Counted from the stretch's first letter, positions 1 to 64,000 are shown. The stretch: 64,000 nucleotides of DNA from Verrucomicrobiota bacterium (GCA_039818205.1 JBCBUK010000001.1:512001-576000), one strand, 5' to 3'. A program made the numbers and translations. The notes: generated by a model not told the origin, from the letters alone.

Positions 1-524
1 CCCCCGGCCTCTGATTCAATCAGTCGCTCAACTAGGATCTCAAAAATCAATCGACACCCGTGCAGGTATTTAAGCGTTCGTTCATTGTAGTCGAGGACCT
101 CGCGCCGGCATTGATTATGATTCTGCCGAAACGGCTGGGACTTACCGCGTGGTATCCGCCGAATAAAATGTCCATCACGATCGGCATTCGGAGAAAAATC
201 GCTGCTAAACTCGGTCCACATCCATTGCAGAAATTTGCAGTTACTATCATCGATTGAAGCCCAGCCAAACGGACAATCCGGGCCGATAAAAACCAACTGC
301 CTCGGTGCCAATCGCACCGTCTTCCCACGAATCACCATGCTTGGCGTCCCTTCTTCGATCACCGTGCAAACCCAGCCATCGTGCTGACATTCCGGCAAAA
401 ACTCTTTGCTGAAATCACGCCTCCCCCAAGCCAAGTATCCCAGCTGGGACCCGGAATCCGCGTCTGCCTTCCAGAAAGAGCGATCTTTTGTCGGCAAGTA
501 GAGACTTCTGTAATCGGTTTCCAA
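1..524 (-). CDS. AraC-family transcriptional regulator, N-terminal cupin-like part (partial, runs off the left edge; missing from the ORF track)
   Basis: Manual translation of the minus strand from TTG at 524 is open to the edge: LETDYRSLYLP...YLAWGRRDF...HDGWVCTVIEEGTPSMVIRGKTVRLAPRQLVFIGPDCPFGW...FLQWMW. This resembles an AraC ligand-binding cupin. It is divergent from the 651 operon. The HTH would lie outside the window and the start codon is uncertain. Confidence 0.65.
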   Translation of the reverse strand, partial: METDYRSLYLPTKDRSFWKADADSGSQLGYLAWGRRDFSKEFLPECQHDGWVCTVIEEGTPSMVIRGKTVRLAPRQLVFIGPDCPFGWASIDDSNCKFLQWMWTEFSSDFSPNADRDGHFIRRIPRGKSQPFRQNHNQCRREVLDYNERTLKYLHGCRLIFEILVERLIESEAG

Positions 525-650
525 TATAGCATCATTAGTCAAATGATTTTCGAGGCAATATCAAGCTATTTGCCAATTACAAACGCCTATGGTGTCGTTA
601 AGGAATGGTGATCGGAGCCTCCGCAGCTCCCATAAGCCCCACGCAATGCA

Positions 651-2957
651 ATGAGCACCCTTACCGCAGAGAAAGAACGCTTGCCCAACGACCCACCGGT
701 CCAACCGATGGACTACAGTTTGATCGGCACGGAATCCAAACGGGCAATCGAACAAGGCTTAGCCGAGGCGGATTGGTACACGACACCCATTCCGCGAGAA
801 GAGCTGAAACAACTGCTCACACGAAGAGATTGGCCCGCAATTCGCGACTGCTTCATATACTTTGGGCTGATTGCTTTTTTCGGCGTAGCCACCTACAGCC
901 TTTGGGGAAGCTGGTGGGCCTTCCTACCAATGATGGCATACGGAATCCTTTGGGCCTCAGCCTCGGATGCCCGCTGGCATGAATCCAGCCACGGCACGGC
1001 TTTCAAAACCGATTGGTTGAACAACCTATTGTATGAAGTCGCATCCTTCATGGTTCTACGCGAATCAGTTCCCTGGCGTTGGAGCCATACTCGACACCAT
1101 AGCGACACGATCATTGTTGGACGCGACCCCGAGATCGCAGTTCCCCGCCCACCCAATCTCCGGCAGATGCTCCTTAAGTGCATCAACTTCCAAGCCTTTC
1201 GTCGCTATCTCAAGAACATCACCCTCCACAGCCTTGGACGTGTTGCGGCCGAAGAAGCCGCCTTTATCCCCGAGAGCGAATACCCAAAGGTCTTCCTAAG
1301 AGCACGTATCTATGCCACGATCTACCTGGCAATTATCGCATTGGCGATCGTCTACCAAACCTGGCTTCCCTTCGTGTTTGTCCTGGGACCCAATCTCTAT
1401 GGGGCTTGGCTCATGCCCATCTACGGGTGGACCCAGCATGCGGGCCTCGCTGAGAATGTCCTCGACCACCGGCTCAACTGCCGGACGATTTCGATGAACT
1501 TCGTTCATCGCTTCCTTTACTGGAACATGAACTACCACCTGGAACATCATATGTTCCCGTTAGTACCCTACCATCAATTGCCGAATCTACACCAACTAAT
1601 CAAAGACGATTGTCCAGCGCCCTACCCAGGCTTAATCGCGGCCTACAAAGAGATCATCCCAACAGTACTCCGGCAGATCAAGGACCCAGGATACTACGTT
1701 AAACGGAGCCTGCCTGCCTCGGCAAAATCGACCCGAAACCATGACAATAGAAACAGCACCATTGAAGCTCGAGACACGGGGAGCGGCTGGCTCGACCTGG
1801 GCGCTGCGGATCGACTCTATCCCAATGAAATAACTCGGCTAGACCACGCAGGCCGCACCTACGCAATCTATCGCACAAAGAGCGGGCACTACTACGCGAC
1901 CGATGGCATCTGCACCCATGGCAATACTCACCTCGCGGATGGCTTTCTCAAAGGTGAAACCATTGAATGCCCAAAGCACAACGGGCGCTTTAACATTAAA
2001 GATGGCGCAGCCGTTCGGCATCCGGCCTGTGTTGCACTGAAGACCTATCCCGTGAAAGCAGATGGCGGACGCCTCCTTATCAATCTTGAAGCTGCCAGCG
2101 GCCTCGGCGCGAAAGAGCAGGCGTATCAACTCCGCGTAGTTCGCTCGCAGTACGTTGCCACATTTATCAAAGAAATAGTACTAGAACCCGCCGAGGAGAA
2201 TGGGTTGCCAGACTATCAGCCGGGGCAATATCTCCAATTTGAGATCCCAGCCTTCAACGAGATCTCGTTCAGTAACTTCAATGTTCCGGAACCTTATTCC
2301 TCAGTCTGGAAAGCTAACCATCTCTTCGATTATTGCTCAACAAACTCGGCAATCATTCGCCGCAATTATTCCTTAGCAACCTCTCCGCAAGCTGCGAAAA
2401 ATGAACTGCGTTTCAATGTTCGCATCGCAACGCCGCCTCGGGGGCTCGACTGCGACGCTGGTGTCGGCTCAAGCTACATGCACAGCCTAAGCGCAGGCGA
2501 TATCGTAACAGTCTACGGCCCCTACGGCGACTTCGAGATCAAGGACAGCGAGCGAGAAATGGTTTATATCGGCGGCGGCGCGGGCATGGCCCCGCTACGC
2601 TCGCACATCTCACATCTATTTAATACACTGCGCACAAAACGCACGGTTAGCTATTGGTATGGAGCCCGCTCGAAGCAGGAAGTGTTTTACGAAGAATACT
2701 TTCGCGCCCTGGAGAAATCGTTTCCGAATTTCACGTTTCACATTGCGCTTTCCGAACCCCAGGAGAACGACAATTGGGATGGCCCAACCGGATTCATCCA
2801 TGAGGTCGTGCGGGAACGATTGCTGTCTGAGCACCCGAATCCAGAAGGCCTCGAGTATTACTTATGTGGCCCGCCACCAATGATTCAAGCCACCCAAAGT
2901 ATGCTCACAGACGAGTGGGGCGTCTCCCAGAACAACATTGCCTTCGACGAGTTCTAG
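651..2957 (+). CDS. mocDE: Fusion of MocD-like fatty-acid-desaturase-family di-iron oxygenase + MocE-type Rieske [2Fe-2S] ferredoxin + NqrF-like FAD/NAD(P)H reductase
   Basis: Desaturase His boxes HESSH, HTRHH, QH and HLEHH, with MocD-like N-terminus DYSLIG..AIEQGLAEADWY (about 651-1715). Rieske ligands CTH...CPKH (about 1785-2095). FNR/NqrF motifs RNYSLA, FNVRIATPP, GVGSSY, GPYGDF, IGGGAGMAPLRSH, YWYGARS, YYLCGPPPM and terminal FDEF (about 2120-2957). Confidence 0.9.
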   Translation: MSTLTAEKERLPNDPPVQPMDYSLIGTESKRAIEQGLAEADWYTTPIPREELKQLLTRRDWPAIRDCFIYFGLIAFFGVATYSLWGSWWAFLPMMAYGILWASASDARWHESSHGTAFKTDWLNNLLYEVASFMVLRESVPWRWSHTRHHSDTIIVGRDPEIAVPRPPNLRQMLLKCINFQAFRRYLKNITLHSLGRVAAEEAAFIPESEYPKVFLRARIYATIYLAIIALAIVYQTWLPFVFVLGPNLYGAWLMPIYGWTQHAGLAENVLDHRLNCRTISMNFVHRFLYWNMNYHLEHHMFPLVPYHQLPNLHQLIKDDCPAPYPGLIAAYKEIIPTVLRQIKDPGYYVKRSLPASAKSTRNHDNRNSTIEARDTGSGWLDLGAADRLYPNEITRLDHAGRTYAIYRTKSGHYYATDGICTHGNTHLADGFLKGETIECPKHNGRFNIKDGAAVRHPACVALKTYPVKADGGRLLINLEAASGLGAKEQAYQLRVVRSQYVATFIKEIVLEPAEENGLPDYQPGQYLQFEIPAFNEISFSNFNVPEPYSSVWKANHLFDYCSTNSAIIRRNYSLATSPQAAKNELRFNVRIATPPRGLDCDAGVGSSYMHSLSAGDIVTVYGPYGDFEIKDSEREMVYIGGGAGMAPLRSHISHLFNTLRTKRTVSYWYGARSKQEVFYEEYFRALEKSFPNFTFHIALSEPQENDNWDGPTGFIHEVVRERLLSEHPNPEGLEYYLCGPPPMIQATQSMLTDEWGVSQNNIAFDEF

Positions 2958-2975
2958 GCGACTCGACTTAGAAAC

Positions 2976-3956
2976 ATGAACTACCAACCATTTGGACAGA
3001 CTGGGTTCCAAACCTTTCCGATTGCCTTTGGCGCCATGCGCATTGAGGCCAATGAGCGAGGTTACTCAAGCCCCCTCCTCCACGCCCTCGAACGTGGAAT
3101 TAACTTCGTCGACACCGCGCGTAACTATGGCCAAAGCGAAGAGGTCGTGGCCCGCACCCTCAAAGAATGGCGAGGCGAACAACCCTTTATCGCAACCAAG
3201 GTTAAACCGCTCGACGTAGCGAACTGGCGTTTCTACGTCCCCCTCGAAGAGCAGTTTACACCAGAGAGCATCCGAGCATCTGTTGAGACAAGTTTAACGA
3301 CACTGGGCATCGACTGCATTGACCTTATTCAGCTGCATCAATGGTATTACTTATGGTCGCATCGACCGGAGTGGCTTGAATCCCTTCTAAGTTTACAGAG
3401 TGAGGGAAAGGTTCGATTCATTGGCGTTAGCGCTCAGGACCACGAGCACGATGCCATCCTCCCTTTGATAGATAACAATGTCGTCGACGCGGTTCAGATC
3501 TTCTTCAACGCCTTCGAATCTCGGCCGCGTGTGAGCGCCCTTCCGTTGGCTCAACAATGCTGTGTCGGCGTTATTGGGCGATGCACCTTTGACCACTCAG
3601 GATCGCTAGCAACGGGAGGCAATCGAGAGACTCTCGCCGAGGACATAAAACTCGCCAATGCGTCTAAAGAGATCGTGACCGAATACCTCAATCGAATCGA
3701 TCGGCTCCGCTCCGAATTTTGCGACGGCGATTGTTCGTTGGCCGAGCTCTCAATCCGTTTCGCCCTTTCCCACCCAGGCATGTCAAACCTCGCAATCTCA
3801 CTGGCGGACGAGTCTCAAGTAGATGCCGCAATCGTGGCTGCCGACCGAGGTCCACTCCCGCAGGAGATCGTGGAGCGAATCACCAAGGACCACGTTTGGG
3901 TCAAAAACTTCTATTACTTTAGCCGGAGGACAGTCGATGGAAACTCTAGCCAATGA
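2976..3956 (+). CDS. Aldo/keto reductase
   Basis: GINFVDTARNYG (catalytic Asp/Tyr), IATK (Lys), IDLIQLH (His), GKVRFIGVS. Confidence 0.9.
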   Translation: MNYQPFGQTGFQTFPIAFGAMRIEANERGYSSPLLHALERGINFVDTARNYGQSEEVVARTLKEWRGEQPFIATKVKPLDVANWRFYVPLEEQFTPESIRASVETSLTTLGIDCIDLIQLHQWYYLWSHRPEWLESLLSLQSEGKVRFIGVSAQDHEHDAILPLIDNNVVDAVQIFFNAFESRPRVSALPLAQQCCVGVIGRCTFDHSGSLATGGNRETLAEDIKLANASKEIVTEYLNRIDRLRSEFCDGDCSLAELSIRFALSHPGMSNLAISLADESQVDAAIVAADRGPLPQEIVERITKDHVWVKNFYYFSRRTVDGNSSQ

Positions 3957-4671
3957 TCACCCTCAGCCAATACCAGTGAGTTTCGTGTTTGATGATGGCT
4001 TCACTGCCAGTTGCCTGAAGATCGCCGACGTATTTGAGTCTCGCGGCCTACGGGCAACCTTTGCCGTATTAGTCGATCACGATGGCTTTATGCCGGACTT
4101 TCCCAAAGGAGACTTTCAGCTCTGGAACGAACTCCTCGACCGTGGCCATGAAATCCATCCTCACGGTTTGGACCATTCCGATCTGACAACAATCTCCCAT
4201 GAAGACGCCGACCGTATGATCGATGATTGCTTGAACTTTTTCCAAGAGAACCTTTCTGATTTCAAGGTAGCCGACACCGTATACCACCTCACCTACAATC
4301 GGTCGACACCCTCAATAGACTCTCACCTTCTGAATCGTGTTGCTGCCATCCGAACCAACGGGAAAACTAGCAAATCCGGAACAGGGCTCAATACCCTTAA
4401 CGATCTTAGCTCGCGCATTATCAAGTGCACTGGACACGGCCCGGGCCACTGCGACGAACACCTCCAACAGTGCCTCAGCCATGCTGAGGAATCCAACGCT
4501 GCTCAATTCTGTTATATGCTGCATGGTCTAGACAATGAAGGCTGGGGCCCAATCAGCCAACAAGGCCTCGAAGAATCGCTCGACACAATACTGGTATCGA
4601 ATCGCTTGTTCTATCAACCCATCGGCTCCTTTGTTCTTGAGCATGTAAAACCAGCCTCAGCGAATGGATAA
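3937..4671 (+). CDS. Polysaccharide deacetylase (CE4/NodB-like) family protein, no signal peptide
   Basis: FVFDDG motif, GLRATFAV, and GHEIHPHGLDH metal-binding His pair. Start moved to the ATG at 3937, which has GGAGGA just upstream and overlaps the previous stop region. Confidence 0.8.
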   Translation: METLANDHPQPIPVSFVFDDGFTASCLKIADVFESRGLRATFAVLVDHDGFMPDFPKGDFQLWNELLDRGHEIHPHGLDHSDLTTISHEDADRMIDDCLNFFQENLSDFKVADTVYHLTYNRSTPSIDSHLLNRVAAIRTNGKTSKSGTGLNTLNDLSSRIIKCTGHGPGHCDEHLQQCLSHAEESNAAQFCYMLHGLDNEGWGPISQQGLEESLDTILVSNRLFYQPIGSFVLEHVKPASANG

Positions 4672-5689
4672 GATTAAAACCGCAATAATCGGCTATGGGC
4701 GAACGGCCCAAAACCTGCACGCAGCTGGCCTGCGCTCCAACAGCGAATCGTTTCAGGTCAACGCCGTTGCAGGTGTAACGCCAGGCAATCTCGAACAGGC
4801 AAAAGCAGATTTTAACTGCGAGACCTACACGAACTATCAGGCGATGCTCCAGGAGCAAGATCTCGACTTGGCCATCGTAACGACTCGCAATCACCAGCAT
4901 TGCAGCATGGCTATTGATGCGCTCAATAGCGGCGCGCATGTTCTGGTTACCAAGCCAATTGGCATCAACCAAATAGAGGTTGAGCGCATCTATGACGCAG
5001 CGGAGAAGGCTGGCCGCAAAGTCTTCCCTTATCTGCCAGCGCGGTGGGGAAGCGACTTTCGCCGCATCCAGGAGATCGTTAACTCAGGAGAGATCGGCAA
5101 GGTCTTTTCAATCCGTCGTTCAGTGTATGGCTTTGCCACCCGTGATGATTGGCAAACAGAAACCCAATCGGGTGGTGGCATCATCCTCAACTGGGGAGCG
5201 CACCTGATCGATCCACCAATGCAAATCGCCGGCGGTAACCCCAAACAACTTTATGGGTCATGTAGACGACTTCTCAACTCCGGTGATGCCGAAGACTGCT
5301 TCTACTCGATAATCGAAATGGACAACGGTATTCGAGTCCACGCGGAGTGGTCGTTTGCGCCAAAGGGCTTGGCGAATTGGTTTGTCCAAGGAACCCGTGG
5401 CGCTATCATCGTCAACGGAACGCAGCTTGAAGTCCATGCTGGCGAGCCGTCAAAACCAAGCGACCCCACCTGTTTCAAAAACATGGAGGGCAACGGATAC
5501 AACTCACGAGAGGAAACGCTCAGCGACGCAATCTACGGAGACCCCGTTGAGATCTATCGTTCGGTGGCTCAAGACCTATTTCACCGCATTCCGTTTCCCA
5601 TTGTAAAGAATGATGTAGTCCAACTCACTCGGGCGATGGACGCCATCAAGGTCGCTCAAAACTCCAGCCAACTGATTCAATTATCATGA
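4664..5689 (+). CDS. Gfo/Idh/MocA-family NAD-dependent oxidoreductase
   Basis: Rossmann motif TAIIGYGR, HVLVTKP (variant of EKP), GGGIILNWGAHLID, AED. Overlaps the upstream gene by 8 nt. Confidence 0.92.
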   Translation: MDKIKTAIIGYGRTAQNLHAAGLRSNSESFQVNAVAGVTPGNLEQAKADFNCETYTNYQAMLQEQDLDLAIVTTRNHQHCSMAIDALNSGAHVLVTKPIGINQIEVERIYDAAEKAGRKVFPYLPARWGSDFRRIQEIVNSGEIGKVFSIRRSVYGFATRDDWQTETQSGGGIILNWGAHLIDPPMQIAGGNPKQLYGSCRRLLNSGDAEDCFYSIIEMDNGIRVHAEWSFAPKGLANWFVQGTRGAIIVNGTQLEVHAGEPSKPSDPTCFKNMEGNGYNSREETLSDAIYGDPVEIYRSVAQDLFHRIPFPIVKNDVVQLTRAMDAIKVAQNSSQLIQLS

Positions 5690-6615
5690 TTTTTTTAACC
5701 GGTTTCGCCGATGAAGCGGCCGACAATATTGACGGGCAGATTCGCGCGATTCAGCAGCTTGGCTGGTCGCACATCGAGCTGCGTTCGATCGACAAGATTA
5801 ACATCACCGATATCCCCAACAAGGACTTCGAGATCGTCGCCGACCAAATCGAAAAGGCCAACCTTCAAGTCAATGCCTTTGGCTCGACGATATGCAACTG
5901 GGGAAAGTCGATTCTCGAACCGATGGACCGGGATCTTGAAGAGATCGAACGCGCAATCCCGCGAATGCAAGCACTGGGCACGAGGTACGTTCGGATCATG
6001 AGCTATGGCGTGCTCCGCGACCGCGATCCAAACGATCAATTTGTTGAAGAACGAATCAAGCGACTTAACCAAGTCGTCGAGCGTTTTGCCGACGCTGGAT
6101 TGCAAGCATTGCACGAGAACTGCGCCAACTATGGCGGGATGGGCTGGCAGTTCACTCAGCGGCTCCTCGACGGCGTGCCCGGACTTCAGCTGATCTTTGA
6201 CACCGCTAACCCAGCAACAACCTTGGACCGCTCAAAGCCGATGCCCTACCCCACGCAATCGCCATGGGAGTTCTATCAGAATGTGCGCGATCACATCGCC
6301 CATGTGCACGTTAAAGATGGGCGCTTCATCGCCGACAATCCTGACTCGATTTTCGAAGACGCAGAATACGTTTGGCCCGGTGAAGGCGACGGTGACGTCA
6401 AACGTATCGTCGAAGACCTCATCCATAACGGGTACCAGGGTGGCTTCAGCATCGAGCCTCATCTGTCCGTCGTCTATCATGACGAGAACCAGAACAGTCC
6501 CAAACAATACCGATTCGAGAGCTTCATCGAATACGGCAAGCGCCTAGAACGAATCATCGACGAAATTCGAAACAACGCCGCAAGCACCCAACCGACCGCC
6601 ACTAAACTCCCATGA
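5686..6615 (+). CDS. Sugar-phosphate isomerase/epimerase, xylose-isomerase-like TIM barrel (MocC/IolE superfamily)
   Basis: LTGFADE, LHEN, LIFDTAN, HVHVKD, PGEGDG and SIEPH metal-ligand motifs. ATGA overlap with the previous gene. Confidence 0.88.
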   Translation: MIFLTGFADEAADNIDGQIRAIQQLGWSHIELRSIDKINITDIPNKDFEIVADQIEKANLQVNAFGSTICNWGKSILEPMDRDLEEIERAIPRMQALGTRYVRIMSYGVLRDRDPNDQFVEERIKRLNQVVERFADAGLQALHENCANYGGMGWQFTQRLLDGVPGLQLIFDTANPATTLDRSKPMPYPTQSPWEFYQNVRDHIAHVHVKDGRFIADNPDSIFEDAEYVWPGEGDGDVKRIVEDLIHNGYQGGFSIEPHLSVVYHDENQNSPKQYRFESFIEYGKRLERIIDEIRNNAASTQPTATKLP

Positions 6616-7931
6616 GCTCCGCGAACCAAACTCCGGCCGAAAGCAAAGAACGCATGACGCCCTACCATTGGACGGTCGTCATCCTCGCCTCTCTCGGTTG
6701 GCTTTTCGACTGCATGGACCAACGCTTGTTTGTCCTCGCCCGCGAAGCCGCAGTAAACGCCTTGGTTGGTGACACCGTTGATGCCTCCCTTATCAAAACT
6801 TACATTGGCTACGCGACGACTTCGATGATTCTAGGTTGGGCGACTGGCGGTATCATTATCGGTATGTTCAGCGACCGATATGGACGCGTCAAATCCCTGG
6901 CAATCACTCTGATCCTCTACTCCCTTTTTACTGGCCTGTCCGGTATCGCCCAAAGTTGGAACGAATTCATGATTTATCGCTTTGTTGCCGGTATCGGAAT
7001 CGGTGGCATGTTTGGCTCAGCGACGACTTTGGTCGCGGAGTCTATTCCGGGAAGGTTCCGCCCGGTTGCGCTCGGGGCGCTGCAAACTCTCGCCGCCCTA
7101 GGCAATATCATGGGCTCGATGGTCTCGCTCGTTATTCCCCCAAGTGCTACCGAAACGTTCATCGGATTTGAAGGTTGGCGCACGCTCTTCTTTATCGGAA
7201 TAATCCCAGCGCTTCTCGTTGCTCCCATGCTCGGCTTTTTGAAGGAACCTGAGCCATGGATCAAAATGAAGGAGGACCTCCGCAAAGGGGTTACAGGGAC
7301 AAAAGCGGGCTCACCAATCGAAATGTTTCGCCATCCCACTTGGCGCAAGCACGCCTTGATCGGCCTCTTCCTTGGCGTCGCTGGTATGGTTGGTCTTTGG
7401 GGTATCGGGTTCTTCTCACCGGAACTCATCTCGACAGCACTTGAGGGCGAACCACAGGACAAGATCGATCGGGTCCGAGCTTGGGGAACCGCGCTACAAG
7501 ACATTGGCTCCTTCTTGGGTATGGCGGCCTTTACCACGATCGCAACGATGCTCAGTCGTCGGCTCGCTTTCCTCATGTCGTTCACGCTTTGCTTCGTGAC
7601 TACCGTATTCGTATTCAACTCCCTGAATTCAGCATCCGACGCCTACTGGATGCTCCCAATAATGGGATTTGCTCAGCTCTCATTGTTCGCCGGTTACTCC
7701 ATATATTTCCCCGAACTTTTCCCGACCCGCTTGCGTGGAACCGGCGTTGGATTCTGCTATAATACCGTACGATATCTTGCCGCACCGGCTCCAATCCTAC
7801 TCGGCTACCTCAGCACTTTGCTGCCCTTCAGAATCGCCGCAAGTATCATGGCCGGTATTTACATCATGGGAATCATCGCACTTATCTGGGCACCTGAAAC
7901 GAAAGGCAAAGCCCTGCCTGAGGACGACTAG
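6612..7931 (+). CDS. MFS transporter (sugar/organic acid)
   Basis: About 12 hydrophobic segments, LGWLFDCMD, motif A GMFSDRYGR, PELFPTRLRGTG, APETKGK. ATGA overlap. Confidence 0.92.
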   Translation: MSSANQTPAESKERMTPYHWTVVILASLGWLFDCMDQRLFVLAREAAVNALVGDTVDASLIKTYIGYATTSMILGWATGGIIIGMFSDRYGRVKSLAITLILYSLFTGLSGIAQSWNEFMIYRFVAGIGIGGMFGSATTLVAESIPGRFRPVALGALQTLAALGNIMGSMVSLVIPPSATETFIGFEGWRTLFFIGIIPALLVAPMLGFLKEPEPWIKMKEDLRKGVTGTKAGSPIEMFRHPTWRKHALIGLFLGVAGMVGLWGIGFFSPELISTALEGEPQDKIDRVRAWGTALQDIGSFLGMAAFTTIATMLSRRLAFLMSFTLCFVTTVFVFNSLNSASDAYWMLPIMGFAQLSLFAGYSIYFPELFPTRLRGTGVGFCYNTVRYLAAPAPILLGYLSTLLPFRIAASIMAGIYIMGIIALIWAPETKGKALPEDD

Positions 7932-8058
7932 TCACCACGGCTCAGTGGAACCACACACCACTTCCTAACGCGGGCGCTCGGCGAACCTGCCATCTGGAAA
8001 TCTGCGAACCCAACTTGTAAACAGTTTGCTAAAAAATGACCATAAGCAGAAGCCCTCA

Positions 8059-8087
8059 TTGTTTTAGATGGAAACAAACCATATAAT
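8059..8087 (+). promoter_or_regulatory. Candidate sigma70 promoter for the 8189 gene
   Basis: TTGTTT (8059-8064), a 17-nt spacer, then TATAAT (8082-8087), about 100 nt upstream of the ATG at 8189. Confidence 0.5.
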
Positions 8088-8188
8088 ACACGTGTTAAGT
8101 TCGAACTGACCCCCCAATATACAGCCCTCCCCAATATACGGTCCGAACACCTATCCTGCCTCCCCTAACTCTCAACCCCTGAAAACGT

Positions 8189-9340
8189 ATGAGAAAAAAC
8201 CGTCTCGTATGGGCTGTACCTGTGTGCTGTCTCATCGCATCACTATCGACTACCTCAATGCACGCGGCAACGCGTTACCTCTCGAACTATTCCGGCGACT
8301 TCAAATCACGCATGACCGCTGCGGTCAATCAGTCCAGCAGTGGCGACGTGATTAGCGTCAACGTAAACCTCAATGCAAATAGTCCCTACACACTGACCAA
8401 GAGCGGCCTAACCTTGACCGGCAACGGAACAATAACCGCAAACGGCAGCAAAATACTCAACCTAAAGGCAAGCAATACCACCATCAAGAACATCACGTTT
8501 AATGGTGGAACCCGCACGATTGATGTTACCTCAAATGGAACCCTGAACAACATCACCTTTGACAATGTGAAGGTGAAAAACGGGCCTTACCGAGGCATTG
8601 GTTTCTATGAAACCAATATAAACAACATTACGGTCAAAAACTGTACCTTCACGAACAAACCGTTCTCTGTGGAGATCCATGACTGCGCGATGGCCACGAA
8701 TGTGACCATCACCAACAATACCTTCAACTCGAGTGATCATCAGGTTTCGCTCGATTGTGCCGACCTCGGGAACAACCTGAATCACAGCAACATCCGCATC
8801 ACTAACAACACCTTCAACGTGACGGCTCGCCATAACCTTGCGCTGGCAAACATGAAGGCCAGCCTAATCAAAGGGAATGTTATGAAAGGTGGAACCGCTG
8901 GCTACACCCAGTGTGTGCACATCGAAGACCGCACCCGAGGAGCCTACATCAAGGAAAACCAAATGACTAACTGGGGCAATGGAAGTGGCTCTGGCGATGC
9001 CGTGATCATCTACACAACCGATCGATTCGGTCACGGAACCGGCGCTCTCCTTACCCCACAACAAAAGCGCGCCTACGCATCTGGTCCCGTATCACTCGAG
9101 AATAATACGATCATTGGCGCCGGGCGGCATGGCGTGCTGATCAGCTACTTACAAGGGAAAGCCAACTTTTGGGGAAATAACCAAACCCTCAAAGGAAACA
9201 ACAAGGCGATCTTCAAGAGCAACATCGTGAATACCTCCCAGCTCAACATCGCAGATTCAACCAAGTTCAAAAACAATCGGACTTGGGGCGTCTTAAAGAA
9301 CTGGTCGCCCAGCGCAAGAAGCGGTTACGTCAACTTCTAG
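8189..9340 (+). CDS. Secreted right-handed parallel beta-helix protein (pectin-lyase-like fold), function unknown
   Basis: Signal peptide ending SMHA. Repeated Asn-ladder strands NTTIKNITF, NNITFDNVKV, NNITVKNCTF, NVTITNNTF, NIRITNNTF. Confidence 0.75.
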   Translation: MRKNRLVWAVPVCCLIASLSTTSMHAATRYLSNYSGDFKSRMTAAVNQSSSGDVISVNVNLNANSPYTLTKSGLTLTGNGTITANGSKILNLKASNTTIKNITFNGGTRTIDVTSNGTLNNITFDNVKVKNGPYRGIGFYETNINNITVKNCTFTNKPFSVEIHDCAMATNVTITNNTFNSSDHQVSLDCADLGNNLNHSNIRITNNTFNVTARHNLALANMKASLIKGNVMKGGTAGYTQCVHIEDRTRGAYIKENQMTNWGNGSGSGDAVIIYTTDRFGHGTGALLTPQQKRAYASGPVSLENNTIIGAGRHGVLISYLQGKANFWGNNQTLKGNNKAIFKSNIVNTSQLNIADSTKFKNNRTWGVLKNWSPSARSGYVNF

Positions 9341-9355
9341 CAATACAATAACGCT

Positions 9356-10171
9356 ATGGCGAAACACCTTCCGTTTTGGTTGGGCTTTGCTGCGCTTACA
9401 TTTCTCCTCGGGTTCTACACCCGAGGAGTTATTGCGACTGCGCCGCAAACGCCAAGCCCTTTGGTAATTTCCGATCTACCAATTCCATCGACCTCCGATG
9501 ATCGAGAAGACACTCACGTTGAACGCCTAGAGGCCGAACTCGAAACCGAATCGGCGCTCGAGCCGATTGATTTGGTGATCTTTGACCCCGATAACCCGGT
9601 GGAACGGCTGCAGGCACTTGAAACCGTCCGATACGAACTGCCAGGCTCCGCGTTCAACCGACTCGTTCCCGACGCATTCGACGATGAACATCATATTTCC
9701 GCGGAAATGCGGGCACTGATGGATCTATCCGAAGAAGAAACTGAGCAGCTAAATGGAATGCTCGACCGGTCAATGATGGAGCTCCGTGCTATCGAAGAAG
9801 CTCAGGTTGTCGCAAGAGTCGGAAAAAATGGCGAGCTTACGTTCACAATTCCTCCCTATCCAGACCAAGGGCTCAAAGTTCGGGCGGCACTTTTGCGGAA
9901 CATCGAATCAGGCCTGGGCGAATCACGCCGACACTTATTCGAAATGATGCTCATTCAAAAACCGTCTTCCTTTGGTAACTTCGGCAAGGACACCATCGCA
10001 GTCCGAAATCCAACCTTTGAAACCGTCAACGGCTGGCGCGAAATCGTTACGATCCAAGTCGGCAAAATGGTCGACATTGGCACCGAAGACGAGCGCTTCG
10101 AAGGCGTCGAACGCGCATTTCTACCAGCCGCATTCCAAAAACGCTACGGACATTTCTTCGACTTCGAATAA
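9356..10171 (+). CDS. Hypothetical protein with an N-terminal membrane anchor
   Basis: 271-aa ORF 15 nt after the beta-helix gene, with an N-terminal hydrophobic helix (FWLGFAALTFLLGFY) and an acidic soluble remainder. Confidence 0.65.
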   Translation: MAKHLPFWLGFAALTFLLGFYTRGVIATAPQTPSPLVISDLPIPSTSDDREDTHVERLEAELETESALEPIDLVIFDPDNPVERLQALETVRYELPGSAFNRLVPDAFDDEHHISAEMRALMDLSEEETEQLNGMLDRSMMELRAIEEAQVVARVGKNGELTFTIPPYPDQGLKVRAALLRNIESGLGESRRHLFEMMLIQKPSSFGNFGKDTIAVRNPTFETVNGWREIVTIQVGKMVDIGTEDERFEGVERAFLPAAFQKRYGHFFDFE

Positions 10172-10218
10172 ACCAAAAACAACCAAGAGACTGGAAAAAG
10201 CGGTTAGGCGATTCGCAC

Positions 10219-11076
10219 TTACCGAGGCGGAGCCTCATAGACGGCATCTTTGAAGTCGTCACGATCTTCCATCTTGATCTTCACGACATCGTCATCAGAG
10301 ATGTTTGTAACTTGAACTGCATCGTCAGGAATCGCAAATGAGCGATATGTCACCCGCTCCGGATTCCGGGAGTCCTGGAACACGATGATCAAATGTCGAC
10401 CATCCCGCTTTACTGCATAGCGCTTTTTTTCAATAACGTAGCTTTCTTCATTATTGAAACCAGCCATCGCAAACGGCACGAAAAAGCGCCGCGTGTCACC
10501 TGAAAACGAGTAGTCCTTCAAACTCATGGGAACGATATCTGCAATCGTTTCACCGACCATTGCCCGAACGGTCTGCTTACTGAAATTAATGATGCGAACC
10601 TTATTTTTCCCAAAATCATAACCACCGATGTCGACTGCCCGGGCGGAAAGGCGCCGCTGCGAATTCGGAGTCATAATAATCAGCTTGGTTCCAGGTTTGC
10701 CAAGGTCGACCCTTGCCATCGGTTGACGAACCATACCACCCTCGCCATCAGGAACCTCCTTAAAAAAGGTGAGGACACTTGAGCCATTGGAATAGGACAT
10801 GGCGCGCGATAGCTGATTCGGGTAAGCAGCCACTTGGTAGACCTCGTCGCCGTTCGTAGCGAACTTGAGATCAACACCAGAATCCAATACGCCGCTACCA
10901 ATATCGTTTTTCGCGAAATACAGGACATGAAAAATGTAGCGATCAGCTTTCTCGTCAGCAGAACCGCGATTTTGGGCCAACAGCCCCACAGACGGGGCTG
11001 TCAACGAAATGCAAACAAGCAATATAAAACCTATAGTCTTCTTCGAAAAGGACATGAGAAATAGCGTGAGAGACAA
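10219..11076 (-). CDS. Hypothetical exported protein, companion of the PilX-like giant protein
   Basis: 285-aa ORF 6 nt downstream of 11083..14781 on the same strand. Signal-like N-terminus and beta-rich body (VRIINFS). The start may be the second Met (MSFSKK). Confidence 0.7.
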   Translation of the reverse strand: MSLTLFLMSFSKKTIGFILLVCISLTAPSVGLLAQNRGSADEKADRYIFHVLYFAKNDIGSGVLDSGVDLKFATNGDEVYQVAAYPNQLSRAMSYSNGSSVLTFFKEVPDGEGGMVRQPMARVDLGKPGTKLIIMTPNSQRRLSARAVDIGGYDFGKNKVRIINFSKQTVRAMVGETIADIVPMSLKDYSFSGDTRRFFVPFAMAGFNNEESYVIEKKRYAVKRDGRHLIIVFQDSRNPERVTYRSFAIPDDAVQVTNISDDDVVKIKMEDRDDFKDAVYEAPPR

Positions 11077-11082
11077 TCGTTA

Positions 11083-14000
11083 TTAAATTTCATTTTCGCT
11101 CAGCCAGCGAAACGATACCACTTCAAATTTTCGACCGAATTGTTCGTTTACTGCCGAAAAGTTAGCAGGATCGTCGAACGAACGGTTCGAAGGGTCAACG
11201 AAATCTGGTGAACGCTGAACAACCATCTCACAGTAGGCCTTGGCAGTTTCCTGCCCAGTGAGTGGATCCACTGCACTTCCAAAAGAACGAATCGTAAAAG
11301 TATCGCTTCGAGCGGTGAGAGCCGGCCCAATCTTCGCTAAGACATCCGCTTGAGTGAGTGATCCTGGCGCGCCGTCGATGAATGGACGGTTTCTTACGAC
11401 TTCGAGTGACTCACCATAGTAAGGAGCCGTTTCAGTGGGAAGGGGGGCAGTAATATAGTCAATATTCCAAAGGCCATCGCCGAGCTGGGTCCCCCATGTC
11501 TCATTCAGAGCCGGCCGTCCATTGATTTCCGATTGTTCGATCGCAAACTGCAAGGGACCGGTATAGGCAAACCGTCGGCGATCAGATTGAGATACGTCGG
11601 AAGCATCAATTGACCGGTTCACGAATGCTCCCAAAGACAGAAATGGATAGCCTCGGGCAGCTGAACGGGTCTTGATTTCATCGACAATCGAATTTGCTAA
11701 CGCGGTGATCTGATTATCGGAAAGATTTCGATATCCAGCCACCAAGGAATCAATTCCAGCGTCGTTATAGTCAGGCTTTTCACCCGTCGATGAGAGCTTT
11801 GGTGCGGCAAACCGCGCAAAATTATGTCGAAGGTCTTGAGATACGGAAGCCTGTCCCAACGTTTGAACGTCACGAAGTGCTCCAAGAATAGACTCCCATG
11901 CAGCGACTGAAGTAGAATTCACATTGAAACCACCTTCCAAATACAAATTGGCAGCGGCTCGGGTATTGTCTAACAGGTCGCCAGTGGTCACCGAGTTGTT
12001 CTTCTTAATCATCCGTCCGTTCGGAAGCGGGAAAGAAACACCGGGATTCAATGACGGGATGATCGATGACATAAAAAACTCATCCCAAAGAGCCTCATTC
12101 AAGAGATAGGAGTAGTCGTAGTGAGCTCCATTGTAGTTATTGGGCATACCACGCGGACCACCATTGAAGAATCCGGATGTGTCATTAATCGCTAGACTGG
12201 TCTCAGTCAGCGGAAGGTGGATGTTCGCGATCGAATTACCAATTGCATAGGTCGGCATGGTAAACGGTTGCTGCATGTTAGAATACCAGGAATTACCGTC
12301 TAACGAATGGCCCACGCGATCGACATTCATCAGATTTGCGTGCATGAACTGGCCAATTCCGACAGGGGGCCGAGTTGGGGCCTGGAACAAGATCATTTGG
12401 TCACTACCTTGTTCGGCACCGTCATCGTGTCCGAGACCAACATAGGCGACACCACTGTCGACACCACCAAGGTAATTACTTGTCTGCGTATTCGAGCTAT
12501 CCCACCACGCGGTTGGATTTGTTCCGTAAAGGCGATAAATAAACGTTCTTCCAGAATTCGGGAGACCACGCATCGAACGGACATGGGCCTGATCAGTGAC
12601 GTACGGAGCTCGCGGATTCATCTGTGACAACAAATGAACGGTTTGCTCGTTCCAATAATCATATTCAGGTCCTTCGGTGTTCGCGAATTTCATTCGCAAA
12701 CCGGTCCCGATAAGCGTGGTAGCCCACGACTCAACAATATTCAGATCGACGTCAGAAATGCCAGTGTTGCCTTCAGTCGCAGAAGAACCGGCGGGAAAAA
12801 CAAAATCATTAAATGAAGTGAAACCGCTGTCCAGCTCACGAATATCAACTACCCGAGGAGCTTTACTGGTGCGATAATACACTCCTGGCCCAGCGCCAAT
12901 AACCGCCAAAAAGCGAAGGTCAGGATTGGCATCATCCTCGAACGGAGCTGAATAAAGATTAGTGACCTGCAAGTCGACATTTGCGTGAGGCGCGAATGCA
13001 ATCCGCGATTTTGAATTTGGATCAGCCTCATTAAACTTGAACGGAATAGTTGTCGTATCAACCCCAGCTGAACCAGCTGCCGGAGTCTTGGGTGGAATGT
13101 TTCGTGGCTGGCTGAAAAATCCAGTAACCAATGACCCACCGGCACCCTCGCTCAAGACATTATTGGTGTAATCACCGAAATCCATGAATGAGTTCACCGA
13201 TGGCGTGTATGTCCGAGCCTCGCCCGCTGGAATGACTCCTCCTTGAATGCGGAAGCCAATCATGTTGCGGTTCTGATCTTGCGGGTGTGTGAAATGAGAA
13301 CCCCACTTATTGATCAAGTCGGCTAGGTTATCATCGCCGGGATTATTGATATTTGGAGCTTGGCCATTAAGTCCACGATGATCTACGAGAAATACTCCCC
13401 GCATATCTGTCTCGAGTCCCAGATCAGGGATCGTCATGTCCTCGTCGTAGGGATTCCATAGAGTGATGAGAGGAAAAATTCCAACGGAGTACTGATAGTC
13501 GATCGCCAGATCTTCGGTTTGGCTAGATACTACACTCTTACGATCAGCAAATACTTGAACGATAAAGTGAAATCGGGTCATGATTGGAGCAATGGCGTTC
13601 GTATCATTATCCTGCAGCTCGAAATTTATGCCAGTGCCAGGATTTCCTGCTACCGACTCCTGGTAGAAGTCGGCCAACTGTTCCCATGTCGGTCCACCAG
13701 GGTCGCCATCTTGCACACCACCACCGGTAATGGCAGGAAAAATGGGTCCAGTAAGATCGTTTGGTAAGACTTCCAAGGCAGTTGAAAGGTCACGTTTGAT
13801 GCCTCCATCTTTGACATTCGTCAGCACCGATTTGGAATCGACCGTGAACTCGTGGAAAAACTCGCGTTGAAGATCCGCCTTATCATTATCTTCTGTAAGG
13901 AGAGAAATCGATTCATTGTCTGCTACACTAACAACCGGGGTCGATTCATTTCTCCAAAGTGAAACAGCTGCCGAATTGCCCGGAGAAAAGCGGCGGTTTC

Positions 14001-14781
14001 CATCCTCATCAACGGTAACCGAGGGGTCAGCAAACTGGGCGATTGAAGCGTCGTAATATCGAAGATTGTCCGCAGACGCTCCTTGGTAAGGACTATCCAT
14101 GTTGACGCGTGCTTTTACACCGTCGTCACTAACCCAGTATGCATAATAACCGCTCAGGAAATTCTCGGCGTCGCGAATTTCAACGCGAGGCGCCTGAACA
14201 GTCTCTTCCGGACGATTCACAGAAACGTCCTCGGTTGCTAGCGCAACCCTATCTGCGGCGACATTATTAACGTCGGGGTTTTCTCCACTCACTAGCCACT
14301 GGACGTTATTATTATCCAAACCTACCAGAACATCAGTCGCGTCGTTAAGCGGATTTCCAGATTGGTCCAGCTTTGACGACCAAACACCGGTCCAATGCGC
14401 TTGCCCTTGAGTGATGTTCACGGTTGGACCACCCGGATCAAAAATCACGTCTGCCCGAGCGGTAACTCGCTGGTCGGGGCCGGCTAGCTCTTGCAGTTGG
14501 GCGAGCGCCGTCATGGCTCCCATGCGGGCATTCATTTTCGCTTGCTCTTCGGCTTTGGAAATCGTCGCTGTTGCGGTCTCGACTTTCACCATTGTTACGA
14601 GGCTCAAGACGAGGAGAACGATGAAAGCCATCAATCCAAGGGCGATCACAAGGGCGAAGCCACCTTCGGACCGACTGCGCGGCGCTCGAAAGCCGCCACG
14701 GTTACCGTCAACACCGATGGACCCAGATCGTAGAGGGATGGCTGATCCAAGGGTGTGCGGGGGTAAATTACTAGTTTTCAT
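11083..14781 (-). CDS. Large PilX/GspK-like minor-pilin protein (Verru_Chthon cassette protein A-like)
   Basis: Prepilin-like site EGG|FALVIALGLMAFIVLLVLSL, then AKMNARMGA..LQELAGPDQRVTARA and YAYWVSDDGVKA. C-terminus GFNVNSTSVAAW, RSDTFTIRSFG, CEMVVQR, FGRKFEVVSFRWL matches this Verrucomicrobial family as I recall it. Confidence 0.8.
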   Translation of the reverse strand: MKTSNLPPHTLGSAIPLRSGSIGVDGNRGGFRAPRSRSEGGFALVIALGLMAFIVLLVLSLVTMVKVETATATISKAEEQAKMNARMGAMTALAQLQELAGPDQRVTARADVIFDPGGPTVNITQGQAHWTGVWSSKLDQSGNPLNDATDVLVGLDNNNVQWLVSGENPDVNNVAADRVALATEDVSVNRPEETVQAPRVEIRDAENFLSGYYAYWVSDDGVKARVNMDSPYQGASADNLRYYDASIAQFADPSVTVDEDGNRRFSPGNSAAVSLWRNESTPVVSVADNESISLLTEDNDKADLQREFFHEFTVDSKSVLTNVKDGGIKRDLSTALEVLPNDLTGPIFPAITGGGVQDGDPGGPTWEQLADFYQESVAGNPGTGINFELQDNDTNAIAPIMTRFHFIVQVFADRKSVVSSQTEDLAIDYQYSVGIFPLITLWNPYDEDMTIPDLGLETDMRGVFLVDHRGLNGQAPNINNPGDDNLADLINKWGSHFTHPQDQNRNMIGFRIQGGVIPAGEARTYTPSVNSFMDFGDYTNNVLSEGAGGSLVTGFFSQPRNIPPKTPAAGSAGVDTTTIPFKFNEADPNSKSRIAFAPHANVDLQVTNLYSAPFEDDANPDLRFLAVIGAGPGVYYRTSKAPRVVDIRELDSGFTSFNDFVFPAGSSATEGNTGISDVDLNIVESWATTLIGTGLRMKFANTEGPEYDYWNEQTVHLLSQMNPRAPYVTDQAHVRSMRGLPNSGRTFIYRLYGTNPTAWWDSSNTQTSNYLGGVDSGVAYVGLGHDDGAEQGSDQMILFQAPTRPPVGIGQFMHANLMNVDRVGHSLDGNSWYSNMQQPFTMPTYAIGNSIANIHLPLTETSLAINDTSGFFNGGPRGMPNNYNGAHYDYSYLLNEALWDEFFMSSIIPSLNPGVSFPLPNGRMIKKNNSVTTGDLLDNTRAAANLYLEGGFNVNSTSVAAWESILGALRDVQTLGQASVSQDLRHNFARFAAPKLSSTGEKPDYNDAGIDSLVAGYRNLSDNQITALANSIVDEIKTRSAARGYPFLSLGAFVNRSIDASDVSQSDRRRFAYTGPLQFAIEQSEINGRPALNETWGTQLGDGLWNIDYITAPLPTETAPYYGESLEVVRNRPFIDGAPGSLTQADVLAKIGPALTARSDTFTIRSFGSAVDPLTGQETAKAYCEMVVQRSPDFVDPSNRSFDDPANFSAVNEQFGRKFEVVSFRWLSENEI

Positions 14782-15351
14782 GATACTTCAAACAACAGAT
14801 TAATGTCTGAGCGCTCGGTTGCGCGTCCAAAGACTAACTAATTGAGACAAACATACGGATGAATCGGATTCAACTCATTTTCTAGATATCGCATTACGGT
14901 TATTTATGCACCCTAGAATAGCCGGTTGATGGCTCTTTCCAGGGGTCAGATACCGCCAAATGCTGCTAGAATCGGGGCTAAAATATCGCAATTCATTGAT
15001 ATACAATTGATACTCAATTTTCAGATAATGTCTAGCGGGTAGCACTGTTTCATAGCCTCTTTCGGCTTGAAAACCTCCGTTGTTCAGAATCCGCACATCT
15101 GCTACTTATTCCCGCATCTACTGACAATTTTTGTGGACAAATTGACGGATTACACGCGTAACTAAGTGGATCACCCCTGAATACGATCTTCGCCAAGTGG
15201 GAACAAAATCGGCGTCAAATAGCTCCATATCATATACTTGAATAGACAAGTTGTGGCGGGACGATTGACAATTGCCGCACCAGACAAAACACCTCAAGAA
15301 GCTAACTTGTTTAATATTAAAAACTTACATTCCACACAGTCGAAATTTGGC

Positions 15352-16869
15352 ATGAAACTAATTCGCACCCTGACAATAGCCGCACTGGCGAGCGCCGCTT
15401 CACTGGCCTTCGGAGACCGCCCCAATATCGTCCTTATTATGGCCGACGACTTCGGTCCGGGCGACGTTGGTCGCCAACACCAAGAGCGCACGGGAAACCC
15501 AGCCCTTTCGCCCACACCAACGCTCGATGCTCTCGCTGACGCTGGCATGTGGTTTGACGATGCCCATTCCCCGACCTCGCTCTGTTCTCCGAGTCGCTAC
15601 GCTATGATGACCGGCAACTACAACTATCGCAGCTACGCTCCGTGGGGCGTTTGGGGCACCTTCCGCCCAACCGCGATTACCGAGAATGACGCAACGCTGG
15701 GGCGAGTCGCACAAGAAGAGGGTTATTATACTGGCTTTGTCGGCAAATGGCACCTTGGCGGAGATTTCTACCAGAAAGGCTCCACAAAATTTTACCGCGG
15801 GGACGACCGGGGCGACACGCCACTCAATGTCGACATGAGCAAGTGGATTGCGAATGGCCCCCAGGACATGGGCTTTGACTATGACTACACCCTGCCAACC
15901 GGCGTTCAAGGCCCGGTTTATGTAGCATTCGAGAATGGCGTTTGGGCTCCGCTGAACGAGAAATCCGAACTGATCCACTACGACAAGCACTCGGCCAAAG
16001 ACCCGTTCTTTGTTTCGGACAAAGGACCAGGAACCGGAGACTCAGAGTGGGATGCCTACAAATTGCCCGAGATTCTGGCCGAGAAAGCTGTTGGCTTCAT
16101 CGACCGCGCATCGAAGAAGCAACCGTTCTTCCTGTGCTATTGGTCACCGGCGGTTCACATTCCGCACACACCACCCAAGATGTTGGACGGAAAGAAGATC
16201 CGCGGAACGACCCCAACCCACCACACTGATATGAACCGCGTGCTGGACTGGGAGGTCGAACAAATCGTCGATGCTTTGAAAGCCAATGGCGTCTATGATA
16301 ATACGCTCATTATATTCACTTCGGACAATGGTGGTCTCTCAGACGTCAAGGCTGCCAAGGCGGGTCACCTCTCCAACGGCGGTCTGGTGCGTGGAACTAA
16401 GAACCACGCCCATGAAGGCGGCCATTTGGTGCCACTGATCGTCGTCTGGCCAGGTGTCGTTGAAGCAAATTCGCGCAGCGATGTTTTGGTGAACGGCACC
16501 GACTTCCTTGCCACCATCGCCGAGATGACTGGCCATCACCTCACGGAGGACCAAGCAAAAGATTCCCACAGCTTCCTCAAGCTACTGAAGGGTGACCATT
16601 CATTCCAGCCGCGCGCCGAGCTCATGCATCAGGCGGGCAGCATGAACGAGTTAATGTTTCGCCAGGGAGACTGGAAGTTGATCATGCAATCGGATCACCA
16701 ATTGACGAAAATGGATCCCGTTGCCCTATTCAATTTGGCTGACAATCCGATTGAGGATGAGTCCAAGAACCTCATCAACAATCCGGAATATGCCGCCAAG
16801 GTGAAAGCGATGAAAGACCACTATGTGGCCGTTCGCGAATCACCCGACCGGACTGCTCCGCTTCCCTAA
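15352..16869 (+). CDS. Sulfatase S1 (Cys-type), secreted
   Basis: PNIVLIMADD, CSPSRYAMMTG, GKWHLG, FTSDNG. Start reassigned to ATG 15352 (MKLIRTL signal peptide). Confidence 0.93.
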   Translation: MKLIRTLTIAALASAASLAFGDRPNIVLIMADDFGPGDVGRQHQERTGNPALSPTPTLDALADAGMWFDDAHSPTSLCSPSRYAMMTGNYNYRSYAPWGVWGTFRPTAITENDATLGRVAQEEGYYTGFVGKWHLGGDFYQKGSTKFYRGDDRGDTPLNVDMSKWIANGPQDMGFDYDYTLPTGVQGPVYVAFENGVWAPLNEKSELIHYDKHSAKDPFFVSDKGPGTGDSEWDAYKLPEILAEKAVGFIDRASKKQPFFLCYWSPAVHIPHTPPKMLDGKKIRGTTPTHHTDMNRVLDWEVEQIVDALKANGVYDNTLIIFTSDNGGLSDVKAAKAGHLSNGGLVRGTKNHAHEGGHLVPLIVVWPGVVEANSRSDVLVNGTDFLATIAEMTGHHLTEDQAKDSHSFLKLLKGDHSFQPRAELMHQAGSMNELMFRQGDWKLIMQSDHQLTKMDPVALFNLADNPIEDESKNLINNPEYAAKVKAMKDHYVAVRESPDRTAPLP

Positions 16870-16881
16870 GTTTTTTGTCAT

Positions 16882-16915
16882 GCGCCACCTGAGAAACCGG
16901 GTGGCGCTTTCTTTC
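16882..16915 (+). terminator. Rho-independent terminator
   Basis: GCGCCACC(TG)-agaaac-(CG)GGTGGCGC hairpin followed by TTTCTTTC, 12 nt after the sulfatase stop. Confidence 0.7.
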
Positions 16916-17066
16916 CTTAGGGAACTCGCTTGCGCAGCAACCGCCGCATTATCCAAAGATAGTTTGCGACAGCTGCTTGCGAGGGTCCTAAAATTTATCC
17001 CCCACGATACAAACGACGACACCCGAGAAACATTTCAACCGAATATCCAAAACCTCATTTGGTAGT

Positions 17067-18743
17067 ATGAACTTACGATACACTGTTGTTTCCTCGGTCC
17101 TAACCCTGGCTAACCTTTTCAACACCGCGACAGCACAAAACGCAAGCAGCAGCGAATCCCTGCCGCCACCCAACATCATTTTCATCCTGACCGACGACCA
17201 GCGGGCGGATTCCGTTGGCTTCATGGGCAATGACATCGTTGAGACGCCAAACCTCGATCGTCTGGCCGAAGCGGGACACGTTTTCGAGAACGCCTACGTC
17301 ACCTCGGCGATTTGCACGCCCAGTCGCGCTTGTTATATGCTCGGTCAGTTTGAGCGGAAACACGGGCTGAACTTTAACTCGGGCACATCGATCTCTCCGG
17401 AAGCATGGGCCAAATCCTATCCGGTGATTCTTCGGGACAACGGGTATTTTACGGGCTACGTGGGCAAAAACCACCTGCCGATCGGCGATCAGGGATACTA
17501 CACTGGTATCATGGAGGACAGCTTCGACTTTTGGTACGCTGGCCACCACCACATTGGATTCTACCCGAAAGACAAACACGCGATTTTTGACAACGCCGAT
17601 AGTGACACTCAAGCCGAGATCATTACCGAGAGCGCCCTCGCCTTCCTCGACCCAGATTCGAACGAAGCGTTCCTCAATGAAGCAGAAAGCTTCCTCGCCA
17701 AGCGGCCAAAAGATAAGCCATTTTGCCTCTCAATCTGCTTGAACCTCCCGCATGGCTTCAGTGTCAACAAGATGGAGCAGCGCCCAACCGACGCGGACAT
17801 CTACCGAACCGCCTATCGAGACCAGCAAGAGATGCTGCCGCTAGCGCCCCACTATGTCTCCCGGGCAGATATTCAGGATCCGAAACTCCCGGCAGACGTA
17901 TTGCTCACCCAGATTCGCCAGGAGATTTATGACTGGGTTGATACACCCGCTTCGGCTCGCGACTACATGGTCCGCACCATGCAGGCGATCACCGGCATCG
18001 ACCGCATGGTCGGAGAACTCCGCACTATTCTTGAGAAACAAGGATTAGCCGACAACACCGTGATCATATTTAGCTCCGACCACGGACTACTGTTTGGCGA
18101 GCATGGCCTCGGGGGAAAGTCGCTGTGCTATGAAACCACACTGCACGTGCCCTTCATCATCTATGATCCGCGCCTTCCCGAGGCTGACCGTTTGAGCGAC
18201 CTCGTCTTGTCGATCGACGTTGCCCCAACCATCTTGAGCCTAGCGGGCATCAATATTCCGGAGTCCATGCAAGGCGCTGATATCACTCCGCTACTTCGCG
18301 GTGAAGATGTCGAGTGGCGGGACGCTGCATTTGGCGAAAATCTTTGGTCAAATATCTTCGGCAATCCGCGATGCGAAACAGTCCGCACCGACGAGTACCG
18401 TTATATTCGTTACTTCGCGAATGACAATCTCGAGAAACGGAAGAACACGCCGCCCGAAAAGCTCTATGTCGTCGGTGATGATATGGCGAACGACTACCAC
18501 AACTTTTTAACCGCCTCGATCAAGGGCGAGCAACCGGTCTATGAGGAGCTTTTCCATACCTCCGAGGACCCCTACGAAGCCGTAAATCTCGCCGATGACC
18601 CCGCCTACGCGGATGTTCTCGAGGATTTGCGAGCCAAGTGCGCTACCCTGGTTGCTGAGGCGAAAGGCGATGTTGATACGGAGCCGTCAACCATTCGGAT
18701 TGAACCCAAATGGACCCGAACAAGCTACCGCAATCAGCGTTAA
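17067..18743 (+). CDS. Sulfatase S1 (Cys-type), secreted
   Basis: Signal peptide, PNIIFILTDD, CTPSRA, GKNH, FSSDHG. Confidence 0.93.
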   Translation: MNLRYTVVSSVLTLANLFNTATAQNASSSESLPPPNIIFILTDDQRADSVGFMGNDIVETPNLDRLAEAGHVFENAYVTSAICTPSRACYMLGQFERKHGLNFNSGTSISPEAWAKSYPVILRDNGYFTGYVGKNHLPIGDQGYYTGIMEDSFDFWYAGHHHIGFYPKDKHAIFDNADSDTQAEIITESALAFLDPDSNEAFLNEAESFLAKRPKDKPFCLSICLNLPHGFSVNKMEQRPTDADIYRTAYRDQQEMLPLAPHYVSRADIQDPKLPADVLLTQIRQEIYDWVDTPASARDYMVRTMQAITGIDRMVGELRTILEKQGLADNTVIIFSSDHGLLFGEHGLGGKSLCYETTLHVPFIIYDPRLPEADRLSDLVLSIDVAPTILSLAGINIPESMQGADITPLLRGEDVEWRDAAFGENLWSNIFGNPRCETVRTDEYRYIRYFANDNLEKRKNTPPEKLYVVGDDMANDYHNFLTASIKGEQPVYEELFHTSEDPYEAVNLADDPAYADVLEDLRAKCATLVAEAKGDVDTEPSTIRIEPKWTRTSYRNQR

Positions 18744-18816
18744 GCACACTCTAAGCAACCCGTCCACCTAAGGGGATGCCGCCCTCGGCCATCATCCAGT
18801 TTCAAAAGCACTCAGC

Positions 18817-20202
18817 CTAGTGGCTGGGTGCTTTTTCATTATCATCGGATTCTTCCGAAGTGGTGTCTCGATCCGTTTTCAAGAAGCGCGAGTTTTCGAC
18901 GTCCTCCGCTTTCACTTGGCCAGTTTGAACCGGTAGCCAAAGCGAAACTTTCGGCATATAAGTCACAATCATTAGGGAGACGAACATCGCTCCAAAAAAC
19001 GGCAGCATAGTCTTGGTAACTTTGGCGATCGTCGTATTGCCGACACCACAGCCGATAAACAGGCAAGTACCAACCGGAGGCGTACAAAGCCCGATGCAGA
19101 GATTGGCAATCATCATGATCCCAAAGTGAACCTCGTGCATCCCCAGAGAAACTGCTACTGGCAAAAATATCGGTGTAAAGATCAGCACCGCAGGCGTCAT
19201 ATCCATAAACGTCCCGACCACCAAGAGCAGTAAGTTAATCGTCAGCAAAATAATAATCGGGTTGTCCGACATGGCGAGCAAGGCAGCGCTGACCGATTGC
19301 GGGATATTTGCCATGGTCATAATCCAACTCATTCCCGAGCTCGCCCCGATCAACAGCATGATGACTGCCGTTGTGACGCCAGTTGCCAGCAGAATCTCGG
19401 GTAACGTTGAAAAGGAAATTTCCCGATAGACAAACACGGTCAAAACAAACGCATACACCACTGAAATGGCGGCTGCTTCGGTCGCGGTAAAAATTCCTGC
19501 GAGGATACCGCCGATAACCACAACGATCAAAAAGAGACTGAGGAAGGCGTGACGAAAGCTCGTTAAGATATGCGTGAACGAAGAGCGGGCTTCTCGGGGG
19601 TAGCGATGCTTCAGCGCAAAGCCACCGCAAACCAGCATAATAAATAGCCCAGCAAGCAGGCCCGGGATGATTCCCGCCATAAACATCGCCGCAATTGAGA
19701 CTGATCCAGCCGCGACCGAATACACGATCATGATGTTACTCGGCGGAATCAGCAAGCCGGTCGTGGCGGCCGTTGTGGTGACGGCGACATTGAATTCTCG
19801 ATTGTATCCCTTTCGGTTCATTTCGGGGATCATGAAGCCACCAACCGAAGACACTGCCGCCGCAGCCGATCCAGAGATAGAACCAAACAGCATACATGTC
19901 AGTGTGTTGACATAAGCTAGTCCGCCAGGAAGAAAGCCGACCAAGGCCCCGGCAAAATCAATTAAGCGCCGCGCCATACCACCCCTGCCCATCAAGTGGC
20001 CCGAAAAGATAAAAAATGGAATCGCCAGCAACGCGAAGCTATTGACCCCGTTGGCCATCTTAGAAGCGATTACCACGGAGGGGTCAGATCCCTCGACTAA
20101 GATCGCGGCAAAGGTCGCAAGAGAAATCGCAACCGCAATGGGGACATTCATCACTAATAGAATGACGAATACCGAGACTAGAGTAAGGGCAACAATCTCC
20201 AC
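18817..20202 (-). CDS. dctM: TRAP transporter large permease
   Basis: LLAIPFF, FGSISGSAAA, LIPPS, GIFTATEA, GLCTPPVG. Confidence 0.95.
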   Translation of the reverse strand: MEIVALTLVSVFVILLVMNVPIAVAISLATFAAILVEGSDPSVVIASKMANGVNSFALLAIPFFIFSGHLMGRGGMARRLIDFAGALVGFLPGGLAYVNTLTCMLFGSISGSAAAAVSSVGGFMIPEMNRKGYNREFNVAVTTTAATTGLLIPPSNIMIVYSVAAGSVSIAAMFMAGIIPGLLAGLFIMLVCGGFALKHRYPREARSSFTHILTSFRHAFLSLFLIVVVIGGILAGIFTATEAAAISVVYAFVLTVFVYREISFSTLPEILLATGVTTAVIMLLIGASSGMSWIMTMANIPQSVSAALLAMSDNPIIILLTINLLLLVVGTFMDMTPAVLIFTPIFLPVAVSLGMHEVHFGIMMIANLCIGLCTPPVGTCLFIGCGVGNTTIAKVTKTMLPFFGAMFVSLMIVTYMPKVSLWLPVQTGQVKAEDVENSRFLKTDRDTTSEESDDNEKAPSH

Positions 20203-20702
20203 TATACCTCCTCCTTTTCACCGCTCGCTTGAAGCGTTTCAACGAGATTCTCGAGGGTAAAGATCAACATAAAAACTCCCGAAATCGGTAATGCGAGGTA
20301 CACGTACCCCATCTTCCACCCCAATGCCGGAGTCGTCTGATCAAGAGTCAAGGCATCCATAACAACCTGGATTCCGCCAACCACAAAAATAGAGGTTGCG
20401 AAAAACAACACCACGAGGTGCGACGTGATTGCCATCAGACGCCGAGCGTCCGGATGAAGCTGTTGGACAAAATAGTCGACACCGAGATGGGCTTTCGCAC
20501 CAAATGCAAGAGCACTGCCAATCAAGGCCACCCAGATCAATAGAAAGCGTGCCAACTCCTCGGTCCACTTCGCCTGTTCGCCCAGCACATAGCGAGTAAA
20601 TACACCCCAGACGACGTCGAGTACGAGAAACAACACCGCCAGGATCAACACCCACTCGAGTATGCGCGTTAAGACATTGCGGACTTTCAACAAGGCTTCC
20701 AC
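20202..20702 (-). CDS. dctQ: TRAP transporter small permease
   Basis: Four TM segments, VFTRY, WTEELARFLLIW, HLGVD. Confidence 0.93.
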   Translation of the reverse strand: MEALLKVRNVLTRILEWVLILAVLFLVLDVVWGVFTRYVLGEQAKWTEELARFLLIWVALIGSALAFGAKAHLGVDYFVQQLHPDARRLMAITSHLVVLFFATSIFVVGGIQVVMDALTLDQTTPALGWKMGYVYLALPISGVFMLIFTLENLVETLQASGEKEEV

Positions 20703-20705
20703 GCG

Positions 20706-21719
20706 CTACTGAATTTCCTTTATTGATTGGACCAGTGATTGAAGCTCGGGGTCATCGATGGCATCGTACATCGGTTGGACTTTTTCCGCGAAGGCAGCCG
20801 TATCGACCTCGTACATCGTCACGCCTTCGGCCTTAGCCGCCTCAATGGCGTCTATCGTTTTCTGTTGCCAGAGCTCGCGCTGAACGACCGAAGAATCATC
20901 GGCTGCTTGTTGAACCCACTCCTGCTGTTGAGGGGTCAACCGATCCCATACTTTTGTGCTGATCATCAGCATATCAGGGATTCTGGTGTGCCCATCAAAA
21001 GAGAAATGCTTACAGATCTCGTAGTGTTTATTCGACGTGAAACTCGGTGGATTGTTCTCCGCGCCATCAACCGTGCCTTGGGCCAACGCCGAGTAGAGTT
21101 CGCCCCAGGCGATCGGGGTCGGCGCCCCTCCCATGGCTTTAACCATGTCGATCGCCGTTTTACTATTCATTACGCGTATCTTCAGACCCTCTAGATCTTC
21201 GGGCGATTTGATTGGGCGATCCTTCGTATAGAAGTTGCGGCTACCTGCGTCGTAATAGCAAAGTCCGCGGAGAAACTTATCCTCGCCCTGCTGCAAAAGA
21301 CGTTGTCCGAGCTCACTGTGAAGCACATTCCAGAAGTGATCTTCGTCCCTAAAAATGTACGGAAGGCCAAAGGCTGACATCAGCGGAACAAAGTTTTCCA
21401 TCGCGGCCGCTGACGTCTTCGTCATGGCCAAAGAGCCGTTTTGCAGCTGCTCAATACATTGAACCTCGGAACCCAAAACACCACTGGGATAAATATCCAT
21501 GGACATTTGCCCGCCGGACAGTTCCTCCAGTCGAGTCTTCATTTTTTCCATCGCCAGGTGCACGGGATGCGCCGTGTCCAAGCCGTGGCCTAGTTTGAGA
21601 ACCTTCTGGCTGGTCGAAGTATCAGTCGCCTGATAGCGCAGGAAAAGCGTGAATCCGAAAATCGCTACCAACGCGCCGATCAAAAGACCAGAGACGAAAA
21701 ATGAAATTCCTCGATTCAT
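20706..21719 (-). CDS. dctP: TRAP transporter substrate-binding protein (sugar acid/uronate)
   Basis: LKLGHGL..HPVH, IYPSGVLGSE, DLEGLKIRVM (carboxylate-binding Arg), ELYSALAQGTVDGAENN. Confidence 0.95.
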   Translation of the reverse strand: MNRGISFFVSGLLIGALVAIFGFTLFLRYQATDTSTSQKVLKLGHGLDTAHPVHLAMEKMKTRLEELSGGQMSMDIYPSGVLGSEVQCIEQLQNGSLAMTKTSAAAMENFVPLMSAFGLPYIFRDEDHFWNVLHSELGQRLLQQGEDKFLRGLCYYDAGSRNFYTKDRPIKSPEDLEGLKIRVMNSKTAIDMVKAMGGAPTPIAWGELYSALAQGTVDGAENNPPSFTSNKHYEICKHFSFDGHTRIPDMLMISTKVWDRLTPQQQEWVQQAADDSSVVQRELWQQKTIDAIEAAKAEGVTMYEVDTAAFAEKVQPMYDAIDDPELQSLVQSIKEIQ

Positions 21720-21749
21720 ATCGTGGGTAGACGCAACGGAAATACCAGG

Positions 21750-22580
21750 CTACTTAAGGTCACGAATGGCAATGTGATCCATGTCATCAAAGCGCTGATT
21801 CTCCCCTCCCATAGCCCAACAGAAAGAATAGGCTGTTGTGCCGCATCCAGCATGGATTGACCACATGGGAGAGATAACCGCTTGCTCATTGGACATTGCC
21901 AGGTGGCGAGTCTCATCACCCGGTCCCATAAAGTGAAAGACCTTGGCGTTCTCATCGAGATTAAAATACATGTATACCTCAGTGCGTCGCTCATGGGTGT
22001 GGCACGGCATTGTATTCCAAACGCTGCCGGGTTCTAACGAGGTAAAACCCATGACGAGCTGACAACTCTTAATTCCATTCTCATGAATGTATTGGTAGAT
22101 GGTTCGCTTGTTCGAGTCTTCCACCGAGCCCAAATGCAATGCGTTAGCATCAGCCTTCTTCGCGTGAACCGTGGGATACTCCGCATGCGCCGGATAACTC
22201 ACCAAATAAAAGCGCGCGGGAGATTGGGTATCGTTGCTTGCGAACGAAATTTCTTTCGAGCCTCGTCCGACATACAATCCATCCAGGTTATCCATCGAAT
22301 AGGTTTCCCCGTCGACCGTGATCGAACCGGGGGCACCAATATTCAAAACGCCAAGTTCGCGTCGTTGGCAAAAATAGTCTGCCGCAAGCTCCTTGCCGGC
22401 CTCCAAGACCAATGGTTGCTCAGATGGAATGGCTGCCCCCACAATTGAACGCTCTACTTCGCAATAAAGTAAGTTCAACTGGCCTTCAACGAACAACGAT
22501 TCGATCATGAAAGTCTCCCGCAGTTCCTGCGTATTCATGCGCCGATACTCGCTTTGCCCAATAGTATATTTTATTTCCAT
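21750..22580 (-). CDS. kduI: 5-dehydro-4-deoxy-D-glucuronate isomerase
   Basis: RRELGVLNIG, SCQLVMG, GSVWNTMPCHTHERRTEVYMYF, SPMWSIHAGCGT, WAMGGENQ.FDDMD. Confidence 0.96.
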   Translation of the reverse strand: MEIKYTIGQSEYRRMNTQELRETFMIESLFVEGQLNLLYCEVERSIVGAAIPSEQPLVLEAGKELAADYFCQRRELGVLNIGAPGSITVDGETYSMDNLDGLYVGRGSKEISFASNDTQSPARFYLVSYPAHAEYPTVHAKKADANALHLGSVEDSNKRTIYQYIHENGIKSCQLVMGFTSLEPGSVWNTMPCHTHERRTEVYMYFNLDENAKVFHFMGPGDETRHLAMSNEQAVISPMWSIHAGCGTTAYSFCWAMGGENQRFDDMDHIAIRDLK

Positions 22581-22594
22581 GGTTATCTCAAATT

Positions 22595-23896
22595 TCAGAA
22601 TCCCAAGCTCGCCATTACACGACTGTCGTAAGTCCTATAGTCTCGATACTTGCCGCTAAACCAAAATAGTGCTTCAGGGAATCCACGAACGATTATCGGA
22701 CGCAAATTATCATTAACGGAATCGAATGTTAGCTGCGTCCATATCCATTGTCCATTCTGACGTTCACCTCTAAACAACTGATAGACACGGCCAGATAGCG
22801 GTTCGCCGGTTTCGGGGTTCACATCGGCCGAAATGATTAGTTGCTGATCGTTGTTCGGATCCAAGGCAATGCCGCCGGCGTAGTGCTCCTCTTGCGGATA
22901 CAAATTACTCCCAGCATACGCTATCTCCTCACAGACCCATTCTCCATTCTCGAAGCGAGCAGTCCAATAACGCATATCGGAACCCATTTTACCGCTGGGA
23001 GACGAGATGAAGGCGCCATAAGGCTGCCCTTCCTGATCATACTCCAGGTCCCAGACCCAGCCGCGCCCTGAGTCTTGGCTACCGTCAAATACCAGCGTGC
23101 CTTCTTCGGGAACGAGCGGCCGAGACTCCAAGGCCTCAAGGGTCCGAATCTCCTTACCGTTAGAATCGAAAAACGTACCCTCTTTATAATACATGTGGTA
23201 GACGTTGTTCTGATGGACCTTGCGTGGATGCCCATCGGTATAGAAAATATCGATACGATCGACGCCATTCGAAATGTATTTTACGTAGGGTCGCTGATTG
23301 CTGTTTTCCCCAACAAAAAGGAGAAGGGTTGGGTCACTCCAGCTCTCGGCATCGTCGTCAGAGGTCACAAAGTTTGGGTTGAAGTTGTTTCCCCGGAAAA
23401 AATTATAGATGCGCCCGCCCTCGCCTTCGAGACGCATTAAATTTTGGTAGGTCAGACCGCGTCGAGTATCGACCACCTCAAACTTCTCTTCATCCGACAG
23501 AATCAGAGCCCCGCCATCGCCAACAATGAGTCTCCGCTGATAGAACGCGTTGTGCCACCCATGAGTTCCGTAGGTGGTAAGAATTTCATCACCATTCAAT
23601 GCAAGGAAAGCAGCGTTGTTATGATCGTCCTTCTGCTTCCAAGTGCTCAGGTCGAATTCATTGGGTTCCCCCAAGCTCGATTCGCCGTCAAGGCCAATAG
23701 CCGTCATCGCAGTGGTGCCATCGCTTTTCACGTAACTCACATAGAAAACATCGTCGTTAAAAATTGCGCGTTCATCATTGAACCAGGTCCACGCTCCGTC
23801 TTCGGCCACGACTATCGGCTCGAATGCCGACGCACAGACCGTCGCGCAGTATGACAGGACAAACCCAACAAAAACTTTCAATAGCGGCATCATCAT
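22595..23896 (-). CDS. Secreted BNR-4 repeat / beta-propeller protein
   Basis: Signal peptide, DGAWTWFNDERA, DDHNN, Asp-box-like TSDDDAESW, RPYVKY, TDGHP. Confidence 0.75.
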   Translation of the reverse strand: MMMPLLKVFVGFVLSYCATVCASAFEPIVVAEDGAWTWFNDERAIFNDDVFYVSYVKSDGTTAMTAIGLDGESSLGEPNEFDLSTWKQKDDHNNAAFLALNGDEILTTYGTHGWHNAFYQRRLIVGDGGALILSDEEKFEVVDTRRGLTYQNLMRLEGEGGRIYNFFRGNNFNPNFVTSDDDAESWSDPTLLLFVGENSNQRPYVKYISNGVDRIDIFYTDGHPRKVHQNNVYHMYYKEGTFFDSNGKEIRTLEALESRPLVPEEGTLVFDGSQDSGRGWVWDLEYDQEGQPYGAFISSPSGKMGSDMRYWTARFENGEWVCEEIAYAGSNLYPQEEHYAGGIALDPNNDQQLIISADVNPETGEPLSGRVYQLFRGERQNGQWIWTQLTFDSVNDNLRPIIVRGFPEALFWFSGKYRDYRTYDSRVMASLGF

Positions 23897-24769
23897 TTAT
23901 TGACCAGCGGAGAACCCACTCAAGTAGGCGTTCCATTCCCTGGGATCTGTGATAGCGCCTGCACGCTCCCAACCGTAACCCGCGTGATATTCAAGAATCC
24001 CCTGATCATCAGTCTTCGCAATGAGCAAAGCGTGGTCCCCCAAAGGTTCATCCGATTCCAAGAAAACAAATTCATCAACTGCGCCTGGGTGAATCACCAC
24101 GCCAGTGCCAAGCCCAGAACCATCGATAGTTTCCCATATCGACATCCAGCCTTCATCCAAGTCATGCGCAACGAGATCATCATCGTGGTGGCGGACCAAT
24201 CCAATCGCGATCGGCAAGCCCGCGGCCAACTCGCCATCCTTGGTGAAGGTGGATCTCGACCGGAACAGTCGCTTGCCCGATTCAATCGATATCTCTTTCC
24301 GTTCTTTGTAAGCGTGGCCACCGTGTTCCCATTGATAGCTCAACACAAACACGGCTTCATCACCTTCCAGCTTCAAAATCTCCCATTCATCGAAAACATT
24401 GGAAGTGACCAACTGGCCATCAATCCAAAGGCCCAAGCCACCACATCCGCGCGAGCTACCGACTTTATACGGATCATACCCCTCGCCATGATCAGTGTGG
24501 TAGGATTTACCCGCTGCGTTCCCGGCATACCACTTGTCGATGATCGGGTATTCAACGCGCTTCAACCATGCATCGAAGCCACTATCCTCCCCACTATCCT
24601 TAAGCGTTGGCCCGTAGGCCCGGAAAGCGATCAGATCGTTTTCCCAAGCGAAGTCATCGGCGCGTTCCGGGACGAATCGGCAATGAACCAATACGTCGTC
24701 GGCACAAAACGCCGCCAGCGGAAAAATCCCGAGACCGAAAAGGCACAAGATACGAATGTGGGTAATCAT
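23897..24769 (-). CDS. DUF4861-family secreted protein
   Basis: RFVPERADDFAWENDLIAFRAYGP, SGFDAWLK, YHTDHGEGYDPYKVGSSRGCGG, AGYGW. Start reassigned to ATG 24769. Confidence 0.85.
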   Translation of the reverse strand: MITHIRILCLFGLGIFPLAAFCADDVLVHCRFVPERADDFAWENDLIAFRAYGPTLKDSGEDSGFDAWLKRVEYPIIDKWYAGNAAGKSYHTDHGEGYDPYKVGSSRGCGGLGLWIDGQLVTSNVFDEWEILKLEGDEAVFVLSYQWEHGGHAYKERKEISIESGKRLFRSRSTFTKDGELAAGLPIAIGLVRHHDDDLVAHDLDEGWMSIWETIDGSGLGTGVVIHPGAVDEFVFLESDEPLGDHALLIAKTDDQGILEYHAGYGWERAGAITDPREWNAYLSGFSAGQ

Positions 24770-24872
24770 GGGTGCTAAACTGATGTTCGATCCCAATTTT
24801 ACCAGACGGTACGGCAGCGTCCATACCAGTTAAGGCATCCATACTATCCAATTTGCGACCACTCTCGAAAGG

Positions 24873-26027
24873 CTAAGATTGCGCATGCGAACGTTTACGA
24901 AACTCAGATGGCGTCTCGCCTCGCACCGAAACAAAAAAACGGGTCAGGTGGGAAGCCTGAGAAAACCCGCTTTCCTCTGCGATCTCCTCAAGGCTCATTT
25001 GCGTCTCCACAATCAGCTTGGCCAAGTGAGCCGCACGCAATTCCCTGCTTCGCTTCTGAATACTCTGGCCGAGCTGGTCGCGAAACCGCCTCTCAAGCCC
25101 ACGCCGGAACAGACCACTGGCTTGCGCAATCTCGTCAACGGTAACTGGCCGATGGGCATTTTCTTGCATGAACCGTAAAGCCTTTGAAACCGCAACATCC
25201 TCGACGGCGAAAATGTCGGATGACTGGCGGATCACTAGCTCCCCGACTTGGGCCGTTATCTTGAGATCATCTGGTTTTTCGCCGCGCATCAATTTATCCA
25301 GAGCGGCCGCGGCGCGGTAGCCCGCTTGATACTGATCAATCGCGATACTAGAAAGGGGCGGATTGCAAACGCCACATACCACCGGGTCATTATCAACGCC
25401 AATGACAGAACAATCATCCGGCACTCGAAGGCCCGCGCTTTGGCAGGCCTGAACCATCCACTGACCTGCATCATCATTTGCCGTCATGATCGCCACCGGC
25501 TTTGGCAAAGAATGCAACCACTCGCAGGCATTCTTCAGTTGTTCCGCATCGTTCTTTCGGTCGAGGCTACTGAGATCAATCCAAAGCTGGTCCGTTGCAT
25601 AGCCAGAGGACTTTAGAACATCGTCGAAGCAAGCACCTCGCTTGCGCGCCCAAGGAGCACCCTTCTGACCACAGAATGCGAAGTGGCGAAATCCCCGACT
25701 CAACACATTGCGAGCAATAGCTTCCCCAATACCTTTGTCGTCAACGTCAACGACTACCGTACCATCGATGCCTTCAGTAAGATAGGTAAAGGCGACGATC
25801 GGAATTCCAACTGACGAAAACTCGCGTACAACCGCGACATCGCGCACAAGCAAACCATCGAACTGATGGTCTGCGAGAGGCGCTGCAAGGCCCTGGACTC
25901 CCTGCGGTTGCCAGTGGATTTGCCAGGGACCGAAGTGCCGCGCATAGTCCGCGACACCCGAAATGAGCTTCCTCCCGGATTCACGGGAGGACTCAATCAT
26001 CATTAAAACATTTGGTTTCTTAGCCAC
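24873..26027 (-). CDS. XylR-type regulator (LacI-like sugar-binding domain + C-terminal AraC HTH)
   Basis: GFRHFAFCG, LPKPVAIMTAND, VPDDCSVIGVDND, PPLSSI, RQSSD, then AraC region RRGLERRF...GFSQASHLTRFF...TPSEFR. Confidence 0.92.
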   Translation of the reverse strand: MAKKPNVLMMIESSRESGRKLISGVADYARHFGPWQIHWQPQGVQGLAAPLADHQFDGLLVRDVAVVREFSSVGIPIVAFTYLTEGIDGTVVVDVDDKGIGEAIARNVLSRGFRHFAFCGQKGAPWARKRGACFDDVLKSSGYATDQLWIDLSSLDRKNDAEQLKNACEWLHSLPKPVAIMTANDDAGQWMVQACQSAGLRVPDDCSVIGVDNDPVVCGVCNPPLSSIAIDQYQAGYRAAAALDKLMRGEKPDDLKITAQVGELVIRQSSDIFAVEDVAVSKALRFMQENAHRPVTVDEIAQASGLFRRGLERRFRDQLGQSIQKRSRELRAAHLAKLIVETQMSLEEIAEESGFSQASHLTRFFVSVRGETPSEFRKRSHAQS

Positions 26028-26082
26028 GGATTAGACGAAGGGCTAATCTACCAAATCACAAAGATAGTCAATGTCCGTATTA

Positions 26083-27711
26083 TTAATTCTTCAGGCCCGG
26101 ATAGGTTCCCGGCAGGTCATCCAGATACTCGACCAAGAGCTCCTGCATAGCTTTTAACTGCGTAGCATACTCCGGGTTCTCTGCCAGGTTCGTGTTCTCC
26201 GTTGGGTCGTCCTTGAGGTTGAAAAGCTGGTCTTGATCGAAGTAGCTGGATGCCCAAGGTGTATTCTCTGGATCCTTAAGCTGCCAGCGTTCAAAGCGGA
26301 AGCCACCGGGCTGCATCCCTAATTGGAAATACGGAGCATCTTCAAGGAATGGGTAGTCTTCCGCCATCCAAGGAGCTTCTTCAAGCATCTCCTGGTAATA
26401 GATTTTTGCATCGGCAACGCGCTCTGCTTTCGTGCGTTGCAAGCTTGGTGGAACATAAAACGCTACGTAGCTCCAGTCCGCAGTAGACACCGCGCGAGCC
26501 AGTCCGATCTCGCTGTAGACCGCTTTGCGCCAGTCGTCTGGGCTCTCACCACGGAAAATCGGCATGAGGCTATCGCCATCGAGCATCATGTTTTCGGGTG
26601 GCTCAATACCAGCTATCTCAAAGAAGGTCGGACCAAAATCCACGTTCTGAACCAACTCCTGCGGCCGTGCACCGGGCTCGATCACACCGGGCCAGTAGGC
26701 CATAATCTGAGTGCGAATACCACCTTGGTAGTTCGTTCCCTTGGAGTGATACTCCATACCATTATCATTGAAGTAAACAATCAAGGTATCCTCAGCGATG
26801 CCAAGCTCATCAAGCTTATCCATAATCGCGCCGATCCCGTCATCCAACCAGGTTGCTGCCGCGTTCTTGCGCGGGATACCAGCCGCTTTCGTACGCTCCA
26901 CGACTGACTCCCGTGATGGCTGCACACCGGTAATTGGTTCATCAAGCACACCCATTCCGCTTAGGCGCGGATCACCAGTCAATGATGCATAAGTATCCGG
27001 CACGTGCATGAGGGTTGGCGCAAAATAGAGGTACCAGGGCTCATCCTTGTTTTCCTCGATAAAATCAATGGCCGCTTTCGTGTTCCACTCCTGATTATGA
27101 ACATTGCACTTCGTGTTGATCAAGGACTTGTCGTCATCAGGGTTGCCACCATAAACAGCGGCAGCGAAGTCAAAACCGAAACGTTTGATCTCGTTGGCAA
27201 TAATCTCCTGGTTCTTCCGCATCACCGCTTGAACTTCGGGATCATACGGATCGCTTCCAGGCGCAATCGGCTCGATCAGGTGCATCGTTCCATTGAGGTG
27301 CCACTTACCCGAGAAGCCCGTTTTATAACCAGCATCTTGGAGGACGCTCGGAATGTTCGGTTGCCCCTCGGCAAAACCGAGATTCCAGAGGATGCGGGTA
27401 ACGCCATCCTCAGTAGTCCCCTCGGCAAAGTATGGCTGAGGGCAACGACTCGCGAAGTGACCGCTCATGCAGGTATAGCGACTGGGCGAACACACGCTTG
27501 ATGAAACAAAGCCGTTTTCGAAGTAGATTCCCTCGTTGGCCAGCCGATCGATATGCGGCGTCAACGAGTCTCCTCCGAGAAAGCCGAAGTGATCACGGAA
27601 CTGATCGTCCGTGATGATAAACAAGATATTGGGCTGCTTGCGCTCAGCCGAAGCAATGAGGCAGACGGCAGTCAACAAACCAAAAACAAGTGCGCTAATT
27701 TTTTTAACCAT
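26083..27711 (-). CDS. Sulfatase S1 (Cys-type), secreted; last enzyme gene of the agarase operon
   Basis: Signal peptide, [26 protein letters not shown]. Confidence 0.93.
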
Positions 27712-28780
27712 GATATTCTCCTATTTCGCTCCAAGGGCGGTGACTTTCAAATCGACGGATATAATTCCAATTCCAGCTCGCATCGTATTGATGACAAAGC
27801 CCCCAATCCAAACCGGCCAATGGAGACTTGTTCGCATCGAGATTCTTAACCAGACCAGCTGCTTCTGGCCCCCACTTGATGTGGGACATGATTTCAAAAT
27901 TTACGCCGTCTTCGGCAAACTGCATGGTGTTCTTCTCAGGCCCATCGGTGATCAACATCGCCGCGACCCCATCTTGATAGTTCCAGGCACATACTTCATG
28001 CCCACTGTTTGTAATGGGGTTATAGGGTGACTTAATGTAGGGTCCTTCGAGTTTGTCGGCAATTGCGACGCCCCATTTGATCTCACGCCCACCGAACGTG
28101 AGTTCTTCGCCCATGGTCTCACCCTTATAGTAGAGATAGAATTTGTTGCGGAAGAAAAGCAGGCACGGGTCATGCGTCTTGTGGCTATCAAAGTCACCCT
28201 TCTCCAATACCGCAAAGCGGTCGTCCTCCTCGCCTTTCCATACCCCATTGGTTGCCGGTGAGAGGATAGGCGCGGGCAACTTATTCCAAGGCCCATGCGG
28301 TGAGTCCGCGATCGCCATGGCGATCTCTTCCTTAACGCGGTTAACGTAGGGCGCCTTCACCGTTTGGTAAACCAGGATAAACTTCCCATCGTGCGCCAAA
28401 ACCTCGGGCGTGAATACCGCGCGGTCATCGTAGGCACCCGCTGGGCCGTGGCCAATGGCACAGCCTTCTTCTTTCCACTCCCATCCGTCTTTGGATGAAG
28501 CATACCAGACTTCAGTCTTGTCCCACGGGAACACCTTAGCCTCGGGATCGCCCGAGCCAAAGCCCAACGTTTCGCCCACGCCCTTGGTGTACCAAGTGTA
28601 GTAAACGCCATCCACTTCCAGAACGGCGCTGGGATCGCGTCGAATAACGCCCTCTTCAAAGGCAAAATCGCCACCGAGGTCATAGAGTTTAAATTCGGTG
28701 AACCACTCGGAGCTCTTTTTATCGTAGCCACGTTCGATGGCACGCTTGGATGCAGCACTTAAGGGTTTCTCTTCGCTCAT
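27704..28780 (-). CDS. GH117 alpha-neoagarooligosaccharide hydrolase (3,6-anhydro-alpha-L-galactosidase), cytoplasmic
   Basis: N-terminal SxAxxR signature (LSAASKRA), [42 protein letters not shown]. No signal peptide. Confidence 0.95.
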
Positions 28781-28783
28781 AAC

Positions 28784-30640
28784 TTATGATTGTTCAATCA
28801 GATTAACTTGTAAAACGACGCAAGCCACCTTGCCTCCAGTATCCGGATAGATAATCTCCACGGTGTTCTCTTCGCGGACGTATTCCATAGGCACAGGCAC
28901 TTCGATCATACCAAAAAAGTTTGCGCGACCGGCTTGATCATCTCCGGCCCAATTGTCGGGAATTTGTAAGTCATAACCATTGAACTCGATCGAATCAGGC
29001 AGCACTTGCTTGCCCAACTCGCGACCAGGTGAGAGGCGCAGAATCGCACCACCGGCCCCGGTAGGCGTATCGACAAATGTAAACTCAATCGGTTCGCCCG
29101 AATTAATATCTTTTAGATAGTCAGTGGCATAAACACGGTGTTCGGCAACCCGGCCGCGGATCCCAACGGGTTCCGGCAAATCGACAATGATCATCGCTCC
29201 CATACCAGGGAGTAAGTTCATTTGATGGGGAATTTCTGGAAGGACCATTTCACCAACGCGAGGCTGCTCGCCATTAGTCGTCAATACGCGAGCGGTGATG
29301 GCGACTGGCTCCAGGTCCTCGAGACCGGAAAGCTCCAGCAGCATGTTTTCGTGAGCCAGATTTGCGAGGATAACCCAAAGTCGATTACCGTCGTTTAACA
29401 AGTGCACCCGAACATCGGGGTTTGAACTCTGGCTTACGCGCCACTGCCCTTCCACCCCTTTCCAAAACTCATAGAAAAGCATGAGGTCCGTCGTCACGAA
29501 ATTTCCCTCAGCAGTCCGGCGCCAAAGTAAAAATGGATTAGCCTGCCCTGGCTCGCCCGTCCCCTTCAAACTGTAGGTCCAAAGCGCCTTCCCCAACACA
29601 AACGGAATCGTTTTCAGGAGGCGGTCTGGGTGATCCATGTAAGTCATATTCTGGCCGTTGATCGAGTAAAGCATCCCACCCGAGCGAGCGGGGCTATAAT
29701 CCATCATACCCATGTTGCCCTCTGGGATCTTGCCGTACTCAGTAATCATGAGCGGCTTGGCGACACCAAACTTAATGTGGCTGTAGGTATCGATCAAATC
29801 CATGATCGCCTCAGAATTACTTCCAGTGCGATCGCGCGGCGTGCCCTCAACGTTGACACCGTCGTATACATGGTAGGAAAAGAAATCCATGTTCTCTCCC
29901 GCGATATCCATGAAGGTCTTTTGCCAATTGTTCCAATGATCAAAGTTTCGGGCCTCAACCTCGACCCATGCTGCCGAGTACCCACCAACCATCACATCGG
30001 GATTCAATTCGCGCACCCGCTTGGCAACCACGTTGTGCTGCTCCGATAGCCGCTGGACATCGGTCCCGATCTTCTTCGCCTTCACAAAGGGCTCATTGAA
30101 TACCTCGATGTATTTCGGGCGCTGATCATGGTCGTAGTAATGTTTCAGAAACTGAGCGGTAAACTCGGCAACGCCTTCGTAAGTGCGTGGCCCCCACGCT
30201 GCGTGATCATTGTCCGGCATTGCATGCATGAGCTCCGGATGCGTGCAAATCACCAACTCCCGCATGTGCTCGGTCGTTGCCGCAGGAAAGCCGCTTAAGT
30301 GTTCACGCTGGCGCTTACCCTGCTCTGCCATCTGCTCGACATCCGGCATATCCGGGTTGTCGGCACTCGCGCGGATGCCCTTGGCTGTGCCAGATAGGTT
30401 GCCGCCGTCTCGCCCATAACGAGCATCCAGCTCGTTGCCGAGATAGACCCGCTCCTCTTTCGTCAAGGAGCGGGACCCAAAGTTCTCGTGGACTGTAATA
30501 AACTGATTGCGATCAAACTCTGTCACACCGCCGATATCGCGGATATAGTCAGGAGCTAACTGAATTTCCACAAGCTCGTCCTGCCCGACCAATAGAGTTG
30601 GAATCAGGGCAAACAGCGTGAAGAGTCTCATCGTGATCAA
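28784..30640 (-). CDS. GH86 beta-porphyranase/beta-agarase
   Basis: Signal peptide, [16 protein letters not shown], clan GH-A acid/base EVFNEP and nucleophile [16 protein letters not shown], and a C-terminal beta-sandwich ([10 protein letters not shown]). Resembles BpGH86A-type enzymes. Confidence 0.85.
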
Positions 30641-30684
30641 TCAGTGTTTAAAGCGCGGAGTAATTCCGCCCGTTTAGGTTAATA

Positions 30685-32529
30685 TTATTCTCCAGTAGCA
30701 ACACCGCGGCGACGCTCCAATTCAGCACGAATCTCGGCCATCTTCGAGCGGGTCAGCGGATACTTAAACAACAGGACCAAGCAAACCAGCAATGCGACAG
30801 CTTGGGGAATAGAATAGAAGAACCGGAGTTTCTCCATCGTGCCTTCCTTCTGATTATCCAGAACGGCGGATTGGCGTTTGGCCTCCTGAAAATCTTCCAG
30901 CGTTACCGGAGAATGACCAAACCACTTGTATCCGAAGTAACTGAAGATGTTGTATCCCTTAAATTTCACTACGGGATCGCCGTCTTTCACATCCTGAGGA
31001 ACGGACGCATATTCGATCTCGGCCTGCTTATCGATGGCTTCGTCGGCATCTTCCTTGGCTTTCTCCAACTTCTGGTCGGTAAACTTTTCCAGGGTCAGCG
31101 GACCATCACCGGAAAGCTGATACTCAAACCAACCAGCGAAGTTCGAAAAGCTAAACGGCACGACTGGGTCACCCGCCTTCTCTTCGGGAGTCAACGTATC
31201 GTAATCAATAGCTGCCTGCGCGACAACGCGCTCCATCAGTTCTTCATTCATGGCCTTACTATCGAACTGAACCACATGCTCGAGGTTCGCGCCGGAGATT
31301 ATAATCGCCAGCGTCATGGCGATCTTGTTGCACCAATTAGTAATCGCCGCAATAAGACCCTCACTCCGAGTACCTGTTTTATATTCATCCCAGTCACACA
31401 CGTCGGCCCGCATCGAGAGAATCAAGACCCAGAAGCCGCATTCACCAATCGCAACCAAAGGCTTCATCGAAAGCGCTAGCCAAGGACGTCCCGGAATGGT
31501 GGTGAAGTAAATTCCAACGAACGCAACAATCAGGACGACGACCGACCAAATCATGATCTTATGCTTGTCCACTTTATCGGTCAATTTTCCGATAACTGCT
31601 GCTGCAGCCAGAGCGAAGAACATTCGCAAGGTGCCATCAAACCCACCTAGGTTCGCTCCCGCCTGAATATCACCTTCATAAATGTAGTAAACATTGACAA
31701 AGTAAGACAAGTTGGCCGTAGCCATGATCGAGAAAAGGTAGAAAGCGATCACCCCGATCACGATCAAAAGCGGCTTGTTTCGAGCCAATGCCGAAATGCC
31801 TTCCATGAAGGTTCCAGCACCTTCCTTCGTAGCAATACTTTTGTATCGTTCCTTATTGAATAACGCCGGAAGGATTCCCGCTCCTATAATAATAGCAGCA
31901 ACCAGCCAGCTTACATAACGGATGCCGTTAGCGTTGCTACCGACCGAGTCAAAGGTCGCGAGCCAAGCCGCAAAGGGAAATATCCAGACAATTCCTAAAT
32001 TGAAGAACTCCTGAACATACTTTCGAACAACGAATATCTTACTCCGTTCGCGGTAGTCTGGGGTCAGCTCAGCTCCCAAGGCCTCATAAGGCACCGAGAA
32101 AATTGAGTAGACCGAATAAAAAATCATCAGAGCGATGAACAAGTAGAGAGTAACCGCACCGGTCGACCAACTATCAGGGACCATCCAGATAACCGGAAAA
32201 AGCAACCCGGTTAAGATAGCTCCCACAAAGATAAAGGGTTTACGTCGACCGAAGCGGCTTTTACAGCCGTCCGATAATCGACCGGCCAATGGATCCGTTA
32301 CCGCATCCCAGAGGCGCGCGGCACCCAGAGCCAAGCCCACCATCGTCGCACCTAAGCCGAGGAAATCGACAAAGAAGGGCGTCATAAAAATCCAGGCCAA
32401 ACACACGTTGGCGTAGTGGTCGGAGACGACGCCCATGGAATAGGCGATCTTCTCTCCGAGCGGCACCTTATCTTCTGGCCGCGTCTTATCCAAGTCGGGG
32501 ACAGCGTTCGCTTGATTTGATTCAGACAT
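30685..32529 (-). CDS. GPH-family (MelB-like) sugar:cation symporter with a large duplicated loop insertion
   Basis: [70 protein letters not shown]. At 614 aa it is much longer than a typical GPH permease. Confidence 0.9.
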
Positions 32530-32532
32530 TTT

Positions 32533-34596
32533 TTAGTTCGGGTAGTTGGTTCGATACTCATACATGTTGTCCGCGACGTTGCGAATCGCTTGGACCATGT
32601 AGGGGTAAGGTGTGTCACAAATATCGACTAAGCCAACATTATAGTTTTCCCCGTCACCGCGACCTGCGATGTGTTCATCCACAAACTGAAACCAATGGGC
32701 GCCGACGACCTGCGGATTCTCCAATCCACTGCGTATGTAGTCCGCATAGAGCTCGCCCCGCGCCTTCTGGCTACCCGCATCGATCAATCCGGGGTGAAAA
32801 TGCCCCCAATCTGTCGCCCCGAAATGATACTCTCCAATGATGATTGGGCGGTCAACAAAGTCAGGCAAATGTAAGTCGCGAATGCTGTGTTTATACTGAT
32901 TGTAGCTCACAACGTCGCAGTAGATCGCCGAGGCATGAGCGGCCAGATTGTTTACCCAGGCAAAACGACATCCCAAATATAAATGATCGGGTGCATGCTG
33001 ATCCAATTCCTCTTTGACCGTCCGAAAATAAGTGTTGGCCGTCTTCGCAGTGAAGGCACGCAGATCCTCTCGAGCTCTGATCAAATCTGGGGATTCGCGT
33101 GACTCCAATAAGGCATTCCAAGACGCGTAATCACTTCCCCAGGCTAGATTCAGACTACGAATTTTGTCATATTTGATCCGCAAATCCTGAACAAACTGCA
33201 GTTTCGCGGGTTGATCCGGCGGACAAGAAAGAGTCTCCAAGGCCAAGGAGGTCTCATCACCCCATGAGAGTTCGTTATCGATAAAAAAACCGATGCACCA
33301 CGGATCTTTGGCTTCCTTCGACAGGCCACCTAAACCGCGCTTAATTGACTTCCGAAAGGAAGGATCAAAGACATCATGAAACTTCCCCCAGTAGCCACGC
33401 GAGCCATCCAGCGGACGATTTCCGACAACAAAGATACTCGCGACGTATGGGGTCTTCTGCTTAAGATAGACTTTCGGAGATCCCCAGTTTGCAACGGTAT
33501 TCATGCCCCAGCTTTTGAGCCGACTGTGCACCGATTCGGCAAACGCCTCTTCCCACTCGGGACCGTATTTTCGATGCAAATTTGCTTTGTAAGTTTTGAA
33601 CTGAGTGTAAGGAAGCTTGTCGACATAGAATCCATGTGGCGCCCAATCGGAATCTCCGTAGAATTGAGCTAATGGGCTATCCGCCCCCGGCAAGTCTTCA
33701 AAGTATTCCCCCCGGTCGCTGACACCCGTATAGCCAAATTCGGGCGACACACAGGTCGGACCGTTGGACCAAAACAGGTAACCTTCAGGATCCACAAACC
33801 ACCACATGCCGTCGACCTTCTCGACCCGAAAAAATCCGGTCGCCTCAAGCTTCGGGCCATTTGCCCATCCACCAAACTTACTCAGACCGGCTGGTCCCGG
33901 ATTTTTTTTCCAGTCTTTCTCTTCAGCTGCGCGAGCCGTCTTTAAGTCGTCATCATTGTGAATCTTTGTTGGCCAGTCTCCGTGCTTAAACTGGCCGTAT
34001 CGATCGACGAACGGAACGAAAGTATCGGCATCAACTTCTACCACATCACCCGCTGCACGGATGTTTTCAATCTTGAAGGTAAGCGGCCCATGCCTCTGAC
34101 GACCGAACACTTGGATGCGGTCTACCTGCGCGGGATCAACTAGTTGCTGGCTGGGCGAACGCCTCATACCATGTAGCTCGAGCGGCTCAGAAAACGCCCA
34201 ATTTCTTACCCGTAGGGGAACCGACATCGTTCGGGTCTCACCTGGAGAAAACAGCTCGAAGCCCTGGATCTGCGGCGTGTCTTGCTGCTTACCTTTTGGG
34301 TTGTTCATGAGCACCCCAATTTGCGAGGCCTGGCTGCTCAGGTTGGTAATATCGACTTTAACCAACGAATAATCGCTTAGATCCCATGGCTCCTCGCCCG
34401 CCAAAAAACTAATATTTGGCCACTCTTCTTCGGTGCCCGTCTGAACAATTATCGAGCCATCGGATTGTTCCAAAATGGAACAATCAAAGAACTCAATATC
34501 GGCGTGAAGGGTATCATTTGAAAGCGAAACCAAAGGCTCCGCCACTCCAACGCTAGCACCAACGAAGAAGGACAAAAAGGGTAACAAGGATTTCAC
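32533..34596 (-). CDS. GH50 beta-agarase (exo-type, likely releasing neoagarobiose)
   Basis: Signal peptide, N-terminal CBM-like domain, [38 protein letters not shown], acid/base IDNELSWG, nucleophile [20 protein letters not shown]. Confidence 0.92.
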
Positions 34597-37058
34597 TGAA
34601 CATTTTCCTCCATTGCTTGCTGTTGCAATTCGCCAGCCGAAGCGTGTCCATTTAATAAGGGGTTTTTGTTAACGACTAAAGCGGTATTCTCAATTCCCGG
34701 AGACATGGCAGCGATAGAAAAGCCATTATCTTTTGATAGAACAACCAGACAACGGCCTTGCGAGGTTGTGATCCGGTTAGACTGGAAATCTTGAGTGCTG
34801 GTAGGCAAACCATTGTCGACCCCCAATATGCGAGCATCGCCGGTAACGTTGAACATAATTTCCCGCTCATCGTGCTTCACAGGAATGCCATTTTCATCCA
34901 CCAACTGAGCAATCACATGAAGTCCGTCGACCTGCATATCAATGTTAGCGGGAGCGCCTGCGGTGACCAGGGAATCAGAACTGTTCGCCGCACGTGCTTC
35001 CAATGTCCCCTCAACAAACGGCACCGCCCACTTGAATATGCGATCGTCAAAGTCGCTGAGTTTCTTAATTCCGAGCGATTCGCCATTCAGGAACAGTTCG
35101 ATCTCGTGCAAATTCGAATACACCTCAACCGCAATCAATTCGCCCTCAGAGTAGTTCCAATGAGTGTTCACATCATGCCAAATCCATACCTTCTTTTGCC
35201 AAGCCTCGGGATCATCTTCTCCAATAAATCCGGTACCGTCATCATAGGTGTAAGGCGATTTTTCGAGTAGCTGTGTTGTAAGATGCACGTGGGGCTCATC
35301 GCTCCACAGTGTTTTCATCATATGATACGAGGGCTCTTCGAAACCGGCAGTATCCAACATTCCGCTATCATTGGACCGCTTTGGCCAAAGGCCGTTCGAT
35401 TCGCCCAGATAGTCGATCCCGGTCCACAGGAATGTTCCCGCAACGAAGGGACGCTCCTCGATAGCCTTCCACTCATGCCATTGCGCAACGTTTTCGGTGC
35501 CCATGATTGGCAAATCAGGAAAGTGCTCAAATCCATAGTCGTAAATGACCCGACGATAGCTGAAGCCAATCACATCAAGAGCATCGGCATATCCTGATTG
35601 ATAACTGGACGATGGGAGGATGCAGTTAGCAATCACCGGACGGGTCTGATCGACCTCCTTCACCCATTTGGAAAGCTTCTGTGCCGTCTCGCCGATGTCG
35701 TATTCGCCACGAGGCAATTCATCCAGTAGACGCTTGATCTCATCAATCGAATGAGGCGGCTGTTGCCAAAAGTAATTGCCGGTCCAATCAGCATTGAAGA
35801 ATCCGGTCGCCTCAGCATTCCGCGGATAGGTCCATTCTATCTCGTTGCCAATACTCCACTGAAAAATACTCGGATGATTGCGGTGCGCATACATAACATT
35901 TTTCAGGTCACGCTCGGCCCATTCCTGAAAATGCTCCGTGTACCCGCGGGTAATGTAATCAACCCCCTCCTCATTCATGTTCTTGCGCTTGTCCTTCGGA
36001 TTGTCCCATTCGTCGAAGAACTCATCCTGAACCAGCAATCCCATCTCATCGCAGAGTCTAAGAAAAGCTTCCGATCCGGGATTGTGCGATATACGAACCG
36101 CATTAACTCCGGCTACTTTAAGTTTCTCAAATCGTCGGCGCCAAACATCGTCCGGTACCGCTGCACCGACGCATCCACCATCATGGTGCAAACAAACGCC
36201 TTTAATTGGAACCCGGCGTCCGTTGAGGAAAAAGCCCGTTTTGCTATCGAAATGAAAGGTACGGATACCGAACGTCGTGTGGTAAACGTCGACGACTTTG
36301 CCGCCCAAGATCAACTGGGTTTCTGCCTGATATAGCTTTGGTGAATCGATGTCCCAAAGCTCCGGACTTGCAACTTGGATCGTCTGTACGATCTGATCGG
36401 ACTGCTGGCTCGTGCACTCGGCAACTGCCGTTCCCGATGGACCATGAATAACGGTGCGAACCTCCCCACCCTCGACAGAATTGAGGACACTCAGCTCAAG
36501 CTGTATGCTGGCGGATTCTGCCGTAACCTCTGGCGTAGTAACAAAGGTGCCCCAAACCGGGATGTGCGTTCTCGCGGCACCAATCAGCTCGACCTCACGG
36601 TAAATACCCGATCCTGTATACCATCGGCTATCGCAGTATCGGGAGTGATCAACCCGAACCGCGATCACGTTCTCGCCAGGCCGAACGTTGTCCGAGATGT
36701 CATAGTAAAAAGGTGAATAGCCGTAGGGATGCTCGCCTAACCGCTCTCCGTTCAGATAGACGATTGCGTTGTTATAGACACCATCGAAGTGCAAGTAACT
36801 CGTCTCAGTCCCAAGCGATTGAAAGGTTTTCCGATACCAACCGATACCACCTGGCAAATAGCCAGTCGCGCCTTCCAAGTCTTCGCTGAACGATGATTCA
36901 ACGCTCCAATCATGGGGGACATCGACGACCCGCCATTTGGAGTCGTCGAAATCGTTCTCGATCGCGTCGGCGACATCGCCCAAGAAGAATCTCCACCCCT
37001 GCAACAGAGGGACTATCGTTCGTGTATTCTGTTCTGTGGTCACGTTCAATTGGCTCAT
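34593..37058 (-). CDS. GH2 beta-galactosidase (no evident signal peptide)
   Basis: [66 protein letters not shown]. Confidence 0.93.
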
Positions 37059-37062
37059 TTAA

Positions 37063-38775
37063 TCAAAAGGGGTCTCGAGGGCGAACTCTCACGATCTCGG
37101 CATAGTCAACGATCCCACTCGCGTCCTTCCATTGATCGCACATCTGCGCAAGCTGCTGCACGATTTCAGGATGCTGTTTAGCGACGTTTTTCGTCTCACC
37201 GGGGTCCGATTCAAGATCATACAATTCGTAAGCAATGCCTGGCTTAGCGCTGGTTTGAAGATACCAGCCCGGCTCCATTAAGAGCTTCCAACGTCCTTTG
37301 TAGATGACACTTTGCTGCCCCTTGTCGTTGAAAAACAATGCCTCGTGTGGATCAATGCTGCCTCCTTTCAGAGCCGCCAAAACATCGCGGCCATCAAGGG
37401 GCAAGGTGGATGCTCCACGAAACTCCTGCGGATAGTCTGCCTGGGCAACCCCAAGGAGCGTAGGCATCAGATCACCAACCCACACCTGACTATTGTCAAT
37501 CGAGTCATTCGGGATTTTCCCAGGCCAGGAGGCGATGAAATGGGCTTTCGTCCCGCCTTCCCAAAGTAGCGCTTTCGTCCCGTGGTAAGGCGTATTCATG
37601 AAGCCCTGGATATGGCTAGCCGCACCGTTGTCCGAGAAATAGATGACCAAGGTATCATCCAAGACACCGGTATCTTCTAAAGCACCGAGGATTCGCCCGA
37701 CATTGACGTCTAGGTTATCCATCATCGCCGAATGAATCGCAAGCTGTAGGCGAAAATCATCTTCCTCCGGAGGAATCCAGGTATCTTTGCTTCCGGCCTT
37801 CTTGGGATACATCCCCATGCTCACAAGGTTGTCTACCCGCTGCTTTTCAACAGCTCGCAAGTGTTGATACCGTGGCAGGTATTTCTGAACCAACTCTTCC
37901 GGAGCCTGCAGCGGAAGGTGCGGAGCTCGGTAGGCGACATACAAGAAGAACGGAGGTTTATCAGGCCCGGTTGCGTCCTCGATCATTTCAATCGCCCGAT
38001 CGGTTACGCCATCCGTGTCAAAGAACGCCTTACCAGTTTTCCCGTGATGCTTTCCGTAATGCTTGTTCGGCTTCTTCGTATAGCAATGCATCGTATATTC
38101 GCGATCAAACCATAGGTCTGCGCGCTCGTTGCCCTCCATGTACGGATGGTATTTTTCATCTGGCGTAATAAAGAAATTATCCTGAGCCCCGTAGATTCCG
38201 AAATAGTCATCAAATCCGCGCTGGCTCGGCAGCGCGAGGAAATCAGCCTCCATCTCCTCATCAGTAAGGTCCCAGCCAACGTGCGACTTCTTCCACTGCT
38301 CCTGGCTATTCTTGGAAAACTTCATGGTGCTACCACCCAGGTGCCACTTGCCGGACATCATGGTTCGGTAGCCCGCGTCTTTCAGCAATTCCGGAAGCAC
38401 GGGCGTCTCGTAAGGCAAACGACCCCGATGGGCCGGGAACGGCATTTCACGAGACCAATCCCCCAGGGAACCACCGCCAAAACCGACGCGCGCGCCTTCC
38501 AGGCCCGTCATAAGCGATGCCCGAGTCGGGCTACACCGTCCATTGGTGTAAAAGTTAGTCAGCCGAACCCCTTTAGACGCCAACCGATCGAGGTTCGGTG
38601 TGTCAATCTCCCCGCCAAAGCAGCCTAAATCTGAGTAACCAGCGTCATCGGATAGAATAACCACGATGTTTGGTTGCTTTGCGCCGTGAGCGTTAACCGA
38701 GAATAAACCGATGGCCAACAACCAACTCGAGACCAAGGTTTTCTTCAGGGGTTTGATGAATTGTTTCTGTATCAT
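37063..38775 (-). CDS. Arylsulfatase S1 (Cys-type), secreted; first gene of the agarase operon
   Basis: [60 protein letters not shown]. Start approximate (ATG 38775). Confidence 0.93.
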
Positions 38776-39031
38776 GTATCTAAGCGTGGGTTTCTCCAAA
38801 ACTCATCAAACTCTATGGTCGCTTGAGATGAGGATCAGGACAAGCATGAAAACTTGTGTTTTTTGGTATTTTTTGAAATTCATCCAACCATCCTAACATC
38901 GAAACATAAATGCGGAATAGATTCTTTTATATAAAAGGATATATTGAATATCTAATCGACCAATTAGACCAAATACAAACCGATCGACCCCCATTTTATT
39001 TGCATTATTTGGTCATATTTGCCGAAAAAAC

Positions 39032-39061
39032 AAAAAGCGCCCACTCAAGAGAGTGGACGCC
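39032..39061 (-). terminator. Rho-independent terminator after the PEP-CTERM gene
   Basis: GCGCCCACTC-aaga-GAGTGGACGC inverted repeat with an A-tract on the left (U-tract on the minus strand). Confidence 0.7.
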
Positions 39062-39098
39062 TTAGTTGATTAAATTTCAGTTACCTTAGTCGGCCAGA

Positions 39099-39893
39099 CT
39101 AGGCACGGCGGCGACGCAGAAATGCAATCCCGAGAACGGCAACCCCAGCAACCATAGCATAAGTGCTTGGCTCAGGAACCGTGATCGAATTGACCTGCAT
39201 GCTAGTAATGCCTGACGCATTGTTAGACATACCGATTGACTGAAAGTATACGAAAGCACCTGCGCCGGTCAGGGCATCATAAATCCCTTGATCAACGCCA
39301 GTAACCGTGCCCACACCAGTTCCCATTCCGTCAGTGATGTTGGTCAACTCAACCGTATAGAAGGTATTTGCGGCATCCGCACCCAAGGTAAGGGTGTAAT
39401 CATACTGAAAAACATCGTCAGTGTTGAAGCCAGTGGGACTGGAAATTCCCGGAATCGTACCGAAGTCCTTGAGCAAACGATACTGGTCGCTACCGCTGAA
39501 GATCTGAATATTCGAATCGGCATTGGTGTTTGCAACACCAACTGAGGTCGCCGCATTGCTTGCCGACAAACCACTCGTCATGATGTAGGTAAACGAAGTT
39601 GGTGCCGCAAAAGTGCCACCAAACTGAAAGTTCATCGTATAGGAAAACGACTCTCCAGAACCTAACGTAATCGGTGCGTTCCAAACCGCGATTTCAGCGT
39701 TATTGGTCGTAATGGCATTACCCGTACCTGCGGCATCGGCAACATTCCAACCAGCCTCAGCAACAAAGGACTGTTGGCCATTCAACGCGCCGTCGGAGTA
39801 GTCGGGAGAAGTGAATTCAATCAATTGAGCATTCAAGCTCGAGGCAACCGCAAGCGATGCGGCGATAGCGGAGATCTGTAACGAGGTCTTCAT
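39099..39893 (-). CDS. PEP-CTERM surface protein
   Basis: Signal peptide MKTSLQIS...LNA and C-terminal VPEPSTYAMVAGVAVLGIAFLRRRRA. Start reassigned to ATG 39893. Confidence 0.92.
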   Translation of the reverse strand: MKTSLQISAIAASLAVASSLNAQLIEFTSPDYSDGALNGQQSFVAEAGWNVADAAGTGNAITTNNAEIAVWNAPITLGSGESFSYTMNFQFGGTFAAPTSFTYIMTSGLSASNAATSVGVANTNADSNIQIFSGSDQYRLLKDFGTIPGISSPTGFNTDDVFQYDYTLTLGADAANTFYTVELTNITDGMGTGVGTVTGVDQGIYDALTGAGAFVYFQSIGMSNNASGITSMQVNSITVPEPSTYAMVAGVAVLGIAFLRRRRA

Positions 39894-40075
39894 AGTGTTT
39901 AATTTATGATGGGGATAGAGTTTGAGGGTTAAGAGGATTACTGGCGAAAGAATGACCGCAAACACCCAGACCAGTCAATACCAATTTCTACAAATTAAAC
40001 GCCCCCAATCCCCTTGAAACGACATTTACTCGTGTATAGTCGTCCAAACAATACATTTGCATGGTATTTTTAGGT

Positions 40076-40104
40076 AAAAAAAAGCACCCCAATAGTGAGG
40101 TGCT
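40076..40104 (-). terminator. Rho-independent terminator after the AraC gene
   Basis: AGCACCCC-aatagt-GAGGTGCT hairpin preceded by an A-run on the plus strand. Confidence 0.6.
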
Positions 40105-40127
40105 AAATCATTGATATGCGCTACAGC

Positions 40128-40970
40128 TTAATCCGAAACTGAATTCAACACATTCAGTCGATACTCCTTAGGTGTAATTCCCATGACAGACTTAAAGAGC
40201 TTGGAAAAATGAAAACCATCGCAGCACCCGAATTGCTCGGCGAGCTCATCATTGGAAAGTGCTGAACGGGTCATCAGGCGCCCTGCCTGTCGCATGAGTG
40301 CTGTCCTTCGGAAGCGTGCCGGCGAAATGCCGTAATGCTTACTAAAAGCCTTTCTCCAGGTCTCATAGCTACAGCCGCACTCACTCGCAATCAACTCCCA
40401 GTCGGGCTGATTATCTGGCGGCCAGGACTGCAGGTGCTGTTTACTCGCTTCGAGGCGCTCTTCAAAGCTGCGGTCCATATGCCCAGCCGATACAACCTGG
40501 TTGATCAGGAGGTGAATCTCAGAAAGCACCGAAACGGCCTCGTAATGATTCCGGGGACGGCTCTGCGCAATACGCAACCAGCGAGGCGCCCAAAGCTCGA
40601 CGTTGCCGAGGTGAAAAATATGGCGCCCTTTCAGCTGACCACTCTCTACCCACTGATCAAAGGGTTTTCCCTTAAAGCAAAGATATACCTCAGCCCACGT
40701 ACCGCCAGGGTCGCAACCATACTGATGCGTGTATCCTGGCTCAACCAAGATACAGTCGCCCTTCTTCACCTCATGCTCAGCCCCTTGCGAATCGACGTAC
40801 CGACCGCCGCCTTCCAACAACAATGCAAAGGAAAAGAAGTCCAAGGCACGCCAGTGTCTCAATCCCCAGTTTTCATCAGTTACATAGATTCCACCATAGA
40901 TGAGCGTCCCCAATGGTGTCGGCGTATCAATCCAGTGATAGATTTCAGGATCTTTAGGCAATTCAATCAT
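40128..40970 (-). CDS. AraC-family transcriptional regulator (cupin + HTH)
   Basis: [24 protein letters not shown] cupin, and [38 protein letters not shown]. Confidence 0.93.
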
Positions 40971-41363
40971 ACCAAAAACTTCATGTTACATTCCAATTTA
41001 TCCATAGTAAAGACACAATGCTCAAGATCGACCCCGAAATGGCAGCATGATGCAATTAGTGGCGCAGTTGATCACAACAGTGAAAAATGCGCGAAATTGA
41101 CAGTTCCATTCGGATAATGACTGGAGTCGCAAAATCAATCTGACGGAATTTGCCAATAAATCCAGAAAAATTGAACCGACAATCGCAACCCCCTCATTTT
41201 TAATGGGTTGTTGGTAAACAAATTACTGCCAGAGCCAATCTCGCGGCGGCAATAATAGGACCAAAACCAACATCGGGACATTTGCCAATTACATCAATGC
41301 GCAAAATCCCCCTACATTCGCGTCGCAGGCAAGCTGCCACGACAACCACCGACTCAGGCCAAA

Positions 41364-42797
41364 TTATACCGGCTGCTTTGTGAATCCGATCGGACGCGGG
41401 TTCGAAGTAATATTCGTAAAGTTCGATAGATTCGGCAACACATAGGACATATCGGAAGCAGACACACCAAACCAGCACGCCATTTCCGCAAAAAACTCAT
41501 CGATCGAAGTCGTTGGGAGTATTCGGCCACCCAAGCCCACGTCGTCTGCACCATCAAGTGCCAGACTCGGAAAAGTCCCATAGACTCTGCCCCCATCAAT
41601 TGGGCCACCCCAAGCCATCTGCACTCCACCCCACGCATGGTCAGTTCCTCGACCATTGGATCGCAAGGTCCGGCCAAAATCTGAAGCGGTGTAGGTGATT
41701 ACCTCGTCAGCAACGCCAAAATGCTCCAATGCTTGCTGATAGGCGGAGATTGTTTCGGATAGCTCGTCGAGCATACCGGCTTGCGTGTTCAGCAGCTCGC
41801 CATGATGGTCCCAACCGCCTCGAGTGACATAGATCGTATTGCGACGGAGCCCGAGATCGGCCCGAGCAGCAACCGTTTTCGCAGCAGCCCGCATATCCTG
41901 CCCAAACTTGGAACTCGGAAAAAGACCTGCGACTGCTGAGTCATCGATCGCATCATAGTGACTTTTGAAAATTTCCTGAGCCTCACGACTCTCAGTCATA
42001 TGATTGGCCAGAGCGTCCTGCATCAGATTATTATAGGTCTGAGCAAGCAGATTTTCCATCGCGTAATTCTTCCGTCCTGTCTGAGAATTCAGATTCGGAC
42101 TGTTGCCCGTAGGCAGCAACGCACCGGCATTAGTAATCGAAAACTGTGCAGTATTGTTACCAATCTGATAAACATTGTTGCCCGCCAGCGAAATACTCAT
42201 CGCAGTCGACCCCGTGTTCAAGGTCGAGTGCAACACGTCAGCCATTCGCCCCGCCCATCCGGTCAGTTCGGTCATCCCCTGGGGAACGGACGTCTGCCAG
42301 TGGTAAATCTGGTCGATGTGGGAAAATAGAGCCTTCGGAATGGTCGATCCACCAGCAAGGTATTGCGCAAGGGTCGTTGGCTCAATCAGCGTACCAATGT
42401 TGGCTATGAATGCCAGGCGACGCTTTCCACTAAAGGGACCTGTGCCGTTAAACATTTGCGCCAGCTCGGGACATGATGGATGCAACCCGTAAAGGTTACC
42501 ATCATTTCCAGAATCCTGATCCAAACCAATCAGGTCTCCCTGGCTTAATGCCATGCTGGTTCGCGCCGCACTGTATTCATTGTAACCAGCATCACGGCGC
42601 ACCAGGACATTGAAGCTGTCGCAACCACCGGCGAGCATAATGCAGACCAGCGACTTGCGGTCGTCGCCGGTTGGCAAATTCGCTGCCGCAGCGTTATTCG
42701 CTAACTTTAGATTCAACAGCAGCGACATGATCGACGTTGAGCCGACCGCCGCACAACTCATTTCACCAAGGAACTGTCTTCTAGATAGATTTTTCAT
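41364..42797 (-). CDS. DUF1501-family protein with a Tat signal
   Basis: SRRQFL twin-arginine motif, LVCIMLAGGCDSFN, LFSHIDQ, GWAGR, GGWDHH, SDFGRT, GTDHAWGG. Confidence 0.92.
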   Translation of the reverse strand: MKNLSRRQFLGEMSCAAVGSTSIMSLLLNLKLANNAAAANLPTGDDRKSLVCIMLAGGCDSFNVLVRRDAGYNEYSAARTSMALSQGDLIGLDQDSGNDGNLYGLHPSCPELAQMFNGTGPFSGKRRLAFIANIGTLIEPTTLAQYLAGGSTIPKALFSHIDQIYHWQTSVPQGMTELTGWAGRMADVLHSTLNTGSTAMSISLAGNNVYQIGNNTAQFSITNAGALLPTGNSPNLNSQTGRKNYAMENLLAQTYNNLMQDALANHMTESREAQEIFKSHYDAIDDSAVAGLFPSSKFGQDMRAAAKTVAARADLGLRRNTIYVTRGGWDHHGELLNTQAGMLDELSETISAYQQALEHFGVADEVITYTASDFGRTLRSNGRGTDHAWGGVQMAWGGPIDGGRVYGTFPSLALDGADDVGLGGRILPTTSIDEFFAEMACWFGVSASDMSYVLPNLSNFTNITSNPRPIGFTKQPV

Positions 42798-42807
42798 AAC
42801 CGGATCC

Positions 42808-45678
42808 TTATTTGAGGCAGGCGCCCTCTGGGCTAATGAGCGTTAAATAAACAGCGAGCTCGACCCGATTGGTGTTGTTATTCGTGGATTCGAGCACGGT
42901 CTTGATGATGTTGCGAGTCCCGGAGGTCATCGTTCCGGCGCAGAAAAGCAGTGAGGTTCGGTCGAGGAGCGCATCAATGTTGTTCGCCAATGGCAGAAGG
43001 TCGCTCCAGTCGGGTGGGAAATCGTATTCGTTTCCACCGCCGTTATTCGCCCGGAAACCATTCTCAGCAATTGACCACAACCGATTGGGAAAAGCGATGG
43101 CTGCATACGAGTCGGTAATCTCAAAGACTGGAGAATCCAACTGGTTTTCAGCAATCTCACCCCGCATGCGGAAATCGGGACGATAGTAGTTGAATACTGA
43201 AGGTGCTTCCATTGGCCCTTGCAGCGAGTCCGCGCGATAATTGCCCCAGTCCCACCACATCAAATTAGGGAACCGTCCTAAATTCATCACCCGCGCCAAA
43301 TGCATCGTGCGAATGGTTGGCTCACGAAGGTGTCCAAAGTATTCTGTTCCCAGGTGGTTCATCGGATCCCGAGCCTCCGGGTCCAATAGAATAGCACGAA
43401 CCACGGCGGCCATGTCACCAACTTCGCCGCTACCATTGTCCTGGAAGACAGCCGAAACCCGTGCAACGTATGCCGGAGTGGGGTTCGAGGTGACTAAAAA
43501 CTGAATCAATTGACGACAAACGAACGGGCCGGTATTCGGATGGCGAACCAGATGATAGACTGAATCCTCGATATCTTGAATTCCGTTTGCTTGGGTTGCG
43601 GCGCGAGCCGGAATCACGTGACCAGTAACCAAGGTTTTCGAACCGAAATCATGCTCATTGGGGAACATCTTCATCGGAGTGGTCATATAGAAACCATCGT
43701 CCCGATAGCCACCCATAAAGCTACTCGATGAATACCCCAAACCGGTGAATACTCGAGCCAGCTCCGTGATCTCCTCATTGCCGTAGGTCGGTATGGGCTC
43801 GCCGTGAATGTCCAGCTTTCGGGTTCCGTCAAGGTTCAGCTCCCACAGGCCTATCGTGAAAAGCTGCATAATCTCCCGCGCGAAGTTCTCATCGGGAAAT
43901 CGCTCAATAGAAAGGTCGGCCTTCTGGTTATGAAGGCTACTGAGGTAGTTGCCCATCAACGCATGGCGCGAGACGCGATTGAGCAGATCTTCATAACTGT
44001 CGAAGGCTTCATCGATAAACTGATCGTAGTAGTGCGCGGCTGCTTGAGGCTGATTGGCAAGGCCGGTAGCAGACATCGATGCGACGACGACTTGACTCAG
44101 CGCCCATGCTACCCGCTGTCTCAGTTGATCTTGCCCCTGGATTGTCGCCCTCGCCCAGGAAGTCGAATAACCGGCGCCAAAGAGCTTGATGCTCGAGTTG
44201 CTTGGATAGTCGTCCAGCTCAGGATCCGTTTGCCCGTTGTTGTAGTCTTGTTTGACCGCGAGAACGTAAGGTAGCGTAAACGTCTTTTCCAAAGACATCT
44301 GCTCGTCGATCCAGGCTTCGATACCAATCTGCTGCAGGTATTGAATGTCTTCGTAGGTTGGTCCAAAACTCGCCTGCAAAAGAAAGCGGGCCGCTTGAGC
44401 GTCCGTTAGCTGTTCGGCAGGATTCGTGCGCAGGTAGATTTCATTGAAGGAAGCCAAATCTCCTGAGAGCGTGACGTCCGGATTACCGTCGCCATCAGTG
44501 TCGTAACTCTTTGGACTTCCCGAAGAATTACCTTCCCCAGAAAGATAACTAAATCCGAAATGCTCTTCTACCCAATCGGGAACATCATCGGAATCTCCAT
44601 CAGACTCCGTTATACGGGCGCGGAAGAATTGGCGACTGGTGGCCAGATTCACGTCAGCATAGTGCTCATTCCCAACCATGGTCGACGAGAGACCAGCGTT
44701 TGTCCACGGATCGGTTACACCCAGGTCCGAGGAAGTCTCAACGATACTTGGCCGCAAAACGTTTTCAGGCCACGATAGCTCAAATTCATCCCCACCCTTG
44801 GGTGTCACTTTCAGCTCAAGGCGGCTTTGCGCATCGAAAGGATTCGTTAGCGACTGTGCTTCGCGGCCATTGGAAACACCGTCACCATCCTCATCGAGGA
44901 ACGGCGACAAACCGGACGCACCGTAGATGGACTCCCAGATATCCGGGTAGCCATTCGAATCCATATCCATTTCAGTCGGGTTCGTGACCACCTGATGCGG
45001 TGGCAAGGTCGGCACCGGCGGGATATCGACCGTAAGCTTCACGTTATCGATATAGGCAAAAACATTGCTGCCCGCGTTCGGCTCGTAATCGCTAACCGGT
45101 ACAATTGGCTGAATCCGAGCGATCGGCTCTCCAATATCATTAACGGCAGGAATGACTCCTTCAACCCGGGCATTGATCCAATACCCGTCATCGAACTCGT
45201 CATAAAAGCTGGAAGTTACCGAAATGAAATTTTGATCACTAAACTCGCCGGTAGCGGAAAAGAAACGTAGAAGCAAATAGACGGTATCCTGACCATCCAT
45301 TGTGGTGTTACCCGGAATAAAGAACTGACCGGTGAAGGTAAATTCGGTAACACCCGGAACGATGCGATCGTCCCAAACCATGTCACCCGGGATTTCATAG
45401 GGTGAGGTTGCCATTCGCAACGCTCCCCACTCGGTCGAGCCGTTGTTTGCGCCGTTCATGCGCATCGCGTGGACACCACCGTGGGTTGAATTTGCGGGGT
45501 CGCTGACAATGCTACCTTGGCTTCCGCTCTTCAGGCCATTGTATTTACTCGTGTAGGTTCCAGTAAGGTTTTTTCCATTTCCGTCATCCTGCCACAAAGT
45601 AACGATTTCTGCTCGCAAACAGGAAAGGGAAAATACGGATACAAGCACCAAACACCAAACCGATGTATATAAGCGCAT
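42808..45678 (-). CDS. DUF1800-family protein with an N-terminal beta-sandwich and Asp-rich Ca-binding-like repeats
   Basis: Signal peptide. DMDSNGYPDIWE, DEDGDGVSN and DGDSDDVPDWVE repeats. DUF1800 motifs AARFLLQASFGP, DQLRQRVAWALSQ, PDENFAREIMQLFTIGL, HPNTGPFVCRQLIQFLVTSNP, APSVFNYYRP. Confidence 0.92.
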   Translation of the reverse strand: MRLYTSVWCLVLVSVFSLSCLRAEIVTLWQDDGNGKNLTGTYTSKYNGLKSGSQGSIVSDPANSTHGGVHAMRMNGANNGSTEWGALRMATSPYEIPGDMVWDDRIVPGVTEFTFTGQFFIPGNTTMDGQDTVYLLLRFFSATGEFSDQNFISVTSSFYDEFDDGYWINARVEGVIPAVNDIGEPIARIQPIVPVSDYEPNAGSNVFAYIDNVKLTVDIPPVPTLPPHQVVTNPTEMDMDSNGYPDIWESIYGASGLSPFLDEDGDGVSNGREAQSLTNPFDAQSRLELKVTPKGGDEFELSWPENVLRPSIVETSSDLGVTDPWTNAGLSSTMVGNEHYADVNLATSRQFFRARITESDGDSDDVPDWVEEHFGFSYLSGEGNSSGSPKSYDTDGDGNPDVTLSGDLASFNEIYLRTNPAEQLTDAQAARFLLQASFGPTYEDIQYLQQIGIEAWIDEQMSLEKTFTLPYVLAVKQDYNNGQTDPELDDYPSNSSIKLFGAGYSTSWARATIQGQDQLRQRVAWALSQVVVASMSATGLANQPQAAAHYYDQFIDEAFDSYEDLLNRVSRHALMGNYLSSLHNQKADLSIERFPDENFAREIMQLFTIGLWELNLDGTRKLDIHGEPIPTYGNEEITELARVFTGLGYSSSSFMGGYRDDGFYMTTPMKMFPNEHDFGSKTLVTGHVIPARAATQANGIQDIEDSVYHLVRHPNTGPFVCRQLIQFLVTSNPTPAYVARVSAVFQDNGSGEVGDMAAVVRAILLDPEARDPMNHLGTEYFGHLREPTIRTMHLARVMNLGRFPNLMWWDWGNYRADSLQGPMEAPSVFNYYRPDFRMRGEIAENQLDSPVFEITDSYAAIAFPNRLWSIAENGFRANNGGGNEYDFPPDWSDLLPLANNIDALLDRTSLLFCAGTMTSGTRNIIKTVLESTNNNTNRVELAVYLTLISPEGACLK

Positions 45679-45834
45679 AGGGAGATTTTAGTTTTACCCA
45701 ATTAAAAGGGCAAGTGTGGGGTGATCAAGACAAACGGGATAATCAAAAGATAGGCCCTAAAACTTATCACTTGGGTAAGTGCTTTGCATGGGCTGTCTGA
45801 TTTTTACAATATCTAAACAAACCCAACAAGAACA

Positions 45835-45877
45835 AAAACGAAAAGCTCTAAGCCGCTAAATAATAGCAACTTAGAGC
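45835..45877 (-). terminator. Rho-independent terminator after the DUF1080 gene
   Basis: The minus strand reads GCTCTAAGTTGCTA-ttatt-TAGCGGCTTAGAGC followed by TTTTCGTTTTT. Confidence 0.65.
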
Positions 45878-45945
45878 TCAACGAATTTTTACGCTTTGCT
45901 GAAATACGATCGCAGGGAATCGTATCGCGCAAAAACATTTACAAA

Positions 45946-47121
45946 TTACTTCTTCTTGGGGTCCCAGCCTTGCTCTTCTACGATAACATTAATCGCCTTA
46001 GAATGATCATGTTCTGGGGGAAGCATATCGAATTCGACCAAGAAATTGTACGCCTTATAGAGTGACAAGATCTTCCACTTTCGGCCCTTCTTCTCTTCTT
46101 CATTAAGCGTGGAATACTCTTCGAGATAAGCACCAACAATTGCATCCGCTTCCTCCTGAGTCTCATCTTTACTCATGTATACTTGAGCCTCCAGTAATCG
46201 AAGCGCCTTGTCCAAACCTTGCTTCTGGGCGGCGTCCTCGCGAATGCCGGCAGCAATCTCGGCGCGTTTGGCAAGCGCCGCTTCGGTGCTCAAGCGACCG
46301 TCCGAACCCCCATCAAACTCGCGCGGGCGCAGCGGACGATACCAGATATTGCGAAAACGGACGGGATTACCGTGATCCTGCAGTGACAGTGAACCAACAT
46401 CGGGAAATACGCGGTCAAGAGGCTTGCGCTTTTTGTAGCCCCCTCCCCCGTTGATCGGTGTGCTGTCCTGGATCACTACGCCATTACACATTACGGTTAA
46501 GGAACCGGGATCGAGCACTTCGCCATCACGAACAATTGGGCGGCGGAAAATGATATCGTAGCTCTGCCACTCACCTGGCGGACGCAGCGCGTTTGCAGCC
46601 GGCGGCATCACTCCATACACCGCACCAGCGGTACCATCAGCGTAGGTCGGGTTCTCGTAGTTGTCCAATACTTGCACTTCAACCATGCCCATTAGGAACA
46701 CGCCACTATTTCCGCGGCCCTGGCCTTTGCCTTTAATGTCGCTTGGAGCCGACCATTCAATGTGCAGTTGGCAGTCTCCAAATTTTTCCTTAGTTGCAAT
46801 ATAGCCACCCTTGGGCGCGCAAACCATGGCTCCGTCAACCACGGACCAATCGGATTCGCGCTCGCCTTCCGGCTTGGTGTGGAACCAGTTCGTCTCAAAG
46901 GATTCTTGCGTCCCATCGAAGAGCACGATCGCGTCCGAAGGCGGCGCACCGGGCATCTCCGCAGGATCAACGCGCGGCGGCTGCGGCCGGTTTTGGTCGT
47001 GCACAGCCCAAGCGTGGTGAGCATCGGGTGGATCACCAAAAAAGGTCGTGTACGCATCGCTCATGCTAAGCGCCGAAAGGATGACAACGGAAGGGATTAA
47101 ACGTGTAAGCGGGATTCTCAT
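45946..47121 (-). CDS. DUF1080 (3-keto-disaccharide hydrolase-like) protein with a C-terminal helical extension
   Basis: WAVHDQNRPQP, PPSDAIVLFDG, FGDCQLHIEW, GQGRGNSGVFL, EVQVLD, LQDHGNPVRFRNIW. Start reassigned to ATG 47121. Confidence 0.9.
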   Translation of the reverse strand: MRIPLTRLIPSVVILSALSMSDAYTTFFGDPPDAHHAWAVHDQNRPQPPRVDPAEMPGAPPSDAIVLFDGTQESFETNWFHTKPEGERESDWSVVDGAMVCAPKGGYIATKEKFGDCQLHIEWSAPSDIKGKGQGRGNSGVFLMGMVEVQVLDNYENPTYADGTAGAVYGVMPPAANALRPPGEWQSYDIIFRRPIVRDGEVLDPGSLTVMCNGVVIQDSTPINGGGGYKKRKPLDRVFPDVGSLSLQDHGNPVRFRNIWYRPLRPREFDGGSDGRLSTEAALAKRAEIAAGIREDAAQKQGLDKALRLLEAQVYMSKDETQEEADAIVGAYLEEYSTLNEEEKKGRKWKILSLYKAYNFLVEFDMLPPEHDHSKAINVIVEEQGWDPKKK

Positions 47122-47122
47122 T

Positions 47123-47758
47123 TTATTGTTTTTCTGAAAGGATTGCGATGACCGGTTTGTTTCCACTGGCTCTGGCTACTGATAGAGCGGTATCGCCGTT
47201 GACAGCTTTGACCGACGGATCGACGCCGTTCTCCAGGAGTAGCAGGGTAATTTCTGGGCGCGCGCTTACAGCAGCCTCATGCAGCGGAGTGCCGCCGCGT
47301 TCGCTCAGCGTCATTGCCTCCGCCCCACCCTTCAGGAGGACCTCAATCATCTTCAGGCGATCTTTTGCCGCCGCGTTGTGCAACGGCGTCCACCCGGCCT
47401 TGTCCCACTCGTTGGGCTTAGCTTTTGCTGTCAGCAACTTCTCAGCCACTGTGAGCTGGTCTCGATCCACGGCAAGGTGAAGCGGTGTTCGCTTGCTATT
47501 ATCGGGCGCATTCACATCGGCTCCAGCCTCGATCAGCACAATGGCAATCTCTGAACGCTTTCGCAAAATCGCCTGGTTCAATGGACTAAGCTTCGGATGG
47601 CTCCCCTTATTCGCGCGTTCGGGAAACAGCTCCAAATGCATTTTCACATCCTCGACATCGCCAACGGCGATGGCTTTATCGATGGTTTCATACGTGGTTG
47701 TTTCGGCATAGCACGATGCGGCGAGAAACAAACATAGGGATACAAGATATCGCGTCAT
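47123..47758 (-). CDS. Secreted ankyrin-repeat protein
   Basis: Signal peptide, then repeats SPLNQA, TPLHLA, TPLHNA, TPLHEA, TALSVA. Confidence 0.92.
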   Translation of the reverse strand: MTRYLVSLCLFLAASCYAETTTYETIDKAIAVGDVEDVKMHLELFPERANKGSHPKLSPLNQAILRKRSEIAIVLIEAGADVNAPDNSKRTPLHLAVDRDQLTVAEKLLTAKAKPNEWDKAGWTPLHNAAAKDRLKMIEVLLKGGAEAMTLSERGGTPLHEAAVSARPEITLLLLENGVDPSVKAVNGDTALSVARASGNKPVIAILSEKQ

Positions 47759-47836
47759 AAGAACAGAGGGATCTTAGAGCGATTGAAGCAAGCTGGGCGA
47801 GGGAAATATTTCGGCCTGACTTCAGGCAATCCAAAC

Positions 47837-47873
47837 AAAAAAAGAACCTGGTGAGCTCAGCTCACCAGGTTCT
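47837..47873 (-). terminator. Rho-independent terminator after the second PEP-CTERM gene
   Basis: Perfect inverted repeat AGAACCTGGTGAGCT-c-AGCTCACCAGGTTCT with an A-tract on the left. Confidence 0.8.
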
Positions 47874-47904
47874 ACAAAAATCAAGAAGTTTTCAGACGGG
47901 CCAA

Positions 47905-48594
47905 CTACTCTCTGCGGCGACGGATCAACATGAAACCAAGAATCGCTGAACCGAAGATCAAGCCGTAGGTGCTTGGCTCTGGAACGAGCGTGAAGTTAAT
48001 GTTGTCCATGTAAAGGAAATCCGTTGCAGCAACGCCACCTTGGTCGATACCAATAAACGGACGTGCTTCGTCAACACTACCAGCGATGAAGTCAGAAACG
48101 AGACCAGAGTAGGTGATCGAATACTGACCGGCGAGAGACTCGATACCCGAACTATCAGTCGGACCATTCCCACCGACTCCGTTCAACTTGAACCGAGGCT
48201 GAATATCGCCCACAGCCACAGCCAGATCGGATGGAATATAGATATCGAAAGTCAAAGAATATGCGGTTGTGTCGGGCACGGTCGCGAACTCAATGGGGTT
48301 CGCCGCCGAACGAACAGCAGCAAATGCGTTGTCGAGGATTGACAAGCGAACAAACTGTCCGGACGCCAAGGTAAATGCCGCCGCTGCGGTCGGATCGGTA
48401 GTTGCATCAACAACGATGCTGCTAGCGGTATTCGCCGTCTGGAAATCCGTGCCAGCGAGGGTCTGATTGTTACCCGAAGTACCACCAAGTGTCGCGCCTT
48501 CAAAATCCACTGACCAAATGACTTGGGCAGACAGGACTGGAGCGAGGGCGGAGACACAGGAGACTAGGAGTGTAGACTTAATGAGGTTTTTCAT
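47905..48594 (-). CDS. PEP-CTERM surface protein with a CBM-like beta-sandwich passenger domain
   Basis: Signal peptide, passenger domain from VIWSVDFEG to LYMDNINF, then VPEPSTYGLIFGSAILGFMLIRRRRE. Confidence 0.92.
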   Translation of the reverse strand: MKNLIKSTLLVSCVSALAPVLSAQVIWSVDFEGATLGGTSGNNQTLAGTDFQTANTASSIVVDATTDPTAAAAFTLASGQFVRLSILDNAFAAVRSAANPIEFATVPDTTAYSLTFDIYIPSDLAVAVGDIQPRFKLNGVGGNGPTDSSGIESLAGQYSITYSGLVSDFIAGSVDEARPFIGIDQGGVAATDFLYMDNINFTLVPEPSTYGLIFGSAILGFMLIRRRRE

Positions 48595-48762
48595 AATGAA
48601 TGATTAGGGGGAAGAAAACTAAGGCAACTAGTTAGAATCACCTTTGTTTCTATAGTATACACATTTCACCTGAGCGAAAATAGCGTCATTATCGAAAAAC
48701 AATGCAGCAACCACGCAAAACCCACCCACAATTGCACGGGCGTTCACACTCTTTATACCCCA

Positions 48763-51117
48763 CTAAACTCCTCGAATATTCCGATATCCCAGTGGCGTGT
48801 ATCCCGTGTTCTTTTTAAAAACCTGGCAAAAATGACGGGTGTGCTTGAAACCTGAACGGGTCGATACCTCTTCAATCGAAATACCCGTCCGAGTTAGGAG
48901 ATCTTTCGCCGTATTCATCCGCGTTAGCAACAAGTGATCTGCAATGGAGTGTCGCATCACCGCACGACAGCGATTTTCCAACGTCCGCCGGCTGACTCCG
49001 CTGGCGGACACAATTTGTTCGATTGTGGGGTGCTCGCTGTAGTGACTTTCGATAAACCGAGTTGCGCGATTAAGAGCAGGATCGTCCGAGGCTGGCCCAC
49101 GGGTACTTTCCCGCTCAATTACAATCCTCGGACTCATCTTAATCAATCGCCCGAGATCATGATCATTCTGATCAAGAATCGCTTCAATAGCTTCCATCGC
49201 AAGGTAGCCAGAACGTTCAAATCGGATATCAATGCTACTGAGTGTTGGTTGGCTGTGGTGCGTTAAGAAAACATCATCATCAACTCCTAGAATGGCCAAA
49301 TCCTGGGGAACTCCAATTCCGTTGTACTTGCAGATATCCAGGATCACGCAACTCAAGGCATCATTGAAGGCAAATAATGCGGTGCGCGTCGGTAATTGGA
49401 GGACCCAAGCTTCCAGTGCCTCAAAGGTATCCAGTACCGAGCCCTGAATATTCGCTTCGTCAACCCCATCAGCCAGCAGGGTCTCTCTGTATCCTTGGTA
49501 ACGTTCTTCCGAACGTCGATCAATCGATTCCGTGAGATCATTTGCCGCAAAGGATCCATACCCGCAGTAAGCAAAATGCTGATAGCCCTTTTCAAGGAAA
49601 TGCTTGGCAGCCAATTGGCCAACCTCAACGTCATCAACAGCCAACGACCAAGCATTTTCAAATATCCGTTGATGGCCAATACTGACTAAGGGACGCACAC
49701 CCGTCAGCTCATCCGGAATCTTAAAGCGGCCGACCACAATGAATCCGTCGTATTGCTCAGCATCGGTGAACCCTAGCTGACTCATCTGATCCGCTGCCCA
49801 TTGATTAATTGATATGCGTAAATCGGGCCGCTTGCGCGCGTAGGTTTCCGCTCCGTGCAAGGTATCAAGGGCGGCCTCACCGTTTAAGGTCGTAAGGATG
49901 CAAATGTCGCGACGCTTCGGGGCTTCTAAAACCTCAACACCAGCAGTGGGCTGATCGCGCCGTAGAAACTCTTGGCGGTACTCGCTGGGAGAGACCCCTT
50001 CTGCGGCAATAAACTGTCGCCTTAGATTACCCGAATCCTGATAAAGGAGGTCACTGATGCGCTCGAATGCAAGCTTGGTCGTTCGAAGGTAAAACTTCAC
50101 CCGATTAATCCTGCGAGCGATGATATGGTGCTGCACGGTGCAGCCCAACTCGTCGTGAAAGAGAGTCTCCAAGACCCGCAGGCTAACCCCGGCCCTGGCC
50201 GCAATGTCTTCACAACTCGGCGGCTGACTAGGGTCAATATCCTCAATGATTTTCAACGCGACCTGGACAGTTTGATTGGGCGAAGAACTGTGCCCAGTCG
50301 ATTCCCTCAAGATTGCTTTCGGGACCGGTGATCCTGGAGGTGCCGAGGTTCTTCCATGATTCAAGTATTCAACCAGCCGCAACAGATCCTGGTAGGCCAA
50401 TTCTTGTGCATTGGTATCGATGCTAGTTAACCAGGGTTGCCCCAGCGCGCATAATAAGCGGTCGTTGTCGACCCCGACCAAGGCAATGTCTTCTGGGATG
50501 GATAGCTTCTGCATCCAACAGATCTCCGCGAGTTCCAGGCATCCGAGGTCGTTGTAGGCGAAGACACCCGCTGGTTTGGGAATACTGGCGACCCATTCCA
50601 TCAACGCGGCATAGCCAGCTCGGCGATGTTGGCTGACACAATTCTCAAGGTCCTCAACCCCCAGCGCGGTCAGACGCTCGCAGAACCCCGCGTAGCGTTT
50701 CTCGCTACGGGCATCGCATTGGGCGTTGTCACCTCGTAAGCCATCGTAGAACCCGTAGCCGACTAAGCCGAGATCGAACATGATATCGGCCGCCAACCGG
50801 CCCACCGCATAGTTATCCATCGGTGTAGCAAAAAGCCGACGCGACACTGCATTGTCATCGATTCGAATCACCGGTTTTCCCTCGGGCAACTGAGATAGGT
50901 CTTCCTCGCTCGTGCCTAAGACAAACCCATCATACCGCGACAGGTTTTTGAGTGCTAACGGAGTTTCTTTAGTGATGATATCAATGCGCGCTTCGGGAGA
51001 ACCTTCCTGGATATAGCGAAGTGCACCGCGGAGAACATTCCGTCCAAACGACATCTGCGCATTGGCGATCACACCAATCCGAACTTTTTCAACGTCGGTT
51101 TCTCCTCCTGTTATCAT
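48763..51117 (-). CDS. Tandem double XylR-type regulator (two LacI-like sensor + AraC HTH units)
   Basis: Each motif occurs twice: DNYAVGRLAA / DDVEVGQLAA, VFAYND / LFAFND, IPEDIALVGVDND / VPQDLAILGVDDD, LRESTG / ERESTR, GVSPSEYR / GYTPLGYR. Confidence 0.88.
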   Translation of the reverse strand: MITGGETDVEKVRIGVIANAQMSFGRNVLRGALRYIQEGSPEARIDIITKETPLALKNLSRYDGFVLGTSEEDLSQLPEGKPVIRIDDNAVSRRLFATPMDNYAVGRLAADIMFDLGLVGYGFYDGLRGDNAQCDARSEKRYAGFCERLTALGVEDLENCVSQHRRAGYAALMEWVASIPKPAGVFAYNDLGCLELAEICWMQKLSIPEDIALVGVDNDRLLCALGQPWLTSIDTNAQELAYQDLLRLVEYLNHGRTSAPPGSPVPKAILRESTGHSSSPNQTVQVALKIIEDIDPSQPPSCEDIAARAGVSLRVLETLFHDELGCTVQHHIIARRINRVKFYLRTTKLAFERISDLLYQDSGNLRRQFIAAEGVSPSEYRQEFLRRDQPTAGVEVLEAPKRRDICILTTLNGEAALDTLHGAETYARKRPDLRISINQWAADQMSQLGFTDAEQYDGFIVVGRFKIPDELTGVRPLVSIGHQRIFENAWSLAVDDVEVGQLAAKHFLEKGYQHFAYCGYGSFAANDLTESIDRRSEERYQGYRETLLADGVDEANIQGSVLDTFEALEAWVLQLPTRTALFAFNDALSCVILDICKYNGIGVPQDLAILGVDDDVFLTHHSQPTLSSIDIRFERSGYLAMEAIEAILDQNDHDLGRLIKMSPRIVIERESTRGPASDDPALNRATRFIESHYSEHPTIEQIVSASGVSRRTLENRCRAVMRHSIADHLLLTRMNTAKDLLTRTGISIEEVSTRSGFKHTRHFCQVFKKNTGYTPLGYRNIRGV

Positions 51118-51278
51118 TCCAAATTCAACTTCCTCAATTACACTAAGTTTTGTTCTCCAATACAGCCACTAAGGCAAGCGATCGCGTGATGCACAATTGG
51201 TCCTCCCAAATGAATGATCCCTCTACAATTCGCAAAATCCTTTATGACCGGGCACATCTCGAGTAGTAACATTGCCGC

Positions 51279-52769
51279 TTATTTTTTGCGTTCTTGCCGC
51301 TCGGCAATCTGATTAACAAGCGCATCATATTCTTCAAATCGCTCGGGGCGGTATTCGTCAAATGGCTTGCCTTCTCCGGTAATACGAGGGTCACGCTGAT
51401 CAGCCAACCGATCGAGCAACTGAGCACGCATTTGCTCTTTGATGACGGAGTATTCCGGATTAACCGCGAGGTTCTCCAGGCACTCAGGATCTTCTGCGAT
51501 GTTGTAGAGCTCTTCATCCGGGCGTTTACCAAAGCATAACGCATATGTCGGCCTCTCCAGCTCCTTGTACACCAATTGCGACTTCGTTGGACTCCAGTCG
51601 GTGTCCCGCCAACCACCTTCTGGATTTCCACTTGGCCAACGATCGGATTCGAAATTTACCATATAGACGAAATCGCCGGCATGTAGGCTACGCACTGGAT
51701 ACCCCCAACCGTTGGGTCGGCACATATCGTTGCGCTCGCGACCCGTTAAAACCGATTCACGATCGCTCACGGTCTTGGCGAAGAAATCACTGAGACTCTT
51801 TCCTTCAATCGCCTGCATACCGCTGGCAGACTCACCAATCTGAGCGGCTTCCAATATCGTTGGAGCCAAATCAATAAAGCTGGCAAACTCATTGCACGCC
51901 CGGCCAGGATCTTTAATTTTTCCAGACCATTTCACCACAAAGGGGACCCGAGTGGCGAATTCATGTGGGTGACCTTTGAAACGCGGGAAGGGCATCGAAT
52001 TATCCGAGGTCGCAATAATCAAGGTGTTATCCAACTCGCCCGCTTCTTCAATCTGTTCGAGAATTTCGCCTAAGTGCCAATCAAAGTATTCCACCTCAAC
52101 GGCATAGTCGAGGATGTCGTGTTTAACCGCCTCCGAATCGCCCCAAAAGCTGGGGAGAAAATCTAGATCTTCGAGGCTTTTGCCTGATCTGACTCCGGAT
52201 TGATACTCGTAACCCCGATGAGGCTCTTTCGCCCCATACCAAAAAAAGAATGGTTGATCCGTGGGTTTGTCGTCCAAGAACGCTCGAAAATTTTCCGCAT
52301 AATCGTAGGTCGCGACATTCTTCGTCGGAAGGTCTTGCTTCTTAATCGAATTGTACGCGGTGCCAGTCAGGTTGCGGCCTTTAGGATGAATTCCAGGGTT
52401 CCATCCCTTGCCGGTGAATCCCGCGTGGTATCCATTTTCGCTCAAGGCTTCGACAAAGCTCTTGAACTTGACGGGCCATATTGGTTTGTGGTTCGCGGCA
52501 CCGTCTAACTGCCAAGGATTGCGCCCCGTTAATATGACCGCGCGTGATGGTGCGCATTTACTTGATGGCGTATACATGCGGGTGAACCGCAACCCATCTT
52601 CGGCCAGCGAATCAAAGTGCGGTGTTGAGACAAACTCATACCCATAGCAACTCGCGTGTGACATGTCATCAGCGCAGACAAACAGTATGTTTGGCCGATC
52701 TAACGCAACCAGTAATGGAACCAACCCAATCGAGGTCAGCAGCGAAAGGGCTAGCGATCGTTTTGTCAT
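51279..52769 (-). CDS. Sulfatase S1 (Cys-type, sulfamidase-like branch)
   Basis: [49 protein letters not shown]. Confidence 0.92.
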
Positions 52770-54586
52770 CCCTGCTTTGGAATAAGCTTCTTAGGGATAC
52801 GGAGCTTCTTGTCATCGGCACCGACAGCGAAGTCACTGAGATAGTACTCATTCTCCTTTGTCCAATCGACTTCAAGACGGCGATCACCGAGGACAATGTC
52901 ACCCAGCTTTTTGCGGAACCAATCCGCCAGCGCCTTATACTCGGGATCATTGGCAACATTGTTGCGTTCATCGGGATCGACGCGCAGATCATAGAGGGCA
53001 AGTTCGGCTTTGTCGCGCGGACATGTCAGCGCCCAATCGATGTTCTCGCCTGGTGCGTAGGCGGGGCCTGGCTTTCCATTCTCTGGTCGAGTCCGCATGG
53101 AAAAGGCAAAGTCCTTGGTGCGCATATAGGCCCGTGGTCCGGCAATCGCATTGATCTCACCCAGGATATACTCGCGGCGAGCGGTACCCCGCACCGTCCG
53201 CATCAAACTGGCGCCATCCAAGTGGGAAAAATTGTCGGAACCTACGTCAACCCCAGCAGCCTCGAAAAACGTTGGCGCGAGGTCTACATATTCCACGAGT
53301 TGCTCACTGTGAGCCCCCTTCGGGAACATACCCTTTATTGAAGATGCTGCGACAATCGCATTTCGCGTTGAGAGCCCCCAGGGAGTAAATTTGGCTTCAA
53401 TCCCCTGCTCTCCCAAGTGCCAGCTATGATCACCACATACGAAAACAATAATCCAATCGCGGTCACGCTTCTTACAGAACTCTTTGAAGGCTTCGATCGA
53501 GCGCCCGATCTGGGCGTCACCGTGCGCACAGAAAGCGTAGTAATCGCGAATGGCCTGCCGCTTCTCATCCTCAGTCATTTCTGAAAAATTGAGGTAGTCA
53601 AAAAACTTCTTCATCTGAGGCGGCAACTTTTCGACCTCCGCTAGATCGAACTCCGGTATGCGGTAGGGAATCTCCACCTCTTTCTCCATGAAAGCTTCGC
53701 GGAACGACTTCGGTGGAAGGACAGGTGTGTGCGGGAAGTGATACCCCAAGTTTGCAAACAAGGGTTTTGGATCATCTGCGTTTTTCTTCAGGTAATCCAC
53801 AAAGGCGTTGGTGATCTCACCATCCTGCGTCTTGTCTGCTGGCTGAGTACTCTCGCCACCAATGATCAACATATTCTGCCCGCGGGTATAGGCGCGCAAC
53901 ACGTCATGTTTCTTGTCTGCGTTTTTACGGGCTTTAATATCCTCGTCAGTCAGTTCGGCGTCCTGACGGTTGATGTAGAACTCCGTCGTTGTTCCGTCCG
54001 GGTAATAGTAGACTTCGACGCGTCCGCGGTCTCGGTCTTTCTGCCAAATCTCCTCAACATGAAAATCAGATCTCCCCTTGGCGGTAAGGTCATTCTTCTT
54101 ATCGACTCGAAAATCATACTGATCCACGACATCCCAGGTATTTCCTGGGCCCCAACGGAAAATGCGGTAACCGTGCTTGCCAAACTGTGCGGTGTGGTAG
54201 CCCGCACCACGCATCACCTGTGGGATGGTCTGAGTGTTGGTGTCGACATTTGGGTGAGCACGCTCGAAGCCATAGATACCACTACGAAACGGATACCGCC
54301 CAGTATGCATCGAACCACGTGACGGCGCACAGGCCGGCGAGTTGCAGTATGCCTGCGAGAAAAGGGTTCCCTCGGCCGCCAGCTTATCAACGTGTGGCGA
54401 CTGGACGTAGCCAAGAGGGCTCAGCTTCGTCCCGCTTACTGCTTGGTTGAATGCACTGATCGAGTCTGGCCGTTGATCATCGGTGATGATCCAAAGAATA
54501 TCAGGCTGCTTCTGCTTAGCAGCAGATACACTTCCAGTGACCAGAAGCAAGGCGGAGAAGATGACCGTCGCCAATAATTTTGTCAT
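52766..54586 (-). CDS. Sulfatase S1 (Cys-type); paralogue of 55555..57411
   Basis: [49 protein letters not shown]. Confidence 0.92.
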
Positions 54587-54655
54587 AGTGTCTTGTTCAA
54601 GAAATTGGATTTAAGGGCAAATGGACGCATCAGGTGTTCCAAGAACTCGCATGGG

Positions 54656-55306
54656 TTAAAGTTCTCGAATCTTGATATTTCGGTACCAAACCGGGCTCTG
54701 GTGATCCTGAAATTGAATCGGTGCGGGCGAGCGCAAGTGTTCGGGCTTTTTGCTGTTCTCGTGTTTGGAGTACTTGCTTGCAGCGAATCGCTTGTTCCAT
54801 TCCTCGCTACCAATATCAATCTCCAAAATCTTAATGCCGTTCAGCCAATGTTCGATGTGGTCGCCATCAGCCACGATCCGGCCGGTATTCCACTCACCCG
54901 CTGGCTTGTAGGGTTTGTTTTCAATTGGCTCGAGAATGTCATATAAAGCTCCCGCCGATGAGCTGGCTACTTTGCCACGGACATGTCTTTCATCGTCGAG
55001 CACCTGATACTCTATACCCGGCCAAGGACTGCAGCGATAGATCACGCCACTGTTTCCGCCTTCAGCAATCTTCCATTCAAACACGAGTTCGAAGTCTTTG
55101 TATTTCTTCTTGGTGACGAGACTGCCAGCGTGTTCTTCGCCGCGAGTCGCCACTCCATCAACGTAGGTCCAGCGTCCTTCTTTGTCTCCCGTGTAGAACT
55201 CGGAAAGGTCGCCGCTGGCAAGGAGGTCAACGAACTCAGATTCAGCCGACGCTGAAAGTGAGGCGAAAACAAAGGCTACGGTAAGCCATAAATTCTTAGT
55301 CATCAT
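54656..55306 (-). CDS. DUF1080 (3-keto-disaccharide hydrolase-like) secreted protein
   Basis: YKDFELVFEWKIAEGGNSGVIY, EYQVLDD, GEWNTGRI, EHWLNG, FQDHQSPVWYRNIKIREL. Start reassigned to ATG 55306 (MMTKNLWL signal peptide). Confidence 0.92.
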   Translation of the reverse strand: MMTKNLWLTVAFVFASLSASAESEFVDLLASGDLSEFYTGDKEGRWTYVDGVATRGEEHAGSLVTKKKYKDFELVFEWKIAEGGNSGVIYRCSPWPGIEYQVLDDERHVRGKVASSSAGALYDILEPIENKPYKPAGEWNTGRIVADGDHIEHWLNGIKILEIDIGSEEWNKRFAASKYSKHENSKKPEHLRSPAPIQFQDHQSPVWYRNIKIREL

Positions 55307-55554
55307 TAGCAAACGAGTTGTGGGCCCATTAACGCAAAACAGTTTTCTGGGCAGAGAATCGGACCCAAAGCGAGCCAGGCGCATATGCATATCCCTTTTG
55401 CGCGCGCCTGGCTCATTGATCCGGATATCCCAATGAAATCCCGCGGCCTCGCTACCGTTTAACCTGGAAGGAGCTCTGTCTAAAAAAACTGTTTTCGAAA
55501 GAATCATTAAAGTGTGGAAAACGATTTTGGTTAATCTGGGACCTGCTGCACGCT

Positions 55555-57411
55555 CTAGTTAAGACCAACGGATTTCGGCTCCGGAACCAAGCCATCCGGG
55601 ATGTTCAACCGTCCATCATGGGCGCCAACGGCAAAATCGCTCACCATGTATTCGTTTTCTTTGGTCCAGTCGCACTCAAGACGGTTGTCTCCAAGCACGA
55701 TGTTGCCGAGCTTATCTCTTAGAAATTCCGAAAGGCCCCGGTAGTCCTCGTGATAGGCGAGGTTTACTCGCTCGTTGGGGTCGACCCGCAAATCGTAAAG
55801 GGACAACTCTACCTTCTCGAGAGGTGCTTCTAAACCCCATTTGATCTTCTCACCGGGCGCGTAGCCCTCTCCCGGTTTGCCCCAATACGGACGGGTCCGC
55901 ATCGAAAATGAGAAGTCATCGCTGCGTAGATAAGCTCGGGGTCCGCGCACCTGAATCATCTCTCCAATGATATACTCACGCTGAGCTCCCTCGTTCATGG
56001 TCTTGGTGAGACTGAAACCATTCAACCCCGGGTGCACTTGCGGATCAATGTCGGCAACCTCATAGAAGGTCGGCGCGAAGTCGACGTATTCAACCATATC
56101 GTTGACTACCTTTCCGGCCGGAAATTGCTCCGGGTTTGAAGAAACTGCGATCACACTGCCATGCTGCGACTGATACCACGGACCAAACTTTGCTTCAATC
56201 CCCTGCTCTCCCAAATGCCACCCATGATCGCCGCAAACAAATAGAATTAGGTATTCCTGGTCGTTGCGCGCGCAGTATTCCTTGAAAGACTTCACGGCTT
56301 CTCCCAGCAGATAGTCACCCATGGCACAAAAAGCATAGTAGTCACGAATGGCCTGCTGCTTCTCCTCATCGGTCATCCGAGAGAAGTCCATATCGTTGCG
56401 GAGGTCCTGGAGGGTTGGAGGAAGCAGATCGGCCTCCTTCGCGTCATAGTCGGGAACATCGTAGGTTTTCCCAGCAAAGCGATCGCGAAACTCTTTGGAA
56501 GGCAGAACCGGCGTATGCGGCAAGGCAAACCCCAGATGGATGAAGACTGGCTCATTAGTGTTCGGACCTTGAGCAACATCGCCCGTAATCGTCCGGTATT
56601 CCTTATTCTCATGCGCCAGGTAATTCTGCATGCACTTAACGATTGCCCCATCAAGCGTGTTCCAAGTCGTATTCGAAGACACACCGCCAATAATCAACTC
56701 TGGGTTACTTCGCGTGTAAGTCCGTAGGATGTCGAGTTCCTCTTCAACCTCCTCGCGCATTGCGAGCTCTTCTGAGGTCAGTTCTCGGTCTTTGCGACTT
56801 AACCAGAAACTCTTCTCGGTCCCGTCCGCATAGCGAAAGATCTCTTCCTTCCCGATGACCATTCCCTTGCCGTCGTGAACCTCCCAAGGACGATTCCACC
56901 AGAAATCGCTGTGCGATGTTTTCTCAATGGCGTTGCGATGGATCATCGGATTGTAGTGCCCCGGGAACTGCCATTGGTGGTAGCCCTCCCAATCATAAAT
57001 ATAGTACCCGGGCTTTCCGAACGCAGCCGGTTGGTATCCGTGCTCCTTCATCACCTCGGGAATCATGCGACTGGAACAATCCGCCGCTTGGTGGGCCTTC
57101 CGAAAACCGTACATACCGTTTCGGTGCGGATACTTTCCCGTATGCATCGAACTACGCGAGGGCGCGCAGGCCGGCGAGTTACAATAGGCGTTGGTAAATA
57201 GAACACCTTCTGTGGCAAGCGAGTTGATGTTTGGCGATTCAACATAGCCAAGCGCGCTCTCCGAAGTCCCCCGAGTAGCCTGATTGAAACACTCCAAGGA
57301 ATCGCTCCGGTGATCGTCTGTGATAATCCAAAGAATATTTGGCGACTTGGACGCATTCGCCGTGAAGCCAACGAGAAGGAAAATGAATAGGCTGGAAAGA
57401 TATGGTTTCAT
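55555..57411 (-). CDS. Sulfatase S1 (Cys-type); paralogue of 52766..54586
   Basis: [51 protein letters not shown]. Start reassigned to ATG 57411 (MKPYLSSL). Confidence 0.92.
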
Positions 57412-57773
57412 TGAGGGGGGGGAGGAAAAACTGATGCTAACGCCAAACGTAGCCATTAACGCCCAACGGGGAGGATTGATCGGCACGAATCGCAACGCTT
57501 GAGATAACCAAAAGACCGCCCATTCCCCATACCTAATTTCACCGCTCCAAACCGCTGATCATCGGATTGAAAATCGAATTTTGTATGAAATGGATCACAT
57601 GACGTCTCTAGGGGGACGATTTCAAGCATTGGCCGCATTATATCGTGACCGACCAAAATTCACAAACTATCCAAAAGATAGCGATTTACGAAATTCTACA
57701 AACGCCCAGCTTTGAGGAAGATACGCAGGGCCAAGGCCAGCGCATCTAACGTATCGGAATTGTAACTATTCAA

Positions 57774-58406
57774 CTATTCTTCGAGGTGAAGAATGCCGCG
57801 CTTGAACGCCTGGACAACCGCTTGGGTTCGATCGACCGCATCGAGCTTCTCCCGCAAATTGATAATGTGCAGCTTTACCATGGGGAGTGAGATACTCAGC
57901 TCGTCTTCAATCTCCTTATTACTCCGCCCACCGGCGAGCAGTTTAAGGACTTCCATCTCTCGATCCGTAAGACTCTTCTGGGTTTTGCGCCGCTCAAGTT
58001 TTTGCGCAATGCTACTGGGATAATAGACACCACCCGAGGACACTTCATGGATGGCCTCCATCACGTCCTCAATTTCTCCGGCCTTCTTGGTCAGATAGCC
58101 CTTCACACCTGCCTGCTGGGCTTTAAAAATATCTTCCTCGGTATCAAAGACCGAAAGTAGGATGATCTTTGATCCGGGAAACTCCTCCAAAATCTGCCGG
58201 GTGCACTCGACACCGTTCATTCCCGGCATCTGATAATCCATTGTGATGACATCTGGCTGAAGTTCACGAACACGCTCCAAAGCCTCTTCGCCACTACCCG
58301 CGGAACCCGCGAGCTCCAATCCCGGCTCCAGCGAAATAGTCTCAGTCAACCCAAGACGTAAGAGCGCATTGTCATCCACTACCAAAACTCTCGTAACCTT
58401 TGCCAT
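57774..58406 (-). CDS. NarL/LuxR-family response regulator
   Basis: [48 protein letters not shown]. Confidence 0.95.
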
Positions 58407-58408
58407 AG

Positions 58409-60634
58409 CTAGTCTTTTTCTAAATCTTTTGTATCCGTCAGCTCAACCTCAACCGTCGTGCCCTGCTTGATTTGACTTTCAATCCGAATCTTTCCGCCCA
58501 AGCGGCTGACCCGTTCACGCATGCCCACGAGACCAAAGTGGCCTGGGCGGGATGAGTTTCGCGGATCAAATCCATGACCGTCATCCGTAACCGTAAGGCG
58601 GAAGGCATTCAATGAATAAGACAGGCAAATATTGACATGTTGCGGTGAACCATGCCGAACGGCATTCGTAACCGCCTCTCTGGCAATTAGTAACAAATTT
58701 CGCTCCGCCGAACTCTGCAAACGTCGCGGCGAGCCTTGGACCTCAACCCCGAGCTCGGTATCTGCGGCCTCAGCCAAGGGTTCCAAAGCGACTTTAACCG
58801 CTGACGGCAAATCCATGCGTTCGAGGAGCCCAGCCCGCAAATCCAGGATCGAAGCGCGAGATTCCTCACTACAATGCATAAGCATATCCTGCACGGTATT
58901 GAGAGCGCGCTGACTTTGCTTGGCGTCCACGGCTAGCTCTAGCAATCGCCCTTCGAGGTGTTCGTTGAGTTTCTCCGAGTCTTCGATACTCAGGTCAATC
59001 GCACGAATAATCGAATTCTCCGCTTTGTTGGATAGACGGTTCAGGAGCTTAAATACACCTCGAAGCTGAATCGCCATACCCGCGAGACCTTGTTCCAGGT
59101 TATCGTGTAGCTCCCGCGCGATCCGTTGCCGCTCATCCAAGATGGTTTGCCGCTCAATCTGCTGTCCAATGACACTCGTTTGCTTTTCGACCGTTCGGCG
59201 AAGGACGAGCGCCCAGACCAAGGCAATCAACAATACCGCAAGCAACACGGCCATCACGCTGAAAAGGCGTTCGGTCGTCCACCAAGGTGCCGGGTTGAGC
59301 ACTTGAATATCGTCCAGACCGCGCAGTTGTAGCACCAAGCCGTCGATGTAGAGATGCCAACGCGCCTTCGGGTTCGTGATCAGCTCACAGATGCCGGTCA
59401 ATCGCAGTTGGGCTCCAGGCAACAGCTCCGGCGGAACAACGCCTGGCGGCAAATTTGCCTCGAACGTGTAAGATCCTGAACGGCAGAGCAGTGTAACCCG
59501 CTCCTCCCCATCCGCACTGAGCGGAGAAAAATCAAAGCTCTTACCAATGTTGACTAGCTTGGCATCGATCTCAATGAGTTCGTAGTTCAACCCCGGATCA
59601 ATCTGCTTGGGCAGCTCCACAAAAATTGGCGACGGAGCCGGCCCGCTTTCCAGGACCTCAACATCCAGCGCACGGAAGGCCGGGCTTACCTCCTGCGGCC
59701 AAACCAGCCCTTTAAGCTGAACGCGGTCACCCGGCTCAAACTCAACCGGTTCGCGCATGGCAACGCGCAGGGACGACTCTTCGCCACGCAAAAACAACTC
59801 TTCGCCCGAAACCGAGGTCACCACGCCCTGCGTAATGATGACCTCACGCAATTTCGTGCCTACCCGCATGAGTTCATGGATTTCGAATTCCCGTGGATTA
59901 GCATCCCAGGACTCCTTACGGATTGGCGTAATATCGTCGGCCGAATTGACGAAAAAGATACGCCCAGTCAGCTGGCGTTTCCGATTATAAACCGACCCGG
60001 CTACCGCATCGAAACGAACGAGGCGAAACATCAATTCCTTCACGCGATCGTAGGCTTCTTTCGTAAACGGAAGCTGAGCCGCGACTTCAATCCCATTCAT
60101 CTCAATGCCAATGACGATGACTTCATAACCGTGCACGACCTCCATTGACGTAATACGCCCTCGCACCGAAACCCAGTCGGAATCGATTTTAGTATCGTAG
60201 AGTTCGTGGAGGGAAAAGATTCGGGCTTCCGGCAATGGCTCGTGACCAATTCGCTCCATCTGCTCGGGATAGATCGACGGAAACAAGTGGCCGCGCTCGG
60301 TACGACCGATGACACGGATAATATCTCCCGCGACGACTCCATGGACTTCACCCGGAAGGACGCCAAGGCGCACGTAGATCCCATAGTCTCCATCGAAAAG
60401 AAAAATCCCGTGGCGCCGCGGGTGAAGACGCACAACCTGTCCTTCCAAAACGACCGGTAACTGTTGCCCAGCCTCCTCGGGCTCAAGCTCGCGAACCGAT
60501 TTAATGCTCGTTAGCGGCCGAGGCTCGACACTCGACTGCGCCCAGCCAGTTATCGGCAAACCGATCAGGAACAAAAAGAGGAACAAGCGAACCATGGACG
60601 CGTACATCACCAATGAGATTAACCTAATCGGCAC
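58409..60634 (-). CDS. Sensor histidine kinase (HisKA_3 type) with a large periplasmic domain
   Basis: Signal/TM, a repeated periplasmic region, PWWT-TM, H-box [44 protein letters not shown]. Confidence 0.93.
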
Positions 60635-60724
60635 TAAATTTCATCCCAAGGCAAATAATTTACGATTCGCAGTTAGAAAAAGCGCACTCAGTCTGACGAT
60701 TCACCAACAATTTCGGCACCAAAA

Positions 60725-62563
60725 TTAGCGGGCGAATTTCTGGTAACGCTCCGTATCCTGCGCCATGGTCTGTGGTGGACGACGGCCGTAGTCCGGATCA
60801 AATCGGGGAATATTCATTCCTTCAGCACTTTGCCAACCGTCCTCCGGCTCGTAGGCAATGTAAACGTAGTAAGGCGTCGACTGCTCGGTTTCTCCAACGA
60901 ACAATGGCGCAAACCGAAGGATGCCTTTATCCAAATGCGTGCGGAAGGTAACCTCGCTTGCATTCGCTGAAATAGGCTTCGATTGCTTGTCGCCTTCCAA
61001 ATTCAGGTGTGCAGTGTGGAAGTCAAACCCGGTGTAGCCATTGGCGTCATTGATCGCCAAATCGGTTTCAACCGGCCATCGGCGAAGCGAAATTTCATAC
61101 TCGCCCGCACGATCAACCTCGAGTTGCCACTCGGCGGGCTTCGCAAAAGCTCCCCACATCACATACGGCTGATTCCACGGCACCTCTTCAACGAGCCAGT
61201 CATGGGAGTTTAGCGCAACAACCGGAGCCTCTTTTGAACCGACAACGATATAACTCGTCAAATCGTGTTCTTGCGAGACATCATCCCAGAACAGATCGTA
61301 TTCAGCACGCAGGTGAGCCACGACCTCCGGATACTGTTGGCTCAGATCTTTCTGCTGACCGGGGTCAGCCAAGATGTCAAAGAGCGCTTTTCCATCGATT
61401 AGACGCCAACGGTCTGTCATGACGGCCGACATGCGCCATTTCACTGGATCGACCACCCGCTGAGATTCAACGATCAAGGTGCGATCTGGCCAGTCCGGAT
61501 CGTCGCCGTAGATTAGCGGCTTCAAGCTTCGACCATCAAATTCGATCGATGGCGCATCCAACTCACACAGCTCGATAAGAGTCGGCAAAATATCCATGTG
61601 GACGGTTAAGCGATCGATCTTCTTGCCTGCCGGAATGTTACCGCTGGGCCAGCGCATGATGAATGGAACCCGATGGCCGCCGTCATATTGCGACCCCTTC
61701 GAACCGCGCATACCGGCATTGAATCCGTTCCCGCCCCAAGTACCCGCAGAGGTTCCGTTATCGGTCGTGTAGATCAAAATCGTGTTATCACGAATTCCCT
61801 CCTCATCGATGGTTTTGACCAACCGAGCCATGTTATCATCAATGTTGGTGATCATGCCGTAGAACTCAGCTTGAGGAACGCCCGGCTTACCCGTGTAGAT
61901 ATCGGCGTATTCGGACGGACAGTAAAATGGACCATGCGGTGCATTCGGCGAAATGTAGGCGAGAAACGGCTTTCCGGCCTCGGCATTTTTACGAATGAAT
62001 GTGAGCGCTTCATCAAACCAAACGTCAGTGCAGAAGCCTTCAAACCGCTCAAATTTTCCGTTTTTGATGTAAGTATCATCGAAGTAATCATTACCCCAAT
62101 AATCCGGCGCCTGCGCGATGCCACCAGCGCCGTGATAAACCACGTGCTGAAAACCCCGATCCTCTGGCCGGTATGGATAGTTGTCGCCCAGGTGCCACTT
62201 ACCAAAGAGACCGGTCACATAGCCATTGTCCGCAAAAATATCGGCCATCGTAATTTCCCGGCTTCGCAAGAAGTTGCGACCTTGAATTGTGTGCCAGACA
62301 CCAACGCGGTTGGAATAGCGCCCAGTCAACAGAGCCGACCGTGTTGGTGCGCAGGTAGGATCTACATGATAGTTTTCGAGATGAATACTTTCTTCACTTA
62401 GCCGGTCAATATTGGGCGTTTTGATATTCGCATTACCGTTGAAGCCGAGGTCACCATAGCCTTGGTCATCGGTGATAACGATAACCACATTCGGCTTACT
62501 CGCGGCTAAACCAGAGCTGAGGCCCCATGCCAAACATAGGAAAAGGAAAAGCAATTTCTTCAT
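60725..62563 (-). CDS. Arylsulfatase S1 (Cys-type), secreted
   Basis: [41 protein letters not shown]. Start reassigned to ATG 62563 (MKKLLFLF). Confidence 0.93.
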
Positions 62564-62732
62564 AAACGGCAACATCGATAAGGTTACAGAGACTGGTGGG
62601 CCCAGCAATCCGGAGCACACGCCAATCACTTTAAAAGGACCGGCAAAACCACAGATTAGTTCAAAAGAATCCGCGGATTCAACGTCCAATGCAAAACGCC
62701 CTTAAACCGGGCCAGCAGAATCAAGGCACATG

Positions 62733-64000
62733 CTAGCGTGGGTCAGGTACCGCATCCTTGAACGCCACCCGGATCGGGTAGGCATAGTCAAAGCCCGGTT
62801 TTCGTGGCATCTCAATCGACATACCTCGAGAGGTTTCTTTCCATTCGAGGTCTTCGCCGGTGCCTAAAAAGGTGACCGATTCAATTCCACTCAGATCAAC
62901 ATCCTCGAACGTTTCCACCACCAAGCGGCTGCCCGGCCATCCCATCGGAATGACATATAGCGTCCGATTATCTTTGCTGCGCGTGAATCGAATATCTTTT
63001 GCCGAGTATTCCAGGCGCAGAAACTCCTTGCGATCGCGGAAGCCACCTTCGGGCTCAATCACGGGACCTTCGCCAGCAACAACCCACGGACGGGTTTCAT
63101 AGATCGACTCGCCGTTGATCGTCAGCCAATTGCCCAAGCCCTGCAAAACTTCCCGCTGATCGTCAGGAATAACGCCGTCAGAGCGCGGCGACAAGTTAAG
63201 CAGAACAACACCATTCTTCGAAACCGTGTCGATGAGCGCGTGCAACACTTTGTCGGTCGGTTTGATCCGGAGATTTTCGGTATAGCACCAACTACCGGTG
63301 CTAATCGTATCATCCGTCATCCAAAGCGCTTCCTCAATATCGGGTTCACGGGCTTTCTCGTGATCGTTCATTGAGAAGGTTAACGGCAGGTCATTTTGCT
63401 TTCGAATGATCACTACATCGCGTCCCCACTTATCGGCTTCGTTCAAATAATACGCGGAGAAACTTTTGCGGTAGTCTTCTGGAATGCGATCAAGCCAACT
63501 ATCAAACCAGACGATATCAGGCTGATACTTGTCCACTACCTCAACGATCTTACCCATCCACATGCGCTCCAACCATTCGCTCTCGGGCATATTGCCATAC
63601 AGCAAACGCAACTCGGGATCATCGGAGGCTGGCGGCCAATTAGGGTTGTAATTGTAGTAGTGGCTATCCCCGTCATTTCGATTTCCAAGGTTCCGAGCGT
63701 GGTGAAAAGTCGCGATCGTCTTCATGTCGCGCTTACGCAGCTCTTCAAAAAGTTCTCCAAGTATATCGCGCTTGGGGCCGGTGTCCTTGGAGTTCCAGGG
63801 GGTCAGCTCGGAGTCCCACATGGCATAACCGTCGTGGTGCTCGGCCACGGGTCCGGCAAATCGGGCTCCCGACTGATGAAAGAGCTCTGCCCAGTCTTCC
63901 GGATCATAGTGCTCCGCAGTAAACATCGGCACGAAGTCATGATACCCAAAATCCGCTGGGTCGCCATACTTGCGGGCGTGGTGGTGATACTCGCGATGCC
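62733..64000 (-). CDS. GH29 alpha-L-fucosidase family (possibly alpha-L-galactosidase here); 5' end outside the window
   Basis: The frame is open to the edge (YGDPADFGYHDFVPMF). Motifs VAEHHDGYAMWDS, nucleophile PDIVWFD, VSKNGVVLLN, WLTINGESIYETRPW. Confidence 0.92.
   Translation of the reverse strand, partial: HREYHHHARKYGDPADFGYHDFVPMFTAEHYDPEDWAELFHQSGARFAGPVAEHHDGYAMWDSELTPWNSKDTGPKRDILGELFEELRKRDMKTIATFHHARNLGNRNDGDSHYYNYNPNWPPASDDPELRLLYGNMPESEWLERMWMGKIVEVVDKYQPDIVWFDSWLDRIPEDYRKSFSAYYLNEADKWGRDVVIIRKQNDLPLTFSMNDHEKAREPDIEEALWMTDDTISTGSWCYTENLRIKPTDKVLHALIDTVSKNGVVLLNLSPRSDGVIPDDQREVLQGLGNWLTINGESIYETRPWVVAGEGPVIEPEGGFRDRKEFLRLEYSAKDIRFTRSKDNRTLYVIPMGWPGSRLVVETFEDVDLSGIESVTFLGTGEDLEWKETSRGMSIEMPRKPGFDYAYPIRVAFKDAVPDPR

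Follow-up and report, generated by a model that had tools for sequence, protein, structure and literature searches.

The window, by which we mean the whole 64,000-nucleotide stretch of Verrucomicrobiota DNA that was analysed, carries near its first letter a single 768-aa open reading frame (651..2957, plus strand; P0001) that has no internal stop and encodes four domains. It is followed on the same strand by five further genes and preceded by a divergent regulator gene, as listed here with the evidence for each feature.

1..542, minus strand: AraC-family regulator of 285 aa, its N-terminal 180 codons in the window (start at 542; runs off the window start)
651..2957, plus strand: fused oxygenase P0001, 768 aa (di-iron membrane domain, Rieske ferredoxin and NqrF-type FAD/NADH reductase)
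708..1730, plus strand: MocD-like membrane di-iron oxygenase domain, residues about 20-360 (Pfam, His boxes, two hydrophobic hairpins)
1788..2084, plus strand: MocE-type Rieske [2Fe-2S] ferredoxin domain, residues 380-478 (Pfam, TIGR02377, ligands)
2121..2957, plus strand: NqrF-type FAD/NADH reductase domain, residues 491-768 (TIGR01941, Foldseek)
2976..3956, plus strand: aldo/keto reductase, 326 aa, 18 nt 3' of the fusion (Pfam Aldo_ket_red, 132 bits)
3976..4671, plus strand: CE4-like 'polysaccharide deacetylase' family protein, about 230 aa (Pfam Polysacc_deac_1, 40.7 bits)
4664..5689, plus strand: GFO/IDH/MocA-family NAD(P) oxidoreductase, 341 aa (Pfam)
5686..6615, plus strand: xylose-isomerase-like TIM-barrel protein, 309 aa (Pfam AP_endonuc_2, 82.5 bits)
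6612..7931, plus strand: MFS transporter, 439 aa, the last operon gene (Pfam MFS_1 and Sugar_tr)

By ORF coordinates the spacings between these six genes run from -134 to +18 nt. The ORF of the CE4-like gene opens at 3823, and its likely start is a GTG at 3976 or 3985 because the orthologue in locus L006 has 230 residues; a start at 3976 gives spacings of -8 to +19 nt, with overlaps of 4-8 nt from the CE4-like gene onward. The gene order is kept in four other marine Verrucomicrobiota loci (L004-L007), where the aldo/keto reductase again directly follows the fusion and an orthologous AraC gene (neighbour cluster 9) lies divergently upstream. The whole AraC gene occupies 535-1392 of L001 on the minus strand and matches Pfam HTH_18 (77 bits) and HTH_AraC (L109:17686-18543:-). 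The PDB matches of the aldo/keto reductase are all weak, the third being L-galactose dehydrogenase (E 1.8e-12, covering residues 1-201 only), and the TIM-barrel protein has no PDB sequence match. PDB relatives of the GFO/IDH/MocA protein include DgpA2, DgpA1, DgpA, glucuronide 3-dehydrogenase and inositol dehydrogenases, and its score against the NCBIfam iolG model is 76 bits, with a cut-off of 355.

Sulfatase genes are plentiful around the operon and flank it on either side. The nearest GH86 gene, a GH86-type porphyranase with BPA_C and Porphyrn_cat_1 domains, is at 28784-30640, 21 kb past the operon end, and an alpha-L-fucosidase gene lies at 62733-63932. No formaldehyde-handling gene occurs in the operon, and no gene of the genome scores over the cut-offs for FrmA (TIGR02818) or FdhA (TIGR02819), the best being an alcohol dehydrogenase beside the P450 gene (239 bits; cut-off 544).

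Domain anatomy and predicted membrane character

Pfam and NCBIfam profile scans, together with the motifs, return the domain anatomy that a sequence-only reading had assigned to this ORF. FA_desaturase (PF00487) matches residues 87-326 with 114.5 bits against a cut-off of 29.7, which places this part in the superfamily, and Rieske (residues 380-467, 62.1 bits), FAD_binding_6 (552-629, 27.5 bits) and NAD_binding_1 (640-749, 63.1 bits) follow. The desaturase equivalog model DesB, for a Delta(10) desaturase, is matched weakly (42.8 bits; cut-off 500). The Rieske domain is closest to MocE_fam_FeS (TIGR02377; residues 380-478), which leads all other Rieske models by about 54 bits; its 123.2 bits fall below the cut-off of 136.15, so the domain is MocE-like and no formal member of the MocE family. 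The nqrF model TIGR01941 is matched over its cut-off (321 bits; cut-off 295), though only by residues 491-768 and only at model positions 129-403 of 405; the N-terminal anchor and plant-type 2Fe-2S part of NqrF are therefore absent, just as the earlier reading had it.

Eight His ligands form the boxes HxxxH, HxxHH and HxxHH (H110-ESS-H114, H146-TR-H149-H150, H296-LE-H299-H300), and the Rieske ligands are C421-T-H423 and C440-PK-H443. The reductase part has the FAD motif RxYS (R571-N-Y-S574) and the NAD motif GGxGxxP (G641-GGAGMAP), and the chain ends on F768. All motif His, Cys and Gly residues are invariant among 35 fused homologues (alignment A1), and the oxygenase motifs are also invariant in alignment A4 (36 sequences, 35 of them unfused); H193, H263 and H273 are likewise invariant. 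The two Pfam domains, the two motifs and the structural match make the C-terminal part an FNR-like FAD/NAD(P)H reductase fold. By Foldseek it aligns with solved NqrF FAD domains at 44-46% identity (TMt 0.91-0.94, rmsd 1.5-2.2), against 12-25% identity with other FNR-family reductases.

Kyte-Doolittle hydropathy gives two long hydrophobic stretches, at residues 62-86 (peak 1.7) and 213-247 (peak 2.13), which AlphaFold models render as two helical hairpins (60-83/88-113 and 208-235/239-262). The profile has no long hydrophobic stretch after residue 365, so that the hairpins are confined to the oxygenase part, and no signal peptide-like segment at the N-terminus; the Rieske and FAD domains would therefore be able to meet cytoplasmic NADH. 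The oxygenase domain was modelled separately because a Foldseek search with the whole 768-residue model gave reductase matches only. Foldseek found nothing for this separate model at E <= 0.001, and its closest solved folds by VIA-align are 8xks_K (Z 19.8) and the alkane hydroxylase FtAlkB (8sbb; Z 10.7), whereas SCD1 gets no higher than Z 4.5.

Spread, relatives and public names of the fusion

The fusion is real and no assembly artefact, a possibility that the sequence-only reading had itself raised. Desaturase, Rieske and NAD-binding domains lie in one chain in 120 of the best 120 database homologues (58-69% identity), and in one-genome-per-species contigs 587 stretches encode relatives, with hundreds of genomes having the fusion. 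Window positions 400-3200 are spanned without a single difference by one Logan contig, from a separate assembly of the run that holds the window DNA; this run is probably the source sample, so the contig is not independent DNA and confirms contiguity within that sample. A search of sequencing runs gave no RNA run; it gave a single DNA run, probably the source, and two further runs from that study that have almost none of the sequence. Most carriers in the 587-stretch survey are soil or freshwater Acidobacteriota and Verrucomicrobiota, many of them soil Acidobacteriota; the nearest relative (69% identity) is in genome G082. In a quick tree search of 46 rows, a single clade (SH-aLRT 99) unites the 35 fused forms and leaves out the rhizobial and the unfused verrucomicrobial ones; row F2_L090 is to be ignored, being miscut, with first 350 residues that are not a MocD domain and a branch length of about 10.

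Kinship with rhizobial MocD/MocE-like gene pairs holds; clusters resembling MocDEF lie on many Rhizobium and Sinorhizobium plasmids. Residues 21-479 are 47-53% (about 50%) identical to adjacent desaturase-family and MocE-family genes on Rhizobium and Sinorhizobium plasmids, where the first is annotated 'fatty acid desaturase family protein' and adjoins the ferredoxin gene; this identity is far above that to any desaturase model. By sequence, then, P0001 is placed in a MocD-type (rhizopine-oxygenase-like) branch, its nearest relatives there being desaturase-family genes that have a MocE-family Rieske gene as partner. Bahar et al. in 1998 reportedly put forward demethylation by MocDEF as a proposal, and our literature search, mostly outside subscription journals, found no measured activity for enzymes of this branch, and no paper that deals with the fusion or with any sugar demethylase of the di-iron kind. 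Genes mocDEF are described as part of the catabolism of rhizopine (3-O-methyl-scyllo-inosamine), under a rhizopine-inducible promoter (PMC10107442). The plasmid loci compared here (L002, L003) adjoin cob and nad genes, not mocA/B/C/R, and are no rhizopine locus; in them the pair is followed by a separate ferredoxin reductase gene and preceded by genes for a LacI regulator and a TIM-barrel protein, so that, as at the fusion, a TIM-barrel gene and a sugar-type regulator are nearby. His boxes, Rieske ligands and the three-part logic of reductase, Rieske ferredoxin and membrane di-iron oxygenase are common to both systems. The differences are that MocD, MocE and MocF are three polypeptides and P0001 is one, that the host phyla differ, that the Rieske domain of P0001 scores just under the MocE family cut-off, and that the rhizobial reductase is of BphA4/putidaredoxin-reductase type whereas that of P0001 is of NqrF/FNR type (44-46% identity and TM up to 0.94 to NqrF), which confirms the proposal of a swapped-in reductase.

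The prediction that such proteins would be mislabelled is also borne out: public sources name homologues 'NqrF' (NCBI, JGI) or 'fatty acid desaturase'. According to that public annotation P0001 would be the F subunit of the Na+-translocating NADH:quinone reductase, and its C-terminal 280 residues, with RxYS and GGxGxxP, do resemble the FAD/NADH domain of NqrF (4u9u, 8ad4, 7qty) and exceed the TIGR01941 cut-off. Unlike NqrF, however, P0001 lacks the membrane anchor and plant-type 2Fe-2S domain and is joined to a Rieske domain and an oxygenase, its N-terminal 480 residues being a different enzyme. In a genome 99.97% complete, NqrB (TIGR01937, the only Nqr partner searched) has no match at E <= 0.001, and neither a further NqrF match over cut-off nor a full NqrF is present. 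We give this reading practically no chance; as a label for the whole protein NqrF is refuted, since the TIGR01941 match is not full-length and NqrB was not found. Whatever the function of these proteins, the label is wrong on hundreds of them, and it can credit genomes with a sodium-pumping NADH:quinone reductase that is absent from them.

The AlkB alkane hydroxylases have a membrane His-box di-iron fold in common with P0001 (269 residues of FtAlkB aligned), with only 15% identity between FtAlkB and the P0001 oxygenase. Fusion to the electron carrier is likewise seen in some AlkB proteins, although that carrier is a rubredoxin, unlike in P0001; AlkB substrates are hydrophobic, whereas the neighbours of P0001 are sugar genes.

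Neighbours of related loci

Neighbouring genes were surveyed in 73 loci that have an ORF clustering with the fusion; ORFs were called by a simple routine and grouped by single-linkage clustering of blastp matches. Of 80 loci, 8 had no such ORF and were left out (L012, L022, L028, L037, L038, L042, L059, L065). Some of the 73 match the oxygenase and Rieske part only (e.g. L005, L027, L048, L073, L076), antisense shadow ORFs (cluster 26) were ignored, and 94 of the 196 unclustered neighbours were annotated (those within 2 genes and of at least 170 aa).

A xylose-isomerase-like TIM barrel (any of clusters 1, 7 and 11) is present in 38/73 loci. Cluster 1, the commonest neighbour (about 296 aa), matches neither a Pfam nor an NCBIfam model; its alignment with the TIM-barrel neighbours is weak (hhalign probability 15.9%, E 0.0016) and its profile matches the TIM-barrel dehydratase AsbF (3dx5; E 5e-7), and on these profile matches it is probably a divergent barrel of this type. 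Aldose 1-epimerase is the second commonest neighbour (23/73), and 39 loci have a sugar transporter, an epimerase or a sugar-binding protein. GFO/IDH/MocA genes occur at 13 loci and aldo/keto reductases at 12, one of three different hydrolase families being there too in 11 of these 12. Bacteroidota copies sit in polysaccharide loci, in L008 together with a RhaT-like transporter, a GH78 rhamnosidase and a pair of GH2 genes, in L078 with SusC/SusD. Among annotated neighbour clusters no lipid gene recurs.

Genes of C1 metabolism adjoin only 12 of the 73 loci. Five have a glutathione-independent formaldehyde dehydrogenase FdhA (710 bits; cut-off 637), which in 4 of the 5 genomes (4.9-7.2 Mb) is the sole FdhA-scoring gene; all five are Acidobacteriaceae, so that these cases represent few independent events. 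Seven have parts of a corrinoid-dependent methyltransferase system (MtaA/CmuA-like URO-D, corrinoid protein, RACo activator), and these are spread across Verrucomicrobiota, Kiritimatiellae and Acidobacteriota. Sixteen loci have neither a sugar nor a C1 cluster, and part of the neighbouring genes are ordinary housekeeping ones.

Proposed function and competing explanations

We read P0001 as an enzyme that uses O2 and NADH to remove the O-methyl group from a methylated sugar or cyclitol taken up by the cell, with a probability of about 0.5. The neighbours in other genomes give indirect support to the general idea that it demethylates methyl ethers of sugars or cyclitols. Against it count the unusual pairing of a membrane enzyme with a water-soluble sugar, the small number of loci with C1 neighbours, the loci with neither sugar nor C1 clusters, the lack of a formaldehyde-handling gene in the operon and of FrmA or FdhA over cut-off in the genome, and the position of the compared MocD-like genes outside a rhizopine locus; pairs of GFO and TIM-barrel genes, too, would suit cyclitol breakdown just as well as keto-sugar chemistry. 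From the anatomy, homology, operon and neighbour statistics, which the analysis shows, we infer an electron path, a topology, a substrate class and a reaction. P0001 would be a self-sufficient, cytoplasm-facing monooxygenase of the inner membrane, belonging to the MocD branch of the fatty-acid-desaturase/AlkB superfamily. NADH would reduce the FAD of the C-terminal NqrF-type domain, and electrons would pass one at a time through the Rieske [2Fe-2S] cluster to the His-box di-iron centre, which would activate O2. The MFS transporter would bring in a monosaccharide, or perhaps a cyclitol, that bears an O-methyl ether; the methyl carbon of this ether would be hydroxylated, and the resulting hemiacetal would yield the free sugar and formaldehyde. 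The freed sugar may then be processed by the aldo/keto reductase and CE4-like hydrolase (at a guess, an aldose 1-dehydrogenase and a lactonase) and by the GFO/IDH/MocA oxidoreductase and TIM-barrel protein (perhaps a dehydrogenase and an isomerase or dehydratase), under control of the divergent AraC regulator.

The tie to agar and porphyran that the sequence-only reading drew, with 6-O-methyl-D-galactose as substrate, is not supported; as a whole its interpretation is partly supported. CYP236A of marine bacteria, with a ferredoxin and a ferredoxin reductase, is the 6-O-methyl-D-galactose demethylase (PMC6292453, PMC10033563) and is reported to be specific for that sugar, G6Me (PMC6292453). The proposed reaction of P0001 is alike in type, an O2/NAD(P)H-dependent oxidative O-demethylation of a sugar that releases formaldehyde, and both enzymes occur in algal-glycan-degrading genomes, the source genome having both; CYP236A is a soluble heme-thiolate P450 with separate redox partners, P0001 a membrane di-iron protein with fused ones, and fold and cofactor are unrelated. 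That P0001 is a convergent enzyme for this sugar, replacing the P450, would suit the flanking sulfatases, the porphyranase in the window, the 12 matches to the GH86 marker BPA_C in the genome, and a BPA_C match 15 kb from the fusion copy on the same contig of G082. Yet the sole P450 of the source genome matches the CYP236A2 structure (6g5o/6g5q) at E 3e-108, the next entry being at 3e-40, and its cluster has the order published for CYP236A clusters (ferredoxin-P450-Zn-ADH-esterase). Genome G136 has 10 BPA_C matches and the P450 without the fusion, 23 of the 25 fusion-bearing genomes of the class have no BPA_C over cut-off, the porphyranase gene of the window is 21 kb away from the operon, and soil and freshwater carriers predominate. 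The predicted anti-correlation with CYP236A failed as well: 4 of 301 class genomes hold both, against 2-3 expected by chance, and so there is no pattern of replacement, although these genomes are mutually related and no formal statistic is attached to the count. We consider this reading quite improbable. Because a CYP236A-type system for 6-O-methyl-D-galactose is already in the genome, the substrate there is probably another methylated sugar of a sulfated algal glycan.

Other substrates and reactions have to be weighed against methyl-sugar demethylation. Were the enzyme specific for O-methyl cyclitols (rhizopine-like inosamines, pinitol and the like), the GFO/IDH/MocA and TIM-barrel proteins would be an inositol dehydrogenase and an inosose isomerase or dehydratase, like rhizobial MocA and MocC. 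The homology to MocD/MocE-like pairs and the frequency of both families among the neighbours agree with this, as do the top named NCBIfam model of the GFO neighbours, inositol 2-dehydrogenase IolG (76-82 bits), and the top models of one TIM cluster, IolO and IolE-like. Every iol-model score is far below cut-off, however (76 against 355; 72 against 300), aldose 1-epimerase, the second commonest neighbour, acts on reducing sugars, and several copies are surrounded by glycoside hydrolases, SusC/SusD and sulfatases; we regard an exclusive cyclitol demethylase as unlikely. Oxygenation of a sugar C-H bond in place of demethylation strikes us as rather unlikely. The enzyme might, for example, turn L-fucose into L-galactose or L-rhamnose into L-mannose by hydroxylating the end methyl group of these 6-deoxy sugars, or oxidise a sugar ring in some other way, and so feed the aldo/keto reductase, hydrolase and dehydrogenase steps. 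AlkB-like membrane di-iron relatives do hydroxylate terminal methyls, fucosidase, rhamnosidase and RhaT-like transporter genes lie beside some copies (L008, L040), and both the fucosidase of the window and the L-galactose dehydrogenase match of the aldo/keto reductase would fit, though that match is weak and partial. Such a reaction would leave the FdhA and corrinoid methyltransferase neighbours unexplained, and we know of no precedent for it. An ordinary lipid desaturase or hydroxylase with its own redox partners, suggested by the FA_desaturase match and the faint DesB score, is very improbable given the sugar-type genes and transporter of the operon, the lack of recurrent lipid genes among the annotated neighbour clusters, the much closer MocD-like genes, and two further FA_desaturase-family genes in the genome that could serve lipid desaturation.

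Sugar methyl ethers, which obstruct ordinary catabolism, are frequent in the glycans of algae, plants and microbes, and the CYP236A P450 is the only sugar O-demethylase with measured activity found in our literature search. A widespread di-iron enzyme that brings its own redox partners and takes other methyl sugars would close the gap left by the specificity of CYP236A, would tie glycan turnover to formaldehyde and C1 metabolism, and would be a one-gene catalyst for biotechnology. More tentatively, fused MocD-type oxygenases may be the main aerobic O-demethylation route for many sugars in polysaccharide-degrading Verrucomicrobiota, Acidobacteriota, Planctomycetota and some Bacteroidota, on substrates that CYP236A cannot take, and in several lineages may stand beside a corrinoid methyltransferase set that does the same without O2; we hold this wider view to be possible but on balance doubtful. 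If it were true, a single locus would encode two demethylases for one set of methyl sugars, one oxic and one anoxic, and through these enzymes the glycans of soil and sea would be a widespread, unrecognised source of methyl groups and formaldehyde.

Anatomy and reality of the fused protein

A desaturase-type domain, a Rieske ferredoxin and an FNR-type FAD/NAD reductase had been read from the sequence of a single polypeptide, here P0001, and this anatomy is borne out: Pfam places all four domains, and their cofactor motifs are intact.

Reading frame and Pfam domains of the fused protein P0001
651-2957, + strand: uninterrupted open reading frame, 768 codons
Residues 87-326: FA_desaturase (114.5 bits)
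Residues 380-467: Rieske
Residues 552-629: FAD_binding_6
Residues 640-749: NAD_binding_1

By sequence inspection, P0001 has all of the His boxes (H110/H114, H146/H149/H150, and H296/H299/H300), the Rieske ligands C421, H423, C440, and H443, the RxYS and GGxGxxP motifs, and the terminal Phe; in our alignments all of these are invariant across 35 fused homologues, and the oxygenase motifs are likewise invariant across 35 unfused ones. Among the NCBIfam Rieske models the MocE family fits best, scoring 123.2 bits, slightly below its cut-off of 136.15. Residues 491-768 score 321 bits against the NCBIfam nqrF equivalog (cut-off 295) and align only from position 129 to 403 of its 405 positions, so NqrF's membrane anchor and its plant-type 2Fe-2S domain are missing, as originally claimed. 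Two long hydrophobic stretches, both in the oxygenase part, form two helical hairpins in the AlphaFold models (pLDDT 78 and pTM 0.64 for the whole protein, 81 and 0.80 for the oxygenase domain by itself); there are none beyond residue 365, and confidence is lowest in the inter-domain linker, 360-370. A complete electron path, from NADH through FAD and the Rieske centre to the di-iron site, would lie within one cytoplasm-facing membrane protein.

The fusion is real. Each of the 120 best database matches (58-69% identity, 752-928 aa) has its desaturase, Rieske, and NAD-binding parts together in a single polypeptide. When one genome per species was scanned, at least 587 stretches proved to encode a relative, in Verrucomicrobiota, Acidobacteriota, Planctomycetota, Kiritimatiellae, a few Bacteroidota, and one Pseudomonadales MAG; cultured carriers include Luteolibacter algae, Roseibacillus persicicus, Rubellicoccus peritrichatus, Algisphaera agarilytica, and Wenyingzhuangia gilva. 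An independent assembly of the sequencing run that is probably the source of this DNA covers 400-3200 in one contig with 0 differences. Together these exclude an assembly artefact. Our literature search found no publication on a fused MocD-MocE-NqrF-type protein. The mislabelling that had been predicted is in place at NCBI and JGI, where homologues are named 'NADH:ubiquinone reductase (Na+-transporting) subunit F' and fragments and unfused forms 'fatty acid desaturase'. For P0001 the NqrF label is wrong: only the C-terminal third fits, that third is the sole nqrF match above cut-off in the window's genome (99.97% complete), and a profile search of the same genome found no NqrB.

Relatives of the parts and origin of the fusion

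Residues 21-479 share 47-53% identity with neighbouring genes on Rhizobium and Sinorhizobium plasmids, annotated 'fatty acid desaturase family protein' and 'MocE family 2Fe-2S ferredoxin'. On their upstream side these rhizobial loci have a LacI regulator gene and a TIM-barrel gene, and the gene next after the pair encodes a separate FAD-dependent oxidoreductase that belongs to the BphA4/putidaredoxin-reductase class (E 7e-74 to 1d7y). In P0001 the reductase is fused and of NqrF type: it shares 44-46% identity with solved NqrF FAD domains (TMt 0.91-0.94) and 12-25% with other FNR-type reductases. Because the two reductases differ in class, the description of the one in P0001 as swapped in is correct. 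Comparison of the oxygenase model with solved structures found no close relative: the top match is 8xks_K, a subunit of the chloroplast FtsHi motor complex (Z 19.8, 12% identity), with FtAlkB at Z 10.7 and SCD1 at just Z 4.5.

The window's own class holds every architecture: lone oxygenase, separate oxygenase and Rieske genes, two-domain fusion, and triple fusion. A quick maximum-likelihood tree built on the oxygenase domain (thorough search unfinished, one mis-cut row to be disregarded) groups the 35 triple fusions in one clade with SH-aLRT 99 and leaves the unfused verrucomicrobial and rhizobial oxygenases outside it, a pattern that suggests that the fusion arose once and then spread across phyla.

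Genes around the fusion, here and in other genomes

Features around the fusion in the window
18 nt 3' of the fusion, + strand: aldo/keto reductase (AKR) gene, operon member
Following in order, + strand: CE4-like hydrolase, GFO/IDH/MocA oxidoreductase, xylose-isomerase-like TIM barrel, MFS transporter
8189-14781: four ORFs without Pfam match (383, 271, 285, and 1232 aa), between the operon and the next sulfatase genes
28784-30640: nearest GH86-type porphyranase, 21 kb past the operon end
41364-45678, - strand: DUF1800/DUF1501 gene pair, amid sulfatases
45946-47166 and 54656-55507, - strand: two 3-keto-disaccharide-hydrolase-family proteins, amid sulfatases
48763-51117, - strand: 784-aa regulator, two Peripla_BP_3 and two HTH_18 domains (Pfam)

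Starting with the CE4-like gene, the genes of the operon overlap at their ends by 4-8 nt; a gene for a 285-aa AraC regulator is divergent from the operon, sulfatase genes flank it on both sides, and its gene order is kept in four further marine Verrucomicrobiota loci (L004-L007). Among the other features, the 1232-aa ORF has a faint N-terminal match (21 bits) to Verru_Chthon cassette protein A, the 784-aa regulator has the look of two XylR/AraC-type sugar regulators joined by tandem duplication or fusion, and 3-keto-disaccharide-hydrolase-family proteins recur close to the fusion in three other loci (L005, L006, and L013).

Neighbours were surveyed in 80 listed loci of the at least 587 relatives, plus the window, by calling and clustering ORFs and naming families through Pfam and NCBIfam matches of cluster representatives; 73 loci with an ORF clustering with the fusion were kept, a few of which span its first two domains only, and 8 were dropped.

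Families near the fusion, as loci of 73
Sugar transporter, epimerase, or binding protein: 39
Xylose-isomerase-like TIM barrel, any: 38
Unnamed family of about 296 aa, probably a divergent TIM barrel (AsbF match, E 5e-7): 28
Aldose 1-epimerase: 23
AraC regulators, three main clusters: 15, 7, and 6
GFO/IDH/MocA: 13
AKR: 12, of which 11 also have one of three unrelated hydrolase families

FdhA, a glutathione-independent formaldehyde dehydrogenase (710 bits, cut-off 637), lies near the fusion in 5 loci and is the only FdhA-scoring gene of the genome in four of these five (4.9-7.2 Mb). Parts of a corrinoid methyltransferase system (MtaA/CmuA-like, corrinoid protein, RACo activator) occur in 7 loci from three lineages. 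Two Bacteroidota copies sit in polysaccharide loci, one with GH78, two GH2 genes, and a RhaT-like transporter (L008) and the other with SusC/SusD (L078), and further neighbours include fucosidase, rhamnogalacturonase-like, GH63- and GH65-like genes and carbohydrate esterases. Unrelated housekeeping genes are also found, and 16 of the 73 loci have none of the recurrent sugar or C1 clusters. These neighbourhoods point to a small imported carbohydrate as the probable substrate, and a minority of them to the handling of formaldehyde or methyl groups.

The unnamed family (about 270-300 aa) is the commonest neighbour of the fusion, mostly as the gene immediately downstream (for example, L053:4733-5623 and L008:9143-9955); it has no Pfam or NCBIfam match and is absent from the window, its invariant residues include an E-T-H-R run and two more His, and its profile weakly matches the TIM-barrel dehydratase AsbF. 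The corrinoid parts directly adjoin the O2-dependent fusion in L015, L033, L034, L039 (5525-8535), L040, L071, and L077, where the two may provide anoxic and oxic routes for one methylated substrate. Two other fusions occur near the oxygenase in relatives: one (L032:13131-15266, 711 aa) combines an aldose 1-epimerase with a GFO/IDH/MocA oxidoreductase, the other (L008:1188-3110, 640 aa) a BNR_2 sialidase-like domain with a xylose-isomerase-like TIM barrel.

Predicted function and the porphyran idea

Bahar et al., in 1998, reportedly proposed demethylation for MocDEF. With the redox anatomy, the sugar and C1 neighbours, and the relationship to MocDEF taken together, the best-supported prediction for P0001 is an oxidative O-demethylase acting on a methyl sugar or perhaps a methyl cyclitol, to which we give a probability of about one half. 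The mocDEF genes act in rhizopine catabolism and their promoter is rhizopine-inducible, according to PMC10107442.

Of the earlier methyl-ether demethylase proposal, the general idea gains indirect support from the sugar and C1 neighbours among the 73 loci; its link to porphyran and 6-O-methyl-galactose is weakened. The window's genome has its own CYP236A-type cluster, canonical in appearance, on the - strand outside the window (G000:C6:178600-182130; 8607-12125 in L084/L085), encoding a 2Fe-2S ferredoxin (139 aa), a P450 (383 aa), a Zn-ADH (431 aa), and a PF00756 esterase (271 aa), the arrangement reported for CYP236A clusters in PMC10033563; no ferredoxin reductase was seen adjoining it. This P450, the only one in the genome, matches the solved Zobellia CYP236A2 at E 3e-108 (best match 6g5o; next entry 3e-40), and the PDB codes of CYP236A2 are confirmed in PMC6292453. 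Among 301 genomes of the class, whose counts are descriptive only because the genomes are mutually related, 39 have a MocD-like match (25 of them full fusions) and 24 a CYP236A-like gene; the fusion and CYP236A occur together in 4, against 2-3 expected by chance, and the anti-correlation that had been anticipated does not appear. BPA_C, the GH86 marker, is found in 7 of the 301; of the 6 genomes where it exceeds the cut-off, just 2 carry the fusion, and in one GH86-rich genome the P450 is present and the fusion absent. The distance to the nearest GH86 gene in the window also counts against the link. If P0001 is a demethylase, its substrate here is most likely a methylated sugar outside the range of CYP236A.

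The window's genome has 12 BPA_C matches over 7 contigs, far above nearly all of the 301; the organism looks like a red-algal galactan specialist. The fused architecture is real and widespread, an uncharacterised variation on MocDEF, and the function predicted for it is plausible and of general interest.
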